Virus record (IMG/VR): IMGVR_UViG_3300030098_005439
Length of the DNA stretch: 64,000 nucleotides
Strand: one strand, 5' to 3'
DNA from: an uncultured virus (IMG/VR IMGVR_UViG_3300030098_005439)
Lineage: Duplodnaviria > Heunggongvirae > Uroviricota > Caudoviricetes
The notes beneath the pieces were generated by a model that was not told where the DNA came from, made no database searches, and worked only from the letters and a program-made list of their open reading frames with translations. Positions 1 through 64,000 of this stretch are shown piece after piece; positions within the stretch are counted from its first letter, which is position 1, and every line of letters begins with the position of its first letter. Position numbers and translations under genes: made by a program.

Positions 1-300
1 GTCATATCTCCCCTGGTGCTTGTCGATCTTCCAGACAGATCGGTATTGCCCAGGGACAAGAATAGCAGTTCCTTCAACACGAGAGGGATTTTCCAACCAG
101 TAGTTTCCAGGCTCAGTCGTACACTCCCATGTTCGTGTAATCCAACCCTGCTCATCCTTGAACACAACACAGATACGGTCATCAAAGCTGTTGGCTTTAT
201 GATTCCGGCTACGTATGCCTATGATGTTCAGGTTGTACTCACCTGATTCAAACACAGTGTGACCAAGAGATTCGACATAATCTAAAATAAGTGGGCGCAT
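1..300 (-). CDS. Putative endolysin, N-terminal part (runs off window start; not in ORF track)
   Basis: Manual translation from ATG at 300: MRPLILDYVESLGHTVFESGEYNLNIIGIRSRNHKANSFDDRICVVF...TTEPGNYWLENPSRVEGTAILVPGQY...HQGRYD. The LNIIGIR/FDD/TTxPG/PGQY pattern recalls a phage lysin-like family. It lies at the end of the late operon near a holin. Confidence 0.6.
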   Translation of the reverse strand, partial: MRPLILDYVESLGHTVFESGEYNLNIIGIRSRNHKANSFDDRICVVFKDEQGWITRTWECTTEPGNYWLENPSRVEGTAILVPGQYRSVWKIDKHQGRYD

Positions 301-301
301 A

Positions 302-604
302 TTATGGACTACATTCTGCGTTGGTGGCTTGGCAGATTTGGGCGATGTTAATCGCTTGTTTTTGTTGGTTTTCCAGCATCTTTTGAACAATCTCTTCCAT
401 CTTATCCAAACGTTGCTCAATGCCTTCAATCTTAACGTCAACAACTTCTTGCTTTCCTACACTTACAGCTTTCTTGTTTTCGAGCGCACTGACACGTGTA
501 CCAAGTTCATTGACATCTTGAGCCGCAGATTCAAAAGACGCGAATGCAATACCGGTTGCGAATACCAAAGTGATTCCAGGCACCACCATATCTTTAAAAT
601 CCAT
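302..604 (-). CDS. Membrane-anchored coiled-coil protein (lysis cassette, spanin/holin-like)
   Basis: N-terminal hydrophobic helix then heptad coiled coil; ACAGGAG RBS before ATG 604. Confidence 0.55.
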   Translation of the reverse strand: MDFKDMVVPGITLVFATGIAFASFESAAQDVNELGTRVSALENKKAVSVGKQEVVDVKIEGIEQRLDKMEEIVQKMLENQQKQAINIAQICQATNAECSP

Positions 605-615
605 GATAACTCCTG

Positions 616-1011
616 TCACTCAGGTTCAGTACAACTATAAGACCCGAGTAGCTTATCCGTCAACTTGGACGGCTCGCATCGTTGCTTATCTGTTTCACCG
701 GTTCGAATACACAAAGCCCACATACACTGAAGCGACATGGGATCTCCACCTACTTCCGTAATACAGGGCGGTGGCATATCTGTAAGTTTGTCAGCAATAG
801 CAGACTCCCTTTTAGCCTCTTCGACCGCTACCTCTTGGACTTTAGTGACCAACGCTTCGTTGCCGTTATTCAACTCTTTGATCGCTTCTGTTTGCGCTTC
901 AATTGCCTTAGCGCCAGCGTCGGGCTTGAGGCCCCAACCAGCACCAAAGCCCACCCCCAAAGATGCAAGAACAGCAATTGTAGTCAGCGTTATTGGTTCC
1001 ATTTTTGTCAT
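616..1011 (-). CDS. Membrane-anchored coiled-coil protein with Cys-rich C-terminus (spanin-like)
   Basis: N-terminal TM (IAVLASLGVGFGAGWGL), coiled coil, 5 C-terminal Cys; lysis context. Confidence 0.5.
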   Translation of the reverse strand: MTKMEPITLTTIAVLASLGVGFGAGWGLKPDAGAKAIEAQTEAIKELNNGNEALVTKVQEVAVEEAKRESAIADKLTDMPPPCITEVGGDPMSLQCMWALCIRTGETDKQRCEPSKLTDKLLGSYSCTEPE

Positions 1012-1024
1012 CCAAGTTCCAAGA

Positions 1025-1246
1025 TCATTTCTTAGCAGGCTTCTTAGCTGCAGGCTTTTTAGCCGCAGGTTTCTTGGCTGCAGGCTTCTTGGCGGAAGAC
1101 TTTAAAGCTTTGATTTCCAAATCTTTTTGTTTTATTTCATCTTCAAGCAATGAGATAGCTGCAAAAAGACATTCTACAGCCTTTCTCTTGTTACCAAACT
1201 TCAGTTGCATTTCAATTTTAGCTTTCTTAATGTACTCTTGAATCAT
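1025..1246 (-). CDS. Small basic protein with histone H1-like KKPAA repeats
   Basis: C-terminus AKKPAAKKPAAKKPAAKKPAKK; GAGG RBS. Confidence 0.7.
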   Translation of the reverse strand: MIQEYIKKAKIEMQLKFGNKRKAVECLFAAISLLEDEIKQKDLEIKALKSSAKKPAAKKPAAKKPAAKKPAKK

Positions 1247-1257
1247 GTTTACCTCTT

Positions 1258-1647
1258 TTATGATGAAACTATAGAAACTTTAATATCTGCAGTTGGACTA
1301 TCGTCACCAGACAATGCAGCAGTTGTAACGCACCAAAATGAAAGCCCTGCATCAAACTCCCAACCATTGCTAATTACATATGTTGTTACAACCCCAAGTG
1401 GGGCATACAGAGTAATTGTTGGAATTGTAGAAGAGCCTCCGCCGCCAGTAATATTTGATGCGTTAGCAATCTTTACATAACACGCAGGCTCAAGTGTAGT
1501 AGGTATACCAGCCGTAGCGTCAATCTCAATCACGTATACCTTACCGGCAGACGCAGCAGTAACGTTTTCAGCTTCGTTTGTGTCCGCTTTGACATCTACT
1601 ACAAGCTTGCTTGCAAGATCAGTCAGACTCGACGTTAAATTAGCCAT
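1258..1647 (-). CDS. Small beta-rich virion protein (paralog family A)
   Basis: Shares NVT..G.V..I.I / YVK / G..F..GL pattern with 1648-2022, 44929-45321 and 45331-45705. Confidence 0.65.
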   Translation of the reverse strand: MANLTSSLTDLASKLVVDVKADTNEAENVTAASAGKVYVIEIDATAGIPTTLEPACYVKIANASNITGGGGSSTIPTITLYAPLGVVTTYVISNGWEFDAGLSFWCVTTAALSGDDSPTADIKVSIVSS

Positions 1648-2022
1648 CTAAACACTCGTTACAATCGTTACAGCGATCGTCTCATTGCCAGAAACGCTTG
1701 GCGCAGTGTTATCACTCGGAGTTCCGTTTTCAGTCGCACAAACAGTAAGTGCATCATACGAAACTCCACCAGGAATTTCATACGTGTATGTAGACGCTGC
1801 CGGACAAGAAAACACCCAATCAGGTGCTGTAGATCCTACGTTTGCTGAATACTCATTGAACAGCTTCACATAAACCGCAGCATCGTTGCCGTTGACGATC
1901 TTTACCGAATGCAGCTTGCCAGGACCGTCCGTGACATTTTTCTGTGCTGCATTGTTCATGTTTGCATCGTGCAGAACCTTGTAGGATACAGCACGGTCAA
2001 ATTTGGTAGAAGTTATCGCCAT
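1648..2022 (-). CDS. Small beta-rich virion protein (paralog family A)
   Basis: KNVTDGPGKLHSVKIVN..VYVKLF..VGSTAPDWVFSCPAAS. Confidence 0.65.
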   Translation of the reverse strand: MAITSTKFDRAVSYKVLHDANMNNAAQKNVTDGPGKLHSVKIVNGNDAAVYVKLFNEYSANVGSTAPDWVFSCPAASTYTYEIPGGVSYDALTVCATENGTPSDNTAPSVSGNETIAVTIVTSV

Positions 2023-2035
2023 TTAGTTGCTTATC

Positions 2036-2245
2036 TCAGTCGCCAGTTGTGGCCACGGCTTTCTTTTCGGCTGCGTCCACATAGCCTTGGCCAAGAATGT
2101 AAGAAACGCAAATTCCAGCAGAAAGCTTCAATGCTTCACCGAGCGCAATGTCTTCGCCCAAGAATGCGAGTACCGGAGGCAAAAGTGCTCCAAGAAATGC
2201 GGCCCAAAACTTACGTGATGAGAGTTTAATTTTCAAAGTTTCCAT
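2036..2245 (-). CDS. Holin
   Basis: 69 aa, KLSSRKFW motif, two TM helices, YILGQGYVD and charged C-terminus; AGGAG RBS. Confidence 0.75.
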   Translation of the reverse strand: METLKIKLSSRKFWAAFLGALLPPVLAFLGEDIALGEALKLSAGICVSYILGQGYVDAAEKKAVATTGD

Positions 2246-2253
2246 GGTGTCTC

Positions 2254-2457
2254 CTATGGTCTAAGTGATTCGAGCCATTGTACCAAAACAAGGGCATCAT
2301 CGGCAGATGCCAAAGCAGCATCCCAAATCGATTTTTCTACTCTGGCATTGACTACAGTTTCTGTCCAGCTTGACGTGACACCGTCAATTCTCTGGACGCA
2401 ATCGCTACTATTAACATTAGCCGAAGTGTTCGAGTTGTTGATATCATCTGTTGTCAT
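2254..2457 (-). CDS. Hypothetical protein
   Basis: ATG overlaps the upstream stop (ATGA); MTTDDINN... Confidence 0.55.
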   Translation of the reverse strand: MTTDDINNSNTSANVNSSDCVQRIDGVTSSWTETVVNARVEKSIWDAALASADDALVLVQWLESLRP

Positions 2458-3299
2458 GTTCCAGTGCCTCCCCATCCACCAGGATCGCTTGTAATTAGAT
2501 ATCGAAGTCTACAAGTAAGTACAGGCACTGTTTTTCCAGTATAATTAAGACTAGATGTACTATTTGTTCCAAAAAAAGCGTACAAATAAACCTGATCATC
2601 AGAATCAAAAGTAGATGCGTCGTTAGGAAGATCGTAATTTAAACTTGTTGGTCCATTGTCATACGCATAGGACGTTCCCGAATATTGAGTTGTGTTGGTC
2701 ATAATCATGACGCTTTCAGCATCTCTATTTGTGCCAACAGCAGGTCCGACATAAATCGTTCCGTGCATCAAACCTGAACCCGCGTTCATACTCGATCCAT
2801 TGTTTACTGATTGTCCAGTCTCACCATTTGCCCTATTGTTGTACATTTTTAAAGTCGGTGGATCTGCGGCAGAATTAAATACAAACCCACTCATAATCCA
2901 GTGGTTGTTTGTATTGTCGAAATCAGAACCATTTTGACCGATCCCCATACCAAAACAAGGAATAGCTTCGTTCGTGCCTTTGTAGTCTCCTGTGCAACCA
3001 ATAAATTCAACCTGAATCTTAATAGAAAACGGTGTGGTAAATGTTATGGCATCGCCGTAATTGTTGGTCAATGGCAATCCAAAAACAGCCATATCGATTC
3101 CATCATTCGTATTGTGACTACAGGAACCATTGAAGGTGACAACCGTGTTTCCGCCAGTGGTTGCAGAAGCGGAAATGTGGCTATTTGGGTCTTCTGCTAC
3201 AACGTCTGGAGCCTTAATATCCAATGTGCGCCAACCCAAATGTTTTCGCCTTCGTATACCCAAGCTTCTACCTGAAATATTTCCTGGTACTTTGCTCAT
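2454..3299 (-). CDS. Putative tail/receptor-binding protein (paralog of 3296-4198)
   Basis: Shared VPGN.S..SLG...GWR, GNTV.TF, LTF..PF..K..E and TCRL.Y motifs; Gly/Thr/Asn-rich. Confidence 0.55.
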   Translation of the reverse strand: MSKVPGNISGRSLGIRRRKHLGWRTLDIKAPDVVAEDPNSHISASATTGGNTVVTFNGSCSHNTNDGIDMAVFGLPLTNNYGDAITFTTPFSIKIQVEFIGCTGDYKGTNEAIPCFGMGIGQNGSDFDNTNNHWIMSGFVFNSAADPPTLKMYNNRANGETGQSVNNGSSMNAGSGLMHGTIYVGPAVGTNRDAESVMIMTNTTQYSGTSYAYDNGPTSLNYDLPNDASTFDSDDQVYLYAFFGTNSTSSLNYTGKTVPVLTCRLRYLITSDPGGWGGTGT

Positions 3300-4198
3300 G
3301 CTGATCCACTTCCACCAAAGCCATTGTAAAAATCACCTTCTACCATATACCAAAGACGGCACGTTACAACACAGGCGGTGTTGCCACTGAACGCATCTTG
3401 CTCAATGTCGGCTATCGCCGCGTACAATGTAACTTCAGTATTGGCATTGTTAAATCCGCTATGATTTGTTGCGTCAAGATCCGTCATAGTATTTGTAGGT
3501 GTAGCGTAATCATCACCAGACGCTTTAAAAGCCTGCCTGAGTATTCGTGTATTCCCATCTGAAGTCGACATGTCGGGGCCAACCTGAAACTCAGTGATAT
3601 ACAGTTTACAGTTGTCGCTTAACACGGGGCTTTGCCTAATTTGACCGCCCGAAGCACTATCTGCAGTTTGTTCAGTAAAATACTTAGCGTCTTCACCCAC
3701 AGTTTCACTTTGACTGCTTCGAGCGCCTATTTGAACTCCAGATCCAATATGTCTTGATGTGTCGTTGGCAAAATCAACGCCTGTTTCCATCGTTAAACCC
3801 ATGGTAATACAGGGTTGAGTCATGTCTTCGCCACTAGTATCAGAATGATCTCCACTTATTGAAACCAACTCAATCATGGTTTTTAACGTAAATGGTTTAC
3901 CGAAGGTGAGAACACTACCTTCATCAGTCAAAAGTGGAATGCCGCCAACAAATCCATCTACAGTAAAAAGAGACCCAGCGCCGTCATGAGCCGTCAAAAA
4001 CGTAATGACCGTGTTGCCTGAACTCTCATCTACTGAGCAAGGCGCAGCAGCGCTGCTGCTTACAGTCACACCTTGGTCATTCTGTAACCTACATCGAGAA
4101 TCGCTAAAGTAAAACCGTCTCCAACCCTTTTGAGTATGGTAATCCCTACCCAAGCTGGTGTGACTGAAGTTTCCAGGGATGGTTGATCGTCTAGCCAT
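3296..4198 (-). CDS. Putative tail/receptor-binding protein (paralog of 2454-3299)
   Basis: Same motifs as its paralog; translationally coupled. Confidence 0.55.
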   Translation of the reverse strand: MARRSTIPGNFSHTSLGRDYHTQKGWRRFYFSDSRCRLQNDQGVTVSSSAAAPCSVDESSGNTVITFLTAHDGAGSLFTVDGFVGGIPLLTDEGSVLTFGKPFTLKTMIELVSISGDHSDTSGEDMTQPCITMGLTMETGVDFANDTSRHIGSGVQIGARSSQSETVGEDAKYFTEQTADSASGGQIRQSPVLSDNCKLYITEFQVGPDMSTSDGNTRILRQAFKASGDDYATPTNTMTDLDATNHSGFNNANTEVTLYAAIADIEQDAFSGNTACVVTCRLWYMVEGDFYNGFGGSGSA

Positions 4199-4557
4199 TA
4201 AGTAGCGGTGATCCTGTTTACGAAGCCGTGAATCGAAACAACATTGGTTGTTGTTGCGTATGCCTTTACAACCAATGAGTTTTGTAGAATTAAACCGGGC
4301 ACGACAAGCAAAGTCTCATTGGGTTGAACAGTGTACTTTAAATCATTTGTAACCGATGTTGTCCCACCAAATTGAATGGTGAGAGTTACAGCAGAGGTGT
4401 GTGTATTGGACGCATACAAATAAATTTCGTCATACTCACCAGCACCAGTAACGTTGTTCGCTGTATGAATTGTAGTTCCAGCGCTTGATGTGGCTGCAAC
4501 TTTGATGCCAATACCGTCCGCCCCACCGCTTAGTTCTTGTTTTGCAATTACTGCCAT
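4198..4557 (-). CDS. Small virion structural protein
   Basis: Beta-rich 119 aa, directly downstream of the fibre gene. Confidence 0.55.
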   Translation of the reverse strand: MAVIAKQELSGGADGIGIKVAATSSAGTTIHTANNVTGAGEYDEIYLYASNTHTSAVTLTIQFGGTTSVTNDLKYTVQPNETLLVVPGLILQNSLVVKAYATTTNVVSIHGFVNRITAT

Positions 4558-4566
4558 TGTATTTCC

Positions 4567-6171
4567 TTATCGTCCAAATACTTGGGTATGAAAAATTAGG
4601 TTTGCGTCCAACGTAGTCCCACCACCACCAGCAGTAGCCGTGCCAGATGTAAGCTGAATGTCGTCACCGGCATCCGTTGTAAAGTACAGTTCGTTTGGTG
4701 TGGCATTCTTTACCCACAACTGACCAAAAGCTGCGGTGTCTGCAGGCGCATTCGCCATTTCTTTTAGGGCCACGGAAGCTGAAGCACCATCAACCGTTAA
4801 CGATGCTGCGTGAGCCGTCGATCCACTAACGTTTACGTCGCCTGCAAACGTTGCCAGTTGGGTGTCATCAATCGTAACTGCAGCCGTTATCGAACTACCG
4901 TTATTGGTTGAAACAATAAGCTTACCTTTGGTGTCATTGCCTGTGCCGCTATGACTTCCTTCGATCATGGCTAAACCAGTACCTGAATGATCACCGAAAA
5001 GAACGCGAGTTTCTGCCTCACCTTCACCATTCTCATCCGTTGTGTTTTGAAGCAAAAGGTACGCATCTGCTCCAGCCATGTGAAGCAAGTTGCCCGGTTG
5101 GTTTGTTCCAATGCCGACGTTACCATCGGTGTGAATCCGCATACGTTCTGCGGCGGCATCTGTACCACTAACTTTGGTCTTAAACTGCATGCTCGACGTG
5201 CCTGTACCGTCACCGCCGCCAGAGGCGAGAATCAAATCACCACCATTTAGGTTGTTTGCGCCTGTGGTCGTTGAGCCTGCAGAAATGGTCAGAGACTTAC
5301 CAACAGTAGTTCCTGTGTTGGTTACGGTGCTGATCGTCGTTGCTGTTGTATTTCCGGCAGTGCCCAATGTTGCATCGCCACCAGAAACGATGAGGTCCGT
5401 TCCAACGGTTACACCAGCATTAAACAAAGCCGCTCCAGCGTCTGACATATCAAGCGTCAAAGCCGTGATGTCGGCAGTGTCATCCGTGCCTTTAAAAACA
5501 ATATCAGCATCGCCCGCTTGCGTATCGAGAGTAATGTTACCCGAAGTGGTTGCAATAGTGACTGCGGCGTCACCTGTAGTAATGTCGTCTGCAGCACTTG
5601 ATCCAGTAGCAACAGCATCAGCAACCCATTTAGCGCCATCATATTTTAAGAACTGACCTGTAGATGGTGAGTCCTGACCAATCTTCGTAACGTGGCCGGA
5701 ACCATCAAAAGTAATCGCAGCAACGCCACCAGCCTCTTTGAGTGATCCACCATCGTCGAGAATGATGTCACCAGTGACTTGAACATCGCCAGCCGCCGTT
5801 ACCTTTTGGGCCTCGTCAATCGTGACCGCAGCAGTCAACGACGAACCGGTATGTGTAGACAAGATCATCTTGCCTTTAGTGTCATCCGATGAGCCGCTAT
5901 GGCTTACTTCAATCTGCCCAAGAGATGCATTTGCATGATCTTCAAAGATCAGCTTTGACTCACAACCACCATCTGAGTTTTCAGAGGTTGAGTTTTGAAT
6001 CGTTACATACGGGGCCGTTCCCTTGAGTTGCAATTGCGTACCAGGGGCGGTGTCACCTATACCTACACGATTGTTCGTTTCATCGATGGACAGTGTACCG
6101 CTATCGACCTCAAGGTCGGTGACGACAAGTGCTCCCCCGCCACCTGAAAACTTAGAATTGAAGCTTGGCAT
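4567..6171 (-). CDS. Tail fibre protein
   Basis: G/T/A/S-rich; two copies of an ~90-aa module beginning (N/G)xVGIG and containing SHSG..DTKGK..AAVTID. Confidence 0.75.
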   Translation of the reverse strand: MPSFNSKFSGGGGALVVTDLEVDSGTLSIDETNNRVGIGDTAPGTQLQLKGTAPYVTIQNSTSENSDGGCESKLIFEDHANASLGQIEVSHSGSSDDTKGKMILSTHTGSSLTAAVTIDEAQKVTAAGDVQVTGDIILDDGGSLKEAGGVAAITFDGSGHVTKIGQDSPSTGQFLKYDGAKWVADAVATGSSAADDITTGDAAVTIATTSGNITLDTQAGDADIVFKGTDDTADITALTLDMSDAGAALFNAGVTVGTDLIVSGGDATLGTAGNTTATTISTVTNTGTTVGKSLTISAGSTTTGANNLNGGDLILASGGGDGTGTSSMQFKTKVSGTDAAAERMRIHTDGNVGIGTNQPGNLLHMAGADAYLLLQNTTDENGEGEAETRVLFGDHSGTGLAMIEGSHSGTGNDTKGKLIVSTNNGSSITAAVTIDDTQLATFAGDVNVSGSTAHAASLTVDGASASVALKEMANAPADTAAFGQLWVKNATPNELYFTTDAGDDIQLTSGTATAGGGGTTLDANLIFHTQVFGR

Positions 6172-6180
6172 GAGGCCCCC

Positions 6181-6609
6181 TTATGTTTTGTCGTGCCAAT
6201 GAAGTCGTGCTTTTTCAACAACACAAGCTTCACCTGGCTTGATCCAGAGATAACACTTGCCTGTAGTTGTTTGGCCTGATGGTGCAGTAATAAACAACTT
6301 ATCCAGTGAGATTACGGTATGAACCGTACCTGAAGTGCCACCTTCAGTAACCGATATGCTTTCTGCTTTGGAAGTCAACGGATCATCACCGGCTGAGTCC
6401 CAAGTCAAATACACGTCGAACGTTTTTGTGGCATCAGCCCAAGATGTAAAAACAATATCTAGCTGAGAAAACGAACATGAACCCGGCAACGCCTTAGAAC
6501 GGGCGTCACTTGGGGTTCCTGTTGTCTGCTCGGCAAGTAACGTTGAAGTAAACGCACTTGTCGAACTGATAGATGTCTTTGCTGTATTTGTGACGAAGCC
6601 TGAAGCCAT
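6181..6609 (-). CDS. Hypothetical virion protein
   Basis: GGAGG RBS before ATG 6609; within the fibre module. Confidence 0.55.
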   Translation of the reverse strand: MASGFVTNTAKTSISSTSAFTSTLLAEQTTGTPSDARSKALPGSCSFSQLDIVFTSWADATKTFDVYLTWDSAGDDPLTSKAESISVTEGGTSGTVHTVISLDKLFITAPSGQTTTGKCYLWIKPGEACVVEKARLHWHDKT

Positions 6610-6669
6610 CGAAGCCTCCAAAGGGAAGTGATCCGGGGGACGATTGCCCCCCGAGTCAGGGGTTCAGGA

Positions 6670-7122
6670 TCAAGTGTTTCCACCAACAAGTCCACGCCAC
6701 GTGGTTCCGTCGCAAAAGGCCAAACCAGTCTCGCCTTCATCAATAGTAAGGATTGTGTCAGTAGCGTCATTTCGAAGCGTAATAGTCTCAGAGGAACTTG
6801 CGGTGGCATTGTTCATAATGAGAAGAAGGAGTCCAGTGCAAGAAGCTTCAGCCGGGAGATCCAGGTTCCTGTTACCAGTAGGGTCAACAATCAAAAAGTT
6901 CGAGGTGATCTTGGTTTGGTTGCTACCCGCCGTGCCTGTCACCAACAAGGTGTGAGTCGCAGCCATAGTGATGGCTTCGCTCTTGAAGGCAAGAAGGTTT
7001 GTAGCCCCACTAAGGGCAGTCATAAGGGCAGTTTGATTCTTTACAGCAAAACCGTTTCCAGGTTCTACAGCGATATCATGCTCAAGGGCGCGGCCACCCG
7101 TAAGTTCAGGGATTTGGGACAT
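6670..7122 (-). CDS. Putative head/tail decoration protein
   Basis: Beta-rich, ending AFCDGTTWRG; GGAG RBS. Confidence 0.5.
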   Translation of the reverse strand: MSQIPELTGGRALEHDIAVEPGNGFAVKNQTALMTALSGATNLLAFKSEAITMAATHTLLVTGTAGSNQTKITSNFLIVDPTGNRNLDLPAEASCTGLLLLIMNNATASSSETITLRNDATDTILTIDEGETGLAFCDGTTWRGLVGGNT

Positions 7123-7205
7123 AATTTACTCCATTGGGGAAGGGGAAGTGTGATTCGTTTTCAACAATAACATGATTAATATACAGAAGAGGTTCTTTAT
7201 TTTGT

Positions 7206-10200
7206 TCAGTTTTCTGAGGTTTTTAGTTCTCGTAAATGCTGTTTGATTTTGAAGGACGTATTGGCTTCGTTTTCCAAATCTATATGAACGGGCGATAATC
7301 CAATAAGCTTCAATAAGTACAGTGGGTAAAAATCTTTGTATCTCAATTTATAGTTTGTACCATCTGTACCTTGATAACTAAAGTCTTCTCGCATAGCGCG
7401 ATGAGCCGTTGCTGTATCCAAGTATCCTTTCACCCCTGGTGCTACAGTAGCATCAAATGTGTCTGTGGGGCGTGCCATCGTTACAGGTCGTGGAGGCTCT
7501 CCAGGCTTCATAGAAACATCATAGGTGAACTTTCTTGTGGGCTTCACAACGCCAAGCTGCACCAAACCAGGAACACGAGCCAAAAGTGGTCGCTCTTTAT
7601 CGGCCTGGTAATACGCATCAGCCGCTTTCAACATCGCTTCTGTAAGGCCAATATTTGATCGATCAACGGCATCAATAACATCAAGCATACGACCAGTACC
7701 TACAGTTTGCATAAACTCCAATACAAAGTTTGAAAGACCTGGATTGGTGGAAATGTAAATACCTCTACCTGGCATTTCGATGTTTCGAACGTTTACTTTT
7801 CTGCCTGTTTTATCGTCAAAAACAAACTTCAACTCACTTTCAGGTAGATGTACAATTCCAAACTTGTCGTGCAAAACACCACCAAAAAGGTCATGGTCAA
7901 GCTGTACAATAAATGATGGAACCTGATTTGTTGCACGCTCTAAAGCAAATCCACGAGCAGGGTCCAAGCCAGTTGTTGGTTTATATAAAAACTCCAAAAA
8001 GTACGGGTTTGCTCTCGACAAAAGACCAAGTAATGATTTTTGAGCCTGCTCTTCACCAACAATATTCGGTGTAAATGGTAGTGCCGAAAAAGCACCAATT
8101 ATATCCGAAATCAAAGCGAACACATCAGCAGTTATCAAATACGGTAAACGGATCGCGTGATCACCGATTTTGAATGGCAAAAATGTCCTTGTTCTATCCC
8201 ACGGACTTAAAACCCTTTCAGGATCTTCAAGTTCTGTGACCTTTAGCTGACTCGCTCTGGCAATCTTCAGTTGGGTGAGAACACGGTCAGGATTTTCAAC
8301 TATTGATTTAGCGACCAGTTTTGTTGCTTGTTTGAAGTAGGTATAGAAGGCAAAAACCTCACTGATATAATTTTTCTCCCAATCACTCAAATCTGAATAA
8401 TCAAGTGCAATTTCTCGCGTTCTTTTGGCCGCTTGTTTTATGTCGGCACCGTTTTCCATTTCTCGAATCATGATTCGAATACGGAAGTAGCTGTCAATTG
8501 CTGTGGCTACTTCTCCAAAAAAACGACTTGATCGCGCAAAAAAGCCATCGGGCCTTAATATCATGCCCAAGGTTACAGCACTCAAACCGGCACCACCCGC
8601 AGCGCCAGCAACAGCACCCACAGGGCCTCCACCCAAAAGACCAATCATTCCACCAATCGTTCCACCAATTGCACTACCACCAACCCAAGGGTTGGCCTGG
8701 GTGAAGGCGTTTAAGATACGAGAGTGAATGTTTGTATTGTTGAGTGTGCTTACAAAAGACCCCTTCACACCCTCTTCAATCAATGCGTTGGCCATGCCGT
8801 CAGCGGTTAATACTCGACCATCTTTAAATATATACGGTGCCGTATCAGGCTTGTGTGTGCCATCACCAAAGGTCCGAGCCAAAACACCGGAAACAAAGTT
8901 GATTCGCTTTGTGTTGTTATACGAGCCAATAGCATCAGTCATAACGCCAGGAAAGCGTACAAGATCAGCGCCAGCAGCAGTAAGACCCTGACCAAGTTGA
9001 ACTTGACTTACTGTGCCAAGATAAACGCCCATAAAGTATGGGACCATGGGAACACCGCCGCTACCAATCAACAATCCTTTATAGAAATTCTTGGGCAGGG
9101 CCGGGAAATTTTGCGCGTAAATTCGAGCAGCGTCTTTCATTTCTTTGGCTATCGTTACAGATATCTCTGGCTGATCCCCTGTAAGCGCATACTCTACAGT
9201 GCCATTTTTTCCGAAGTTGCGTTCAAGACGAAACGATGGCTCTTTGTATATGTCAGCCATGGTTTCTTCTAATCCTTGAATCAAAGATTCTGGTAGAAGG
9301 AACGTTTCATCACCCAACTTGAGGACACTGACAGTGCCAAGCTGACGCTTGATTCCCATCTGATCCAGTATTCGAGACGCTTCGTCTTTTGCAGCCTTTT
9401 CGAGTTCTCCAAAAACCTTGCTATCTGGATGATTTTTTTGTGATGGAAGCGCCTCAGATATACCGTACAAATCCTCGGGGGCCTTTGCAGGCGCTTGCAA
9501 TAGTCCTGCTTTTTGTCCTGCTGTTCCGCGTTGAATGATCACTTTGTCTTGGAACGCCAACTCTTGATCAATATAAAACGCTATTCGCTCGATATACTTT
9601 TGACGATCCAGGCCTGCCACTTCTCCTAAATCTGCACGCTTAGATATCTGTTCAAATAGTGCCCGCCTGTTTGTGTTGTATCCAGCTTCAGCCAGTTCTT
9701 TCGCAAGGCCACGACGCAGTTCCGAAATCTTGCCGAACACCAAAACGTTGGTGAGCAGTGCGATTGTATCAGCGTCTGTTTTTGATGTTTTACCAAGTAG
9801 CTTTTTGGCTGCTTTAGGTGACAGTGGAACCAATGATTTCGTGGCGCCCACTTGATACATTTGAATCAAGTCACCTTGATAATATGATTTGTAAATTTTC
9901 AGAATATCTTGATTGCTGAAATTCCAATTTACTTTTTGACCCTCAACTCCCATTGCTATTTTGAAGTGGTCCATAGCTGTTTCAAAAACAAAACTGTATT
10001 TTTCTAACAAACCATTGTGCAAAACTTGAATCGCATCTGCAGCAATAATTCTCTGCTGGTCTGTTATTCCAGCAGACTTGACACCTTTTTGCTTCAACGT
10101 TCGCAACGCAATTAACGACTCACGCTCAAGTCTAGTCATCCCATGATAACCATCAAGTATGTCCTGAATATCATTTAAGTTATTCAAAATGTAGTCTATA

Positions 10201-13200
10201 TCTAAAACACCACTTTTACTTGTAATTACGTCTGGAATAATGCGAGCCGGAACTCCAGTTTTTTGTTGTGCTGCTTTTTGCTTTGTTAGCGCATCAGCAT
10301 CCATCCCGGTTCGCAATTTCGTAAACACATCAACAATTTGGAACAGCTTGTCTACTTTTGCCAGCGGTACAAGCGGCACGAGTAACGAAATTTGATCCTG
10401 ATAAAAATCAATAAAATACTCAGCGCCGTTTCGTTTTGCAGACTCAATCGCGTTGACGAGATCCTCATTCACCTTGCCCGTCATTCGAATGTGTTTTTCG
10501 ATCACTTCGACAAGGTCAGGGTTTGCATTTTCCCTGTTGAATCTGAGTTCTTTGCGAGAAAACTTGTCTACCAGTTTTTTGATTTCTGAGCCCAACTCTT
10601 TAGTCAACTCAGTAGATTCAAAAAGTATGCCCAACTTTCTTACGAAACCAGGGTGAACATCGCCCCTTCGAATTCGGTTTAACGGCCCCGCTTCAATATC
10701 TTGCATGACCTTGTGAACTAAGTCGTACTCAGCGACGGACATGATCCTCAAATTTGCTTCAGGATCTAACAATCCCTTCGGCAAAATATCGGATGCAGGC
10801 TGTTGGGATATTTCTTGAATGATCGTCCTCATGCCTGCAATCTGTCGATCAGATAGCGTAAAGAACTCGGTTTCACGTATTTGCTGGTCTACCAAGACTT
10901 TTGGGCCTGGAGAGTTGATGCGTTGCCGCTCATCAAATGCGGCCAAGTCATCAGGGCGAACAAGCGGTGAAAGGTTACTCCGATCTACATTTCCGTCTTG
11001 ACCCCTTTGAGCCAAGAATTTCGCTTTTGTATCTGGGAAGTCGCCTAAGCTTTCGATCAGTCGCTTTTTGACGTTCTCCAAAATCTGAACAGCCCTGGAT
11101 ACTGGAACAATGTATCGGCCTGTACCCACGGTTGTTGTCTTTGCACGCTTTAGCGTGCTGCGGAACCTGTCAGTTTTAATGTATGCAATTGTTTTGATGA
11201 GAACATCGATGGCATCATCTGTTGTGTCGGCGTAAACTCTCCGTGGAATACGCACGGTTTGACCTGTGGTGGGGTCAACATCAGCATCAACGCGAGTGAT
11301 AAACTTATCACCAAGGTATTGATGAATCACTTCTGGGTTCATTGACGGCTGTTTGGCAGATTCTTCTCGTGCAAATTTAGCAGGCTTGCTGTCGAGCACC
11401 TGCTGCCTTGCGTCTGCATCTACAAAAATTGCGTATGGTCGTTTTCTAACCACGCTTGCGGTTAGCGCATCGATGTTCCTGCGATCAGATGGCAATGTAC
11501 CAAATTCAAGATCCCAATATTGCCGAACTGACTTTGGCAGTAACCCTGGTTTATTTCTGAGTTTGCTCCAGAAGTTGTGCAAACCAATGTACAACTCATC
11601 AAACATTCTACGCAGAAATCCGTTTTTTGCATCCTTGGTGCGTCTGTACAGCCTCCAAGCTTCAGCAAACTGCTCATGACCAACATCGGTCAGGCGTTTT
11701 TTGCCCTGGTTATTGACGGTGTGATCAAACAAACCAAATAGCTTTTGATTGAAATTATCACCCATGAGCGTGGCCATGAAGTGACCGTTCTCATGCCAGA
11801 GCGCATCAACATCGCCCGCAGTAAACAAGTTGATGATTGATTGTCGGGTGTTCGAATCATATTCGAAGTAACCCAAAGGAATGTCTTTTTTACGAGCAAA
11901 TCGAATATCTGGGTCTGCCACTGTATCTTCGAGCGTCAAAACAATGCGACCACCGTCCGCATCGGTTGTGCGCGTTGTTCCCTCGGGCATGTCTCCCATA
12001 AACCGCGCTGTTGGGCCTGCCGATCGATTCCGTGTAACGTTGAGGTTGCGAATTACCTCTACAGCGCTTCCAAATTGCGTATCTACAGCATCGGAGATTT
12101 TAAATGCTTGAAACTCAATTAGGGCCATAAATCGCTGTGCATCATTCACATCGATTAGTTTGTCATTCACCAGACCTTGTACTTGTCGTTGTATTTTTCT
12201 GTACTCTGGAGATGAACGAAAAACACGAACTTCGCTGACACCCAAGTCGTTGATTACTTCTTTGGAAAGCTTGCGAATCGACTGAATATCACCTGATGAT
12301 AGTACGTCAGCAGCAATATATTTGTCTGGGTCACGGTCAGCTAACAGTAAAACGCGTCTTAGTATTTCTCGTTCAGCTACTGTTAAATCATTTGTAAGAA
12401 TCTTACCTTTGTTTTTTCGTTGTCGTAATCCAGCTTGTATCAATGAGTTTATTTTTACAAGAGAATCTGACGATTTGGTTTCAACAACACCATCAAACAA
12501 CTTTTGTTTTGCAAGCTGATATCGAATGCTTGGAGATCCTTGACCTTTTAAAATTTGAGTGACTGCGCCAGGAGTATTCGCTGCCGTTCTGAAACCCATG
12601 CCACCAGCTTTAAATAGACGCTTCTCCAAGTTGAGAAACATGTCTAAAAACATACCTAAATTTTGTAGCAGGTTGTACTCAATGTCATCTGGCTGATAGC
12701 CCAACGCGGTTGCGACCTCCGCGTATCCAACCTGAAATCCACCGAGCGCCGACATCATTCTCGCGTCAAATCTAGTAATCAAATCATCGTCTGGATCACG
12801 AATACCCAAGCGAAGCATTTTGTCTAAACCAGCCGGTGTTGGCAGATATATGCCGTTTGGTAATCCAAAATTTTTTAACAACGAAGTAAGCGTATCGTCT
12901 ATTCCGACAAGATCAGTAATCCAGTTATCCGCCAAACCACCCTCAACCTCCGCTGCTGCAGTGGTTACCGCACCGGCCCAATTCAACACCTCGCCAATCG
13001 TAGATCGCTTGAAAAACGTTCCGAACTTCGGATCATCGACCTTTTCCATCAAAACGTCGAACGCTGCACGAGTTGTTCTTCGAGCACCAATTTCACCAGT
13101 TTCTTCTTCTTGGAACTTCAATAGCGATAAGCCCCACCCATCCAACTCTTTTTGTGAAGGTATGGTTGACTCCAAAATCTCTTCAAAAAGATACTGTGTT

Positions 13201-14912
13201 GCAAATGTGCGGAATGGAATGGCATTTAGAAGGCTTTGAACTTTATCGTCCTCAACGCCCTGATGAACACTTTGAATTGCAGCGATCAATACAGGATCAA
13301 TATCCATCTTCAATATCGGATGATCTTGTGGTACCAAAACAGCAACTTGCTTGAATAAATTTAGATCAGGCTGCTCTTTCATCAGCGACGGGTGTAAGTC
13401 GTTGTATGAGAGTTGTAGAAAAGACTCTTGTATTCTTTCATCTTTTTCTTCGTCAGAAATACGACCATACTTGAATGCCTCGTATACAACCAACAAGCTA
13501 TCGTCAGCAGGAGATGGTTTTAAATTACGAGACTTTACGTCCAAGTCATATTTACTTTGAACCATCATGTCCTGACGGACACGTGATCGAGCCTCTTGAT
13601 ATTCAGGGTCATTTAATATTTGCGCTCGAATGTCTTTCAAGTCGAGCAGAAACTGATCCTGCATTGGAGACTTTTCAAACAGAGCATTCAATGTAGCAAA
13701 AGGATGCTTGGGCACCATACCGGGAATTTTTGGTAGTTCGAATGTTTCGGGCTTAAAATCAATGTCTTCACTCGACTGAGTTTTCAACATCTCTTCATGC
13801 GCTTCAAGAGACTCTCTTGTTTTTCGTTGTAAGTCTTCGAAATCTACGATGCCGTGTCTATCCAAAAGCTTAACCGCATCTTTTACGCCAATAACGTCAG
13901 CAGTTTCAACAATATTTGTGACCATTGCATCACGAAGCTGATCGGACAAAATTGTATAGAAGTCACCGAAATCGTCGCCTAATCCAAAATTGACCCAACC
14001 CCTTTTTGCTAGATCAAGCAAATGGTCTGTTTTGCTATATTCGCCGGGAACCTCTGCGAGCCCACCAACACCGAGCGCCACCATTCCGCCTGCGCCTGTC
14101 ATGCTGATTCCGCCCAATAGTGCTCCCACAATACCGCCACCAAGGGCGATTACTGGTCCGCCTGCAGCGGTAGCAGCGGCACCTTTGACAAAACCACCCA
14201 CAACACCACCGGCACCCGAAGCGATCGCAATACCTTTTAGGCGGTCATTTGTTACCTTGACACCAAGCAACTCCTTATCTTGGGCTTCAGTAATAATATT
14301 ACCTTTATCGTCGGTGATCCCCATTGCTGCAGTGTCTTTGACCGGAATGTTCAACGACTGAGGTATTGGTTCAGCCAAAACACTATAGGCGCGGCTGTAA
14401 AGGCTTTTACCCTGACTTTTGCGGGCCTCTGCAGCGGCAGCTTGGTAGGTAGGTATTGTACCAAAACGTGGGTGAACACGAGAAAAAGCAGAGACATAGC
14501 TACTGCCAATGTATTTTGAAAGCAATCCTTCATCCGGCAGATCACCAACTACAACACCTCTTTCACCAAGCGTGTCGTTTACTCTTTTCTCAAGTGCCTC
14601 TTTGTCTAAAGGGTTCGACTCAAACCACTCTTCAACCGCATCAGCACCCCTCATTTTTACCTCTACAGGTATGTTGAAGTCTTTGTTGATGTAGTCGTTT
14701 CTGAGTTGTATTCTGTATTCATTAAATACAGCGTTCTTTTCGTCTAATAACTCAAGTGGCGGCTCGACTCGTTGTTGGAAACGCTCTACAGCCTCATCGT
14801 CTGCAATTTCACCTTCATCGATTGAATCCTCTTCATCAGAGTCAGATTCTAAGTTCTCTTCAAGGTTTTTAAGATCAACGTCTTCAAGGTCTTTTTCATC
14901 TTGAATTGCCAC
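7206..14912 (-). CDS. Giant internal virion/ejection protein with a zincin-like HExxH motif
   Basis: 2568 aa; two Gly-rich hydrophobic hairpins; ALWHENGH (about 11781-11804) followed by HEQFAE; position matches podovirus ejection proteins. Confidence 0.65.
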   Translation of the reverse strand: MAIQDEKDLEDVDLKNLEENLESDSDEEDSIDEGEIADDEAVERFQQRVEPPLELLDEKNAVFNEYRIQLRNDYINKDFNIPVEVKMRGADAVEEWFESNPLDKEALEKRVNDTLGERGVVVGDLPDEGLLSKYIGSSYVSAFSRVHPRFGTIPTYQAAAAEARKSQGKSLYSRAYSVLAEPIPQSLNIPVKDTAAMGITDDKGNIITEAQDKELLGVKVTNDRLKGIAIASGAGGVVGGFVKGAAATAAGGPVIALGGGIVGALLGGISMTGAGGMVALGVGGLAEVPGEYSKTDHLLDLAKRGWVNFGLGDDFGDFYTILSDQLRDAMVTNIVETADVIGVKDAVKLLDRHGIVDFEDLQRKTRESLEAHEEMLKTQSSEDIDFKPETFELPKIPGMVPKHPFATLNALFEKSPMQDQFLLDLKDIRAQILNDPEYQEARSRVRQDMMVQSKYDLDVKSRNLKPSPADDSLLVVYEAFKYGRISDEEKDERIQESFLQLSYNDLHPSLMKEQPDLNLFKQVAVLVPQDHPILKMDIDPVLIAAIQSVHQGVEDDKVQSLLNAIPFRTFATQYLFEEILESTIPSQKELDGWGLSLLKFQEEETGEIGARRTTRAAFDVLMEKVDDPKFGTFFKRSTIGEVLNWAGAVTTAAAEVEGGLADNWITDLVGIDDTLTSLLKNFGLPNGIYLPTPAGLDKMLRLGIRDPDDDLITRFDARMMSALGGFQVGYAEVATALGYQPDDIEYNLLQNLGMFLDMFLNLEKRLFKAGGMGFRTAANTPGAVTQILKGQGSPSIRYQLAKQKLFDGVVETKSSDSLVKINSLIQAGLRQRKNKGKILTNDLTVAEREILRRVLLLADRDPDKYIAADVLSSGDIQSIRKLSKEVINDLGVSEVRVFRSSPEYRKIQRQVQGLVNDKLIDVNDAQRFMALIEFQAFKISDAVDTQFGSAVEVIRNLNVTRNRSAGPTARFMGDMPEGTTRTTDADGGRIVLTLEDTVADPDIRFARKKDIPLGYFEYDSNTRQSIINLFTAGDVDALWHENGHFMATLMGDNFNQKLFGLFDHTVNNQGKKRLTDVGHEQFAEAWRLYRRTKDAKNGFLRRMFDELYIGLHNFWSKLRNKPGLLPKSVRQYWDLEFGTLPSDRRNIDALTASVVRKRPYAIFVDADARQQVLDSKPAKFAREESAKQPSMNPEVIHQYLGDKFITRVDADVDPTTGQTVRIPRRVYADTTDDAIDVLIKTIAYIKTDRFRSTLKRAKTTTVGTGRYIVPVSRAVQILENVKKRLIESLGDFPDTKAKFLAQRGQDGNVDRSNLSPLVRPDDLAAFDERQRINSPGPKVLVDQQIRETEFFTLSDRQIAGMRTIIQEISQQPASDILPKGLLDPEANLRIMSVAEYDLVHKVMQDIEAGPLNRIRRGDVHPGFVRKLGILFESTELTKELGSEIKKLVDKFSRKELRFNRENANPDLVEVIEKHIRMTGKVNEDLVNAIESAKRNGAEYFIDFYQDQISLLVPLVPLAKVDKLFQIVDVFTKLRTGMDADALTKQKAAQQKTGVPARIIPDVITSKSGVLDIDYILNNLNDIQDILDGYHGMTRLERESLIALRTLKQKGVKSAGITDQQRIIAADAIQVLHNGLLEKYSFVFETAMDHFKIAMGVEGQKVNWNFSNQDILKIYKSYYQGDLIQMYQVGATKSLVPLSPKAAKKLLGKTSKTDADTIALLTNVLVFGKISELRRGLAKELAEAGYNTNRRALFEQISKRADLGEVAGLDRQKYIERIAFYIDQELAFQDKVIIQRGTAGQKAGLLQAPAKAPEDLYGISEALPSQKNHPDSKVFGELEKAAKDEASRILDQMGIKRQLGTVSVLKLGDETFLLPESLIQGLEETMADIYKEPSFRLERNFGKNGTVEYALTGDQPEISVTIAKEMKDAARIYAQNFPALPKNFYKGLLIGSGGVPMVPYFMGVYLGTVSQVQLGQGLTAAGADLVRFPGVMTDAIGSYNNTKRINFVSGVLARTFGDGTHKPDTAPYIFKDGRVLTADGMANALIEEGVKGSFVSTLNNTNIHSRILNAFTQANPWVGGSAIGGTIGGMIGLLGGGPVGAVAGAAGGAGLSAVTLGMILRPDGFFARSSRFFGEVATAIDSYFRIRIMIREMENGADIKQAAKRTREIALDYSDLSDWEKNYISEVFAFYTYFKQATKLVAKSIVENPDRVLTQLKIARASQLKVTELEDPERVLSPWDRTRTFLPFKIGDHAIRLPYLITADVFALISDIIGAFSALPFTPNIVGEEQAQKSLLGLLSRANPYFLEFLYKPTTGLDPARGFALERATNQVPSFIVQLDHDLFGGVLHDKFGIVHLPESELKFVFDDKTGRKVNVRNIEMPGRGIYISTNPGLSNFVLEFMQTVGTGRMLDVIDAVDRSNIGLTEAMLKAADAYYQADKERPLLARVPGLVQLGVVKPTRKFTYDVSMKPGEPPRPVTMARPTDTFDATVAPGVKGYLDTATAHRAMREDFSYQGTDGTNYKLRYKDFYPLYLLKLIGLSPVHIDLENEANTSFKIKQHLRELKTSEN

Positions 14913-14931
14913 GATTAAACCACCTTATATT

Positions 14932-17900
14932 TTATTGAGCCCGCTTTACTGTTGGAACTTCCAATCCAAGGCGTTTAGCCAACTCAGGAATATTGTCGAT
15001 TGTAATGCCTTCCTGACCTTTTAGGCTAAAGTTTTTGAATACATCTGGATATTCTGCAAAAGGATCAGACGGAAGATATTTACCATCTGTTCCAGGCACG
15101 GACTTGCCTGACTCGTTTGCTACGTGTACCTCGAAGTGCAAGTGTGCCGCCTTTGAGCCGCCTGTATTACCGGCAGCGCCGATAACATCTCCTGCCTTCA
15201 CGCGATCTCCCGGTGAAAGCTTGGCATCACTCAGATGCATAGACTTCGTTATGCGACCATCGTCGTGCAGAATGTAAACATACTTGCCGGGTCCAGTCCC
15301 GATATATTCGCCGTCTTCATTTTTTGTGTTTGCTGTATGGCGACCACCAAGAGTTTCATCGTTGTTTGAAGCAATTACGATGCCGTCAGCAATAGCGAAT
15401 ACGTCGTCACCTTCGAATGCTCTGAGATCGATACCCTCGTGGGCAATGCCTGATCTTTCTGTAGCGGCATCCGTTACCAATCCCCCATCGCGCGTAACGG
15501 GCGGTTTGTTTACTGCGACGGCTCTCGGTGGTGTTGGAGCCTCCGGTTGTGAAAATCTCTTATTGATCTCGTCGTACATTTTTCTGTTAAAGGTTGGATT
15601 TGCAAACCTTCTGAACACTCTTGCAATTTCATTAGCACCTTCGATTGCTTCATCGTAGCTAAGTGTTCCTTCTTTCTCTTCAGTCGGAAGTTGCGAAAAT
15701 AAGTCTCGTGTTGCGCCAAGCATCGCTTGTTTCGATCTAGCCTGAGCAACAGCATCCGGTTCACGGGGAGCGGAGATCCGTGGCACATTACCAACAGGTA
15801 GACTGGACTGTACATCTGCTAGTCTTTGATCGGGGGTCCGAGCATCTACTTCGTTTACTGAATCACGTGATTTGGCTCTGCGAATGAGTTCATCATCAGA
15901 GGCGATTTGCTCTGGAGTTGGATCATAAGACTCAGGTGCCACGAACATATCGGGTGCATCTGCTTGAGCAATCATTCGAGTATCTGACTCCCGTTGTTCC
16001 GGTGGCATTTCGCTTTCATCGACTGTTTCACCAATAGGAGCAATCGTTTCAATCGGCGTAACGGTTGATCCAGCAGACGCTGTAAAGGTTGTTCCCGTAG
16101 GAACGCCTTGTGGTGTAGGCGTTCTTCCTGAAGGAACGTTTGCCTCTACAATTGCCTCTGCAGGTGGTGGTGCGGGCTCTTGGGTCGGGTCACGCAAGGC
16201 GTCTTGCAACATCTGATCTCGTTCATCTGCAATTCTTCCGCCACCGATAACATCACTTGGTCGATCCGAACGTTGTCGTATTTCAGCCAATTCAGTGTCT
16301 AAATCTTCACCACGAATTCCCTGCAATCTTTCTTCGGCTATTTGCTGACGACGAGCCTCATTTCGAGCCAGTCGTGTAGCCTCTTCTGGCTCTCTAATAG
16401 AAGCAATTTGCGCAAGAACAGGTTCGTCTAAATCAGTAGTATCATCTGGGAATCGTTCACCAAATTCGCCCGCAAACTTACGAAGCCTTCTCGCAGCCAA
16501 GCGGTCATCTTGTTCACGTTTTGTTTCTTCAAACTGCCGATATTTACGACTACCAGGACGAAACAGGTTTTCAACCAACAACCGAGGATCGTCTCGTGGT
16601 GGCTCATCTGCTTCAGGCGTCACTGGTGGTGTGGTCGGTATCTGTTGTCTCGGGCGCTGTGGTGCAGGGGTCACCCTTGCGCCCTTATCGGCATCCATAG
16701 CTGCTACAAAGCGATCTATAGACTCATATCTTCCGTATTTATTGGTATCGAAAAAATCGGGTCGCTCTCGTTGAGACAAAGACTTTGCTCTATAGAAAAT
16801 CTCCATAAGGTCCGATCGGCTTGCGTTTCCTTCGCTGATCATATCCATGGTGTTGTTAAATTCTGTTGCAATCTGTCCGACAGGAAATCTTTTACCTGTC
16901 ACACTGAAACCTTCTCCAAGTGAATCAGGATGATCCAAAAAATCAACCATATCTGATGTTGATGCCAATGCTTCTCGGTTGGGATCTAATGATACGTCTG
17001 CAATATACTCCCCGATTGTTTGAGTTGTGATTGCAGAGTCATCAAGGCTTGGTAGGGCGTTAACCATGATCTGTCGCCGGCCTTCTGGCGTATCTGTTTT
17101 GCCTTCTTGCGGCTGCGTGTACTCGTAAGCAGCCAAAACAAACGGCTGTGGAAAAAAGCTTTTGATGTCTTCCGGCAATCTAAAAAAGCCTTCTACAACA
17201 TCTTCCAACTCAGCATCGGCAGCAGATTGATCTTCGTTTGTGGCCGAGTTTGCTCTGTTGATTGCGTTTGTCATCCTATTGATAACTGCCGGAATGATCG
17301 GAACACCCGTAGAGTCAGTTTCCTCTTGCTCTGGAATGTCCTCAACGGGCTCTGGTGCCGCCTCCACAGGCTCTGGAGCAGCCTCGGGCTCTGGAGCAGC
17401 CTCGGGTGCCGCTACATCGTCATACAGGCCCACAGCCTCTCTGAAGCCCGTTACACGCAAAATGGGGTGGTCCAGCAGCGCCAACTCTTGTCTATTCAGC
17501 CTACGACTCTTTGCGAAAGCATTGACCGCATCTTTCCGTCGCGTTTCCAATTGCTTCCGACGATTTTCCAGCCTCCTTTCAGCACGTGTTTCGCGGTCTG
17601 ACTGGACCTCCGTACCGCGACCAAGATCAGCAAGAATTGAATATGACTTAGACTCGCCTGGACCCAAGGCCATCTTTTTGGCGGCTTCGGCCTGCACATC
17701 TTCTGAGGCAGACTCATCCACTCTGATTTCATTGTTTTCATCAATGGTGTATCCGCCAGGGACCACCTGATTCAAAAATGCTTGCTTTTCCTCGATCGAA
17801 TCGTTTTCTGCCGGAATGTCAATAGATGCACCGACACCCAAGTCTTCTTCAATACGATCAAAAATCGCATCTTCGAGCAATTTTATCTTCGCCTCTAATT

Positions 17901-18669
17901 CAGGATCGCCCTCAAATTTGTACGTTTTTCCAAGGTACTTTTGCTGAAGTTCAGGGCTATCAAAAACCTGATTCAAAAAATCTTCATCTAAATTTTGATT
18001 TTGATCAACTTTGATGAGCGGGAATCTTTCTGCTAACCCTGAAGGGTCAACAGGTTGACCGACAGGCTCGCCAGAAATTTGACTCACTGCATTAGCCGTT
18101 TCCGCCTTGATTCTCGTTTCGATTAAACCGTATAATGGAAAATCTTTCGTTTCTTGTAGCACTTTTTGAAAAATCAAAAACTTAGCGATATTTATAGATT
18201 TGTCATTTATACCATTCAAAGAGTTTATAAACATATCTAACTCTTTGCCTACCGTAGATTGTTCCTGAAAAGAAGACAGTAATTTTGTATTAGAAACTAG
18301 TTGATCGACAAAACCATTAACTTCTGTACTTTGAAACAAAGCGTGTGCGGAATTGTTGCTCGATATTAAAGCCTTTAATTCTTTTTCTATCTCACTCTTG
18401 TCTTTTTCGATTAGCTTATCGTTTCTTGCTCGATCTTTTTTCAAGTTACTTAACAAAGACGGCAAACGATCAAATCCCACTCTTGACCTTGAACTGGATC
18501 GAGTCATTCCCTGACGAGCCAAGAGACGATCAATGTATTGAATCTCTCTATCCAGCTTATCTACAGTGGTTTTTACCTGCTGAAAATCTTGCTCGTATGA
18601 CTTCATCTGCGTCGATGCAGACGACCTAAATGATTCATTAAATTTTTGTGTCCAACTCAAATCGGCCAT
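14932..18669 (-). CDS. Virion protein with C-terminal M23 peptidase (peptidoglycan hydrolase)
   Basis: HEGIDL...YVYILHDDG...MHL...V.AGDVIGAAGNTGGS.AAHLHFEV are the canonical M23 HxxxD and HxH motifs. Confidence 0.85.
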   Translation of the reverse strand: MADLSWTQKFNESFRSSASTQMKSYEQDFQQVKTTVDKLDREIQYIDRLLARQGMTRSSSRSRVGFDRLPSLLSNLKKDRARNDKLIEKDKSEIEKELKALISSNNSAHALFQSTEVNGFVDQLVSNTKLLSSFQEQSTVGKELDMFINSLNGINDKSINIAKFLIFQKVLQETKDFPLYGLIETRIKAETANAVSQISGEPVGQPVDPSGLAERFPLIKVDQNQNLDEDFLNQVFDSPELQQKYLGKTYKFEGDPELEAKIKLLEDAIFDRIEEDLGVGASIDIPAENDSIEEKQAFLNQVVPGGYTIDENNEIRVDESASEDVQAEAAKKMALGPGESKSYSILADLGRGTEVQSDRETRAERRLENRRKQLETRRKDAVNAFAKSRRLNRQELALLDHPILRVTGFREAVGLYDDVAAPEAAPEPEAAPEPVEAAPEPVEDIPEQEETDSTGVPIIPAVINRMTNAINRANSATNEDQSAADAELEDVVEGFFRLPEDIKSFFPQPFVLAAYEYTQPQEGKTDTPEGRRQIMVNALPSLDDSAITTQTIGEYIADVSLDPNREALASTSDMVDFLDHPDSLGEGFSVTGKRFPVGQIATEFNNTMDMISEGNASRSDLMEIFYRAKSLSQRERPDFFDTNKYGRYESIDRFVAAMDADKGARVTPAPQRPRQQIPTTPPVTPEADEPPRDDPRLLVENLFRPGSRKYRQFEETKREQDDRLAARRLRKFAGEFGERFPDDTTDLDEPVLAQIASIREPEEATRLARNEARRQQIAEERLQGIRGEDLDTELAEIRQRSDRPSDVIGGGRIADERDQMLQDALRDPTQEPAPPPAEAIVEANVPSGRTPTPQGVPTGTTFTASAGSTVTPIETIAPIGETVDESEMPPEQRESDTRMIAQADAPDMFVAPESYDPTPEQIASDDELIRRAKSRDSVNEVDARTPDQRLADVQSSLPVGNVPRISAPREPDAVAQARSKQAMLGATRDLFSQLPTEEKEGTLSYDEAIEGANEIARVFRRFANPTFNRKMYDEINKRFSQPEAPTPPRAVAVNKPPVTRDGGLVTDAATERSGIAHEGIDLRAFEGDDVFAIADGIVIASNNDETLGGRHTANTKNEDGEYIGTGPGKYVYILHDDGRITKSMHLSDAKLSPGDRVKAGDVIGAAGNTGGSKAAHLHFEVHVANESGKSVPGTDGKYLPSDPFAEYPDVFKNFSLKGQEGITIDNIPELAKRLGLEVPTVKRAQ

Positions 18670-18679
18670 GATTGTCTCG

Positions 18680-19231
18680 CTACTTGCTTAGGTAAAAAAT
18701 CAACAGCTTGTCACCACTTGTTGCAGTACCACCTGTGTTGTCGATTGTATCCGATGTCTTAATAGAAAACTCAGTACTTAGGTCTGTTAAAATACCAGAA
18801 GTGCCGTCTTGTTCAAACACTCCAATCAATTCATCTTGAATGGTAAGACCAGACACAGTGTGATTCCCTGCGGCACCGCCATTAATCAACGCAATCTTAA
18901 TCGGGTTTGTTATTTTGGCACCCGTGATCGCTCCATTCTCAATCATTGATGAGTCGACAAAGCCGGACCCAAACAATCCTCGAAGACCACTCGCGGCGGT
19001 AAACGTTGACTTGCCGATCACTTGCAACAAAAACGATGCCGTAAATGAACTTGCCGCGAACGCACGTGAAACAAGCGTCGAGTCAAACAAGTTATCGTCG
19101 AAGTTTTCGGACCTTAAATTGGTAGTTCGAAACGCACCCCTTGCGATGTTTTGTATTTTTTTGGGGGTTACGGGCGGTTCGGTTGGAGACGTAGTTTCTC
19201 TTGGCACGTATCGGCCATTGCGCCAAGGCAT
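18680..19231 (-). CDS. Hypothetical virion protein
   Basis: In structural operon; GAITGAKI fibre-like motif. Confidence 0.55.
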   Translation of the reverse strand: MPWRNGRYVPRETTSPTEPPVTPKKIQNIARGAFRTTNLRSENFDDNLFDSTLVSRAFAASSFTASFLLQVIGKSTFTAASGLRGLFGSGFVDSSMIENGAITGAKITNPIKIALINGGAAGNHTVSGLTIQDELIGVFEQDGTSGILTDLSTEFSIKTSDTIDNTGGTATSGDKLLIFYLSK

Positions 19232-19240
19232 CGTAGCCCC

Positions 19241-20128
19241 CTATTGTGTGTATCTAGGCATATATCTAGGCATGTAAGGCAGCGGGTTCTGCAGAGCCAT
19301 TTTTTCGCGCTGTTTTGCTGCTTCTGCTGCACGTAGATTCTGCAACTCTTGGGCAGTTTCACCAAATTTGGTGTCGACTTTTTCTTGAGTTTGACCGAGT
19401 TTTACCTGGCGTTGTAGTTGCTGTCCGGCGCGATCGAATGTTGCGTCTGCTTGTGCGCCCTCTTGGGTGAGACCCTTAGCCATCAAGTCCTTAACATTCT
19501 CATCTTTTTTCTCGATTCGTTCACCAAGTCGAGTCGAGCGCTTGGCTTGACGCCTAGCCGTGTCCTCAAGCTTACGCTCATACGTTTTAGGTTTCAACGC
19601 AGCAGCGCCCTTGAATGCTGAACCTACTATATTTCCAGCAAGGTTAATTCTGGCAAGCTTTTGCCCAAGTTTCTTTTCGGCCCTTTCATCTTCGATGGCT
19701 GACATTTCAGCAGCACGCTGTTGTCGTTCTGCAGCCCTATCTTTCATAGCTTGGGTCTCTGCTCTCATTCTTGCGCCCTGAACCTGTTGTTCAGTTCCGG
19801 CGAGACCTTGAAGTAGTCCCGCAGCCTTTGTGGGGTCTACTCTTGACGGCAACTCTCGCACGATTTGTTGTTGACGGGCTGAAGCCTCTCCCGCAGCCGC
19901 TTCGACAAACGCCGCTCTACGCCGCTCTTCATCGGGATCGAGACCAGCACGAAGATCGCGATATCGAGCCGCTTGACCTGGATCGGGTGCAAACCGTGCT
20001 CTATCGCCAAGATAGCCAAAAAGAGACTCAGCAACGTCACCACCGAAACCCAATGCAATTCTTTTGCGATCGATTCCTTCAGTGTACAAAGACTGCTGCA
20101 ATAGCGCTTCTCGTTCTTGTTCTGTCAT
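19241..20128 (-). CDS. Putative ejection/DNA-transfer protein
   Basis: Helical, A/Q/R-rich coiled coil; AGGAG RBS; position. Confidence 0.55.
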   Translation of the reverse strand: MTEQEREALLQQSLYTEGIDRKRIALGFGGDVAESLFGYLGDRARFAPDPGQAARYRDLRAGLDPDEERRRAAFVEAAAGEASARQQQIVRELPSRVDPTKAAGLLQGLAGTEQQVQGARMRAETQAMKDRAAERQQRAAEMSAIEDERAEKKLGQKLARINLAGNIVGSAFKGAAALKPKTYERKLEDTARRQAKRSTRLGERIEKKDENVKDLMAKGLTQEGAQADATFDRAGQQLQRQVKLGQTQEKVDTKFGETAQELQNLRAAEAAKQREKMALQNPLPYMPRYMPRYTQ

Positions 20129-20137
20129 TGTCTTCTC

Positions 20138-20542
20138 CTACGCCGAAAATGGTCTACCGTATGTGCTCGCCATGTACTGATCATAAGGGGTTCCAGGCCC
20201 ACCGCTCATCGATGATTGCAATAATTGATCTGCCGAAGCCATGCTTGGGCCTCGCGCCTCAGAACTTTCCTTGATGGCCCTGTTGCGCGCCTCTCTGGCT
20301 TGTGCGTCTTCTCTACGCTGCGCAACCTCTGCAGCAACCTGAGCCTTTCTTGCCCTTTCTCGCTGCTTTCTGGCTCTCTTTTTGGCCTCTTTTTCAGCGT
20401 CTTTTTGGACCTTGTTTTGCATCAGACCAAGAGTCAGTCCTACAGCCGCTCCAACACCCGCACCAATGGGTCCAAGCGCTGCGCCAGCAGCAGCCATTGA
20501 TGCTGTGCTTGCTCCAACTGTAAGGGCATCATCTACGGCCAT
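20138..20542 (-). CDS. Putative small ejection protein
   Basis: N-terminal Gly/Ala hydrophobic hairpin plus charged coil. Confidence 0.55.
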   Translation of the reverse strand: MAVDDALTVGASTASMAAAGAALGPIGAGVGAAVGLTLGLMQNKVQKDAEKEAKKRARKQRERARKAQVAAEVAQRREDAQAREARNRAIKESSEARGPSMASADQLLQSSMSGGPGTPYDQYMASTYGRPFSA

Positions 20543-20562
20543 TGAATCCTCTTGCTTCTATA

Positions 20563-21435
20563 TTACTTGTATATCACGTCAACTACAAGGTTGCGGGCAT
20601 CAACATAAACGTGCCTGGTGCCCTTAGTGTCTGGTGCAGGAAGCCTATACAAGCATCGAACCGAAATTTTGTTTTCACCTTCCGTAAGCGAAAAATCATA
20701 ACCAGTGAACGTGATTAGATTTGCAATGATTGAATGATTCATCCTCCTGCATCTGTATCGTCCACCCCCAGTGCCGAAAATCCTCCTCTCCGTGCCGTTT
20801 ACATATCTTGGCCCGTTACCATCCATTCGATCCAGAAAAATAGCAAAGAAAGCGACAAATGTACCCGCCCTTTCCGATCTATAAAAACCCGAAAGCGATT
20901 CCATTTTGTTGCCTTCGCCAGTGGCTCGACCTTCTCTTAAAATTTGACTTCTCGGATCGCCCACCTTCCCACCCTTTTCGTGTGCATGAAAGCTGGCGCA
21001 TACAAAAGCTGTTCTGGGTGTCTCTCCTGGTGGAACGTAAACAGTTGTAGATAAACCCTCGATCGGTTGCCAAGCGTTTACATCGGCGAAACGATCAATA
21101 TCGCTAATATCGGTACCCTGAATGCTACCAATCCCCTCGTGTCGATAGTATCGATTAAGTTTATTGTTACTCCTTGACCTGTAATAAGTGTCAGACGACA
21201 CACCTAAAACATGGGGGCTTGGTGATCCGTAAAATTCGGGCTTAAAAATATGAGATGCTTGTATTACCCCCTTTTTATCCGATGCTCCGTCACCAGTTGC
21301 ACCAATCTTATTCTCGAAATCATTTCGTGAAAATCCCCTGTTCAAATCAAAAGACGTTTGAGAATTTAAAAGCAGTAGTTCACGAGACAGTAAAGTATCG
21401 CCCGTGCTTTTGAAGGGAAAAAATCTGAGTGGCAT
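20563..21435 (-). CDS. Tail-associated protein (paralog family B)
   Basis: N-terminus similar to the two neighbours; L.GENKI.V near C-terminus. Confidence 0.5.
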   Translation of the reverse strand: MPLRFFPFKSTGDTLLSRELLLLNSQTSFDLNRGFSRNDFENKIGATGDGASDKKGVIQASHIFKPEFYGSPSPHVLGVSSDTYYRSRSNNKLNRYYRHEGIGSIQGTDISDIDRFADVNAWQPIEGLSTTVYVPPGETPRTAFVCASFHAHEKGGKVGDPRSQILREGRATGEGNKMESLSGFYRSERAGTFVAFFAIFLDRMDGNGPRYVNGTERRIFGTGGGRYRCRRMNHSIIANLITFTGYDFSLTEGENKISVRCLYRLPAPDTKGTRHVYVDARNLVVDVIYK

Positions 21436-22425
21436 TTATTTCCTCAAAGTAAGACTAGATATTTGAATATTGCTTATTTGAATAGGACGGTAAATAACCC
21501 TACCGCAACCTCTGGAATAATGTTCAAGGTCATATCCAACGTCACCAGAATCGGATTCACCAGGGTATTCTGTACCCAAAAATTCAGGTATATAATACCC
21601 TCCGCCGATACAAAAATGTAATCTACCAAATTGTTTAACACCACCTACTGTTGTCTCTGTAAAAAGAGAACGATCAACTTCATCATAGTTTAAAACAAAC
21701 GCTGCCGAATACGAATATTGTGAGGTAAAACGCATGTTTTGATTTCCAATGACTTCGTAACTTTCGGAGCCCGCAGGCATTCCCAAGCCATCAACCGGCT
21801 CAAAGGTAAAAAGATCAGGTCGGTCATCCTTATTACGATGACCCACCGGACTCGTGTATCCAAAATCAAGCATTTTGGTGCTCATATATATTCCGCCACC
21901 TGAATCGCTTGGAATTTTTGAGGTAAAAACCAAAGAAAAAAGCCCTTTGGTTCCATTGCAATATCTCCAAGTACTTTTGGCATCCGGTGAATCATCAAAT
22001 GTATAAAATAATCCTAATTTAGCAGTAGCTGGTTCACCTGGAAAAAATGTTCGTGCACCATAATCCCACATTTTTATATCGCACGATAATCGAGCAACAA
22101 CCTTTGTTCCATCATCCTTAAATGTTGTACCGGTATCTAAAAGCGATCCTGATACATAATGTTCGTCTGAAATAATAGCTGGATTGAGAGTTATGCCTGC
22201 TTGCGCAGCACCGGGTGCGGGAAAATCTTGAGACGCACTCCGTATTGCACCCCGACTTCGAGCCGCAAAAACAGCGCCCGGTACTTTGTTTTTATTTATA
22301 CCTTCTTCAGCAATATTTTCTGAATCAATTTTGAACTCTCTTATTTGATGATGAAAGTGTTCGTTCCAAACATCAGCATCTAATAGGTCACCAGAAACTA
22401 TATTTGGTAATTTTAATTTACTCAT
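21436..22425 (-). CDS. Tail-associated protein (paralog family B)
   Basis: SGDLLDAD...IDSENI fibre-anchor-like N-terminus. Confidence 0.5.
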   Translation of the reverse strand: MSKLKLPNIVSGDLLDADVWNEHFHHQIREFKIDSENIAEEGINKNKVPGAVFAARSRGAIRSASQDFPAPGAAQAGITLNPAIISDEHYVSGSLLDTGTTFKDDGTKVVARLSCDIKMWDYGARTFFPGEPATAKLGLFYTFDDSPDAKSTWRYCNGTKGLFSLVFTSKIPSDSGGGIYMSTKMLDFGYTSPVGHRNKDDRPDLFTFEPVDGLGMPAGSESYEVIGNQNMRFTSQYSYSAAFVLNYDEVDRSLFTETTVGGVKQFGRLHFCIGGGYYIPEFLGTEYPGESDSGDVGYDLEHYSRGCGRVIYRPIQISNIQISSLTLRK

Positions 22426-23477
22426 TACCTCTTCCTATATTGCACCAAAAGATGTCGATCTAGAATTTCACATTCTATACCTTTATCCAAATCGGTGTGT
22501 TCTTTATCAAACTCCAAATGTTCATCAATATCTTCAAGCTTCAACCCTTGCGCTTCATATTCTGGCAGTGGGGAAGGGTGAACATCAGATGAAATAGTTT
22601 GAAAAGAAAACAGTTCTCCACGTAAGCCCTGATCATCTCTTGCTCCGACACCACATCGGCTGGTTTTGAGTTCAACAGCAGTATACGCACGAACCTCTGC
22701 ATCAACTTTATTTTTACCAGCAGTCAAGGGCACGGCACCGCAAAGGTAGACGGTGTTTTTCCAGTTGCCATTGAACATTGGCCCAGACTCCGCAACCAAA
22801 TTTCCATTGACTACGATTCGAAATTGCACGCAATAAAAATCTACAGGGACATCTGAAAATTGCCCCAAGGGAAAATTCATTTCGATAAAGCCAGAGGCTG
22901 AATGCCCGTCTGTGCCCCGTAAAGGTGTGTCGAACTTACCCCCGTGAGAGTTGGGATTGTGCTGATAATCCCTATATTCGCCACTTACTCCCATCCATCC
23001 ACCTGCGGGAAGTTTCAGATTAGCTAAACCTATTCCGGCCTCTAAATGCTTATCGCCCACTGCATCTTCAGACAGCAAATAGGACATGTGTAAGTCTTTG
23101 GCCATTTCCACATCGGTAATCCCTGTGCCTCGCCAATGAAAACATGCATTAAAATCTATGATTGCCCAACCGTCTGTTTCAGCATCGATTTCTACGCCAG
23201 CAAGTTGATGATTTTCAGCATCGCGTTTTACATATGCGCTTGTGGTGTGTGGGCATTTAAAATATTCAAACGCGCCAGAAAACGGTGGTTGCGAAAAGCT
23301 AAATACCTCATGAAAAGCACCCTCCTTGAAGCTTTGTATGTGAGGAATATCTTTCAAATTATCTGAGTCTATATTTCCATTGCATTCATTAAATATTTGA
23401 CCAATGCTTTCCAGTGTATCATCTGGATTGATCACTTCACCTGATCTAGCAACCTTATTCGGAAACTTAATGGCCAT
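22425..23477 (-). CDS. Tail-associated protein (paralog family B)
   Basis: SGEVINPDD...NGNIDSDNL; LTAGKNKV. Confidence 0.5.
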   Translation of the reverse strand: MAIKFPNKVARSGEVINPDDTLESIGQIFNECNGNIDSDNLKDIPHIQSFKEGAFHEVFSFSQPPFSGAFEYFKCPHTTSAYVKRDAENHQLAGVEIDAETDGWAIIDFNACFHWRGTGITDVEMAKDLHMSYLLSEDAVGDKHLEAGIGLANLKLPAGGWMGVSGEYRDYQHNPNSHGGKFDTPLRGTDGHSASGFIEMNFPLGQFSDVPVDFYCVQFRIVVNGNLVAESGPMFNGNWKNTVYLCGAVPLTAGKNKVDAEVRAYTAVELKTSRCGVGARDDQGLRGELFSFQTISSDVHPSPLPEYEAQGLKLEDIDEHLEFDKEHTDLDKGIECEILDRHLLVQYRKR

Positions 23478-23479
23478 AA

Positions 23480-25717
23480 TTATCTTTTTTCCGATACCAA
23501 AACATCTGTTAATGGTCTAATGTTTCTTTGATCGCCCACCTTGGCATCTACACTGTAACCAACAATCATCATTCTTTGGGTTTCGTCTGTAACGTCCGAG
23601 TCTTGAGTAAATTGAATAGCAAGTTCAGTAGTCAATGATTCGTGCATATGACTTACATCATATCGTATGACAATAGGTCGATGAAATCCCCAACGATCTG
23701 AACCAAACGTAGCTTTATCATACACTGGTAACGGCTCGGTAAGCTGTTGCTGTGTTCTGCCTTTGTTTTTTTCTAATGATACAACTTCGGATCTATTTAT
23801 TTTGAAGTTTACGTCTGTCTCATTGTCCCCATACGCGACGGCGTACAGATTAATATATGCAACTTGAATGCCTGAGTACACGCTGCCGAATGAAAGGGGG
23901 CTAGTTTCGTAAAATGGTAGATCAACTGTACGAGTAAAGTCGAAATCTTTACGATCCGGCCCTTTAGGGCTTGAAGCCCCAAATCCATACTTACTTTTGA
24001 AAAAATTACTAAAGACATTGATACCAGGCTTTTCTGGATCATTGCTACCGAAGTACAAGTACGATCGTGCATCCGTGGTTTCAACAGCACACTGCATTGG
24101 ATAATTTTCTCGAAAACTCCACGCACCAACCTCATAATGCCAAACCAAAAGTAAATTATTGACATTTCCATTGGTCGGAACACACAAGAAATACTCTTTG
24201 TTGGCTCTGTTAATGACGCCTACCGCTGCACGAGCACCCACATAGTCTATTCTTTTCGTAAGATTTTTAATGGGTGTGCTCAATTCTACAATCGAGGTAG
24301 CACTACCCGTGTTCTCAAGGGCACCCTTGAGCACATAAACACCATCTTGTGATAAGAATACGAGGCCGGTTCCTGGTACGTCTTGGATTGATCTGGGTGC
24401 TACACAGCCGATGTCACGGTTCAGCGTCTGAGCGTAAAATCCGTTTCTTGGATCACCTTTAATCAGGTACACTCCGCGTGTTTTGAATACGACTAAAGCA
24501 TTTGTCGAGGCGTACATGCCCGTGATTTGTCCAGAGTCAGAATCTCCAATATCAAACAGGTTGTCTCTGGGGAAAACTTCCGGCATTCCCTCTGCGCTGT
24601 ATTTGATCAAGTTGTTGGGCATTCCCGACACGAACACCGTGTTTTTAAATGAGGTGATAAACTTGGCTTGTGTCGGAAAAAATCCAAAGTCTTCTGGATC
24701 GGTCAATACGCCAAGATTCGAATCACTGATTCCATCCTCAATTGCCGTAGAGTCGTTGTCTTGTACTTCTTTTAAAAAATGGAAATTACGACCAGACTCT
24801 GGAGTGATTGGATTACCGTCATCATCGAAAATATCTCTCGTCCTGTAGAGTCGTCTCGCCACTACATTTTCACCCCCAATGGGGATATTGATTTGAGTAA
24901 ACCTACGCTTACCGTTTGCACACTCAAAACTACAAATGTCGCTTGGATCGGACATCGGGCTTTCTTGGCCCCGGCTGTTAACGAACGTAACCCTGTATTG
25001 ATAAGCACAAAGCTTGCCGTCAACATATTTGGAGCCATCTTTGGCTTCCTTATCGGTGTTCTTCATTTTCTTTTTTACTTTCTGACCGGTCGGACGCAAA
25101 CTACCCAACCCCTGACCTTTTTCACGGGTTCCTAAGAAATAGTACGTGTCATCGCCAAAATCTCCACCTTCATCAACAAATTGATTGTGGTAGGTCCTAT
25201 AAACAACACTGGCATCAGGCTTTGCTGGTTTTTCGAAAAAGCCTGCCCTCGTCACGACTCTGCCGTCATAAACGATTGGAGCATCAATACCATTTACCAA
25301 ATACAAACGACCACCAAAAGTAATGCTCTGAGTGCTTACTTCAGATGTTGGTGGCACGTATCTTGGGTTTCCATCTGGGCCTATCTCAACACCGTTTATG
25401 TCTTTTAAAACAACAATCGGACCAGCATCTGTACCAATCCTGTTGGTTTTAAGTGTTGCTAACCGCCCTTTGGAGTCTTCGAATATAACGTCTCTGGTTT
25501 TCCCATTGTGTCTGGAAAAATAGTGAATCGAGTGGATCGTGCCAGAACCAAACCAATCGTATCCATCGTAAGTGATGCAGTCATAGGCTCCAGCAGTTTT
25601 CCATCCATCGTAATTGTCCCAAGACATCTCTTTGATTACAGCCGCAGAGTCAGCCGAAACTCTCCACCGATTGTCTATGCCTCGTAAGCGGGCAACTTCA
25701 AATGTTTGGGTTTTCAT
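23480..25717 (-). CDS. Tail nozzle / stabilisation protein (P22 gp10 / tubular B-like)
   Basis: 745 aa beta-propeller-like; LVVFK..GVY, IGCVAP.SI and FLSQDGVY motifs; follows adaptor. Confidence 0.7.
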   Translation of the reverse strand: MKTQTFEVARLRGIDNRWRVSADSAAVIKEMSWDNYDGWKTAGAYDCITYDGYDWFGSGTIHSIHYFSRHNGKTRDVIFEDSKGRLATLKTNRIGTDAGPIVVLKDINGVEIGPDGNPRYVPPTSEVSTQSITFGGRLYLVNGIDAPIVYDGRVVTRAGFFEKPAKPDASVVYRTYHNQFVDEGGDFGDDTYYFLGTREKGQGLGSLRPTGQKVKKKMKNTDKEAKDGSKYVDGKLCAYQYRVTFVNSRGQESPMSDPSDICSFECANGKRRFTQINIPIGGENVVARRLYRTRDIFDDDGNPITPESGRNFHFLKEVQDNDSTAIEDGISDSNLGVLTDPEDFGFFPTQAKFITSFKNTVFVSGMPNNLIKYSAEGMPEVFPRDNLFDIGDSDSGQITGMYASTNALVVFKTRGVYLIKGDPRNGFYAQTLNRDIGCVAPRSIQDVPGTGLVFLSQDGVYVLKGALENTGSATSIVELSTPIKNLTKRIDYVGARAAVGVINRANKEYFLCVPTNGNVNNLLLVWHYEVGAWSFRENYPMQCAVETTDARSYLYFGSNDPEKPGINVFSNFFKSKYGFGASSPKGPDRKDFDFTRTVDLPFYETSPLSFGSVYSGIQVAYINLYAVAYGDNETDVNFKINRSEVVSLEKNKGRTQQQLTEPLPVYDKATFGSDRWGFHRPIVIRYDVSHMHESLTTELAIQFTQDSDVTDETQRMMIVGYSVDAKVGDQRNIRPLTDVLVSEKR

Positions 25718-25720
25718 AGT

Positions 25721-27247
25721 TTACTCGGCCTTGCTTGGTATTCCGAAACGTTCCCGATCCGCCATAGCGCGATCGAACCCTCTTCGTACATACATTCTAT
25801 CGGTTCGACTCAAATATTTAGCCTTCATAGCTTCGAGCATTTCATCTGCACGACGTTCATACAACGAACTATGGTTGAGCATACCATGCTGCATGCAAAT
25901 GTCTCTGAGAGCCGCATATACAAGGTAGTGATGATATTGCGGTGGCCACTCTGGTGCATCAGAATCTTTTACGAGCCTATAGGGTCGCTTGTGATATCTC
26001 ACCTCAACCACGTAATCGCTTTTCGGGGTGTTCCAAAAACGAAGATACTGACGTGGTCCTGATTCGTTTAATCTATCGAGGCGGAAGGTGTCTCCAGCCG
26101 GGTCAATGAAAGAGTCGCCAGGGTCTCCACTGTCTAAAGGATCTTCTGCTGTCGTATCACCAATAATTTCTCTGCCCTTATCGACATATTCGGTCTCAAG
26201 TGAGGCAAGTGTTGCGATATGTCTCCAGGCTCCAGCACCCATAACGTAATCAACAGCAGACGGGTGAGACAAGTATTCATCGCTAAAGACAATTCTACGG
26301 TACAACTTTTTCATTCTACCGTTATTGTCGGTGCTGCCCAAAGCATGCGACACTGTTCGCATAATTCGACGAAGAATGACTATAGGGCCTGAAGTGCCAT
26401 CACCCTCGATTCTTATATCAGTAGGTGAAAAATTTTTCAGATTAATTTGGCTCGGGTCTAAATCAACAGCAAGAACCTCAGACGGTGGGCCCTCCATTCC
26501 GGCATAGATGAATGTATAGCAATACTCGATTCGATATGGAGCAATAACCCTCGGAAGAAATCCGCCCTCTTTTATCACATTGAAAATTGTTGGAGGATAA
26601 TCAGGCGACTGAATATTATCGTGCATTTCTTCAACAGAAACAAAAGGGTTCCCGGTATCGGATCGATCGAGATACAAGTTTTCTTCTTTTCTTGCATCCA
26701 AAAACATGAACCGGCCTTCATTTGGGGCGGTCATTGTGGTTGTGGTGGAGTCGCTTCCAAAACTCAAAGTTTCTTTTGTAGTGATGCCGCGATCCATGAT
26801 GCCCAAAACCTCGATGCAATCACGGGGCATTGGGTATTTTACAAATTCAATTTTCCAAGTAGTAAGTTCGCCCGATGGAAAAATATCGTCGACCAAAAAT
26901 CTACGTGAATCAATAAACGCTGTGATTTGATATGTGGAACCATCGTCAGTATTTACGAGCGTCTTGCCCACAATATCAGGCGGTAAATTGATAACTCCAG
27001 CACCGGTAGTGGTTGGCAATGTGACCAAGTGTGTACCATCACCCGTTAGTTTATTGGTGCTGTCTCCGGTGATATCTGCGCGAAGCTGCAACAGTTTGCG
27101 ATTTTGCATAAACAGCCACTGATACTGGCTCGATATCTGAAGGTAGTGACGGTTCACTACACGAGCAATGTTGTCGCTGTATTGCTTCAAATCAGGGTTG
27201 TAGTCCAACGCGGAATTGATTTCTTCGCGGATTTCTTTGAGATTCAC
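25721..27247 (-). CDS. Head-tail adaptor (tubular A-like) with insertions
   Basis: MNLKEIREEI N-terminus; D.P..P..YHHYLVYAAL C-terminus. Confidence 0.65.
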   Translation of the reverse strand: MNLKEIREEINSALDYNPDLKQYSDNIARVVNRHYLQISSQYQWLFMQNRKLLQLRADITGDSTNKLTGDGTHLVTLPTTTGAGVINLPPDIVGKTLVNTDDGSTYQITAFIDSRRFLVDDIFPSGELTTWKIEFVKYPMPRDCIEVLGIMDRGITTKETLSFGSDSTTTTMTAPNEGRFMFLDARKEENLYLDRSDTGNPFVSVEEMHDNIQSPDYPPTIFNVIKEGGFLPRVIAPYRIEYCYTFIYAGMEGPPSEVLAVDLDPSQINLKNFSPTDIRIEGDGTSGPIVILRRIMRTVSHALGSTDNNGRMKKLYRRIVFSDEYLSHPSAVDYVMGAGAWRHIATLASLETEYVDKGREIIGDTTAEDPLDSGDPGDSFIDPAGDTFRLDRLNESGPRQYLRFWNTPKSDYVVEVRYHKRPYRLVKDSDAPEWPPQYHHYLVYAALRDICMQHGMLNHSSLYERRADEMLEAMKAKYLSRTDRMYVRRGFDRAMADRERFGIPSKAE

Positions 27248-27258
27248 GTCAGGCTCCA

Positions 27259-27301
27259 GAAAAAGAAAACGGCTGCTGAAGTAGTATACCCCAGCAGCCG
27301 T
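27259..27301 (-). terminator. Rho-independent terminator after the capsid genes
   Basis: ACGGCTGCTG/CAGCAGCCGT stem followed by a T-rich tract on the minus strand. Confidence 0.8.
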
Positions 27302-27332
27302 GAATGGACCGAGGTCCGGTAGCGATTATGGC

Positions 27333-27779
27333 TTAGAAGTAGCCTTGATCGATGATCAGAACATCACCCAAGTTTCCTGAAGGCGCTTCGAGCGCGAGTC
27401 CACATGGACCAGGCAGATCACTATTTGCCATTTTTACGGCTTGACCTGCTGAAGTATCGTCCACAACAAGCGCGTCTCCAGCAGCAACGGCATTTGCTAC
27501 GCTTGCATCTACAAACTTTCCAGCAGTTTGAATTTGGAGATTTCCAGCGGCGGTCTTTGTTTCAGTAGCAACACCAATAACTGCCATGTTTCCATTTGCT
27601 ACAGCATCAGCTTTGGTCACAGATGCACCGAGACCATTTTCAGCATAGCCTGTGACTCCAGTATCGGTTTCAATTTGAACCCAATCACCCTTGGTAACTG
27701 CACCAGTGCAGTACAAAGTTACAAACTTCTTTGGAAAATTGTTGTCGCCGTCGACACCATCTACTTTATGAATTGCCAT
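27333..27779 (-). CDS. Capsid cement/decoration protein
   Basis: Directly after MCP; IGVATE, VAAGDAL, GLALE motifs; GGAGG RBS. Confidence 0.7.
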   Translation of the reverse strand: MAIHKVDGVDGDNNFPKKFVTLYCTGAVTKGDWVQIETDTGVTGYAENGLGASVTKADAVANGNMAVIGVATETKTAAGNLQIQTAGKFVDASVANAVAAGDALVVDDTSAGQAVKMANSDLPGPCGLALEAPSGNLGDVLIIDQGYF

Positions 27780-27810
27780 GTTGTCCTCCCTCTTTTGACT
27801 AAATGGCTAT

Positions 27811-27843
27811 GAAATAGGGTGGGGATCAACACGACCCCCACCC
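27811..27843 (-). terminator. Hairpin after MCP (weak terminator or stabiliser)
   Basis: GGGTGGGG/CCCCACCC stem followed by TATTTC. Confidence 0.55.
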
Positions 27844-27855
27844 AATCAAGATGAC

Positions 27856-28914
27856 TTAGAATGTTTCCAAGTCGAATGCTACACCGCTGGAACCAAGGTG
27901 CTTGGCGATCAGTTGACCACGGCACCGAAGCTTGGCAGCACGAACATCGTACTCACCCGACACAGTCTCGAAGTCCGAGAGGTCGAAGTAACCTTGTGGA
28001 TCCCACAGGGTGTAGATGTCGTTCATGTTCAGCAAGTAGAAGCTGATAGGATCAGCAGTAGAACCAGGGGTTCCGCCAGCGTTAGGCATGTTGTACTCAA
28101 CGTTGATTGGAATACCTTGGAAGGTTTCAACCATGCGTCCACCGTCAATCTGTGCTTGATCAACGTACCGCTCGTGAGCCTGAAGAGCACGCTTCAGGTT
28201 CTTGAATCCAGCGCGAGAAGCAAGAATGACGTTGGGCTTGCCAGAAGGCGACACAGCATCGATTTCAACCAACAGGTCATAAAGACCCGCGAGGCCGTTA
28301 GCGTTGAAAGATCCAGCGCCATCGAAGCGTTGGTTCTGCCAACCAGTCTTACCGCTGTAGGTAGACTTGCTTACGTTACCAACAGTGTTGCCTTGAGAGC
28401 CAACAGCTTCAGGCTCAAGGAAACCTTGGTGGTCACCAGTGGTTACGTCGAACCCGTTAAGCGTGTTCCAGTCTTCCCAACCGGTTTGGCTACCCTTAAC
28501 GATTTGCTTAACGTACTCACGCTTGAGAGCGTTAGCGGTCATGAGGACACGGCTTTCAAGAATTGAAAGGATTGCGGCATCGCCTGAGTTGACCATTTCT
28601 TCTTCAGAAGAGATAGCGACTGGACGCACAACGTGACCAAAATCGTATTGTGCAGGTTGGAACACATCTTCGACACTAAGGTCAATGCGCTCAAAACCAG
28701 TTTGCATACGAGTAGTTGAAGAGTGCTCACCGAAGCCGAGAGGCACAACGATCCGAGATCCACCGGCTTGCACTGGCTTTCCAGCACCGTGAACACGTTC
28801 TTGTGCATCAAGGAAGGCTACGGATTCGTGAACGTTGTCACGAAAGTCCTTCATCAGGATATGCATGGTTGTGGAAAGCAGTTCGTTTCCAATGGTAAGG
28901 TCGGTGGTTGCCAT
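27856..28914 (-). CDS. Major capsid protein
   Basis: 352 aa, between scaffold and cement genes; strong codon bias; GG.RI..PL, F.GIPI and YLLN motifs of HK97-fold podovirus MCPs. Confidence 0.85.
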   Translation of the reverse strand: MATTDLTIGNELLSTTMHILMKDFRDNVHESVAFLDAQERVHGAGKPVQAGGSRIVVPLGFGEHSSTTRMQTGFERIDLSVEDVFQPAQYDFGHVVRPVAISSEEEMVNSGDAAILSILESRVLMTANALKREYVKQIVKGSQTGWEDWNTLNGFDVTTGDHQGFLEPEAVGSQGNTVGNVSKSTYSGKTGWQNQRFDGAGSFNANGLAGLYDLLVEIDAVSPSGKPNVILASRAGFKNLKRALQAHERYVDQAQIDGGRMVETFQGIPINVEYNMPNAGGTPGSTADPISFYLLNMNDIYTLWDPQGYFDLSDFETVSGEYDVRAAKLRCRGQLIAKHLGSSGVAFDLETF

Positions 28915-28926
28915 TTTTGGCTCCTA

Positions 28927-29889
28927 TTAGCGGTTATTTAGAAAGGCTTTTGCAGCTTCGGGGTTTGACTGGAGCCAAGCAGCAATCGAAGCTGCACCTT
29001 GCTTCTTGACATCAGGGGGAATTTCGGCGACACCAGGAGAGCCGCTCACAGAACTACGCTGTACTTGTCGCGCAGCTTGGGCACGGGCTCTCCGTTGTGT
29101 TTCTTTTCTCTTACGCTCTTCAGCAATCATATTCCGAGCAACGACAAGATCGTATGCATCTTGAGTAGATAGAGGCGCATCAGTATTTTGACGACTTGCA
29201 ACCAACTCAGCAACCTGAGTTTTGAAGGCATCATCTTTCATTTCAGGGTGTGCTTCAAGAAAGTCAAGGTAACGACTCTTCTGGCGCTGTTCTTCCGATA
29301 CCTGCTGCATCGGAGAAAACACGTTTGAAACAGCCTCTGCAATTCCACGATTGATATGAGCCTGAATACCCTCTTCAGACATGATGTCAGGCAACTCACC
29401 TTCAGGTGTTTTCAACGCTTCTTTGATCCGTGGGTCATCAATAACAGATGCAAACTCAGCTTGTCGACGAGCAAAATCACGCTCTAAACTTTGAATTTGT
29501 TGTTCACGCTTTTGATATTGCTCAACTCTCTTTTGATGAGATGAGTCTAAATCTGTTTTGTGATTTTTGTATGCAACTCTGAAATTGTGAAGCATACGTC
29601 GAGCAACGGTCGGAAGGTCTTTTATGTCTTGTTCATTGATGTTTTCGTAAAAAGCATCAGTGCTCAATTCTTTGTCATCTATATCGGAAAACAAAGGATC
29701 AAAAGAACGCTCTGTAACTACGGGCGCTGGCTCACTTGAAAATGTTGCATCTTGATTAGAATCGAAATTCTCAGGAGCACTTACATTTTGCTCTGAATCG
29801 ATTTCATCAAGCAAACCTGTAGAACCAGCCGGGACATCATCATTTACCGGTAAATCATTCTCATTATTTTCAATCATTTCGTCTGACAC
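28927..29889 (-). CDS. Capsid scaffolding protein
   Basis: Acidic N-terminus, coiled coil, immediately upstream of MCP; GTG start with AAGGAG. Confidence 0.7.
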   Translation of the reverse strand: MSDEMIENNENDLPVNDDVPAGSTGLLDEIDSEQNVSAPENFDSNQDATFSSEPAPVVTERSFDPLFSDIDDKELSTDAFYENINEQDIKDLPTVARRMLHNFRVAYKNHKTDLDSSHQKRVEQYQKREQQIQSLERDFARRQAEFASVIDDPRIKEALKTPEGELPDIMSEEGIQAHINRGIAEAVSNVFSPMQQVSEEQRQKSRYLDFLEAHPEMKDDAFKTQVAELVASRQNTDAPLSTQDAYDLVVARNMIAEERKRKETQRRARAQAARQVQRSSVSGSPGVAEIPPDVKKQGAASIAAWLQSNPEAAKAFLNNR

Positions 29890-29911
29890 AAAAATCTCCT
29901 TTCGGTTTAAA

Positions 29912-29941
29912 ATCTAACATTTTTTAAAATACTTTCGCAAC
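29912..29941 (-). promoter_or_regulatory. Possible sigma70-type promoter for scaffold/MCP
   Basis: Minus strand TTGCGA-N18-TAGATT with extended TG. Confidence 0.45.
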
Positions 29942-29953
29942 AATGCAACTTTA

Positions 29954-30550
29954 TTACTGCATTGCTGCCGCAAGTGTTTCGTCTTGAGCGCCCATATCGT
30001 CGGGTGGAGGCGCCATATCGCCGCCTTCATCTGCTGCTGCCATTTCAGCTTCAGGTCCACCTTCTTGGAGTTCCTTCACAGCTTCGATGAATTTTTTGTC
30101 TTTTGCCATCATTTTCAACAAAGCGGTAACCTTACGAAGATCGGTATCCGTCACAATAGTAAAAGGATCGAATCCAAGTTTCGACTCAAATTCTCCACCA
30201 CCAACCATTTTGATCAATTCAGAAATAGCGACCAGTGGAAGGAACAAATCACCAGGAATCGGTTGATCCATTTTGCCTTTTTCAGCGCCTTCAAAATCGA
30301 TTTCAATCTTTGGCATATCTACCGCTGAAATCTTGGAAAGCGTTTGATTGAACGTATCCAAAAGAGTCTTGAGCGCTTTCACTGTAAACGGCTTTGTGGG
30401 TGCCGGTGCAGATTGAGCCAACTGCTGCAGTTGTGCCTCTGAATCGTCCATAGTTTCCTGTGGAGCGGCTTCAGCGGCAGGTGGAGCAGCCTCTGGTGGC
30501 ATGGCTGCTTGATCTTCAGCCATTGGTTGACCTTTTTCGTATCCGTACAT
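29954..30550 (-). CDS. Hypothetical acidic head-associated protein
   Basis: AGGAG RBS; carries EKGQP and C-terminal DETLAAAM motifs. Confidence 0.65.
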   Translation of the reverse strand: MYGYEKGQPMAEDQAAMPPEAAPPAAEAAPQETMDDSEAQLQQLAQSAPAPTKPFTVKALKTLLDTFNQTLSKISAVDMPKIEIDFEGAEKGKMDQPIPGDLFLPLVAISELIKMVGGGEFESKLGFDPFTIVTDTDLRKVTALLKMMAKDKKFIEAVKELQEGGPEAEMAAADEGGDMAPPPDDMGAQDETLAAAMQ

Positions 30551-30559
30551 GACAAACTC

Positions 30560-31156
30560 CTAAATGATGCCTTTGTCTCTTTCGATTCTAAATTGTTTAA
30601 ATGCTGGATGGTTCTCTAACCGATCACAATAATCATCGTACTCTTTTACTTCTTTTTCCATCCTTGTGTCCCATTTACTATATTCTTTTTCTACGTCCCA
30701 GTCACCATCTACAGGCGTCAACCCGCGCTGCTTACATATATCTCGACGATGTTGCTTACTTGTCAACATTACACCAAGACCGCGATCATAGTATGGAAAT
30801 TGTTCACTAAATCTATCTATTCTCGCCATTGGAACCCATTTTGAGTTTTTCGATTTACACTTTGGACATTCGCGCGAATCTTCAAAATGTTCTCCAGCGC
30901 TAAAATCTGTCAAATCATCGAACTGGTGATCACAGTCTTTACACATGTATAAATGCATGACGAGGCCGGTCATCTTCCTAGATTTAGCAGGTGCCTGATT
31001 GTGGGGGTCATTTGATTGAGCAACCGATACCCTAAAAACACGCTTAGAATCTTGCCCGCAAGCAGAGCAGCCTATGAAGTCTGGACGATCGGAGAATCTA
31101 CACGTGTGATCTTGTTCGTGCCCGCAGTCATCACATTTATAACTATAGACTGGCAC
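30560..31156 (-). CDS. Double FmdB-type zinc-ribbon protein
   Basis: GTG start gives MPVYSYKCDDCGH...CSACG; second ribbon CKDC...CPKC. Confidence 0.75.
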   Translation of the reverse strand: MPVYSYKCDDCGHEQDHTCRFSDRPDFIGCSACGQDSKRVFRVSVAQSNDPHNQAPAKSRKMTGLVMHLYMCKDCDHQFDDLTDFSAGEHFEDSRECPKCKSKNSKWVPMARIDRFSEQFPYYDRGLGVMLTSKQHRRDICKQRGLTPVDGDWDVEKEYSKWDTRMEKEVKEYDDYCDRLENHPAFKQFRIERDKGII

Positions 31157-33530
31157 TCGCAGCCTCCAATACTTGAGCAATCGCAGGACCCTGCTCTTCA
31201 GGAGGAAGGGCGGCGATTTGTTGCAATATTTCCATTACTTCAGGATTATCTCCAAATATTTCAGCCATAGCCGCCAAAGCTTGGTCAGGTGGCATCTGAG
31301 AAATCTGTGCGATCATTTCTTGTGGATCAGTCGCCTGTTCAGCCCCTTCTACAGGCGCTTCGGGTGGGGCTTCAGCCGGTGCTCCAGGGGGCGCCTCAAC
31401 GGGCTCTTGAGGTGGTGTAGCTTTAGATTCTTTAGTTTTATCCTGGCTTTCCATAGCCAGTTCAGATTCCAACTCTTCTGGATGAAGGTCCTTGGGTAGA
31501 TCAAATCGTTCAGCAAGTACCTTCATGTAGTTTTTTGCGAACACTCCTGCGGGTCCACCCTTGGTTGCTGTTTCCCAAAGCACACCGTAAGGCTGTAGGA
31601 GAGCAACCAAGTTCTGCTGCATGACACTGTCGCTGAGTGGTGTACGACCGCCTTCGACAAAAGTAATTTCAAAATTGGCGTCCAAATCTTCGACCGTAAC
31701 AACGATTTGTTCACTGCGTTCTCTCAAGATCAAAGTTTCTTGACTGACTTGGAATTCATCACCAATCTTAGAAATACCCTTACTTGGAACCACGTCTTCA
31801 TCTACAAACGGCTCTTGTAGAGTCGCTGTATTTTTGGCCAGAGCCTCATCGACTTGTGCGGCTTCTTTTTCATCCGATGCTGATTTCGCATCAAGCGCAC
31901 GACCACTCAGGGTTTGACCCAATAAGTTGAGTTCTTCAGGGGTCATGTCATCGATTTCACGCTTGGTGGTAATCTGTGAAGCCAAGTCCTTGAAGTCATT
32001 CGACTCAACATCGATTCCAGCCATTTCTGCCATCGACAAAATCTTTTGCTTATCGAAGGTTTCTACGGCTTCTGGCTGTTCGGTTTGCGCGTCATCGTTT
32101 GGTTCCGCACCAACCTCTGCTACATCAACCGACTGATCTTCGTATGCACCTGAACTATCTCCATCATCTTGCATGCACGCAATGAGTGTGCGTAGCAGCA
32201 ATTCAGTAAGATTCGACAACCATTGATCTTTGATTGTCGCATGCAAACCAAACTCTGATTCTGTGTATTGTTGAACCGTTTCTACCTCAAATGCGGTAGC
32301 CTTGGTCACAATGCCTCGGGCCTGTGGGCTTGTGCCAATCACACGCTCGATATCGGTCTCTACGTCACGAACATAGCTTTGTATGTTGCTCGATATGGCA
32401 GCGTTTTGAATTGGCAGGATTGCATCGCCAAGTGGACGCTCAAATCCAGAGTCAACTTCCAAAATCAAACCGTCATGACCCTCTGTAAGTAGAGTCATCT
32501 CTTCAGCATTAAATGTGCCTTTTCTTGTCACATACTGACGCGTGTCCTTCCGCGTAGCCATCGCCATATACGATCGGTATGCATTCAACTCTTTGAATTG
32601 AGGCATAAGCCGTCGAACATGGGCGATACCGCGCAAGGGATACTCAGGCTCATAGTTGAAGATCAACGGTATGATGTGCGCCATCGGCTCACCATCATGG
32701 CGAGCGAAAGGTAGAGGACCCACGTACACCGGTTTTTTCGATGCATCGCCTTGACCCAAAACATATATTTCAAGTCTTCCTTCATACTTAATATCAGGGT
32801 TTTCAGGATCGACGTAGTGGTCGACCAAGTTGCAAAACTCAAGAACGCGAACAAAGTTGTTGTCGTCCTCAGTCTTATCATACCGCTTACGGCTACCTTT
32901 CGTGTCAGCGACGGTGTCGGCACCAGACAAAAAGTCCAACCTTCTCGTACCTGAAATGTCTTCCAAGTTGTACTCTTTTTCGACCTCTTGTTTTGGTCGA
33001 TAATACAAATGACCACGAAAACGCTCGTCGTCTGCATCGGACACTTCGTGATCCAAAAGCATTTCCCAAATGGGAATCACTCGCATCCACACACGATCAA
33101 GGGGGCTACCTCGGCCGTGATGATATCCTACTTTTATACCAGAGCCTGGATACAACAAAGCCTGCCTCAAGGCAGACATGACACGCTCGTGGATTTTACG
33201 ACTGGCCAGCAACCTATTGATTGCCAATTCTGCTTTTTGAGGATCTCCGGTGCCCGCAGGGTCTGGACCCAACACAACACGGCTGGCTCGTGGATACAGG
33301 GCCGAGAGATACGATGTGATTACACCCCACAGGCGGTTTACCTCTACCTCAACCTCGCGTAGACGACGATTGCGCTTAGGCATGTCATCACCAGTCATGT
33401 ACTCCCAATATCGAGTCATGTAGGTGTGCTTATACAACGACCAATCCTTACGGTGTCTTCTTGCATAGCGGTCATGTGAACGAACGAATTCGTGTACAAG
33501 TTTCGGTGATATTTGATCTGTTTCTTTCAC
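31143..33530 (-). CDS. Portal protein
   Basis: 795 aa after TerL; KATAFEV motif; long acidic/Pro C-terminal tail. Confidence 0.8.
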   Translation of the reverse strand: MKETDQISPKLVHEFVRSHDRYARRHRKDWSLYKHTYMTRYWEYMTGDDMPKRNRRLREVEVEVNRLWGVITSYLSALYPRASRVVLGPDPAGTGDPQKAELAINRLLASRKIHERVMSALRQALLYPGSGIKVGYHHGRGSPLDRVWMRVIPIWEMLLDHEVSDADDERFRGHLYYRPKQEVEKEYNLEDISGTRRLDFLSGADTVADTKGSRKRYDKTEDDNNFVRVLEFCNLVDHYVDPENPDIKYEGRLEIYVLGQGDASKKPVYVGPLPFARHDGEPMAHIIPLIFNYEPEYPLRGIAHVRRLMPQFKELNAYRSYMAMATRKDTRQYVTRKGTFNAEEMTLLTEGHDGLILEVDSGFERPLGDAILPIQNAAISSNIQSYVRDVETDIERVIGTSPQARGIVTKATAFEVETVQQYTESEFGLHATIKDQWLSNLTELLLRTLIACMQDDGDSSGAYEDQSVDVAEVGAEPNDDAQTEQPEAVETFDKQKILSMAEMAGIDVESNDFKDLASQITTKREIDDMTPEELNLLGQTLSGRALDAKSASDEKEAAQVDEALAKNTATLQEPFVDEDVVPSKGISKIGDEFQVSQETLILRERSEQIVVTVEDLDANFEITFVEGGRTPLSDSVMQQNLVALLQPYGVLWETATKGGPAGVFAKNYMKVLAERFDLPKDLHPEELESELAMESQDKTKESKATPPQEPVEAPPGAPAEAPPEAPVEGAEQATDPQEMIAQISQMPPDQALAAMAEIFGDNPEVMEILQQIAALPPEEQGPAIAQVLEAASASL

Positions 33531-35095
33531 GATACCTTCGCTCCGCTCAAAACATTAAAAGGATTTCTGCGAGCATGATATCGCTTTGTCCCTCTTTTGG
33601 GAATATCCTTAGCCTGTGGCATTTTACGACGATTCCACTCAGCAAGCATTAACGCATCTGAATGGTCGTCGTGATAACCATCTTGTCCTTCGATTTTTCC
33701 ATTGTGTTCACGAATATGCATCAATTCTTGAACCGTAGATAAATCGTTCAAAGTTAGAATGTCGGCGTTCACAACTTGACGTAAGTGAGCATAGGCCTCT
33801 TCTTTACTTCCGCGAGTTGTGGTCCAATATTTGGGAGTTTTACTGCCCGCTTGCCCTGGTGCTGGTGGCTTATGCCACAAAGGCAATCCGGCCTTTTGAA
33901 ACTCTCGAATAACCACTGGACCTGCACCACCCGTGTTTGCCTCGATTAACGTCCTGGCTTTGTTGTAATGCATCGCCAACTCAGCAGCCTTTTGAGCAAA
34001 CAGAATCTCACCACCTTGATTCATCGATAAAGTCGCCACTTGACGACCGTCTGCACTCAAAACTTGAGCAACCGCATTGTCTCCACCGTTACACCATGAA
34101 GGATCGACACCAACTGAGTAATTTAATCCAGGGTACGGCCTCTCATAAATCCTCAACTCACCCTCTACGGGCTTGAGTGAAGACAATACGCTGTTGAGAT
34201 AATCAGTATCAAACCAACTACCGTCATGAATGGCAAAGCCGTCCTCAATAGTAAGGGGATACTCCCGCCTAAAGCGACGAATACCGATCCCATTTACACC
34301 ATGAATCTTATCGTGACGCCAATACAATTGACGCATTGTAAGGTTGTGCTGCTGACCTAAAACCCACTCTTCTTGATCTGGTTCCCAACCATCTGGCACG
34401 TCTGCCTGATATGCCCAATGGTCAGACCATTTGAAAAAACGAAAGCGAACAGACTTGTCTCCACGCTGCTTTGCCTCAATCGCACTCAAAACTTTGGAAT
34501 GGAAAAGATTGCCGGGTCCGTCAGCGGTAGAAATAATAATAATCTTCTTGTGTGGGCCTTCGTGAAGCGTCGAAGTAACAGACGCCCATACGTCTTCAGC
34601 ATTCGGCCAGAACGCCAACTCATCGGCGTGTAGACGCTGATACGTCCAACCACGAGCATCACTCTTACCGCCTGCAGTCATGCACCGGAAACCGGCCATA
34701 CTGTCTTTAAATATCAACTCGCGCTTGTTTGAGCGCTCAATGGGTTTCTTGAGCATCTCAGGCAACGACCGGTAGTAATGACGAACACGACCGAAAATAG
34801 CATCGGTAGAGTCATAGGAGTCAGCCACAACAAGACAACGTGCTGGATCTTGAACCCAATACAAATAATTAAAGTTGTACGCAGTAGCTACGGTGGTGTC
34901 ACCAATCTGACGTGGTTTGTAATGAATCACAGTCTCAGCATCAGAACAGAAGTCCTGTAACGCCATGACTTGTTCAGCAAACGGTGTATTAAACGAGCGC
35001 TCCTGGCCTTTCTCATCAACAATCTTCAGACGACCAATAAACTCGCCTGGATGACTTGCTAACTGTGCAAGCAGCTTTTTATCGTTCGCATTCAC
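33527..35095 (-). CDS. terL: Terminase large subunit
   Basis: KPRQIGDTT (Walker A), LHADELAFW (Walker B), STADG, GVDPS and HDDHSDAL nuclease motifs. Confidence 0.92.
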   Translation of the reverse strand: MNANDKKLLAQLASHPGEFIGRLKIVDEKGQERSFNTPFAEQVMALQDFCSDAETVIHYKPRQIGDTTVATAYNFNYLYWVQDPARCLVVADSYDSTDAIFGRVRHYYRSLPEMLKKPIERSNKRELIFKDSMAGFRCMTAGGKSDARGWTYQRLHADELAFWPNAEDVWASVTSTLHEGPHKKIIIISTADGPGNLFHSKVLSAIEAKQRGDKSVRFRFFKWSDHWAYQADVPDGWEPDQEEWVLGQQHNLTMRQLYWRHDKIHGVNGIGIRRFRREYPLTIEDGFAIHDGSWFDTDYLNSVLSSLKPVEGELRIYERPYPGLNYSVGVDPSWCNGGDNAVAQVLSADGRQVATLSMNQGGEILFAQKAAELAMHYNKARTLIEANTGGAGPVVIREFQKAGLPLWHKPPAPGQAGSKTPKYWTTTRGSKEEAYAHLRQVVNADILTLNDLSTVQELMHIREHNGKIEGQDGYHDDHSDALMLAEWNRRKMPQAKDIPKRGTKRYHARRNPFNVLSGAKVS

Positions 35096-35655
35096 TACGC
35101 CTCACCTGGCTCAACTTTCCAAGACTCACCACCACCATCATTAAAGTAAGCGCGTAGCTGAATCAACGACTCGCTATCTGCTGCATCTTTCTTGGCCGCT
35201 GCAGAATCAAATCGAGTCTTTGCATACTGACGATACGCCCACTCTTCACCTTCACCCATGGCATCGCGAACACCGGTCCAGTACTGCATGTCCATCATCT
35301 TAAATTCCTCTTCAGAAATCTCAGAAGTGTCGGGAAACTCATCGTAAAACCAACCAAGAAAACGATCGTCTTCCTTGCACCAACGTGACCACGTTCGTTC
35401 ATTTACAGCAACGCCTTGATACTCTTTTGCCTTCGATGCCTTGTACCACTCACCACGGAAAAAACGTTTACGTTGAGCCAATCGGTAAGCTAAAGAACGA
35501 AATTTTTCTTGCTGTGGGGTAGGTCGAAACCCGTTATCATCTGGCTTCAACCATTCGTTGACCTGTGGATTATTTATATGATCTACCTCTGATGAAATAT
35601 CGACCACGACATCACAATCATTAGCATCGTTAAAACCATCTTTTTCGTCAGACAT
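35095..35655 (-). CDS. Probable terminase small subunit
   Basis: Coupled upstream of terL; HTH-like VNERTWSRW. Confidence 0.55.
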   Translation of the reverse strand: MSDEKDGFNDANDCDVVVDISSEVDHINNPQVNEWLKPDDNGFRPTPQQEKFRSLAYRLAQRKRFFRGEWYKASKAKEYQGVAVNERTWSRWCKEDDRFLGWFYDEFPDTSEISEEEFKMMDMQYWTGVRDAMGEGEEWAYRQYAKTRFDSAAAKKDAADSESLIQLRAYFNDGGGESWKVEPGEA

Positions 35656-35699
35656 TTGTTCTCCTTATCATCCATTATCACACAGTATAGGAGTTATAC

Positions 35700-35870
35700 A
35701 TGCCTAATAACTTTGAAGAAGACTATAGAAAATTTAATGAAGTTCTTAAAAAGCTTCGGTCAGATGGAAAAATAAGCGATGAACCTCCACCATCTGACAA
35801 GATAGCAAAAAGAAAATACATCGAAAAACTAACTGAACTTTTCAAAAAAGAAGTCTACGGGTCAGACTAA
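35700..35870 (+). CDS. 56-aa protein on the opposite strand (not in ORF track)
   Basis: TAGGAG RBS; MPNNFEEDYRKFNEVLKKLRSDGKISDEPPPSDKIAKRKYIEKLTELFKKEVYGSD*; fills the terS-ssb gap exactly. Confidence 0.6.
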   Translation: MPNNFEEDYRKFNEVLKKLRSDGKISDEPPPSDKIAKRKYIEKLTELFKKEVYGSD

Positions 35871-36262
35871 AACGGAATGTGCTCATCGTTTACAGGAAAC
35901 CCGTTGCTCTGTGACTGAGCAATCGGTGCGTTATCGTTTTTACCACCGAGAAAACGCACGTTGTCTGCAACAATCTCTGTAGAGTACCGATCGTTTCCAG
36001 ACTTATCGGTGTATTTGCGAGTCTGAATCTTACCTTCGACGTAAATTTCTTTACCTTTTGTGCAAAACTTGGCGACGTTTTCAGCGGTGCGGCCCCAAAT
36101 CGTTACGCTGTGCCATTCTGTGTGAGGCACCCACTCATCGCCTTCTTTACGTCGATCGGTCGTGGCCATACGAACATTTACAACATTTGTTCCAGATGCT
36201 GTTGTTCGTAGTTCGGGGTCAACGCCAAGACGGCCTACTAAGATTGCTTTATTTACACTCAT
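35867..36262 (-). CDS. ssb: Single-stranded DNA-binding protein
   Basis: VNKAILVGRLG.DPE, TEWH.V..WG, KG..IYVEGK..TR; C-terminal IPF. Confidence 0.95.
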   Translation of the reverse strand: MSVNKAILVGRLGVDPELRTTASGTNVVNVRMATTDRRKEGDEWVPHTEWHSVTIWGRTAENVAKFCTKGKEIYVEGKIQTRKYTDKSGNDRYSTEIVADNVRFLGGKNDNAPIAQSQSNGFPVNDEHIPF

Positions 36263-36609
36263 TTTTTCTTCCTATTTTCATATTTTTTGTAACCAATCGC
36301 CAACGCTTTTTTTCGTTCATCGTCAGTCATCTTGGGTTTCTTACTGTATTCCATACGCATATGCTTTGCCAGAAACTTATCTTCAGATGGATTCCCATAC
36401 TCTGCGTGTTGCTTTCCTTTTCGTATCGCTTTTCTTTTTGCGCGAGTATCAGCAGCAGTTTTTTGTGGTGAATCCTTAGCGTGTTCAGCAGAAGGCTTGT
36501 ATCGTTCACCCGTAGCATCAGGACCCTGAATACTTGGCTTACCAGACTTTGTGCGCCATTTTTGTTTGGTCCACTTTTTTAAACTTCGTTGTGATTTTTT
36601 AAGGGCCAT
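36259..36609 (-). CDS. Small basic protein (C-terminal half of a DUF5872-like family)
   Basis: SQRSLKKWTKQKWRTKSGK...GERY.P; TAATG coupling. Confidence 0.65.
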   Translation of the reverse strand: MALKKSQRSLKKWTKQKWRTKSGKPSIQGPDATGERYKPSAEHAKDSPQKTAADTRAKRKAIRKGKQHAEYGNPSEDKFLAKHMRMEYSKKPKMTDDERKKALAIGYKKYENRKKK

Positions 36610-37151
36610 TATTTGTAACCGCCACCAGCTTTCTTGTATGCCTGCGCAAGCATTTGAGCCTTCCTTGCAGACCACTGACCAGGCTTGCCGCCTTTACCTC
36701 CAGCCTTAATGCGTCGAAATTGACGTTTACGCATCGCTGGCTTGGTATAATTACCGGCTTCGTTTACCCGACTTTTAGATTTTTTTTTTGGGTTTCCAAC
36801 CTCATACATTTCACCGCCAATAGGATTACCTTGAGCGATAATAATTACACCCGGTGAGGTCATTTTAGGCATATCCATCATGGAATCAGAAGAGTCCTTC
36901 ATCATCTGTTCCAACTCGCGCATTAAAGACTCAGACAAAAAACCGTCCATATTCAACTCTACAATGCACTCTGGATGAGAAATCAGAGCGTATTTTACCT
37001 CTTGGTTGATATCAGTTGGCTGAAGCGGTCCAGAATCTCTCTTGAACATGGACATGGCACGCAAACCATCGACCATGTCGATCTCACCAGCAGGCTTCTC
37101 TTCTTGATCCATAAAGTCATCACGAGACATTGCATGATCATAAAAAAACAT
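36609..37151 (-). CDS. Protein with C-terminal DUF5872-like basic module
   Basis: NYTKP.MR...GGKGGKPGQWSARKAQMLA..YKK.GGGY; TGATG coupling. Confidence 0.65.
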   Translation of the reverse strand: MFFYDHAMSRDDFMDQEEKPAGEIDMVDGLRAMSMFKRDSGPLQPTDINQEVKYALISHPECIVELNMDGFLSESLMRELEQMMKDSSDSMMDMPKMTSPGVIIIAQGNPIGGEMYEVGNPKKKSKSRVNEAGNYTKPAMRKRQFRRIKAGGKGGKPGQWSARKAQMLAQAYKKAGGGYK

Positions 37152-37564
37152 CAGTTCACCCTCCCTGCCCAAACCTTGCAAACACGCATCGAGGCACATT
37201 TGAAATCTAAAGCTTGGCAATAACCCAACTCACCCGCAGCTACGGCCATTTCAGGCTCGGCTTCATCACCGATGCCTTTCTCAATGCATTCCAGCATCTG
37301 AGGTGATCGATCAAAAAAAGAACAGTTTCCGCAACGCATCTGCATCACATTTTCGATCGTATCATTGAACATCTCGGCGTATTGACGCCAAAACTGCTCA
37401 TTACCACCAGCATCATCCAACTGAGGGTTTGCGGGGCCGTACATCTTTGTGTCGATGGCTTCCTGCCTGTTCTTGAGATTCAAGTCGAGGTCTTGGGTGG
37501 CACGAGGACATGCATTTGGCTGACCATGCTCACGCATTCTGCTCATAAGAAAGTTGTCGTGCAT
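37151..37564 (-). CDS. Cys-rich hypothetical protein
   Basis: YGPANP, CGNCSFF, GYC..LDFKC...RVC..W; TAATG coupling. Confidence 0.65.
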   Translation of the reverse strand: MHDNFLMSRMREHGQPNACPRATQDLDLNLKNRQEAIDTKMYGPANPQLDDAGGNEQFWRQYAEMFNDTIENVMQMRCGNCSFFDRSPQMLECIEKGIGDEAEPEMAVAAGELGYCQALDFKCASMRVCKVWAGRVN

Positions 37565-37863
37565 TAGCCCTTCACCTTCGATCCAGCGCGCCATTGAAAG
37601 CAAGACCAGTACTTTGCAGTCAGCTTGTTTTTCGCAGCAGGCTTGTCGCATCCATGACGAGACCTAAAGTTCTTTCGAGCCTTGGGGTTGTCACGTCTAA
37701 TCGCCATCTTGGCATCACCGAAGCGAATGACTTTCTTTTTGCCGCCTGAACTGGCCACAACAACAAACTTCTTTTTTCCGTATCCAGGCTCGCCCTTACG
37801 GATGCGACGGGGCTTGTTGGTTTTCATGCCCCCTTTCAACAATGCATCTGCGGACTGAGCCAT
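37564..37863 (-). CDS. Small basic phage protein
   Basis: KKFVV...IRFGD...RKNFRSRHGC...YWSC..W pattern. Confidence 0.7.
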   Translation of the reverse strand: MAQSADALLKGGMKTNKPRRIRKGEPGYGKKKFVVVASSGGKKKVIRFGDAKMAIRRDNPKARKNFRSRHGCDKPAAKNKLTAKYWSCFQWRAGSKVKG

Positions 37864-37864
37864 T

Positions 37865-38284
37865 TTACATTCCGTATTTAGACTTGCTTCGCTTCATGTA
37901 CGGATTGCCGGTTTCAGACTTCATGCCTTCAGCAATCTTGCCAACACGCTTGGATTGATCTCCGTGAAGCTTAGACGCCTTGCCTAACTGACCTGAAATA
38001 TCTTCGAGGTCCTCTTTTGGGCCACCAACTTCACTGAGGCGTGGTAGCTTATCAAACTTTCGTTTCATAAACTTATCCATAGCCATTTTTGATGCACGGT
38101 CCCTGTCCATCCTGCCTTGGGCAGTGACGCCAGGGTTGCCCATTTCAGACTCGACATTTGCCTTGAGTGGTTGCGCAGCCATGCGAGGATTACGACCACG
38201 CTTCATGCGGATCTCTTTCGCCTGGTTCAGGGCCTCCATGCGACGTTTATCGTCCATGCTTGCTGGTCGTTTTTTTCGCATCAT
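37865..38284 (-). CDS. Basic Met/Lys/Arg-rich protein
   Basis: Coupled ORF; two ExGNP motifs. Confidence 0.6.
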   Translation of the reverse strand: MMRKKRPASMDDKRRMEALNQAKEIRMKRGRNPRMAAQPLKANVESEMGNPGVTAQGRMDRDRASKMAMDKFMKRKFDKLPRLSEVGGPKEDLEDISGQLGKASKLHGDQSKRVGKIAEGMKSETGNPYMKRSKSKYGM

Positions 38285-38844
38285 TCCATCATCCCTTGGC
38301 GCAACATTTTATCTGCACCGGTTTTCTCTTCACGCTCTGCAAACTCCATTGCCTCTGCGTAACCAAGACGCTTGATATCGCTACTGGTCATGTTGCCCAT
38401 GAAGATAGAACTACGGGCACGGTTGGCCTCTTCAGTGGAACCAGACAACTCATCGATAATGTTTGGCGACTCGGCCTTCATCTTTTGGTAGTCTTCGAGT
38501 CCTTGGCGGAAACCAACGTCAAAAGCAGACTGACCACGCAACTCAGCAAGCTTGGCTGACGCAGCAGCATCATATTGCATGGATACCGGTACTGATGGCG
38601 GTTGTCGCTCTGTCAACATGGAGGCAGAGTCACTTGGTGGAACATTTGGCAGGGCCATAGGTGTAGAAACAGGAGTCATGTCCCTCGCTGAAAATGTTCT
38701 TGATCGATCAAATGGAGGCATACGAGACGAATCAACCATCCGTTCAGCCTTCGCCCTCATTTCGGCGCGACTAGCCCCAGGGTTTTCTTCCATTGTCCGT
38801 TGTGCCATTTCATAAGCCGCTTCAGGACCCATACGACGAGCCAT
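38281..38844 (-). CDS. Hypothetical protein
   Basis: AGGAGG RBS. Confidence 0.65.
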   Translation of the reverse strand: MARRMGPEAAYEMAQRTMEENPGASRAEMRAKAERMVDSSRMPPFDRSRTFSARDMTPVSTPMALPNVPPSDSASMLTERQPPSVPVSMQYDAAASAKLAELRGQSAFDVGFRQGLEDYQKMKAESPNIIDELSGSTEEANRARSSIFMGNMTSSDIKRLGYAEAMEFAEREEKTGADKMLRQGMME

Positions 38845-38852
38845 ACTGCCTC

Positions 38853-41800
38853 CTAAACTAACTCTACGTTACCTAACAACTCTTTATATAACAAGTATGA
38901 TATCAAGCCTGTTTCTTTTAGAGCCTCAAGATTGTAATAATCTTTTGCCAGTATACGCTTTTGATCATTATTAAGCTGCACTGTCTGTACAGGATGCTCA
39001 AAAAACTTAGCTTTTTGATACAAATAACGATTCAAATCTCCAGATTTACCAAACATATCTAACATTGGACCACCGTTTCCAATGGTTTCCTTCAGTCTCT
39101 TACGTTGTTTGTTTTCCTGAGAAGCGCGTAAATCAGCGTCCAAAAGCATCGGATCGCCCGAATATCCCGTGTTTACAAACAAACGAACGTCATCATAGCC
39201 CTGAATGCCCTTGGGGTCAGTGTCATAATACGTGTCCGAGCCCATCAGATACCGATCATACTCAGACTCATCGAGTTGCCTACCCGCTTCTGAAAATTTA
39301 TCTGCTGAGTCATCATACCATTCAGCCAATAGCTTACCACGCTTACCGATCTTGTCCTCTTCGTTAAGGCTTGCATACTCAGCTTCAATCAGGCCCATTT
39401 GTGTATAAAGGTCCTGTGCTTCATTGCTCAGTCCAATCATCTTCTCCACAAGTGCAGCAGTCTCTGAGAAGTCGATTGCTTGGCTGTATCCGCCCTCGTA
39501 AGACACGGGCTCGTACTCTGGGGGCTCTGAGAGTGGGTTACCCTGCTCTTCTTGTCGCTGTGACCGTACAGCGGCAGCAGCAGGGACTGCAGCGCCCACT
39601 CCGATGCCCTTGAGTATGTTTCCGCTTGGGTCAAACGTTCCTACGTTGCCGGTAGCTGACTTGATTTGCTCGGGATTAAACGCCATATAGTGGTAGGTGC
39701 CTGGAGTTACGTCGGCCATCCCTGGAATTCTGCCCCCTGCAAAACCTTGTCTTGGACCAAAGAAGTGGTGTGCATCTGCGATAATTCCATCGAATCCCAT
39801 ATTTTCGAATACCTGACGAATAAACTCTGTGTTTTCGAGACCACCAGTGTCTGATTGAAAGTAGTATTCACCACCTTTTATTTCTTTGTAAATGTCCAGC
39901 GCGTCTATCTCTCCATCATCAGAGTTTTCTACAATAAAACTTTTTAATTTTTGCGCATTAAAAAGGCCCGGCGATCCCTGCAACTTAGTGCGATTATCGA
40001 AATCATACGCAACATCATCAATGGCCTCAAGCAAGTCGATTACTGAGCCGCTTTCATCAACGATGTCACCGGCCTCGTCGTACTCAAACTCCAGATTAAA
40101 CGTCGTCCTGCCCTTAGTGCCGGATGGGTCCAAGTAGACGGGGTTCTCGATATTTACATACGTCTTCATGACGCTAAAGTTTTCGTCACCAAGAACGATT
40201 TGTCGGGCAATTTGTTCGATCAGGTCGGGCTCAAATTCGTCTTTGAGTTTCTCTACATTTCCGGTCTTAATCGCCTCAAGCAATTCAGTATCCGTCGACT
40301 CAGTTCGGTCCATATATCGCTGGGCCGCGTCCAAGATGTCGTCGTCATCAAAATCGTCAAGATCTTGAATGCGATCAAACTCTCGTTCCACCCTGTTTTT
40401 GATGTCAGGGCCTTCTGCGCGAGCATAGTTGAGGTTTACATCGTCAACATTGTCGCTGAAGTAGATGGCCGAGCCAAACGCGCCTTCAGATGAACCTATA
40501 CGAAACTCATTAAAGTCGCCCGATGTTCCATGAAATACGGGCAACACTTCGCCATCTTCATCGACTACCTTGGAGTTACCAAACTTTCTCTTAAAGTATG
40601 GAGACTCTGTACCCATTTCGCGCCACAAACGAGCAGCCTCAACAGCCTCATCTTCAGTCTTGGCACCGGCTGTGGCTACGTCTGTGGCGGCGGGGGGCTT
40701 GGCTTTGGTTGATTTAACTGCTTCCTTCGAAGCGTCTGCTTGCTCTGCTGCTTTTCTACCGGCCATCAGGTCACGAACTAAATCGTCTAGTTCTTTCTTT
40801 TGTTTGTACTCAGCGGAGAAGTCAGGCAACTCTGTTTTGACTGCCTTGCCGGGTGGAGTCTCCCCACCGGGAAACCGAGCAAACTCTGGCTCAACCCATG
40901 ACATGCGGGCTGTGAATCGTTCTTCGCCTTCATCAATGTACTTTTGAAGCTTCGCTAAAGAATCGCGAACGTCAGTGTATCGCTGCTCACCAAGCGCGAC
41001 AGCCGCGTCATTCGCAAGCCTTTGCACCTCATTGTAAACAGGAACCTTTCGGTGCTCATCGGCGTACTTGGCCAGCTTCTCATCAAACTTTTTGACCCAC
41101 TCATCGCGAGTCATAGATGGGTAGCCGCCCTCCATCATCATAGAATATCTTTCGTAACCCTTATCCAAAAGCTTCTTGCGATAACTTTTGTCAGTCAAAA
41201 CATCTTGCAAAGGCGGTGTCTCGAAGCCCATAAGCAAACTGCCATGAGTCTTACCAACTTTTTCGGCTACTGGCCCGTAGGCACGATGACCCAACCGCGC
41301 CGTGAGATCCCCGATATGTTCAGCTAAATAACCAGCCGGACCCTCACCTATATTGTGAACCCTAAACCTCTCCATAGCGCTCTCTGGAGCGCCACGCTGA
41401 ATCCGGTTCATTTCAGAAAAAGCTGCCTCAATCTCGTCAGGTGTCTCGGGCAGCTTCGCCGGGGCTGCGAAGGTCATTTGTATCGGCTTGACTGTGGCGA
41501 CATCTGTGGCAGCGGGGGGCATGGCTGCGTCAGCACGATATGTCTTACCAACAGGAAGGTAGTTTGGATCATAGTCGTCGCTATCTGGAACGTGCCACGC
41601 TGCATCTGGAGTGACTGCTTTACCATCCGTAGCTTTCTTGTCGGGCAATAGCTTGACATTCGACGTGGGATCGACCAAGCCCTGCATCATTTCGGGCGTG
41701 ATGTCTCTGCCTCTATCGATCGCCCCACTACCAAATACGTGAACAGGAACCGGAACGTCGGGCTGAATAGAATTAATCGCAGCCATACGGCCACGACCCT

Positions 41801-44800
41801 CATGCTGAACCACCTGAAAGCTGCCAGCATCGTCTCCATCCTTGACCAACTTTACGTTTAAGAAGGGTGGGCCGATGGGTTTACCTTCTTCAATCGCCTC
41901 AGTGACCGCCTTTACCGTATCGGCAGCGCTTTCAGACGAACGGACAGGGTTGAGGCCGAGAAAATCTTGTGGCTTCATCCACACAACAAAGCCTTTGTAT
42001 GCAACGTTTTTGCTGTTTGGAACGGCGCCCATTCCATCTTTGGAGTCAAATACGACCTTACCGACCGTCTGCTGGCCCTCATAAGCTGAAGTTTCTGTTG
42101 GGACCTTTAGATCGGCAACACGAGCAGCCTTGGCACCCTTATACAGGGCCATACCACCAAGCCCAATCGCTCCCAATGCAGCAGCCGCTGACAACTCTTC
42201 CTCTTCTGCTGCGGCGGCTCCTACGGCGATTCCAGGCAATGCAACGCTGTACAGCTTTTGTGGCTTGATGACCCTGTCTCTAACTTTGTCGGTGAGTTCA
42301 AAGAAGGGGAACAATTTTTGAGACTCATAAGGATCTCCGTCAGGGTCCAAATCGATAAACGTATTGGAGCGCTTAGATTTTGTTCTTTTCTGAGCAATAC
42401 TTGGAATCAGGGTGTCATAGAAGTATTGGTTGCCCTTAAATACTTTTTCAGCTTGCTCGGCGCCTTCCGCAAGGTCTCCACCTCGTTGTTTCAAGTTTTC
42501 AAGACGCTGCAGAAACGCCCCTTCGCTACCAATTAAATCTATGGCTTCATCGCGAGGCAGTGTCACAAGGGGCGTAATTACGTCTGCACGGCTAAAGACC
42601 ACACCGTCGTAGCCACCGTCTGCAGCCTCTCGGAAGATGCGGTTAATCGCAAGTGTAAGCCATTCTTTGGTGTCTTTTAGGGGAGCGTCTGGTACTGGGT
42701 TTCCAAAAAAGGGACCAGTTGGGGTTATCATCTCCGACTGATCGATTAATTTAACCCCTTCCCTTTGGGGGTCATTTTTTGAAATAAACGCCTCTGCCTC
42801 ATCTTTACTGTCAAATGACGCGATCTCGTCACCGCTGTCTTTTTTTAGAACCTTAAACCTTTTTTCCTGTTTTCTATACCCCTGCTTCCGACCCGCCTGA
42901 TGCCAATCAGACTGGATCTCTTCTACAAACAGAACCTTACGGCCCCGGTCATCGATACGGTCCTTGGTGCGAATGTGAACCAAAACGTTGGGGATGTCGC
43001 TGTGGTGAGATTTGGTGAACTTTTCATAACCCCGTATTCCGAAAAGCTCATAAGCATCAGTTTCAGTAATCAGATCGATCGCAAATTGCTTGGCTTCTTC
43101 TGGTGTTCCAAACACTGCACGCGGACCACCAATGCCAGAACCCTCATGAAAAACTTTGTACTGACCGCGAAGGTTTTCATTTTTAGATACGTCTGCCATG
43201 TCCAACACTTCAAAACTTTCAGGCAAATCCGTAAGCTTCTTTTGTGGAACCGTCAGTAGAATCTCTTGGTAGTTGTCGCCCGCAGGAGCCGTGTAATTTT
43301 CAAATCTTGGGGAAAGGTCTTTTCGGCCTACCTCAAAGGACGCGCGCGCGTCCTTGAACTCTTTTTGGGACCGAATATATTCTTGGTACTTTGGCAACGC
43401 CTGAAACTGGCGCAATGCGACCAACCGGGTCTCGGCCTCGGGCATCTCGTTCAAAATACGGGCGATGGTGCTCAGGTTTTCGCTTTGCGCCACATCGTTT
43501 ATTATCGAGTCGTGTTCCTCTTCTGTTCTTCTACGACGCGATCTCATTTCGTTCCCTCTGCGACGTGTAAACTCCTTATACTCAGGATCAGCCCGCTTCG
43601 CGTTGATCACATTACGAGCATTCGTGATCAGTGCAGCATCCTCGGGTGTCCAATCTGATACTGAAACATTGTGATTCAGATCAATCACTCGATTCACAAC
43701 ATCTTGAACGTCTGGTGGTACATTCTCAAAACGCTCGATCCTATCGATTGCGCCAACATAGCTTACATACAGCGAATTGAAGTGGGTCGAGTTATCCGAA
43801 AACCTGTGCATTTGATCGGTAACGTCTTCGCCAGGAGCAAGTATTCTCGCTACAGCCTTCGAGTCGTCATACAAATCATTAAAAGCCTCAGTTGCCTTAG
43901 TGTTGAGATTGTCTAGCCGTTTTGCAACATCTTTTGGAATTTTTTGTGACTCATTACTGAGCCTAACCTCGTCGATCTGGACCTTGTTGTCATCCAGATG
44001 TTTGATCAACTCATCCTTGGTGATGCTCTTCTTGCCCGCTGCCTTTGCTTGCTCCACAAACTCAGCGACCTTGGTGTCAGCAATCTCAGACTTCGTCGCA
44101 CCACCGCTTCTCAACGTTGAAATAACGGCATCCACGCCCGTCTTGTTTTGAAGCTTTTCAACAGCAGCCTTTTCTAAAGTAGACTCAAATACCGGGTCTT
44201 TTGCTGCAATCGCCTCTTCTGCCTTCGACAGACTGGCTGCATCGACCTTCATTGCCGCTTTCAAGCGAGCACCGCTCAATAAATTACCAACCAACGGTGC
44301 AGCACCCAACGCAGTAGCTGCAAGCTGAATACCACCAGCAACACCCGATATACCAGCAGCAGTCAGATGCGCTGCCCTCTGTTCAGGATCTCGCACCGCC
44401 AATCGACCAGACTGAACGGCAGAAGTCACATCAGAAGTTCCTGTAATGTCCACAAGGCTAGAAACATCAGCAACGTTACGAATAGTCTCAGGATCACCCG
44501 CCATAACGTCTTCATAAACTTCGCCTGCAAACTCTTTGTACACCTCACCGCGAGCCTTCGGATCTCGAAGAAATCGCTGCTCTTCTTGCGAGGCCGCTAA
44601 ACTCAAAGCCTTCATTTGTTCGAGAAACTGCCCCTCCCAAGGCTCGGGCTTCCGCGTCAAAAATGATTCCGCCTCTTTGCGCTCACGCTCGTCCTCACGC
44701 GCATCAATTGCGGCAAACCATCGATCCGACTCGTCCTGCTCCATGCCAGCAGGCACCGTAAACCCACGATACTCAGGACGTACCGACTCTTCACGAATCT

Positions 44801-44924
44801 CATTGTATCGATCCGAAACGGAAGAATCATATTGTCCAGGTTCAACCGGCACTTTTAGAGGCTGTCCGACTTCCTTGCGAAAGCCAGCCATGCCGCGCAT
44901 CAATACGTCATCAGATGACGCCAT
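38853..44924 (-). CDS. Large polyvalent protein (EEIQSDWHQ domain, ParB-like domain, ART-PolyVal ADP-ribosyltransferase-like domain)
   Basis: VLFVEEIQSDWHQ (about 42900); VVQHEGRGR (about 41800); FGNSKVVDE.G..L.VFHGT, IYFSD, Y.NIENP, GFDGI, AF.PEQIKSATGN.GTFD (about 40600-39630). Confidence 0.75.
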   Translation of the reverse strand: MASSDDVLMRGMAGFRKEVGQPLKVPVEPGQYDSSVSDRYNEIREESVRPEYRGFTVPAGMEQDESDRWFAAIDAREDERERKEAESFLTRKPEPWEGQFLEQMKALSLAASQEEQRFLRDPKARGEVYKEFAGEVYEDVMAGDPETIRNVADVSSLVDITGTSDVTSAVQSGRLAVRDPEQRAAHLTAAGISGVAGGIQLAATALGAAPLVGNLLSGARLKAAMKVDAASLSKAEEAIAAKDPVFESTLEKAAVEKLQNKTGVDAVISTLRSGGATKSEIADTKVAEFVEQAKAAGKKSITKDELIKHLDDNKVQIDEVRLSNESQKIPKDVAKRLDNLNTKATEAFNDLYDDSKAVARILAPGEDVTDQMHRFSDNSTHFNSLYVSYVGAIDRIERFENVPPDVQDVVNRVIDLNHNVSVSDWTPEDAALITNARNVINAKRADPEYKEFTRRRGNEMRSRRRRTEEEHDSIINDVAQSENLSTIARILNEMPEAETRLVALRQFQALPKYQEYIRSQKEFKDARASFEVGRKDLSPRFENYTAPAGDNYQEILLTVPQKKLTDLPESFEVLDMADVSKNENLRGQYKVFHEGSGIGGPRAVFGTPEEAKQFAIDLITETDAYELFGIRGYEKFTKSHHSDIPNVLVHIRTKDRIDDRGRKVLFVEEIQSDWHQAGRKQGYRKQEKRFKVLKKDSGDEIASFDSKDEAEAFISKNDPQREGVKLIDQSEMITPTGPFFGNPVPDAPLKDTKEWLTLAINRIFREAADGGYDGVVFSRADVITPLVTLPRDEAIDLIGSEGAFLQRLENLKQRGGDLAEGAEQAEKVFKGNQYFYDTLIPSIAQKRTKSKRSNTFIDLDPDGDPYESQKLFPFFELTDKVRDRVIKPQKLYSVALPGIAVGAAAAEEEELSAAAALGAIGLGGMALYKGAKAARVADLKVPTETSAYEGQQTVGKVVFDSKDGMGAVPNSKNVAYKGFVVWMKPQDFLGLNPVRSSESAADTVKAVTEAIEEGKPIGPPFLNVKLVKDGDDAGSFQVVQHEGRGRMAAINSIQPDVPVPVHVFGSGAIDRGRDITPEMMQGLVDPTSNVKLLPDKKATDGKAVTPDAAWHVPDSDDYDPNYLPVGKTYRADAAMPPAATDVATVKPIQMTFAAPAKLPETPDEIEAAFSEMNRIQRGAPESAMERFRVHNIGEGPAGYLAEHIGDLTARLGHRAYGPVAEKVGKTHGSLLMGFETPPLQDVLTDKSYRKKLLDKGYERYSMMMEGGYPSMTRDEWVKKFDEKLAKYADEHRKVPVYNEVQRLANDAAVALGEQRYTDVRDSLAKLQKYIDEGEERFTARMSWVEPEFARFPGGETPPGKAVKTELPDFSAEYKQKKELDDLVRDLMAGRKAAEQADASKEAVKSTKAKPPAATDVATAGAKTEDEAVEAARLWREMGTESPYFKRKFGNSKVVDEDGEVLPVFHGTSGDFNEFRIGSSEGAFGSAIYFSDNVDDVNLNYARAEGPDIKNRVEREFDRIQDLDDFDDDDILDAAQRYMDRTESTDTELLEAIKTGNVEKLKDEFEPDLIEQIARQIVLGDENFSVMKTYVNIENPVYLDPSGTKGRTTFNLEFEYDEAGDIVDESGSVIDLLEAIDDVAYDFDNRTKLQGSPGLFNAQKLKSFIVENSDDGEIDALDIYKEIKGGEYYFQSDTGGLENTEFIRQVFENMGFDGIIADAHHFFGPRQGFAGGRIPGMADVTPGTYHYMAFNPEQIKSATGNVGTFDPSGNILKGIGVGAAVPAAAAVRSQRQEEQGNPLSEPPEYEPVSYEGGYSQAIDFSETAALVEKMIGLSNEAQDLYTQMGLIEAEYASLNEEDKIGKRGKLLAEWYDDSADKFSEAGRQLDESEYDRYLMGSDTYYDTDPKGIQGYDDVRLFVNTGYSGDPMLLDADLRASQENKQRKRLKETIGNGGPMLDMFGKSGDLNRYLYQKAKFFEHPVQTVQLNNDQKRILAKDYYNLEALKETGLISYLLYKELLGNVELV

Positions 44925-44928
44925 CTTA

Positions 44929-45321
44929 CTAAGACCCGATTAGAGTTACTTGAACCGTTCCAGTTGGTGCGGTCGTGCCAGCAATCCCGCTCTCCGTCGT
45001 CACAGCCATATGGGCATAATTGCTCGACGAAAACGCAAGACCCTGCGGAATGTACATCTCAACACTGCTTGAAGCAGGACACTTCATAATAAAGACCGGC
45101 ACAGTCGTACCAACTGTAGTCGATTGAGCCGTTGCAGACGTATCCTCGTACAACTTCAAGTAGACCGTTTCAGTAGTATTCGCACTGTTGTTCAAGTTGA
45201 TACAAAATAAAGTCGGAGCCGTTTTTCCAAACACGTTGGCTACCTTAGTAGCGTTTGCTGCAGTTTCCTTGAAAATCAAGGTTCCAAGAGGATTACTTAC
45301 TGTTTTTAGAATATCTGCCAT
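44929..45321 (-). CDS. Small beta-rich virion protein (paralog family A)
   Basis: VYLKLY...VGTTVP...CPASS...IPQGL. Confidence 0.65.
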   Translation of the reverse strand: MADILKTVSNPLGTLIFKETAANATKVANVFGKTAPTLFCINLNNSANTTETVYLKLYEDTSATAQSTTVGTTVPVFIMKCPASSSVEMYIPQGLAFSSSNYAHMAVTTESGIAGTTAPTGTVQVTLIGS

Positions 45322-45330
45322 GTCAGAACC

Positions 45331-45705
45331 TCACTGATAAACAACGGTGACAATAACGTTGCTCGACGGATCAGATACATTTGCCAGAGCGCCACTCTGC
45401 ACACACCGCAAAGACAAGCCATTGGCGATCGTTAGACCCGTTGGAAACGAAAGCAAGCGACGAGCACCGCCAGCAATAATAAACTGATAATCGACCTCGG
45501 TAGCGTCAACGTCGATTCCACCATCTACAAGATTGTCATACAGTTTCAATACCGAAGCATCATTAGTATTTGCAGTATTGTCTACAAAGATAGAATATAC
45601 AGTGCCGGCTCCATTTGTAATATTCTGAAGCGTTGCACTACCTAAATCATCTTCGACTACAACCTTATAGGTCGTGTACGAATTGTCGAGTGTTGTTGTT
45701 GCCAT
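45331..45705 (-). CDS. Small beta-rich virion protein (paralog family A)
   Basis: YKV...NITNGAGTVYSI.VDN...LKLYD...FPTGL...GLS. Confidence 0.65.
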   Translation of the reverse strand: MATTTLDNSYTTYKVVVEDDLGSATLQNITNGAGTVYSIFVDNTANTNDASVLKLYDNLVDGGIDVDATEVDYQFIIAGGARRLLSFPTGLTIANGLSLRCVQSGALANVSDPSSNVIVTVVYQ

Positions 45706-45761
45706 GCTCTCTCCAACAAAATGTTCTTGTCAACATTACCGCATATACAACTAAAAGCAAA

Positions 45762-45796
45762 CAAAGAAAAAGACCCTACCAGAGCAAGTAGGGCCT
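45762..45796 (-). terminator. Rho-independent terminator
   Basis: AGGCCCTAC-TTGCTCTG-GTAGGGTCT then TTTTCTTTG. Confidence 0.75.
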
Positions 45797-45839
45797 TTAA
45801 CAAACAGACAGGAGAGTCAAACAATGAAACATGACTCCC
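45762..45839 (-). ncRNA. Candidate ~75-nt small RNA
   Basis: Own promoter, 5' hairpin GGGAGTCA/TGACTCTC, CTCTCCTGTCTGTTTGTT tract, terminator hairpin and T tract. Confidence 0.55.
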
Positions 45840-45843
45840 GAAA

Positions 45844-45872
45844 ACTATAGCACTATGCGATCACCACGGCAA
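45844..45872 (-). promoter_or_regulatory. sigma70-type promoter overlapping the end of rusA
   Basis: TTGCCG-N17-TATAGT with extended TGn. Confidence 0.6.
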
Positions 45873-46397
45873 ATCATGAAGGAAGCCGTCGTCCTCTTCT
45901 TGGAAAACTTCCATCAATGTCTTGCCCATTGTTCGCGATGCCGTGTCCCACCAGCCCTCAACAGGCTCTATGCCTGCTGGTCTAAGACGCAAACACAGCC
46001 TCGGGCCACGATCACGCTCAGAATAGAAGTCCTGTATCGTTACCTTGACCGCCAATGCGTCATCTCGCAGTACCCCTGCCATCACCAGCGCATCCAGCGC
46101 ACATTTGCAAATGTTGTCTGCATCTGGCTTAGATTGCTTCCAAATCACGTGATCTGGGTCTTTTTTGCGAAGTAAACGCTTCGGACGGTGAGAAAATGCC
46201 GCTATTTCGACCTCTACAGGCTCGTCAAGTGGCGCTTTTCGCCAAACACTTGTCATCACCATTGCCGCAGAACGCTCCCAATCTGCCGTCTTTTTCGGTG
46301 TATATAGGCGCACTTTGCCGCCAATAGACGCTCCCCGTGGCCTTCCTTTGCCTATCGGGTCGCCAGGAACCTCAACCATGTATATCCAATCACTCAT
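45861..46397 (-). CDS. rusA: RusA-family Holliday junction resolvase
   Basis: PG.P.GKGRPR, YTPKKT..WE, KPDADNI.K..LDAL..G.L.DD. Confidence 0.9.
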   Translation of the reverse strand: MSDWIYMVEVPGDPIGKGRPRGASIGGKVRLYTPKKTADWERSAAMVMTSVWRKAPLDEPVEVEIAAFSHRPKRLLRKKDPDHVIWKQSKPDADNICKCALDALVMAGVLRDDALAVKVTIQDFYSERDRGPRLCLRLRPAGIEPVEGWWDTASRTMGKTLMEVFQEEDDGFLHDLPW

Positions 46398-46704
46398 ATT
46401 CTTCCTCATGCCACTCCATTAAATGATTCCTCAACCTCTCTATCGACGGAACACCCTCCATTTGAGAACTTGCCATATGCAACTCGTCAACCACCACAAA
46501 CAACGCACGGATTAGCTGACGATTATCCTTTCTCTTCTCCAGATCGTCCAAGGCCCACGGAATGTCCAATCTTGATGGCACCCTCTTGCACCAGTGCGGA
46601 ACTGAACGCCATTCATCCTGCTTGCTTGCCTTGTCAGACAACCACGAGTACCACTCACCAATAGCAACGCGTAGGTTGCGAGATACAAAAGATGGATCAA
46701 GCAT
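46390..46704 (-). CDS. Hypothetical protein
   Basis: TAATG coupling with the upstream gene. Confidence 0.6.
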   Translation of the reverse strand: MLDPSFVSRNLRVAIGEWYSWLSDKASKQDEWRSVPHWCKRVPSRLDIPWALDDLEKRKDNRQLIRALFVVVDELHMASSQMEGVPSIERLRNHLMEWHEEEYE

Positions 46705-47663
46705 TAGTTCCACTTCGCCATATTCTTGTTCTTGAACGTAGAGAAATGAAACGGATCGTCTAACTCCGACCACTCTTCCCAATCTGCACACAGAAACAAG
46801 TCATCTATCTCATCGACCGTCACACGGACCCAACGAACCTGATCCTTGGACGCTACAAACGACAACGGCCTTGGTATGGATTCAGGATCTTCAAGATACT
46901 GTATACGGCAACGCTTCCAAAACTCCTGAGTGTTTGGATGAGTCCTGCGAGTATGAAGCCTTAAATATGTACCCAACTCAGGCGTTGGAACCTTTTGTAT
47001 CGCAGCATGGTGCTTTCTGATGGTTTTCTTGAAGTTGTGCCATTTGCCTTTGCCCACCACAGGCCCATGCTTGAAAATCCAGAAGTGCAGAAACTTAAAC
47101 GTTGACCACGCCCATCTTGGCTTATCTGAAGGTGTATTCTTGTACTGCTTGTACGGATCTGCAGTAATGCGCTCTTGGTCGCGATGGTTGTCCAGGTAAA
47201 CCGCATATGCGTACCTAAACAGCGTTCTTGATGTGCCTTTTGACCCACGCAACACGGCAAGTCTGCCATCTGGATCAGATACGGCGATCTGGTTGGCATC
47301 CTTCGTTATGGACCACTTACCTGTCTCAAACGATTGGCTTCTTGCCTCTTCAGCCAACTCCCAATCGATATCACCCGACTGATAGCCGGTGTTGTAGTAA
47401 GCGGTCTCTACAGGACGCAAAATATCCAAAAACCTTTCTGACAGGCCGTCATATTTGACCACTACGTCATTTGGCTTCAAATGGCCCTGCGACTTTTCCG
47501 GTATCACCGTCAGTCGAACAAACTTTACCTTGGCCTCGTCAGTAGGTACCGGCAACGCCTCTAAGTACTCGTCTATTTCAGACTCACTGGTAACAGGAAC
47601 GCCAAGCACACCCTCAATACCAACAGCCGGAAACCGACGAGCCAAACATGCATAATCATTCAT
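46704..47663 (-). CDS. Hypothetical protein
   Basis: ~320-aa ORF with GGAG RBS. Confidence 0.7.
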   Translation of the reverse strand: MNDYACLARRFPAVGIEGVLGVPVTSESEIDEYLEALPVPTDEAKVKFVRLTVIPEKSQGHLKPNDVVVKYDGLSERFLDILRPVETAYYNTGYQSGDIDWELAEEARSQSFETGKWSITKDANQIAVSDPDGRLAVLRGSKGTSRTLFRYAYAVYLDNHRDQERITADPYKQYKNTPSDKPRWAWSTFKFLHFWIFKHGPVVGKGKWHNFKKTIRKHHAAIQKVPTPELGTYLRLHTRRTHPNTQEFWKRCRIQYLEDPESIPRPLSFVASKDQVRWVRVTVDEIDDLFLCADWEEWSELDDPFHFSTFKNKNMAKWN

Positions 47664-47906
47664 AATCACTCCAGGCTACGACTCTATATTTGTCAAAAGC
47701 GCCCGTCAACTCTTTGTTTCTAACAAAATCCCCAGGGGGGCGCTCCGCGCCCCCCGCGCAAACGCCGCAAGCACCACCACCACCACGGGGGGGGGCAGAG
47801 CCTCGCACGCGCGCACGATTCCGCGCACGGTTCCACCTATGGCACCCGGTCAGGGCCCATAAATCCCCGAAAAATCCAGGGGGAAGGCGGCATATCGCGC
47901 AGTCGG

Positions 47907-48284
47907 TCACACGGTCCACCCCCACGCGCGCACGGTAGACAACGCGCCCCGCATAGCACCACGGGCAACCCCGGCCACGCTACGCGCTACCCCCTGAACA
48001 CCACGGGCCACGCTACGCGCAACGCGCGCCACGCTACGCGATACACGCGCAACAGCAGAGCCCACGGGGGGGGTCACAACCTCGGCCACAACTGGAACCT
48101 CCACCACGGGGGCAACCTCGGCCACTCCATCAAGGGGGGCGGCTATGGTCACCACGCGGGGGGCTCCAGGGATGCGAAGTTGTGGAACCTTCGACCACGC
48201 AACGAACCGACCCGTAACAGAGCACCGCGCACGTTGGCGGGGCGCGTCTGCCGAGAGGTTCGAGAATGCGAGTGCGAAAGTCAT
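47907..48284 (-). CDS. Leaderless hypothetical protein with VARSVAR repeats
   Basis: ATG lies 7 nt after a -10 box; RCSVTGRFV motif; amphipathic basic repeat C-terminus. Confidence 0.5.
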   Translation of the reverse strand: MTFALAFSNLSADAPRQRARCSVTGRFVAWSKVPQLRIPGAPRVVTIAAPLDGVAEVAPVVEVPVVAEVVTPPVGSAVARVSRSVARVARSVARGVQGVARSVAGVARGAMRGALSTVRAWGWTV

Positions 48285-48290
48285 AAACAC

Positions 48291-48319
48291 ACCTTACCCC
48301 ACCCTGACAAACCTGACAA
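48291..48319 (-). promoter_or_regulatory. Leftward promoter
   Basis: TTGTCA-N17-TAAGGT. Confidence 0.6.
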
Positions 48320-48348
48320 GGGGGGTAACGTAGGAAAAACAAAGAAAG

Positions 48349-48445
48349 TTTTTTCTTCAATGATTTCAAGCACTTACGAGGTATGGTGCATTTTTTTTGC
48401 TAAAAAAGTGGTTTTTTTTCTTCAATGATTTCAAGCACTTACGAG
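48349..48445. repeat. Perfect 32-bp direct repeat x2 with IHF-like site
   Basis: TTTTTTCTTCAATGATTTCAAGCACTTACGAG at 48349-48380 and 48414-48445; TTTCAAGCACTTA is one mismatch from WATCAANNNNTTR. Confidence 0.85.
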
Positions 48446-48467
48446 AAACATTAGAGACGTACAGCGT

Positions 48468-48496
48468 TTGCCATACCTGTCAGAGTGGGCCATATT
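48468..48496 (+). promoter_or_regulatory. Rightward promoter for the candidate ncRNA
   Basis: TTGCCA-N17-CATATT; spacer nearly identical to the leftward promoter. Confidence 0.55.
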
Positions 48497-48502
48497 GTTT
48501 GT

Positions 48503-49436
48503 GTGGCGGGGGAAACACCCCGCAGAAAAAATCACTACCGACCGGGGCGAACACTGCCAACGCCCAAGAACTAAAGCGGTCCCTTGAATCTTTGACATCA
48601 CGAATAAGAATAGACGGGCAACCTGGAAACAGATTGACCCTGGTACACGGCGCGGCAAAGACGAACCCCGCGCAATCGGCTAACGCTGGAGTGCAGCAAG
48701 GCTAAGTAAGAGAGACGACCCCCCGAGGGGGGCGCCATCTGAAAAGCAACCGAGCCCTATGGAATTCGCCACGGCGGGCAGGGTGAGGCGAGCAGGACAG
48801 GCCAACCGATTGGACCCCGTGTAAGTTACCCCCCGGCACGTTTCATGGACGGCGGGGGAGTGCCAAGACCCCAACACCTGCGGGCGAGCACCACTAAGGC
48901 TTTGAGCAACGTCACGGCCCCGTCTATTGTAAGTACCCGGTAATCGGAGCAGCCTAACGGCGTGCCGGGTAAGTGAGTCTGCAAATAGAGCAGGCGTCCG
49001 ATGCGGCGAGCAGTAGCGAGGCCGTGGGAATAGTACCCCCGAAGACTATTGCAAGGTATCCCCCCACCTTACACGGGGGGGCTGTGAGGCCGTGGCCCAC
49101 AGTGAACACCGCCCCGGCGAGCGTATCGCCGCCCCTTTTTTAGCAGTACCCACGGCGCATGTTCGCCGGCCCTGCAACGGTCGCGGCCCCGTTATCAGTC
49201 GCTCACCCCCGTGACCAGCGCCGTGCATATCGGGGGGAAGCCGAGAGGCAAAGCGGTGCACCTGCGGAAGACAACCCCCGGCCACGCAGCGGGTGCAAAC
49301 GATAGGCGGGCGTCCGGTCTATCGTTTGCAAGACATAATGACAGGGCGCCCACTACATAGCCGTCGCCGGGGCTCCCCCTATGATTTAGGGAGGGGTTGA
49401 GCCCTGGCGGACGGTGGACCTTTCGCGGTTCGCTGT
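48503..49436 (+). ncRNA. Candidate large structured ncRNA (~930 nt), family unassigned; 3' end approximate
   Basis: No credible ORF; more than 12 helices, including long-range 48609-18/48919-28 and 48815-25/49068-78; GNRA loops. Confidence 0.65.
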
Positions 49437-49744
49437 CCTGCGATTAGTCGCGGTTGACATGCCAACTACCGCAAACGTCGGATATCCCGGTTTTAACGGG
49501 GCTTTTCGATGTATTTCGTACAGATAGGGCGGGGGTCTTACCCCTGATTTTTACGCCTTGCCCCGGTGTTGGTACGGTTGCCATGTCAACACCAGGACCG
49601 AATAACCCGCTTGAAAGGCTGCATATCACGTAGCCGGTGGGTGTTTTCATTCGGGGGTTTGAGAGGTGGCGCGGACCCATCCCGCATAAAATCCCCGCCA
49701 TATTCGCGTGTATTGGTACGAATGACCGAACCTTACCCCCCTTG

Positions 49745-50026
49745 TACCCTAACCTCTGCCCCAACCTATCGCAGAGGTTAGGGCACCGAATAGCCCGCCT
49801 TTAAGGTACGATATCGGTCACTGCCCTAACCTACCCTAACCTCTGACCCAACCTTTTGAACCTCGCGGATTTTCTCGACTGTCTCGACCTTCTCTCTCTA
49901 CTATATTGTATTACCTATATATATCTTTTATCTAATAGGTTAGGGTAGGTTAGGGCAATAGAGAATAACCGAGGTTAAACCGGGCTTTTCAATCTGCCCC
50001 AACGTAGGGGCACCACTGCCCCAACG
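49745..50026. other. Putative replication origin (iterons around an AT-rich core)
   Basis: About 9 CCC(T/C)AAC(C)T-type repeats in both orientations; perfect 21-bp inverted repeat 49822-42/49937-57 flanking a TA-rich core. Confidence 0.6.
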
Positions 50027-50035
50027 GGTAGGCAC

Positions 50036-50064
50036 TTGACACCCTTTACCCCTTCCCTTAGACT
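50036..50064 (+). promoter_or_regulatory. Early promoter
   Basis: TTGACA-N17-TAGACT upstream of the first early gene. Confidence 0.75.
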
Positions 50065-50100
50065 GACATACCAGCCAAACCCTAACAGACTGGAGGCATC

Positions 50101-50430
50101 ATGCCTGTACTCAAACGATACAAGCCGCACGGCGGCTACCCCTTGGCGCCTGATGGCGGATGGGCGACTGTCCGCAAACTGACCAACAGAGAGGCGGTCC
50201 TGATTCTGAATGCCTCTGAGACTATGGCCGAGCGTGGCCCCGATGGACTGCGCGGCACCATCGCGGGCAAGTGCTTCGTGGCTTTGAATCGATTCGGTCG
50301 CCCTAAAGCTGGCAAGTGGAACCAAGCCTACCCCGCCGGTACTCGTGCCATCTACCACCACGGTGGTGGTGGTGGTGTCTGGTCCGGCTTCTATATCATC
50401 GAAAAACTTAAAACCCTGGAGCAATCATGA
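50101..50430 (+). CDS. Early hypothetical protein
   Basis: CTGGAGG RBS; ends LEQS at a junction motif. Confidence 0.7.
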   Translation: MPVLKRYKPHGGYPLAPDGGWATVRKLTNREAVLILNASETMAERGPDGLRGTIAGKCFVALNRFGRPKAGKWNQAYPAGTRAIYHHGGGGGVWSGFYIIEKLKTLEQS

Positions 50431-50759
50431 GCGCCATCATTGACACCATTAGCCTGAGCGCCTGTAGCGATTGCCTTCTATTCGTCGCCAACGGTGACGA
50501 ACCAGAAGGTGATGATACCCTACCCGCCCGCATTGAATCTGAATGGACCGTATCCGACTATACGTGTGACCGCCATGCCGCCGTCCACGGTTCCCTATGG
50601 TGGGAAATAGTGTGCGGTGGCGAGCATGAGAGCGAGGCCGATGAGGATGGTTCCCTCGGATTTTCCTGGAGGCATTGCGAATGCTGCGGCTCCACGCTTG
50701 GCGGCGACCGCTACCCCTTAACCGCTATCCTCCGACGTAAACCCCTGGAGCAAAAATGA
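50427..50759 (+). CDS. Early protein with Zn-binding Cys motifs
   Basis: CSDC...FSWRHCECCGS.LGGDR. Confidence 0.75.
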   Translation: MSAIIDTISLSACSDCLLFVANGDEPEGDDTLPARIESEWTVSDYTCDRHAAVHGSLWWEIVCGGEHESEADEDGSLGFSWRHCECCGSTLGGDRYPLTAILRRKPLEQK

Positions 50760-51010
50760 CCCTCAACTTTCGCAGAAAACCCCTTGTTCGTTTTGAATCC
50801 GTAACAGCTACGTGGGCTATCGAGCATGCCGGCCCACGCCAGTTTCACTTGTACATGAACGCCAAAGACCCCGGCCGATGGCTGGATGAGGACGGCCGAA
50901 CCGTGGAGTATGGACCGTTCAAGACCCAAGCGAGCGCCAAGAAACAAGCCATGAAAATCAATGCGGAGCGCCTAAATCAATCCCTAAAATCAGCCCTGGA
51001 GCAATCATGA
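50756..51010 (+). CDS. Early hypothetical protein
   Basis: CTGGAGCA junction; GPFKT..SAKK. Confidence 0.7.
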   Translation: MTLNFRRKPLVRFESVTATWAIEHAGPRQFHLYMNAKDPGRWLDEDGRTVEYGPFKTQASAKKQAMKINAERLNQSLKSALEQS

Positions 51011-51198
51011 CCGACGAACAAAAGTATCAATGGCATCTAAGTCAGTCCCGGTTTTGGCATAGCCGGTACAAGCGAACCATGACCGATGCCGGACTGTCGA
51101 ACCTGCCCGCTGCCTACAGGGTGAAGCGTGCGCCATTGAAAGCACGACAGTTCGAGCGCCTTGCTTCTCACCACTTGAACCTTTCCTATCAATACTGA
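51007..51198 (+). CDS. Early hypothetical protein
   Basis: CTGGAGCA junction. Confidence 0.6.
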   Translation: MTDEQKYQWHLSQSRFWHSRYKRTMTDAGLSNLPAAYRVKRAPLKARQFERLASHHLNLSYQY

Positions 51199-51217
51199 AC
51201 TCCCTGGAGCAAACAAA

Positions 51218-51778
51218 ATGATGAACAAAAAGACACGTACAATCGACGGTACAACCTACACCGTGACCTATGGATTCGATACCAAGTTTGCCGCGAAACA
51301 TAATCAACGGCCGTACTTCAGCATTACCCTTGACGTAACCGAGGGGAAACGATGGGTAAGCGGTGGACAGCAGCCGGAAACTATCGCGAAGGTATTCCCC
51401 GAACTTGCCAACGCTCTACAATGGCACCTGGCGGACCACTCCGCAACGCCTATTCACTACGTGGCCAATACCCTGTACTGGCGGGACCACTTCCCAACGC
51501 AGGCCGAGGTACAAGTATCTGAGGATGAGCCAACGCAAACGGTTACCATGGCTCCGAAGTATGGTGACCGGTACAACTACGGACCCGAGAAGCTTGCGGC
51601 CCACTTGAAATCTTGTATGGCTTGGGGCGCGCTACCGTCAGAGCGTGACTGGACGGGTGACAGTCCTGAGACGTGGGACCGTGACACGCTCCGTGTGTAC
51701 CTCGTGACACGTCAAGCGGCCTTGATGGATAACATGCGCGCGGACCTTGCGGCCGTAGGCGTGACCATTCCCAACTAA
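51218..51778 (+). CDS. Early hypothetical protein
   Basis: YFSIT...SGG...FPEL...WHL...P.HY.AN.LY; CTGGAGCA RBS. Confidence 0.75.
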   Translation: MMNKKTRTIDGTTYTVTYGFDTKFAAKHNQRPYFSITLDVTEGKRWVSGGQQPETIAKVFPELANALQWHLADHSATPIHYVANTLYWRDHFPTQAEVQVSEDEPTQTVTMAPKYGDRYNYGPEKLAAHLKSCMAWGALPSERDWTGDSPETWDRDTLRVYLVTRQAALMDNMRADLAAVGVTIPN

Positions 51779-51844
51779 TCCATAACACCACACTTGACAT
51801 ACCCTGACACGTGATTAAATATACTTCTCAACCTGGAGCCCATC

Positions 51845-52135
51845 ATGACCGCAATCGCTAAACGTATCCCTACCCCCGCAACCCGCAACCCGTTTCTGTT
51901 CTATACCTATGTCACGCTCAACAGTGGCGAAGCCCTGGTGTACGTACTCAGCGGTGTCAGTGCCGCCGATGCTGCATTGAAGGCAGCGTATACCGCCGTC
52001 CGTGAGGGGTATGCGGAGCACGCGAAGCCCCTACAAGTGAGGGCCGAGACTTCCATCTACACGCTCAACGAAGGCGTGACGTGGTCCGACTTCGAGGGCA
52101 CGGTCACACCGACCGGCCGCACCTTTAACCGATAG
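51845..52135 (+). CDS. Early hypothetical protein
   Basis: CTGGAGC RBS. Confidence 0.7.
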   Translation: MTAIAKRIPTPATRNPFLFYTYVTLNSGEALVYVLSGVSAADAALKAAYTAVREGYAEHAKPLQVRAETSIYTLNEGVTWSDFEGTVTPTGRTFNR

Positions 52136-52256
52136 CCCTGGAGCAAACATGACCTTTCACGACGCGTTCTCCCTCGCGGTGCCACTCCTAATGGTGGCGC
52201 CGTACCTGTACATATTTTCAACCGACCTGAACCGATAGCCCTGGAGCAAACATGAC
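52127..52256 (+). repeat. 27-bp direct repeat (gene-junction motif)
   Basis: AACCGATAGCCCTGGAGCAAACATGAC at 52127 and 52230; its core recurs at about 53070. Confidence 0.9.
52149..52238 (+). CDS. 29-aa hydrophobic peptide (not in ORF track)
   Basis: MTFHDAFSLAVPLLMVAPYLYIFSTDLNR*, bounded by identical 27-bp repeats. Confidence 0.55.
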   Translation: MTFHDAFSLAVPLLMVAPYLYIFSTDLNR

Positions 52257-52851
52257 AACAACCATCAGTGAGCGCAGACGACAACGTCAAGCAGAACGCG
52301 ATGCCGAGAGAGAACGCAAACGCAGGAACACCATCAAGTATGTAGAGGTGCTCGACGCGTGGGACGCGAAGCCATTGTATGAAGGCGATTACAACGAAGA
52401 CGGGGAGCGTCCTATTCTACGTCATGACCATGCGTGGTTCATCCTGGTCACAGTTGGTGACGGGAGGCGGTATTTCTCACGGGAGAGTACTCCATTCGAA
52501 GCATACATTGTCCGAAACCACGATGAGGTCACACCACTATCGAAGCCAGAAACAGTGATTGAGAAGCTACTCAGGCAGGGCATTCGAAAGTACAACCGGG
52601 AAACAGGCAAGACCGAAGACGAGTGGTCGCCCTTGTTTCAGATAGGGCCTAATCATGTGACAAACCTCGAAGGGCTCATCGCCAAGGCCCGCATGGATGA
52701 GCGTGCATATGCTGTCAAGCGTGCAAAGGTGCTTGACATGGACCCGTCAGTGTGGGGCCTATGGCCGTACAGTGAACGGGGCTCTGAAGCATGGGAAGCA
52801 GAAATGCAGCACCTTGCGATGCAGGAACGTCAGGACCCCCGCAACTGGTAA
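52252..52851 (+). CDS. Early hypothetical protein
   Basis: Junction RBS; 199 aa. Confidence 0.75.
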   Translation: MTTTISERRRQRQAERDAERERKRRNTIKYVEVLDAWDAKPLYEGDYNEDGERPILRHDHAWFILVTVGDGRRYFSRESTPFEAYIVRNHDEVTPLSKPETVIEKLLRQGIRKYNRETGKTEDEWSPLFQIGPNHVTNLEGLIAKARMDERAYAVKRAKVLDMDPSVWGLWPYSERGSEAWEAEMQHLAMQERQDPRNW

Positions 52852-52861
52852 ACAATCAACC

Positions 52862-52875
52862 GGGGCTTCGGCCCC
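52862..52875 (+). other. C(UUCG)G tetraloop hairpin
   Basis: GGGGC-TTCG-GCCCC, intergenic, no U tract. Confidence 0.6.
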
Positions 52876-52887
52876 ACTGGAGCAAAC

Positions 52888-53076
52888 ATGCCATATACTG
52901 TTTTCCAATCATTCGTTCCAACGTGGGTATGCTCTGTATGCCTTGAGCCTTACGGCTGTCAGGTACTCACACGACCGCGCATAGGGTGTGCCCAATGCGG
53001 CTCGAAGCTTTACCGGATGACCAGTGAAGGCAGAAGGCGCAAAGCCTTTGACCGCAAGAACCCACCAACCCGATAG
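52888..53076 (+). CDS. Small Zn-ribbon protein
   Basis: CSVC...CAQCG; junction RBS. Confidence 0.65.
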   Translation: MPYTVFQSFVPTWVCSVCLEPYGCQVLTRPRIGCAQCGSKLYRMTSEGRRRKAFDRKNPPTR

Positions 53077-53092
53077 CCCTGGAGCAATCATC

Positions 53093-53284
53093 ATGACACT
53101 ACAAGAGGAACTGGCAGCGTTGAAGCTTGCCAGCATAAAAGACAAGCTGCTCTGCTACTTGCTCAAAGACGTTGAAGCGAACTTCGAGCACTTGACCAAT
53201 ACGGAACGCACTATCATCGGTGACCCTGAAACCTTTAGCGCACTGTTGGAATCCATTGGGATTGACCAGCACGGAACCCGATAG
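53093..53284 (+). CDS. Early hypothetical protein
   Basis: Junction RBS before MTLQEEL. Confidence 0.65.
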   Translation: MTLQEELAALKLASIKDKLLCYLLKDVEANFEHLTNTERTIIGDPETFSALLESIGIDQHGTR

Positions 53285-53317
53285 CATACCAGACACACAC
53301 AGACAAACAGGAGATAA

Positions 53318-53530
53318 GTGATGCCTATATTTTTTGAAGAATGGTGCAAGGTTAGCGGTGTACCAAACCAGTTTGAGTCTACGTCACCAAGCCACTGCCT
53401 GTACGGTTACCGCCGTGCAGTCAAGCGGTACGAGAGAGAGGTAGTGGACGCCTACGTCCGCGAGCCCGTGGATACAATCAAACGTCGTCAGCGTATAGCT
53501 GAACGTCAGGCAGCTAATGGGGGTGAGTGA
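53318..53530 (+). CDS. Early hypothetical protein
   Basis: ACAAACAGGAG RBS; ends GGE. Confidence 0.65.
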   Translation: MMPIFFEEWCKVSGVPNQFESTSPSHCLYGYRRAVKRYEREVVDAYVREPVDTIKRRQRIAERQAANGGE

Positions 53531-53841
53531 TGAGCAACAACTGGAGCACAAAACGTGTAACCAAAAAAGAAATCAACGACCTTTGGTATGGAGGGTACAA
53601 GTCCAAGGGAGACTATTTTCTGGAACGGGATGGCTCTGCCATGATCCTGTACCTTTACTCAAGGGATTGGAAGTCCGTTGAAAAACTTTCTACCGCTACG
53701 GGCCCTGACGGAAAGCTTTTTCATATCGAAGAATCAGAGAGGCGTGGTGGATACGGTCGCGGGCCTATTCAAGTGGAGTCATGGCACAAATACACTACCT
53801 ACCCACTTGCCTATCGACTGACGCGTAAGGGAGGTGAGTAA
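53530..53841 (+). CDS. Early hypothetical protein
   Basis: TGATG coupling; ends GGE. Confidence 0.7.
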   Translation: MSNNWSTKRVTKKEINDLWYGGYKSKGDYFLERDGSAMILYLYSRDWKSVEKLSTATGPDGKLFHIEESERRGGYGRGPIQVESWHKYTTYPLAYRLTRKGGE

Positions 53842-54260
53842 TGAGCCCTACCGCAAGATTCAAAGAGTATATCAACGGTAGCGATGTAGTCATCGACCTA
53901 CGGCCTGGACAGACCTTGACCCACGTAAAGTATGAGCCTACCGATGAGGGATGGGACCGCACTGTACACACATGGCATTACGATGCCGATACCAAAGTCA
54001 TCACAGTCAACTACTTCAATGAGGGACGCGACTGTGATGGGTACATGTCAACCCACTACGAACGCGAATGCTCGGTTGACCGGCTACGCTCTCGAACAGT
54101 GAAGCATCCGACTGGTGGACGGTGGGAGCCATTCACCGACTACGATGGCACCACTGCCCACGAGTGGGTGACCACTTGGGAAGAACAGACAGGCTGGCCT
54201 GACTGGAGAGAGGTCGGCTACGAGTACTACGACCAGAACGCCCGAGCGATGGGCTACTAA
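53841..54260 (+). CDS. Early hypothetical protein
   Basis: PTDEGW, GRDCDG, C-terminal ARAMGY. Confidence 0.75.
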   Translation: MSPTARFKEYINGSDVVIDLRPGQTLTHVKYEPTDEGWDRTVHTWHYDADTKVITVNYFNEGRDCDGYMSTHYERECSVDRLRSRTVKHPTGGRWEPFTDYDGTTAHEWVTTWEEQTGWPDWREVGYEYYDQNARAMGY

Positions 54261-54281
54261 ACTTTACCTATGCTGACACAC

Positions 54282-54311
54282 TTGACAGCCAATACCAAAC
54301 AGGTGTATAAC
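54282..54311 (+). promoter_or_regulatory. Promoter of ardC
   Basis: TTGACA-N18-TATAAC. Confidence 0.6.
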
Positions 54312-54341
54312 CCTAATGAGCAAACAAACCGGAGATTCAAC

Positions 54342-55295
54342 ATGGCTAAAAAACCAACATTCAACACGCACCAAGTCATCACCGATATCATCCTCGCTTC
54401 GCTTGAAAAGGGCGTACAGCCCTGGCGCAAAGGCTGGACCGCATTGGGTGGCGCCTTGAGCCGTCCCGTCAGTGGAGGTACAGGCAACCCATACAACGGT
54501 ATCAACGTGATTCTGCTGTGGGCGGCACAGTCCGAGCGTGGCTACCACTCCGATACTTGGCACACGTACAAGGGTGCCCAAGGCAAGGGCGGTCAGGTAC
54601 GAAAGGGTGAGAAGGGTACACGAATCGTCAAATGGTTGTTCCTGCCAATCAAAGAGAAGGGACAGGTGAAGCTTGATGCCAACGGTGAGCCCGTGACCTT
54701 CGCAAAGATGAGGCTGTATACAGTCTTCAACGCTTGCCAGATTGATTGGGCAGAGGGTAGCGAGCATGCCCCTGGTCCTGCTCCAACAGTGGAGGAACAC
54801 GATGGTTCTCAGGCCGGTGACGAGTACAAGGATGCCAAAGTCATTCTGGATTCATGGGCCGAAGAGGTCACTATCATGCATGGCGGCGACTCGGCATTCT
54901 ATCGACCATCAGATGACTTCATTCAACTGCCCACCTTTGAACAGTTTGACAGTGAAGCCGAATACTTCTCGACTGCCTTTCATGAGGCGATTCACAGCAC
55001 AGGTCACAGTACACGTCTGAACCGCTTCAAAAAGGAACGCAAGGGTAGCTACAAGCAAGCCTACGCATTCGAGGAACTTGTAGCAGAGTTGGGTGCGGCA
55101 TTCTTGTGTGCTGATGCTGGTATCAACCAGCCAGAAGAACCACGCGAGGACCACGCGCAGTACTTGGCCCACTGGCTCGAAGTACTCAAGGGTGACCCGA
55201 AGGCCATCGTGTCTGCGGCATCCAAGGCAGAGAAGGCAGCGAAGCTTGTAATGACAAAGGCAAGCGAGGCCGGTCAACAGCAGGCAGCAAAGTAA
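54342..55295 (+). CDS. ardC: ArdC-family antirestriction / ssDNA-binding protein with zincin domain
   Basis: ITD.I...LE.G..PW, YNGIN..LLW, W.TYK...GG.VRKGEKG, VFN..Q, HEAIHSTGH, YAFEELVAELGAAFLC. Confidence 0.92.
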   Translation: MAKKPTFNTHQVITDIILASLEKGVQPWRKGWTALGGALSRPVSGGTGNPYNGINVILLWAAQSERGYHSDTWHTYKGAQGKGGQVRKGEKGTRIVKWLFLPIKEKGQVKLDANGEPVTFAKMRLYTVFNACQIDWAEGSEHAPGPAPTVEEHDGSQAGDEYKDAKVILDSWAEEVTIMHGGDSAFYRPSDDFIQLPTFEQFDSEAEYFSTAFHEAIHSTGHSTRLNRFKKERKGSYKQAYAFEELVAELGAAFLCADAGINQPEEPREDHAQYLAHWLEVLKGDPKAIVSAASKAEKAAKLVMTKASEAGQQQAAK

Positions 55296-55389
55296 TCCGG
55301 GAGAGGGAAGCAGTTTGGCGGTCTGCTTATCAAAACCGCCCCACCTTAGTCACACCTGACAAACTTTACACAACCAAAGAGAGGCTACA

Positions 55390-55509
55390 ATGCTGAGTGA
55401 GATTCAAACCATGTTCACAGAACTGCCGTGGGTGTCATTGTGGATGACTGCGGCGCTACTCGGAGTAGTCGAACTACTCCACATTCAACAAACAGGAGAT
55501 CAATCATGA
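55390..55509 (+). CDS. 39-aa membrane peptide (not in ORF track)
   Basis: GAGG RBS; MLSEIQTMFTELPWVSLWMTAALLGVVELLH...; ATGA coupling. Confidence 0.5.
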   Translation: MLSEIQTMFTELPWVSLWMTAALLGVVELLHIQQTGDQS

Positions 55510-55832
55510 CACCACAAGAAACTATTTCATACCTACGTTCTGTAATCGAACACGTACTAATCGCTTCCGAAGACGGCGGAACCATGAACGATATTGATTG
55601 GGACCTCCTACGGACAGCACTTCTGCAAACAGAAGCATTCGCTACCGAGAGAGAAAAGCTACTGACAGCCGCTTTAGAGAAGATCGCGGACTATCCCGTG
55701 AATGTCGATGGGTACAACAATACCTCGGCAGTACGCATGAGATTCGCGGCATGTAAGACCATCGCGAGAAACGCCCTGAAGGGCGAAGAAACAGTGTTCT
55801 ATACCAATCAATCAACGCAAGGAGGTAAGTGA
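55506..55832 (+). CDS. Early hypothetical protein
   Basis: ACAAACAGGAG RBS; ALEKIA...IARNAL. Confidence 0.7.
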   Translation: MTPQETISYLRSVIEHVLIASEDGGTMNDIDWDLLRTALLQTEAFATEREKLLTAALEKIADYPVNVDGYNNTSAVRMRFAACKTIARNALKGEETVFYTNQSTQGGK

Positions 55833-55996
55833 TGGAAGACTTGCTATCAAAGATTCTGAACAACATCGCAACGATCGACGAACTGAAAAAACGAAACGAC
55901 GGCGACACGATGCAAGTCGTGATCGATAACCTGTGGGCGCTCGTCAAGTCCGAAAGACAAAAACTATGGATTCAATCAGTCATGGAGGTGAAGTGA
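55832..55996 (+). CDS. 54-aa hypothetical protein (not in ORF track)
   Basis: MEDLLSKILNN...MEVK*, coupled at both ends. Confidence 0.65.
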   Translation: MEDLLSKILNNIATIDELKKRNDGDTMQVVIDNLWALVKSERQKLWIQSVMEVK

Positions 55997-56505
55997 TGAA
56001 AAGATGGCAAGGGCCGGGACATGCACACGCAGAGGCCCGACGAGCCCATGAACAGGCTGAAGATGCCCGCTACGAACGATGGAAGGAAAACAATCCAGAG
56101 TGCCAAAGGGCTATCAGTGAACATTCTACGTGCAATCATCGTGAACATGTAGACGACATGACCGATGTGGGTGGAGAGATTTGGTGTGCCCATTGTTTCG
56201 ATACGCATGCATTCAACTGTGAAGTATGCGGCGAGGTTCACTCTAATGAGTACTCGGCAAACAGAGAACTGACGTTGGATGAGTCCGTATGCACATACTG
56301 TGATGAGAAGTGCGCAACGAACAAAACCCACCATCACACTCCAGTCGGAATCAGTATCGGCCACCTGAAGTACATACTGTGGACGATGGAGAACGCTGCA
56401 CAAGACAAGCCCTATGAGGGTACGCAACCGGGCAGCGCAAAGAAATGGTTGAGAGAAAGCATTGACCTAATCAAACAATCAATACCCAAAGAGGACGGTG
56501 AGTGA
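55996..56505 (+). CDS. Cys-rich Zn-finger protein
   Basis: CAHC, CEVC, CTYC. Confidence 0.7.
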   Translation: MKRWQGPGHAHAEARRAHEQAEDARYERWKENNPECQRAISEHSTCNHREHVDDMTDVGGEIWCAHCFDTHAFNCEVCGEVHSNEYSANRELTLDESVCTYCDEKCATNKTHHHTPVGISIGHLKYILWTMENAAQDKPYEGTQPGSAKKWLRESIDLIKQSIPKEDGE

Positions 56506-56903
56506 TGGGACGGTGGAGTGGCGAGTCAACTAAATACAAATACGACACCGACAAAATCGGTACATCAACAAAACAACTGAGTCACCGTCATGGTGGCCGC
56601 AACAAACAGGAGCATAAAATGTCTTTACACGTAACACAACAAAGCGAGATCCCTGACGCACCTTTCTATGTCACCACAACCGACACATTCATGTCGGGAT
56701 GGGGAAGGGCAGAGAACCTTGTAAACCGTTTGATTCTCCCTTGTGAGAGTTCGACTGAAGCAAACAGAGTGGCGGACTACGCTCGCGGTCGCAGTGATCA
56801 AAAGAACGTCCGCATCTGCACAACCAAGCCACGGATTCGCCCTGGCACATACACACAGGTCATGGACCCCGAGAAGTCTACGGCTTGGTACGGGAGAGAG
56901 TAA
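56505..56903 (+). CDS. Early hypothetical protein (second in-frame start near 56619)
   Basis: YVT.TD.FMSGWG.A motif; internal ACAAACAGGAG RBS. Confidence 0.7.
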   Translation: MGRWSGESTKYKYDTDKIGTSTKQLSHRHGGRNKQEHKMSLHVTQQSEIPDAPFYVTTTDTFMSGWGRAENLVNRLILPCESSTEANRVADYARGRSDQKNVRICTTKPRIRPGTYTQVMDPEKSTAWYGRE

Positions 56904-56906
56904 ATC

Positions 56907-57152
56907 ATGGACAACCAACATAGGGAAGCAATCTTATTGGCTTACTCAAACTATCTTCCGATACAGCCGTCACCAGCGCGCAGGCTCACTGAGCAAACCC
57001 CACACCATGCTCAACGTGTTGGCTGTCCAACGTGTGATGCCGCTATCGGAGAATCTTGCGTGTCTTTGAGTGGCACGGGAAAAACGCTCAAGCGTTCTCA
57101 CAATGAGCGCATAACCCTTTCACTTATTTACAAACCAATCAGGAGATATTGA
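56907..57152 (+). CDS. Small Zn-finger protein
   Basis: CPTC.A..GE.C...H..R. Confidence 0.65.
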   Translation: MDNQHREAILLAYSNYLPIQPSPARRLTEQTPHHAQRVGCPTCDAAIGESCVSLSGTGKTLKRSHNERITLSLIYKPIRRY

Positions 57153-57153
57153 A

Positions 57154-57438
57154 ATGATTATCTATGTACTGGACGACGGAGAGACGTGGACCCTGAGTGA
57201 GCCCACGGCTGTAGCAATCACGGACGAGCAACTGACGCGCATCGAAGGCGGTGAGAAAGTATACAGTGTGGTCCCAAACTGGAGCGAAAGCCCCGAACCC
57301 GATTGGGATGAGCAACAGGATGACGATGCCGACGACTTTTTCATTCAAGCTGGCATCGCTGCCCGAGAAGCACTGAAGGAAATCAAGAGAGACTACACAA
57401 AGAGCATCGTGGATGCTCAGAACAAAGGAGGTGAGTGA
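57154..57438 (+). CDS. Acidic early protein
   Basis: CAGGAG RBS; ends GGE. Confidence 0.7.
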   Translation: MIIYVLDDGETWTLSEPTAVAITDEQLTRIEGGEKVYSVVPNWSESPEPDWDEQQDDDADDFFIQAGIAAREALKEIKRDYTKSIVDAQNKGGE

Positions 57439-57614
57439 TGCTCGGACCAGATTGGGAACGTGAGGTTGAATACGAACCGGGCAAGGTCCATCGGTTCACA
57501 AGTATGTGGGATCGCTGGTGCTACGAATGTGCAGCAGCGGACTACTGTATGCCCATCGAGGAATACATTCGACGTGAGAAGGACGGTTGGTTTGAAGACG
57601 AGGGAGGTGAGTGA
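57438..57614 (+). CDS. 58-aa hypothetical protein (not in ORF track)
   Basis: MLGPDWERE...EDEGGE*, between two identical junctions. Confidence 0.7.
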   Translation: MLGPDWEREVEYEPGKVHRFTSMWDRWCYECAAADYCMPIEEYIRREKDGWFEDEGGE

Positions 57615-57985
57615 TGCCCTATAGATATGTATGGCCAGAGGAAGCATTCGAGGTACGCATCCAGTGTACTGAAGAACAAATACAACAGCATTGTGACGCG
57701 GCGCCTGAGAACGACCGTCGTGACTTCGATGATCGTGGTGGGCTTCAGATACCGGTGTACCATGTATACAAGAACGATAACATCTATGATCGTTTGACTT
57801 ATTGGTATACGCTCGACAAAACCGAGTGCGATACCTACGAGTTTGATGTTCGCGATATTCCGACATGGTGGAACTGTTCTTCAGAAAGTCCAGAGAATCA
57901 TCAAGACTGCATCCAAGAAGCATTGAACGATGGCGTCATTGAGTTTGAGGGATTGCTACTGAAGATACACAAGATGGCTGAGTGA
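57614..57985 (+). CDS. Early hypothetical protein
   Basis: Junction coupling; FDVRDIP. Confidence 0.7.
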   Translation: MPYRYVWPEEAFEVRIQCTEEQIQQHCDAAPENDRRDFDDRGGLQIPVYHVYKNDNIYDRLTYWYTLDKTECDTYEFDVRDIPTWWNCSSESPENHQDCIQEALNDGVIEFEGLLLKIHKMAE

Positions 57986-58025
57986 TCCCCATGTCGGGCC
58001 TATCCACCTGACTCCGTATTCCTTA

Positions 58026-58556
58026 ATGAAGCACTACCGCTTCACCAACACCGAGATCATCATGACCGATACCAAAAACCAAAACATTCAGCAATACGTC
58101 AACCTACGCACGTGTATCGAACACTGGATAAAGGTAAACCCTAACACCTTTATGGGTCCATACCGCCCACACATGTATACTCTTGAAGGCTGGCTTGGAT
58201 TGTTAGATGTTTGCGGTAACCTCGAATACCCAACCTCCGACCTTGCCTCATCGTGGTGGGACGACGGTGGCGATCCGCTATTAGACATAGAACTACTTGT
58301 AAGTCCCGCACACGCGAATCATGCTCACATACGTTTGTTCGCATCTTACGCAGACCCGTTTCTACGGGCACTGCGGGCACGTAAACTGACCGACAATCAC
58401 GTCGCCCACACCGTATATCTATATCTTCACGACTGTAAGATAGCAGCAGCTAAACACGAATACGAAGCCAACCATCGCATTGAACACGGCAACGATTGGG
58501 CTCGCTTCGATATGAACACTACAACGACTTTGCATAGCCGGAATGACAATGACTAA
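58026..58556 (+). CDS. Early hypothetical protein (start may be 58062)
   Basis: 176-aa ORF in gene order. Confidence 0.6.
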   Translation: MKHYRFTNTEIIMTDTKNQNIQQYVNLRTCIEHWIKVNPNTFMGPYRPHMYTLEGWLGLLDVCGNLEYPTSDLASSWWDDGGDPLLDIELLVSPAHANHAHIRLFASYADPFLRALRARKLTDNHVAHTVYLYLHDCKIAAAKHEYEANHRIEHGNDWARFDMNTTTTLHSRNDND

Positions 58557-58746
58557 TAAAAACCCAAAGTGGGACCGGGAATCCATCGAAGCATTTAACA
58601 GTGCTCATCCCATAACTCCCAAAGATCAAGCCTCTTTTGATCGCGCACGCATTCGACTGGCACAACAGCTTGGAGCCAGTGCAGACGATATTGCAGCGAT
58701 CAAATCAGAGATTGAAGCGAACACTAACCAACAATCAACAGGGTGA
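58543..58746 (+). CDS. Early hypothetical protein
   Basis: Overlapping ORF in gene order. Confidence 0.55.
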   Translation: MTMTNKNPKWDRESIEAFNSAHPITPKDQASFDRARIRLAQQLGASADDIAAIKSEIEANTNQQSTG

Positions 58747-58917
58747 AGTGTGGGACGCCACGCAACATCTATAGGAGGTGCATCATGGTCTAAGTCATAG
58801 TGCCGGTAAGGGTGAGGGGCCTGGATTACTCACCCAAGTAGACCTTTTATTGTGACCCATGTCCAAACGGAACCAAGCGCCGGTTCTATTCAATGAGCCT
58901 ACAACACAGGAGAATGT

Positions 58918-59130
58918 ATGACTCGCTTACCAAACAGAGCAGCCTTTCCAAGTTTCGACTTGGCCCTTGGCCCGCACGACCCTTCCAAACTTCAGCACCG
59001 TCACCCGTTTACAGAGTGGGTGAAGCCGGTGCCAGAGACAATCCCCCCAATGAATGAACCACAACAAAGTGAATGGATTCGCCTGAACGATAGCGTGGTT
59101 CGCAGAGCAAACACAGGAGAGCAAAAATGA
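58918..59130 (+). CDS. Early hypothetical protein
   Basis: ACACAGGAG RBS. Confidence 0.6.
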   Translation: MTRLPNRAAFPSFDLALGPHDPSKLQHRHPFTEWVKPVPETIPPMNEPQQSEWIRLNDSVVRRANTGEQK

Positions 59131-59327
59131 CTGAGCAAGAAATCAAACAACTAAAGAGCATGCGGAGACTATTAGAGCAGTGGTTTAAACCACAGCCCAC
59201 GGTTGCGATCGGCAACGCAGAGAACGTTCAATCGTTACCTGAAGAATCTCGTCTTGCGTTTCAGCAGCAGCTTGAAGCAATCAACAAGGTTCTCGAAAGG
59301 GCAGAGGCAGAGGACAGCAAAGCATGA
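59127..59327 (+). CDS. Early hypothetical protein
   Basis: ACACAGGAG RBS; ATGA coupling. Confidence 0.65.
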   Translation: MTEQEIKQLKSMRRLLEQWFKPQPTVAIGNAENVQSLPEESRLAFQQQLEAINKVLERAEAEDSKA

Positions 59328-59536
59328 CACCAAACAAAGAGACACCCATTGGAACACCACTGAAGTCTACCGTGAAGGGATGGGGTAAAGGCCCATTCGT
59401 TTACATGGGCAACGGCAGAGGCGGACAGACAATCATAGTCGCAACGAAGAAGGATGGATTGCAGCAAGCGCGCGCATCTGACTTCTCCATCGATTCGATT
59501 GCCGCCAAAGCCATTGGTGACTTTATTATCAAGTAG
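59324..59536 (+). CDS. Early hypothetical protein
   Basis: ATGA coupling. Confidence 0.65.
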   Translation: MTPNKETPIGTPLKSTVKGWGKGPFVYMGNGRGGQTIIVATKKDGLQQARASDFSIDSIAAKAIGDFIIK

Positions 59537-59539
59537 CGG

Positions 59540-59568
59540 TTGACTATGGCTTTACTTGCCTGTAAGGT
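59540..59568 (+). promoter_or_regulatory. Promoter
   Basis: TTGACT-N17-TAAGGT. Confidence 0.6.
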
Positions 59569-59603
59569 CATACCTACCCTACCTCAACACACTGGAGCAG
59601 AAG

Positions 59604-59903
59604 ATGAACAAAGCAGAGCAGTTTAGATTACCGGTGAGCCCGCGCAACATTTCAGTTGAGTTGGTTCGAGAGGTTGAAGACGAAGATACAGGCGAGGTTG
59701 TCGCGGAACACATCATCGAGGTATTTGGTCGGTTCCTTCCTGCGGAGCCCAATGTGGGTCTTGGTCCCCACATTGAGGTTCTGTCAGCGCACCGACAAGA
59801 CAGGGACGTTCGCGTTCCTGTGGAGTTAGAAGATTGGGAGGTTGACACGTTGCTCGACCTTTATCAAGAGCAGTTGCGGACAGAACTTGACCGTGACATT
59901 TGA
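59604..59903 (+). CDS. Acidic hypothetical protein
   Basis: CTGGAGCA RBS. Confidence 0.7.
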   Translation: MNKAEQFRLPVSPRNISVELVREVEDEDTGEVVAEHIIEVFGRFLPAEPNVGLGPHIEVLSAHRQDRDVRVPVELEDWEVDTLLDLYQEQLRTELDRDI

Positions 59904-59940
59904 TTTTTTATGGCATACTTGACGAACACAGGAGAACAAA

Positions 59941-60228
59941 ATGAGCATCAACCAATGTAATAAATGCTACAACCCCATCGGAAACAACATCACAGCCCTT
60001 CACAACATTCAAGTAATGAAGGCCGTCATGCAAGATTCGATGGTGCGTGCGGACGAAGCCGATGACAACGCACGTAAAGTGATGATTCTGGAATCAACAA
60101 TGAACCACATTTTAGAAAACATCGAGAGAGATTTTGGTGAAGCGTGGTCGATTCACAAACAACAAATGAAAGAGTTGATGGAGTCCCTGAGAGATCAGGG
60201 AATCATCAGCGATGTAGGAGGTGAGTGA
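59941..60228 (+). CDS. Hypothetical protein
   Basis: ACACAGGAG RBS; ends GGE. Confidence 0.7.
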   Translation: MSINQCNKCYNPIGNNITALHNIQVMKAVMQDSMVRADEADDNARKVMILESTMNHILENIERDFGEAWSIHKQQMKELMESLRDQGIISDVGGE

Positions 60229-60503
60229 TGAGTCAGACAAATGAACTAAGGTTCATACGGGTAGATCGATGCTTCCACGACCAGTATGGATGGGTACGGC
60301 CTGATCGCACAACTGAATGGCTAAATGTTAGTCTCATTCAATCCGTAGGCATCGATCCTGAGGTCAAAAACGATGACGATCCTGACTTGAAATACACAGC
60401 AATCTGTATGCTTGGTGGCTTTAGAAACGACACTATCGAAGTATTCCATACAGACGAAACCCCCGAGTCATTTTTAAAAAGAGTCCACGAACTTTGGAGG
60501 TGA
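60228..60503 (+). CDS. Hypothetical protein
   Basis: Junction coupling. Confidence 0.7.
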   Translation: MSQTNELRFIRVDRCFHDQYGWVRPDRTTEWLNVSLIQSVGIDPEVKNDDDPDLKYTAICMLGGFRNDTIEVFHTDETPESFLKRVHELWR

Positions 60504-60506
60504 GTG

Positions 60507-60863
60507 ATGGGACTAAAAAGTCAGCGACATTTGAGAACCGCCATCAATGCGCGGTTGCGAGAGCATGGGAAGTGGAACCCACGCAAGCACCATGCGGAGT
60601 TTGCTTTCGGAACACTCAGCGGCAAACAGTACACGAGCAACAATCAACCAGGCGACTTGGGTTGGGACGGTCGGAGCGGATTTGGTCGAGACTTTCCGAT
60701 AATGGAAGGTGACGTGCTGCACTTCACGATTAGTTGGAGGGAGGACATGTATGAGACTGCCGAGTTCGACAAACACGGCGGAGACTGTTGGGTAAGTGAA
60801 CCAGCGCTTCATATTGGAAAACGTCCAGACGGATCGTGGATGGTCATCGTGGGAGGTGAGTGA
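60507..60863 (+). CDS. Hypothetical protein
   Basis: Junction motif at both ends. Confidence 0.7.
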   Translation: MGLKSQRHLRTAINARLREHGKWNPRKHHAEFAFGTLSGKQYTSNNQPGDLGWDGRSGFGRDFPIMEGDVLHFTISWREDMYETAEFDKHGGDCWVSEPALHIGKRPDGSWMVIVGGE

Positions 60864-61243
60864 TGATTACCGACACAGAGTTTTTCAGTAAAAATCATTG
60901 GGACTTCGATGATGAAGAACAAATGAAAGAGCGTGACTATTGGCTGTCACTACCTCGATTCAGGAATGGTGACAGACCACATCTTGACTTTCCCAATGTG
61001 GAGATTCAAACCGCAGGGAAAATCAAAGTCGGTGAGGTTCATCACAGGTCTTTTGTTCGTTCCGACTACTTAGAGCGTGAGGTGGGTGGTGGCTACACTC
61101 AAGAGGTTGCAATCTTTGAGATTACCCGCATTGGCGATGGGTTCATATCTCAAGAGTCCCTTGCCACATTATCGAAAGAGGATCTTCAACAAGTCATTAA
61201 GTGGTGCAACGCTGCACTAAGAGTGAACGATGGAGGTGAATGA
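60863..61243 (+). CDS. Hypothetical protein
   Basis: Junction coupling; ends GGE. Confidence 0.7.
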   Translation: MITDTEFFSKNHWDFDDEEQMKERDYWLSLPRFRNGDRPHLDFPNVEIQTAGKIKVGEVHHRSFVRSDYLEREVGGGYTQEVAIFEITRIGDGFISQESLATLSKEDLQQVIKWCNAALRVNDGGE

Positions 61244-61252
61244 AGATCACAC

Positions 61253-61281
61253 TTGACACACTTGGGCCAACCAAGTAATGT
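61253..61281 (+). promoter_or_regulatory. Promoter of the replication/regulation module
   Basis: TTGACA-N17-TAATGT. Confidence 0.65.
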
Positions 61282-61305
61282 ACTCAAACCATACAGGAGA
61301 ATGTA

Positions 61306-61590
61306 ATGAGCAACAACGTTACAAAACTTAGAAAGCGTAAAGCAAACCAGAAAAGAGAATGGTCATGGCCGTCATTCATATCGGCATGGCAAGAGTCAGA
61401 GTCATACGAAGATGTATTAGAGCAGCTTGGCTTTGAAGATACACCACAAGAGCGCAGCTTCATTGGTGGCAAGGCTTCATACGCAAGAAAAAAGGGCGTG
61501 CCCTTGAAAAAGTTCAAGCGTAAGCGCAGAGGATCTAAAATCGATTGGAACGGACTTGCGGACTTAGCAAAGTCAAAGAGTGAATCGTGA
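61306..61590 (+). CDS. Basic, probable DNA-binding protein
   Basis: FISAWQ.S.S.EDV...LG...AS..RKKGVPLK HTH-like pattern. Confidence 0.65.
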   Translation: MSNNVTKLRKRKANQKREWSWPSFISAWQESESYEDVLEQLGFEDTPQERSFIGGKASYARKKGVPLKKFKRKRRGSKIDWNGLADLAKSKSES

Positions 61591-61713
61591 TTGAATATAC
61601 AGAGGTCCTCTCTTTTATAAGAAACGCAAACCACATATTTTGGGCCGTGAGCCTTAATAGAGCGATTGGCAAACTTAACAATCGTTGGTACACAAATCGA
61701 TTGGAGGTAGTAA

Positions 61714-62217
61714 ATGTCAAACATTGAAGACGCAGAGGGGTCATACAAAGTCTTCCTGGCGATCAAAAGTGATTCAGACCTGAATGAAAAGTTTCGCTGC
61801 ACTCGTGACGGAGTCATGTACTACAGCGGCAAAAAGATGACAGAACCTGACTTCTCACAAGTGTCAGTCTACTTGGCACAAAAGTGGAAAGTAGTGTGCT
61901 CGAAGGAAGAGTTGAAGTCCGGTATCATGGCAGCGTCTAAGCGCATCGAGCCTCAACTTATCTACGGAACAAACTTGGCCGAAGACTTCAGACTGAAGGT
62001 CAAAGAGTTCTTAGAGCACAACCCGCCATCGTGCCACAGGTATGACATTACAACTGATGTAGTGGCTGAGTACGTTGATCCTGATGGATGGCAAGAGCAG
62101 AGGCGACTGACAGAAATGAAAGTAGCAAAAGCCCTAAAAGAGCAAGGGCTTCAAAAGGTGCGAGTAACGCACAAGGGAGAAAGAAAAATGCGCTGGTTCC
62201 CGATCACGGGATCGTAA
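61714..62217 (+). CDS. Protein resembling the N- and C-termini of VapE/VirE helicases, with no P-loop
   Basis: C-terminal KVAKALKEQGLQKVR...G.R..RW winged-helix-like; no Walker A. Confidence 0.55.
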   Translation: MSNIEDAEGSYKVFLAIKSDSDLNEKFRCTRDGVMYYSGKKMTEPDFSQVSVYLAQKWKVVCSKEELKSGIMAASKRIEPQLIYGTNLAEDFRLKVKEFLEHNPPSCHRYDITTDVVAEYVDPDGWQEQRRLTEMKVAKALKEQGLQKVRVTHKGERKMRWFPITGS

Positions 62218-62240
62218 TCATAAACAAACAGGAGAGTACT

Positions 62241-62735
62241 GTGGAACTCACATCACAAGAAATCATTGCGCTTACAAAAGCGTTCAACACGAAAGCAGTC
62301 TCGATTGCAAAACGAGACATTGACAATAACTCTGAAATCGACGTGAACCTCGTCGTTAAGCTTGCAGGCAAACTCAAGCGGGGCCAAAAGTCTAAGCCAG
62401 TCAAAGCTACCTCCACAATCCCGTGGAAAGTAGCCCTGGCTCTCTTTGCCAAGCGCTCTGGGTTCACCCGTGAGCAAACTGCAAAGGTGCTGCTTGAGGC
62501 GGTGACCTTTGCACTTGAAACCAACTCCGACAAGAAGACAGAACTTCTTGAAGAAATGGGAGTTGGGGATGCCCTGGCCATGCTGGACCGAGAGGTCTTT
62601 GAGAAGCTACCTAAGAAGACCCGTGATGGAAACATCACCTTCGAGGTGGCAATGGTCGAGGCTGTTCGAGAGCCAATGTTGGTGGCTGACCAAGACACTT
62701 TGACCCTTGGGGAAGGGGAAGAAGTGGCGAAGTAA
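62241..62735 (+). CDS. Hypothetical protein
   Basis: ACAAACAGGAG RBS with GTG start. Confidence 0.7.
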   Translation: MELTSQEIIALTKAFNTKAVSIAKRDIDNNSEIDVNLVVKLAGKLKRGQKSKPVKATSTIPWKVALALFAKRSGFTREQTAKVLLEAVTFALETNSDKKTELLEEMGVGDALAMLDREVFEKLPKKTRDGNITFEVAMVEAVREPMLVADQDTLTLGEGEEVAK

Positions 62736-62741
62736 GTCGCC

Positions 62742-62778
62742 GGGGTCACCGTTTCAGCGGGGCGGTGACCCCACTTTT
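62742..62778 (+). terminator. Probable terminator
   Basis: GGGGTCACCG/CGGTGACCCC stem then ACTTTT. Confidence 0.6.
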
Positions 62779-62782
62779 CATT

Positions 62783-63121
62783 ATGGAAAAATCAGATCAA
62801 ATCGAAGATTACGAACGTATCGACACATTTCAACTTGTATTCCAGATGACTCAATCAATGGGTGGACTACAGAAAGGTAAGCACTCAAAGATGGCCTACA
62901 TCTACGGTACAAGCCGTTCCCGGCTACGCAGCATCCTGAACCGTGAGGCAAAGGCACCAACACTGGATACCGTTGTTTCATGGATGCACAGAGTGTACCG
63001 GCTGACCGGAATGAAGGTCGTGCTGACCATCACACCTGATCTTAAAATGCACTACAGCATCTTGAGTCAGAACCAAGAACGTATCGACGGAATGATCGTT
63101 CCCCCGAAAAACAGTTTGTAG
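62783..63121 (+). CDS. XRE-like HTH protein
   Basis: SKMAYIYGTSRSRLRSILN.E.KAPTLDTV. Confidence 0.6.
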   Translation: MEKSDQIEDYERIDTFQLVFQMTQSMGGLQKGKHSKMAYIYGTSRSRLRSILNREAKAPTLDTVVSWMHRVYRLTGMKVVLTITPDLKMHYSILSQNQERIDGMIVPPKNSL

Positions 63122-63244
63122 AAAGTCATACGACCGACTACAGCACAATGCCCTTTGGGGATTGATCCCCCCAAAAGTGGGGCTCCTGACTGAGCCCACC
63201 GGGTATCCGGTGGCGCTCTTTCGGGCTCCCCGTCAGGAGTTACC

Positions 63245-64000
63245 ATGTGGATACAAAGCGCTAAAAACGCACGCATTACTACCGTCGCGTCCGACCTTGA
63301 ATACAGTCGAGGCAACGGTCAATCCATCTTTCCATGCCCATCGTGCGGCATGCTTGAAAGGGGATCAAACGATAAAAAGCGTGGCCCTATCGGATTTGGT
63401 CGAAGTGAAATGGCCTGGACTTGCTACAAATGTGGAGCAAAGGGCGACGTAGTAGACTTTGTATCCCAACACTTTTTTCAACAACCGTTGAGAAATCTGG
63501 ACAAAAATCAACGCTCTGTGGTTCGCGATTGGTTTGCCGAGCAAGGCTACTGCACACCATCGGGAGTTCCAGCACACGTGCAACCAGACCCAAGCAAAAG
63601 GCCGGTTGTTACGCCAGCACCGACTCAAGGGTACGTAAGACCCCCTCAACAAGAATTGAACGATCTCTGGCAAAAGACGACGACCATAGAATCTGCACTC
63701 GAACAGCCAGCAAGCTTTGCGGAGCAACTGAGCAAGTGGATGATCAATAGAAGATTTTCACCAAAGGTTTTGGACAGCACATCATGTGTTCGCGTTCTAC
63801 CTCTACCCAATGAATACAAATATCCTGAATGGTTTCCGCATCAGTGGGGCGGCATCTATCGAGTAGCAGCACCGTGCTTTGAGCCTGATGGTACATTCGC
63901 CAGCATTCATTGCCGAAGCGTATCGTATGCAAAGGGTCGTCAGCCTGCTGGATCAAAGACAAGATGGCCAACCGGGTACGAAGCCGGTGGATTGTTGATG
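63245..64000 (+). CDS. DNA primase, N-terminal Zn-binding domain (runs off window end; not in ORF track)
   Basis: MWIQSAK...PCPSCG...WTCYKCGAKGDVVDFV; open to the window end; CAGGAG RBS. Confidence 0.75.
   Translation, partial: MWIQSAKNARITTVASDLEYSRGNGQSIFPCPSCGMLERGSNDKKRGPIGFGRSEMAWTCYKCGAKGDVVDFVSQHFFQQPLRNLDKNQRSVVRDWFAEQGYCTPSGVPAHVQPDPSKRPVVTPAPTQGYVRPPQQELNDLWQKTTTIESALEQPASFAEQLSKWMINRRFSPKVLDSTSCVRVLPLPNEYKYPEWFPHQWGGIYRVAAPCFEPDGTFASIHCRSVSYAKGRQPAGSKTRWPTGYEAGGLLM

Follow-up and report, generated by a model that had tools for sequence, protein, structure and literature searches.

A conserved candidate small-RNA gene behind rusA in a group of uncultured phages, with complementarity to phage start regions

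Trans-acting sRNAs of the Hfq type in Gram-negative bacteria are transcribed from a promoter of their own and consist of a stem-loop at the 5´ end, an unpaired U-rich stretch and a Rho-independent terminator with a U-tail, and their seeds cover Shine-Dalgarno (SD) regions. Among phage RNAs, P22 sar is a cis-antisense RNA that blocks a ribosome-binding site (RBS), c4 has one target, located in its own operon, and the lambda 6S RNA is 194 nt long. According to the main text of a review, c4 of phages P1 and P7 is an antisense RNA that covers the RBS of the ant mRNA and blocks its translation (PMC12197685); in that main text the term 'early gene' is absent and 'ribosome binding' occurs once, for c4. 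Lambda 6S and StxS, as far as PMC7547250 describes them, are short transcripts from the late promoter PR´ that end at tR´, and StxS of Stx phages illustrates that such a short RNA can regulate in trans. In phage T4, as outlined in PMC3014915, RegB cuts GGAG within the SD regions of early mRNAs, and RegA competes with ribosomes on ~30 mRNAs.

Here we describe a locus in an uncultured virus (IMG/VR IMGVR_UViG_3300030098_005439), analyzed as a 64,000-nt stretch of DNA (the window) that is part of a phage of ~73 kb. Like c4 and sar, as far as these are described in the sources used, the candidate is a small structured phage RNA with a stretch complementary to the RBS of phage mRNAs. Unlike them, it has several candidate targets, encoded on the opposite strand at a distance of 7-17 kb; no gene lies opposite the RNA, the antisense ORF is not conserved, and neither a sequence relation to c4 or sar nor an Rfam match was found. 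With lambda 6S and StxS, on the same partial descriptions, it shares a promoter that looks constitutive, a short transcript and a strong terminator directly ahead of late genes. The differences are that a search of upstream proteins gave no Q-like gene, that the terminator is followed by a separate promoter-like motif, and that the RNA would be ~70 nt long. By analogy with what these sources report, the RNA would work most like the RBS-blocking phage RNAs and would resemble 6S and StxS in position. The class-wide shut-off of early genes through their start regions by RegB and RegA, again as outlined in that source, has the logic proposed here, as a functional analogy only; the T4 factors are proteins, whereas an RNA is proposed here. 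In layout the candidate resembles the Hfq-type sRNAs, with a seed that is almost a generic anti-SD followed by a G/U tract, so that its specificity is doubtful.

The unit between rusA and the first late gene

Genes from 1 to ~50 kb of the window lie on the minus strand and include those for the large terminase, the major head protein and internal virion proteins. The stretch from 46 to 50 kb holds small genes without assigned function, in a block that closes with a RusA-like resolvase. From 50.1 kb to the window end the genes lie on the plus strand and are small ORFans plus ArdC; in the nearest record (G001, 98% identical across the locus), a primase, helicases, a RecE/YqaJ-type exonuclease, RecT and an HNH protein are encoded beyond this block. 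We infer that the plus-strand genes are early because ArdC and a repeated sigma-70-like promoter family (CACTTGACA at 50033, 54279, 55353 and 61250) are present.

Several repeats and domains were noted in these blocks. Plus-strand repeats of the form C(A/T)CTTGACA...CTTTACC (families D5 and D7), found also at 48290, probably are early sigma-70 promoters; the one at 54279, TTGACA-17-TGTATAAC, lies just upstream of ardC. Between the divergent minus- and plus-strand blocks, positions 49681-49974 contain many copies of GGTTAGGG/CCCTAACC, and 23-nt repeats at 49745 and 49832 (family D18, 96% identical) are part of this array, which resembles iterons and may mark an origin or serve the binding of a regulator. 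A 214-nt gap holds two perfect direct repeats of 32 nt (D6; 48349-48380 and 48414-48445), 65 nt apart. Overlapping 21/12-nt periodic repeats, ACGCGC.ACG...CCACG, at 47943-48084 (D3, D15, D20) fall inside a minus-strand ORF (47907-48290) and might encode a repetitive peptide or else form a non-coding array. Three genes downstream of the RNA (38853-44924, minus strand) lies the gene of a polyvalent protein of 2023 aa with an ADP-ribosyltransferase (ART-PolyVal) domain, and the ArdC of the same phage carries an MPTase-PolyVal domain.

The 22 sequencing runs listed as containing DNA of this phage were all DNA runs, mostly marine or viral metagenomes. A blastn search with 1.2 kb gave no match among GenBank phages, and the exact terminator pattern matched no genome in a search of bacterial genomes; the best tblastn matches of TerL were in jumbo Pseudomonas phages, at ~28% identity. 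A gap of 155 nt, from the rusA stop (45861) to the ATG (45705) of a 124-aa gene whose product had no match in protein family searches, contains the putative RNA unit. The features of the locus are:

45861..46409, minus strand: gene for a RusA-like Holliday-junction resolvase (Pfam RusA, E = 4.7e-24; PHROG 140)
45867..45872, minus strand: putative -35 box TTGCCG, overlapping the last RusA codons (Leu-Pro)
45844..45852, minus strand: putative extended -10, TGcTATAGT (TG at 45852-45851, TATAGT at 45849-45844)
45812..45839, minus strand: 5´-terminal hairpin, GGGAGUCA-loop-UGACUCUC
45808..45816, minus strand: anti-Shine-Dalgarno-like core CUCUCCUGU, the complement of ACAGGAGAG
45799..45811, minus strand: single-stranded G/U-rich linker C UGUCUGUUUGUU, the candidate seed (unpaired probability at least 0.9)
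45763..45798, minus strand: intrinsic terminator with a 12-bp stem (45798-45769), loop UUGCUC and a U-tract
45733..45760, minus strand: conserved motif TTGCTT-16-TAATGT after the terminator (TTGCTA-TATTGnnGATATAAGG-TAAAGT in relatives)
45703..45714, minus strand: RBS GGAGAGAG and ATG of the first gene after the RNA unit (124 aa)

The original prediction of a minus-strand promoter, 5´ hairpin and intrinsic terminator proved accurate in all its sequence details. The promoter reads TTGCCG-17-TGcTATAGT, with 9 of 12 consensus matches plus the TG, and looks like an ordinary one of the sigma-70 type. Downstream of it the RNA sequence is GGGAGUCAUGUUUCAUUGUUUGACUCUCCUGUCUGUUUGUU, with a predicted 5´ end at ~45839-45837, and UUUUUCUUU stands directly 3´ of the terminator stem. 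A 77-nt RNA folds at -26 kcal/mol (z = -5.4), a value equalled by none of 200 shuffles. With a start at 45839, the predicted fold places part of the anti-SD in the hairpin stem.

Conservation of the unit among relatives

The rusA gene, as the upstream neighbor, served as the anchor for collecting the loci of relatives, of which there were 95 (15 from viral contigs and 80 from metagenomes). A covariance model gave one match per locus in 65 of them, each directly downstream of RusA and on the same strand, counting the 36 distinct sequences of its seed, which match by construction; the 30 loci without a match include L015, L017-L019, L105 and L108. The window likewise contains one match, at 45768-45839 on the minus strand. 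A search of the whole window against Rfam returned no match at gathering thresholds; the best sub-threshold match was NsiR1 (16.5 bits against a threshold of 39).

A promoter of the form TTGnnn-16/17-TAnnnT is present in 36 of 39 distinct variants. At 10 of 11 loci its score, calculated with approximate position weights, exceeded the 99th percentile of a positional null, and at the same ten the -10 ends 4-6 nt ahead of the first base of the hairpin. T1, A2 and T6 of the -10 hexamer are fixed and positions 3-5 are free (TACCTT, TAATCT, TACTCT, TATATT, TACACT and TAAGAT, among others). The -35 is either TTGCCN within the last RusA codons or TTGACN past the stop codon.

The RNA always starts with GAG or GGAG, paired with CUC or CUCC. 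Two hairpin forms occur, GAGYC...GRCUC (22-38 nt) and GGAGA-N5-UCUCC (15 nt), and a compensatory change distinguishes GAGTCA/TGACTC (the window type) from GAGCC/GGCTC (L065) around the same loop. Across the alignment, 91.1% of cells are paired, compared with at most 65.6% in slid controls, and changes on both sides were found in 8 of 18 pairs; 0 of 500 shuffles reached the observed value. The terminator stem has both-side changes in 5 of its 12 pairs, and its loop is kept. Among the 36 aligned sequences, the TCC of the core is invariant or nearly so; CUCUCC(U)GU is kept irrespective of which part of it pairs, and the UGUUUGUUUG-type tract behind it is also conserved. The CUCC core is missing in some variants (CUCAUCC, CUCGUCC, UCUCUCUG), and variant seeds such as CUCAUCCUG exist among the relatives.

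One lineage (L008, 3062-3150; L069, 1277-1350) departs from this pattern. Its -10 lacks T6 (TACACC or TACATC), its GAG/CUC hairpin is gone and its CUCUCC has become CUCUCU, with the terminator and the motif behind it intact; the model gives it 37-38 bits, whereas the 51 best-scoring matches reach 57-86 bits. To judge from these sequences, the RNA gene seems to have decayed here as a whole.

The comparative evidence strongly supports the prediction of a discrete small RNA that is transcribed from a promoter of its own and ends at its own terminator, and we estimate a probability of about three in four that the locus is a genuine small-RNA gene, that is, a transcription unit. Two other candidates were rejected: a minus-strand mini-ORF (ATG at 45832, 11 codons) lacks, upon inspection, a start codon in some relatives, L011 and L012 among them, and the GGGGCTTCGGCCCC hairpin, considered as a repeated early cassette, has only one copy.

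The boundary with the late genes

The promoter and terminator of the RNA stand immediately upstream of the late genes. In all close relatives, the sequence behind the terminator follows the pattern TTTGTTTGCT(A/T)T...(A/G)TAT(A/G)(A/C)GGTAA(A/T)GTTG, with an inverted repeat TATAT-N5-ATATA in the spacer in most of them. This motif lies ~35 nt ahead of the first late ATG at constant spacing, is kept in L016 despite an insertion of ~45 nt after the terminator and, with the terminator, is the most conserved part of the locus. GGTAAWGTTG was found once in the window, so no promoter class can be defined. The motif is probably the promoter of the late operon, with an operator.

This position suggests another reading of the unit, as a promoter-proximal terminated leader of the late operon. 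Its promoter would then be the late promoter, and read-through of the terminator would require a phage factor that modifies RNA polymerase, as at lambda PR´-6S-tR´ or at N/nut sites, the short RNA being a by-product or having a second job. A promoter, ~70 nt and a strong terminator immediately before the late genes and after the replication/recombination module are what such a leader would look like; the hairpin differs sharply between close relatives and the rest is constant, as in specificity elements, and there is a precedent in lambda PR´-6S-tR´ and StxS, as far as these are treated in PMC7547250. The fixed-spacing promoter-like motif behind the terminator in close relatives, which survives the L016 insertion, argues against it. 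So does the L008/L069 lineage, where the upstream promoter and the hairpin are degraded and the terminator and downstream motif are intact, so that the late genes seem independent of the RNA promoter; this pattern fits an accessory RNA gene upstream of an independent late promoter and argues against a PR´-tR´ type of leader. No antiterminator (Q-like) family was found at E ≤ 1 among the nine upstream proteins, and the adjacent gene is rusA. In a nut-like comparison, in which the hairpin is followed by (G/A)CUCUCCUGU, only GCUCU resembles boxA, and the conserved string as a whole seems unlike the boxA consensus. We consider a late leader unlikely, though worth keeping in view.

Sequestration in cis of the RBS of the downstream 124-aa gene by CUCUCC, upon read-through, was rejected by inspection because that RBS varies (GGAGAGAG, GAGGGC, GAGAGGG, GGAGACAG) without a matching change in the RNA. 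Even without repression by the RNA, the locus, through its terminator and the probable late promoter, marks the middle/late boundary of a phage group that lacks a cultured member.

Complementarity to early-gene start regions and possible function

The RNA was originally predicted to be complementary to a stereotyped RBS of early genes. Eight ACAGGAG starts were indeed found where the prediction had placed them, with GGAG at 53310, 55495, 56609, 58909, 59116, 59931, 61296 and 62231, and the ArdC start (GGAG at 54331) carries the variant ACAAACCGGAGA. Apart from ArdC, the products of these genes are small and without assigned function.

53303..62244, plus strand: ACAGGAG-type start regions (class B), eight plus that of ArdC; candidate targets

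ACAGGAG occurs ten times on the plus strand of the window, at the eight early-gene starts, at the RNA site (45808) and at 38669, and only twice on the minus strand. With a weight matrix built from the nine starts, the RNA site scored 16.2 bits, the best match outside a start on both strands (the next scored 13.5 and 12.2) and inside the leave-one-out range of the true class-B members (7.7-21.1 bits).

Targets were ranked by the cofold binding energy between the full-length RNA and the -35 to +15 regions of 91 starts. As the original prediction had it, class-B starts rank near the top, with seven of the nine class-B and ArdC starts among the best 10 of 91, and early plus-strand starts bind better on average than minus-strand starts (-10.1 versus -6.6 kcal/mol, p = 0.004). 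The expected enrichment of targets held for contiguous matches and not for energy. At least eight contiguous bases complementary to the 41-nt RNA body were found at 10 of the 91 starts, against a mean of 2.4 for shuffles, and this count was reached by 1 of 300 shuffles, or by 3 of 300 with CTCTCC held fixed. Of 60 shuffled versions of this body with matched composition, 24 equalled or exceeded it in mean binding energy over the five best targets, and 45 gave at least as many targets at -13 kcal/mol or lower; shuffling frees the hairpin, and any G/U-rich RNA pairs with A/C-rich leaders. A degenerate 16-nt pattern occurred in at least 120 stretches of viral contigs, mostly unrelated ones, and its complement is a common RBS leader.

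The early genes have three stereotyped start families. Class A (50405-53094) comprises seven copies of CCCTGGAGCAA / CCCTGGAGCAAnCATG; class C (53514-61246) comprises ten copies of GGAGGTGAGTGATG, in which the upstream stop overlaps the start (translational coupling); and class B (53303-62244) has the form ACAAACAGGAGA and is the sole family complementary to the RNA linker. The idea that the RNA explains why the RBS is stereotyped finds little support, classes A and C being equally uniform without complementarity to the linker. Class-B leaders mostly follow promoters or intergenic gaps, and short unstructured A/C-rich leaders are expected in such places regardless of the RNA.

Among the relatives, two genes recur as predicted targets. 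In four complete relatives, with 83-115 starts each, the recT start ranks 4, 1, 1 and 2 and the exonuclease start 40, 2, 4 and 1, and the two are the best of 45 ortholog groups. The four ranks of recT cannot be counted as independent, as the RNA is inherited and so is the RBS. The YqaJ/RecE-like exonuclease and RecT genes lie outside the window, at 27539-29268 of G001 (L049, 7539-9268). Since the RNA gene directly follows that for the resolvase RusA, all three genes concerned (rusA and those for the exonuclease and RecT) have recombination functions. In the exonuclease leader of G002, a duplex of 16 bp with two G-U pairs is possible, as read from the predicted structure. What the sequences establish is the conserved anatomy of the unit and the presence of complementarity.

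Co-variation of the RNA with the RBS class, expected under the original prediction, was not seen. The ACAGGAG class comprises eight called starts (plus ArdC) in the window but 4, 1 and 2 in G002, G003 and G004, all of which keep the RNA despite the smaller class. Swapping RNAs between genomes revealed no own-genome advantage: the RNA of G002 scored -21.0 with 10 genes on G001 targets, and that of G001 itself -17.0 with 6 genes. Contiguous matches to recT, counted by eye, are 8, 11, 10 and 11 nt for own pairs, plus 8 in G009, and equal or longer, up to 12 nt, for mismatched pairs.

We propose the following scheme. A sigma-70-type promoter overlapping the end of rusA would start transcription at the base of the 5´ hairpin, and a strong intrinsic terminator, which would also close the rusA operon, would end the RNA after ~70 nt; the late operon would start from its own promoter-like motif just downstream. 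The RNA would expose (CUC)UCCUGUnUGUUUGUU, an extended anti-SD followed by a G/U tract, and would pair in trans with those phage mRNAs in which an A/C-rich leader continues into an SD of the ACAGGAG type, thereby blocking ribosome entry. Its targets in this phage would be the ~8-9 small early genes next to promoters or behind intergenic gaps; for the whole family, the exonuclease and recT genes would be the only consistent candidates. From these sequence features we infer expression of the RNA, its pairing with mRNAs, and repression as the outcome.

A conserved phage sRNA that pairs in trans, through an anti-SD and G/U seed, with ACAGGAG-type leaders is the reading we tentatively favor, while giving it less than even odds. 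Silencing of the early class in trans, the core of the original prediction, is weakly supported: the ranking speaks for it, and the shrinkage of the class to 4, 1 and 2 members in relatives undercuts it. Its extension to a global early-to-late switch is not favored and appears doubtful, since an ordinary sigma-70-type promoter gives no sign of late timing. A broader version, in which the RNA of the family shuts down in trans every phage mRNA with a ACAAACAGGAG-type leader, as an RNA counterpart of RegB and RegA, appears improbable from the data at hand. We are as skeptical of the target set that such a class-wide shut-off would imply, namely, in all members, the exo-recT pair and, in this phage, the early ORFans close to promoters. 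If it were true, phages would time gene classes by RNA pairing at shared RBSs, and to our knowledge such timing is so far known only for proteins, for example RegB and RegA of T4. The regulatory RNAs of lytic and environmental phages are, as far as we know, barely charted, and the RNA gene described here is cleanly delimited and supported by covariation; it occurs in dozens of contigs from marine phages and matches no Rfam family.

The conservation of the RNA, while the ACAGGAG class ranges from one to eight phage genes, and the lack of co-evolution with phage targets could also mean that this is a real phage sRNA directed at host mRNAs or a host RNA-binding protein, with the match to phage starts a side effect of its seed. 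Known phage sRNAs often act on host genes, as far as two sources describe them (PMC7547250; bioRxiv 10.1101/2024.10.31.621285). On the other side, recT and exo are consistent candidates within the phages. We rate host targets as a possible but rather unlikely reading.

Less probable again is a passive operon boundary, at which the terminator merely ends the rusA operon and the conservation reflects a recombination junction beside the late promoter; this reading also holds that the promoter-like hexamers arise in part from the conserved C-terminal codons of RusA. The -35 TTGCCG does fall within conserved Leu-Pro codons, and the terminator and downstream motif are the most conserved elements. 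However, the -10 lies outside the gene, T1, A2, T6 and the distance to the hairpin are kept, some relatives place a TTGACN -35 after the stop codon, and the 5´ hairpin covaries, whereas a plain 3´ UTR needs no promoter-locked hairpin.

A remnant or live start of a plus-strand gene or mini-ORF is scarcely credible: the RBS, followed at a suitable distance by an ATG, does open a reading frame of eight codons, as had been predicted, and scores above all other non-start sites with the class-B matrix, but 27 of 39 variants lack a start codon 4-12 nt behind the antisense SD-like motif, the other variants have unrelated ORFs of 1-68 codons, and no plus-strand transcription unit reaches the locus because all neighboring genes are on the minus strand. 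With this 8-codon ORF not conserved, the relatives do not bear out the remnant gene start that the original prediction had named as its counter-explanation.

Apart from the linker pairing favored above, a second contact is possible on sequence grounds, through the terminator loop with class A starts. The loop and its 3´ flank, UUGCUCUGG (45769-45798), can pair with CUGGAGCAA of class A (9 bp, two of them G-U), for example at the starts at 52241 and 52877, and in G004 UUGCUCUGG can pair with ACCGGAGCAA (10 bp, one G-U). A score of at least 7.5 is reached by 12 starts in the window, the figure for shuffles being 4.7 (fraction 0.04); G002, G003 and G004 give a weaker signal or none. The terminator loop is conserved although its stem covaries.

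Follow-up and report, generated by a model that had tools for sequence, protein, structure and literature searches.

Does a GC-rich, apparently gene-free stretch in the genome of an uncultured phage encode a large structured RNA, and if so, of what kind? The window (the whole stretch of DNA analyzed, 64,000 nucleotides) derives from a ~73-kb uncultured marine phage, and an earlier inspection of its letters (the original prediction) had proposed a single pseudoknotted RNA of ~930 nt with its own promoter. The sequence and coordinates described there are confirmed. The stretch is non-coding and lies in a 1.8-kb divergent intergenic region, and its high GC content is evident, at 0.58-0.65 over 48500-49400 compared with 0.44-0.46 immediately upstream. 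By position, the element stands at the head of the rightward early genes of the phage, the first rightward ORF being at 50101.

At least 15 related sequences besides the window were found on viral and metagenome contigs. Eleven of the 15 are clearly homologous and make up clades A, B and E, while the remaining four (clades C and D) have their position and two anchor motifs in common with the element. Profiles of clades A and B searched with nhmmer missed clades C and D (0 of 4 loci at E ≤ 0.01); the membership of these two clades is based on synteny, the two anchor motifs and their own covariation. The element stays at one syntenic spot, with a sequence that has diverged past recognition by blastn. 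The element or its anchor motifs lie upstream in 10 of 10 IMG/VR loci that encode the neighboring protein of 321 aa. This protein gives no functional clue, since none of its 29 homologous clusters has a name or Pfam domain, and it had no tblastn match among GenBank phages.

Pattern scans extended the search. In metagenomes there were nine homologues among the 120 matches listed, the others being chance GC-rich matches, and a scan with an 18-mer of module 2 (see below) gave two new matches, both by chance. In genome contigs the terminator pattern had no matches, and a degenerate 5′ motif matched 121 stretches, none of which (0/121) was homologous by blastn; these scans provided neither a prophage copy nor a clue to the host. 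No match was obtained on comparing 48300-49900 with 50,697 phage records by blastn (at the "distant" setting), and four contig numbers were without match in six of the nine supplementary files of the Fremin 2023 phage RNA catalogue (PMC10690425). None of the sequencing runs listed for the stretch was an RNA run.

The lineage belongs to the abundant uncultured marine phages of Tara-type ocean metagenomes. Its terminase is at most 28% identical to that of any cultured phage, and the same holds for a virion protein, so that the phage is without a cultured relative. Comparison of 51 window proteins with PHROGs, 22 of them also with Pfam, revealed no recognizable phage polymerase for either DNA or RNA, and the phage may therefore depend on host enzymes. 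The idea of a virion RNA polymerase was rejected, as the proteins of 2568 and 2023 aa had no PDB sequence matches and the 2568-aa protein contained no convincing DFDxD polymerase motif.

The features of the control region are as follows.

48349-48380 and 48414-48445, + strand: a 32-nt direct repeat in two perfect copies, located upstream of the RNA promoter in the gap that separates the divergent transcription units
48453-48466, no strand assigned: conserved motif AGAGACGTACAGCG, just 5′ of the −35 element, seen in the alignments
48468-48496, + strand: predicted sigma-70-like promoter TTGCCA-17-CATATT, with a putative start near 48503
48503-49141, + strand: core structured RNA (module 1), identified by covariation and shuffle nulls, with no Rfam match
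48506-48523, + strand: 5′ hairpin GCGGGG-GAAACA-CCCCGC, arms 48506-11/48518-23
49115-49141, + strand: terminator-like hairpin CGGCGA/TCGCCG, followed by CCCC and by a T-run at 49136-49141
49747-49955, no strand assigned: six CCCTAACCT iterons, three per strand, around an AT-rich stretch
50036-50064, + strand: promoter-like TTGACA-17-TAGACT, preceding the first rightward ORF and conserved in the related contig G001

The 32-nt repeat has two matches in the window and none elsewhere, and one copy is kept in clades B and C. Its core ATTTCAAGCACTTA resembles an IHF site. The AGAGACGTACAGCG motif is read as the inverted copy GCTGTACGTCTC in L291 and L294 of clade D, and because of this inverted orientation it is probably a protein-binding site. 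The six iterons compare with 0.17 expected and all lie inside 49747-49955, a cluster that looks like an origin or an operator cluster; this agrees with the origin-like neighborhood proposed in the original prediction.

Judged from the sequence, the best-defined unit is 48503-49141, extending from the conserved sigma-70-like promoter to the conserved hairpin and T-run. It is 639 nt long in the window and 563-721 nt in the clear relatives. The promoter-like site at 48468-48496 (+) had been correctly identified, and its −35 is conserved in position across clade A, B and E sequences. The 5′ hairpin, also as described before, is present in all five close clade A sequences, L078 having a G⋅U pair in it, and is shortened in L066 and L009. 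The terminator-like hairpin CGGCGA/TCGCCG is invariant in 9 of 9 sequences, and its stem carries the compensatory change CGGTGA/TCACCG in L144 and L298. In an intrinsic terminator a GC-rich hairpin is directly followed by a U-tract, and the CCCC between stem and T-run is unusual in this respect; this hairpin and its T-run are missing from clades C and D. Further terminator-like hairpins follow in series, at 49485 and 49530. The promoter-like site and the hairpin with its T-run are both on the + strand, and the gene-like layout of promoter, 5′ hairpin and terminator, all predicted, is clear.

Within the core the following elements were recognized, all on the + strand.

48589-48608: most conserved single-stranded motif, TCTTTGACATC-ACGAATAAGA
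48609-48928: central domain, with the long-range helix H1 (48609-18/48919-28) closing it
48651-48672: hairpin P4, with a conserved ACGAA loop
48673-48812: helix H3 (CAATCGG/CCGATTG) and its interior, with a span of 130 nt
48755-48783: P6 motif, comprising a 4-bp outer helix, an internal loop of GGAA and a hairpin of 5 bp capped by CACG
48934-48971: peripheral hairpin that varies, relatives having unrelated hairpins in its place
49060-49102: two 3′ hairpins, one being CCCCCC/GGGGGG and the other the invariant GCCGTGGC hairpin, whose loop is CGUG

Four perfect inverted repeats of 10, 11, 7 and 8 nt had been proposed as long-range helices. All are present in the window, and their conservation differs. 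H1, the 10-nt repeat, spans 300 nt; 97.8% of its cells are paired in nine sequences, with compensatory changes at two positions, and in the clade B equivalent 6 of 12 pairs are changed on both sides between two sequences. H3, the 7-nt repeat, is invariant in 7 of 9 clade A+E sequences, pairs in L066 only after realignment by eye, and has CACCGAT/ATCGGTG in its place in clade B. Both helices are therefore supported. The 11-nt helix that would create the pseudoknot (48815-25 with 49068-78) is perfect in the window, but its conservation is unproven: 2-4 of its 11 pairs are lost in the two varying sequences with a usable alignment (the third being misaligned), and a nested alternative, 48644-50 with 48817-23, has covariation at least equal to it. 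The 8-nt helix 49021-28/49149-56 (GCCGTGGG/CCCACGGC) pairs perfectly in just two sequences, the window and its 99% twin, and is not conserved, and a local hairpin AATAGT/ACTATT is not kept in relatives.

The smaller elements of the core are widely shared. TCTTTGACATC, the first half of the single-stranded motif, is an anchor common to all clades, and was found in 6 of 6 further loci. P4 is present in 10 of 16 sequences with four different complementary stems. P6 has identical geometry in 11 of 16 sequences, by an alignment-free check, with five different outer helices and six stem variants that are all complementary except for one A⋅C in L032. The CGTG-loop hairpin occurs in 13 of 16 sequences, as judged by the register of the GCCGTGGC hairpin, and a 3′ hairpin stem CTGTG/CACAG becomes ACGCG/CGCGT in L066. 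Even between clades too diverged to be aligned, the core elements have the same order and geometry. The conserved core bears variable peripheral hairpins, and those of module 1 are swapped among relatives.

The covariation expected of a conserved fold was analyzed in three independent alignments, and compensatory pairs were found in each. In clade A+E (nine sequences) 34 pairs were changed on both sides and still paired, compared with 6-11 for slid partners, with 20 such pairs in clade B (three sequences) and 31 in clades C+D (four sequences), all counted on the same alignments from which the consensus structures were derived. In the clade A+E consensus fold 93.0% of cells were paired, compared with 42-47% in slid controls. 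Shuffling the columns of six clade A sequences changed the energy from −193.6 to −120.4 ± 6.7, and the number of pairs from 19 to 6.6 ± 2.1 (maximum 11 in 60 shuffles). For two clade B sequences the corresponding values were −170.4 and −130.2 ± 7.5 for energy, and 14 and 5.7 ± 2.0 for pairs (maximum 10 in 100 shuffles). In these alignments, base pairs are conserved by compensatory changes beyond what is seen in slid, shuffled and column-shuffled controls.

The window taken alone is less informative. It contains seven complementary 10-mer pairs, compared with 0.67 ± 1.07 in dinucleotide shuffles (1 of 300 reached seven), while no single helix of 7-8 nt exceeds what chance would give, with 40 and 10.6 such pairs in shuffles. 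Single-sequence folding, which the original prediction had proposed to compare with shuffled controls, exceeds them modestly, with z = −2.57 for the + strand and −2.24 for the − strand (20 shuffles each). Moved onto a relative, the single-sequence fold gives a weak signal, in which 10 of 14 and 15 of 23 both-side changes keep pairing; slid controls kept 0-7 of 3-17 each, about one third when pooled.

The reverse complement of the clade A alignment folds equally well (z about −13, compared with −11 on the + strand), while that of clade B folds worse (−2.8 compared with −5.4). Helices common to the predictions for both strands contain eight G⋅U and eight A⋅C cells, a count that is not decisive on strand. 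G⋅U pairs are present in well-defined local hairpins, and on the + strand there are GNRA loops, GAAA in the core and GAGA, GUGA and GGAA in module 2.

Beyond the core, three further segments follow on the + strand.

49142-49260: module 2, made up of conserved hairpins (GCC-GNRA-GGC among them) and missing from G001 and L144
49261-49350: lineage-specific insert with a 12-bp hairpin (49294-49330)
49351-49440: module 3, a long imperfect hairpin (49360-49415) with compensatory changes

The module 2 loop is GAGA, GTGA or GGAA (all GNRA), with AAGA in L032, and the stem GCGCCG/CGGCGC becomes GCGGCG/CGCCGC in L007. The GNRA hairpin suggests that transcription continues past 49141. The insert is different or missing in other relatives, and module 3 is found also in L294 and L298. 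The region 49142-49440 is thus a mosaic, whose hairpin modules are present, absent or swapped among relatives. Two local hairpins already described, GCC-GAGA-GGC and the long stem at about 49361-49414, recur in relatives. The notion of a single RNA of ~930 nt is not supported: the conserved global fold covers ~640 nt and ends at 49141, and the last ~300 nt are swappable modules.

Does the element belong to a known family? Rfam 15 gave no gathering-level match in the 64-kb window. At E up to 10, five hits were obtained on 48000-50300, none of them to GOLLD, ROOL, OLE, raiA or HEARO, and six relatives searched at E up to 1 returned only one sub-threshold sRNA match; the Rfam comparison suggested with the original prediction is thus without a match in both. 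Membership of GOLLD (RF01998), ROOL (RF03087), OLE, raiA and HEARO was therefore rejected. Group I and group II introns, RNase P RNA, tmRNA and 6S RNA were rejected likewise, with no covariance-model match, and ARAGORN found no tRNA or tmRNA genes in the window or in nine related loci. Both flanks are non-coding, so no host gene is interrupted as it would be by an intron. L144 carries only a T-arm-like hairpin, with no tRNA gene.

The element is conserved, non-coding and structured and has no match in Rfam, and therefore probably encodes a large non-coding RNA with a global fold, of a new family carried by one uncultured marine phage lineage, in keeping with the new class that had been suggested. 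In the mechanism we propose, host RNA polymerase would transcribe the + strand from the conserved TTGCCA-17-CATATT, starting near 48503 with a 5′ hairpin that would be protective. The transcript would mostly end at the hairpin and T-run of 49115-49141, with part of transcription reading through into the swappable downstream modules, and would be made alongside the rightward early genes. We see an even chance that this RNA works in trans, serving early in infection as a scaffold or decoy with a stable fold, and not as a leader or primer; it might bind a host or phage factor, or self-assemble in the manner of ROOL and GOLLD.

A coding function can be given negligible weight. Stop-free stretches of 106-181 codons on the minus strand of 10 of 10 sequences, with long antisense frames (120-181 codons) in most relatives, might suggest a protein, as might small ORFs such as 49159-49305. 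Base composition suffices to explain such lengths, however, which shuffles reach in 39, 101 and 168 of 1000 trials, and the antisense frame of the window itself is broken relative to its 99% twin. The synonymous share of codon differences is at most 35% in every frame, gap runs are mostly not multiples of three (39 of 51 in clade A and 15 of 15 in clade B), and a conserved motif is read in different frames by different clades. Matches between clades by tblastx are only short and weak; the start codon of a 48-aa ORF reads ATA in L066, and its frame is shifted by a 1-nt indel in L066, L007 and L009. The element might instead operate purely as DNA, as a packaging, recombination or replication site with extruded or single-stranded hairpins. 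It adjoins origin-like repeats, and the clade A folding energies cannot tell the strand. Yet pairing over 130-300 nt would be implausible in duplex DNA, GNRA loops and G⋅U pairs are strand-specific, and the conserved promoter and terminator, both predicted, share one strand, so that we find a DNA-level role very improbable. The mosaic nature of 49142-49440, with module 2 missing from two relatives and inserts that differ, together with the swapped peripheral hairpins of module 1, would also fit a chain of independent hairpins, some mobile, accumulated in a recombination-prone control region with no single functional RNA. These could be terminators, RNase III-type processing sites or protein-binding palindromes. 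This is very improbable: H1 (spanning 300 nt), H3 (130 nt) and their clade B equivalents covary, and the order and geometry of the core persist in clades beyond alignment.

A cis-acting RNA of the control region is a more substantial rival, though we regard it as rather doubtful. It could be a long structured leader acting on the rightward early operon through attenuation or antitermination, or an origin transcript that activates or primes replication at the iteron and AT-rich cluster 600-800 nt downstream; ColE1 RNA II primes replication, and transcriptional activation of the lambda origin is another model. Transcription would be directed toward the six iterons and AT-rich stretch, the order RNA, module 3, iterons recurs in L294, and module 2 resembles transcribed RNA. 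The three terminator-like hairpins in series, the missing T-run of clades C and D, and a phage that may need host enzymes could be accommodated too. Against this, the hairpin and T-run at the end of the core are conserved and the stem covaries; ~600 nt of variable modules and two further terminator-like hairpins intervene before the iterons; and TTGACA-17-TAGACT, a well-conserved promoter-like site, would serve the early operon separately. A globally folded core with long-range helices would also seem to exceed the needs of known leaders and primers. Returning to a new trans-acting RNA, a bolder form of this reading, which we offer as tentative and on balance unlikely, is an ornate RNA with a compact tertiary fold, either an RNA-only particle like ROOL and GOLLD or the core of a ribozyme or ribonucleoprotein. 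It would be the first product of a phage lineage in which neither polymerase nor replication initiator is recognizable, and would itself usurp a host process. Such an RNA could bring the replication or transcription machinery of the host to the iteron origin next to it, or alternatively could disarm an RNA-sensing defense system.

To our knowledge, well-supported folds exist for very few RNA classes of several hundred nucleotides from bacteria and phages, such as OLE, GOLLD, ROOL and raiA, and most large classes of this kind still lack a function. The element adds a new large class, with strong comparative support from few sequences, and is a tractable target for in vitro folding, probing and cryo-EM. 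GOLLD and ROOL, large orphan "ornate" RNAs that are frequently found in phages and prophages, often neighbor tRNA genes, although this is typical and not strictly defining. Like them, the element is phage-borne, several hundred nucleotides long and without assigned function, with a conserved multi-helix core, variable peripheral hairpins and GNRA loops. Unlike them, it lies in a window and among nine loci with no tRNA genes, has no covariance-model match even at the relaxed thresholds above, and is so far confined to one marine phage lineage. Multimers made of RNA alone are reported for ROOL and GOLLD (10.1101/2024.12.08.627333), and the scaffold reading of the core RNA is modeled on these.

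The primer RNA II of ColE1-type plasmids is a structured transcript with its own promoter that runs uninterrupted into the origin, with antisense RNA I overlapping its 5′ end. The element is similarly a structured RNA of ~550-640 nt with its own predicted promoter, directed toward an origin-like region in a phage with no recognized polymerase. It differs in the terminator-like hairpins and variable modules that precede the iterons, and in the iterons themselves, which imply a protein initiator. The pRNA of phi29 is a 174-nt RNA from an early promoter of a short-tailed phage that acts in trans as an oligomeric scaffold. It too is a structured non-coding RNA of a phage, but the element is ~640 nt long, has no match to it by sequence or Rfam model, and belongs to an unrelated type of phage, as the terminase identities show.

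The Cellulophaga crAss-like phage phi14:2 has long non-coding RNAs at its g004-g005 and g005-g006 junctions, expressed from the earliest time point and above most genes, with function given as undetermined in the accessible part of the preprint (bioRxiv 10.1101/2020.03.07.982082). The present phage differs in its genome of ~73 kb and its 2568-aa protein lacking a convincing DFDxD motif, and no nucleotide similarity was found by blastn among the 50,697 phage records, which may or may not include phi14:2. For phi14:2 expression is shown, with no structure described in that part of the preprint, while for the element the structure is supported and the transcript is predicted. The two are alike, by position alone and as far as that source goes, in being rightward in a long intergenic region at the head of the early genes of a marine phage. 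Fixed in place in the early and origin control region of an uncultured marine lineage, the element offers, within the same limits, a second marine-phage case in which to ask what large early non-coding RNAs do.

The window covers most of one phage genome, in which 1.8 kb without a credible gene separates a leftward gene block, running from 48290 to the window start, from rightward genes beginning at 50101. The leftward block encodes a RusA-like resolvase, SSB, terminase, major head protein, an SU10-type adaptor and giant proteins of 2568 and 2023 aa; the rightward genes comprise small ones to which no function is assigned and one for an ArdC-like anti-restriction protein. The stretch under study is the GC-rich portion of this gap (GC 0.58-0.65), and its DNA occurs in marine metagenomes. 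The closest record to the window is G001, a 73-kb viral contig. We found no close cultured phage (terminase identity ≤28%), and the 321-aa protein of a neighbouring gene has no match whatsoever among cultured phages. Within this gap lies an element that is conserved, non-coding and globally paired, and whose place between the two transcription units is fixed. The features of the region are:

48503-49141, + strand: module 1, the core of the element
49142-49260: module 2, conserved in most relatives, absent in G001 and L144
49351-49440: module 3, a long hairpin, imperfectly paired, that shows compensatory changes
49485-49510 and 49530-49555, + strand: two more terminator-like sites (hairpin and T-run) between module 3 and the iterons, conserved in G001
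49747-49955: six CCCTAACCT iterons, three per strand, flanking an AT-rich stretch at about 49893-49936

The promoter-like site (TTGCCA-17-CATATT, 48468-48496), the 5′ hairpin GCGGGG/CCCCGC and the inverted repeats of the original prediction are all present as described. The region contains 7 complementary 10-mer pairs, compared with 0.67 ± 1.07 in dinucleotide shuffles, of which only 1 in 300 had as many; for helices of 7-8 nt, taken one by one, chance is enough. Folded as a single sequence, the region does only modestly better than its shuffles, whichever strand is used (z = −2.57 and −2.24). The structural case must therefore rest on relatives.

Scanning with exact patterns, and also with the neighbouring protein, recovered fifteen further sequences. 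The metagenome pattern scan gave nine homologues among the 120 stretches listed, the viral scans four from 32 pattern matches (three contigs at first, a fourth later), and alignment of the 321-aa protein family led to 10 IMG/VR loci. The sequences fall into these clades:

Clade A: the window, L043 (99% identical to it), G001, L032, L078, L047 (cut at its 5′ end), L066, L297
Clade E: L298
Clade B: L007, L009, L144
Clade C, tentative: L290, L292
Clade D, tentative: L291, L294

By blastn clades A and B share only their ends, the middle 500 nt being unalignable, and nhmmer profiles of A and B did not detect clades C and D. All six newly fetched loci have the anchor TCTTT.A.ATC followed 478-614 nt on by GCCGTGGC at the syntenic spot, and a 17-nt 5′ motif, read by eye, is common to L298 and clade C. 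On these grounds C and D are probable but unproven members.

The compensatory change sought among homologues is abundant. RNAalifold consensus folds contain many pairs that have changed on both sides and still pair.

Pairs predicted in consensus folds, and those changed on both sides and still paired
Six clade A sequences: 161 predicted, 19 changed
Two clade B sequences: 135 predicted, 14 changed
Three clade B sequences: 137 predicted, 20 changed
Nine clade A+E sequences: 148 predicted, 34 changed
Four clade C+D sequences: 114 predicted, 31 changed

When each 3′ partner was slid by 1-3 columns, both-side pairs fell to 0-1 (two clade B), 0-4 (six clade A) and 6-11 (nine clade A+E), and 34-47% of cells were paired versus 93-100% in the real structures. 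Since the consensus structures derive from the very alignments used for counting, we added a column shuffle with refolding, which does not preserve dinucleotides. For clade A the energy was −193.6 versus −120.4 ± 6.7 shuffled, with 19 pairs versus 6.6 ± 2.1 (maximum 11, 60 shuffles); for clade B it was −170.4 versus −130.2 ± 7.5, with 14 pairs versus 5.7 ± 2.0 (maximum 10, 100 shuffles). Transfer of a single-sequence fold to a relative gave a modest signal, both-side changes being kept in 10/14 and 15/23 cases; slid controls kept 0-7 of 3-17 each, about a third when pooled.

Two of the long-range helices first proposed are upheld. H1 (48609/48919; strands AATAGACGGG/CCCGTCTATT) closes a 300-nt domain and shows compensatory changes in the clade A+E alignment, G-C becoming A-U in three sequences and A-U becoming G-C in one. 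At its position clade B has a different helix, after the conserved GAATAAGA motif; when L007 is compared with L009, both partners differ in 6 of its 12 pairs. H3 (48673/48806) is invariant in seven of nine clade A+E sequences; in L066 it pairs only once realigned by eye, and in clade B another complementary 7-mer occupies its place. The helix 48815-25/49068-78, which would form a pseudoknot, remains unproven: it is invariant in six of nine sequences, but L066 keeps only 7 of its 11 pairs and there is a nested competitor (48644-50/48817-23) for its 5′ strand, with three positions changed on both sides. L297 keeps 9 of the 11 pairs with one compensatory change, L298 is misaligned here, and the 3′ G-run has a local alternative pairing (49060-65 with 49075-80). 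The proposed helix 49021-28/49149-56 is not supported: the window and L043 alone have it perfect, six others carry a mismatch at its centre, and in G001 the partner is missing.

A search by geometry independent of alignment (4-bp helix, GGAA internal loop, 5-bp stem, CACG loop, stem, one nucleotide, helix) found the GGAA/CACG motif in 11 of 16 sequences, i.e., all of clades A and B, with outer helices CCCT/AGGG, ATCC/GGAT, CCTT/AAGG, GGGA/TCCC and GAGC/GCTC. An ACGAA-loop hairpin occurs in 10 of 16, on four different stems.

The element had been taken to extend to 49436. Conserved hairpins do lie beyond 49141, but the organization there is modular, with units present or absent among relatives; the 90 nt after module 2 are specific to the window's lineage. 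The stretch 49142-49350 is a mosaic in comparison with G001, L078, L047, L032 and L066, relatives close in module 1 differing in inserts and distant ones sharing module 2, a pattern suggesting that lineages have recombined in the control region. In L144 (about 940-975, − strand) module 2 is replaced by sequence with a perfect tRNA T-arm-like hairpin, GGGGTTCGAATCCCC, at which ARAGORN called no tRNA; this may be what is left of an attachment site, or an element resembling a tRNA.

All 10 sequences examined have stop-free antisense stretches, 106-181 codons long; per 1000 shuffles matched for composition, 39, 101 and 168 contain stretches as long. The antisense frame in the window is broken relative to its 99% twin, a conserved motif falls in different frames in two clades, the synonymous share of codon differences is ≤35% in every frame, and gap runs are not multiples of three in 39/51 (clade A) and 15/15 (clade B) cases. 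A protein-coding gene is thus unlikely, and we rejected this reading. Over 48503-49141 it is the strong excess of A over T on the + strand that produces these long antisense frames, which reach 181 codons in relatives and can mislead gene callers.

We infer the + strand and the ends of the putative RNA from sequence features. The promoter-like −35/−10 is conserved in position on this strand. The 3′ hairpin and T-run, separated by four C residues, are invariant in nine sequences; the terminator-like stem becomes CGGTGA/TCACCG in L144 and L298, and the T-run is absent in clades C and D. GNRA loops are readable on the + strand only (GAAA in the core; GAGA, GUGA and GGAA in module 2), the module 2 loop of L032 being AAGA, outside the pattern, and single changes yield G·U pairs in clear local hairpins. 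Other observations are neutral or speak against the + strand: besides the four C residues and the T-run missing from clades C and D, the reverse-complement alignment folds equally well for clade A (z about −13 versus −11), though worse for clade B (−2.8 versus −5.4), and in helices common to both strand predictions G·U and A·C cells number 8 and 8. A DNA-only element is unlikely, given the strand-specific GNRA loops and G·U pairs, the conserved promoter-like and terminator-like sites on one strand, and pairing across 130-300 nt, which would be implausible in duplex DNA. A chain of mere hairpin modules is also unlikely, given the covarying long-range helices and a core whose elements keep their order and geometry in clades that no longer align.

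There is about an even chance that the host polymerase transcribes the element together with the early genes, giving a discrete, stable RNA that would act in trans as scaffold or decoy. This reading is favoured because the 3′ hairpin and T-run are under selection, because a separate promoter serves the early operon, and because a conserved core with variable periphery is the architecture of RNAs that adopt one definite fold. A role in cis, either as an early-operon leader or as an origin transcript, is the chief alternative and is less likely; it draws on the way the element points to the iterons and on the absence of phage polymerases that could be recognised. CCCTAACCT has no copy elsewhere in the 64 kb, and the iteron cluster, which separates the RNA from the rightward genes, has the look of an origin of replication or of an operator with several sites. 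The promoter of the rightward genes also lies 3′ of module 3.

The putative RNA is closest in kind to GOLLD, ROOL and the long non-coding RNAs that Cellulophaga phage phi14:2 makes early and in abundance; the function of these phi14:2 RNAs "remains to be determined" (10.1101/2020.03.07.982082). The Rfam covariance-model search gave no Rfam 15 family match, phage records no match to the region, and literature searches no description of this RNA. In a 2023 IMG/VR catalogue, candidate structured RNA motifs average 67 nt (PMC10690425); the four contig numbers are absent from its six searchable supplementary files. Among large orphan structured phage RNAs, a kind already known, we rate this one as a new family.

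Elsewhere in the genome, three proteins together look like an injected or anti-defence 'polyvalent' protein set:

7206-14912, − strand: 2568-aa giant protein, no family and no PDB match
38853-44924, − strand: 2023-aa giant protein with an ART-PolyVal domain
54270-55295: ArdC/MPTase protein

Upstream of the element, the stretch 47656-48290 has a GC content of 70% and contains repeats of CCACGCTACGCG. The first 50 aa of a minus-strand ORF here (47907-48290) are conserved as protein (82% with L007 versus 71% at the DNA level), and the remainder is low-complexity and variable. Two perfect copies of a 32-nt direct repeat (48349-48380 and 48414-48445) lie between divergent promoters; clades B and C have kept one of the copies, and the core resembles an IHF site. 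Upstream of the −35 lies the motif AGAGACGTACAGCG (48453-48466), whose reverse complement is present in clade D (L291, L294), suggesting a regulator site that is independent of orientation.
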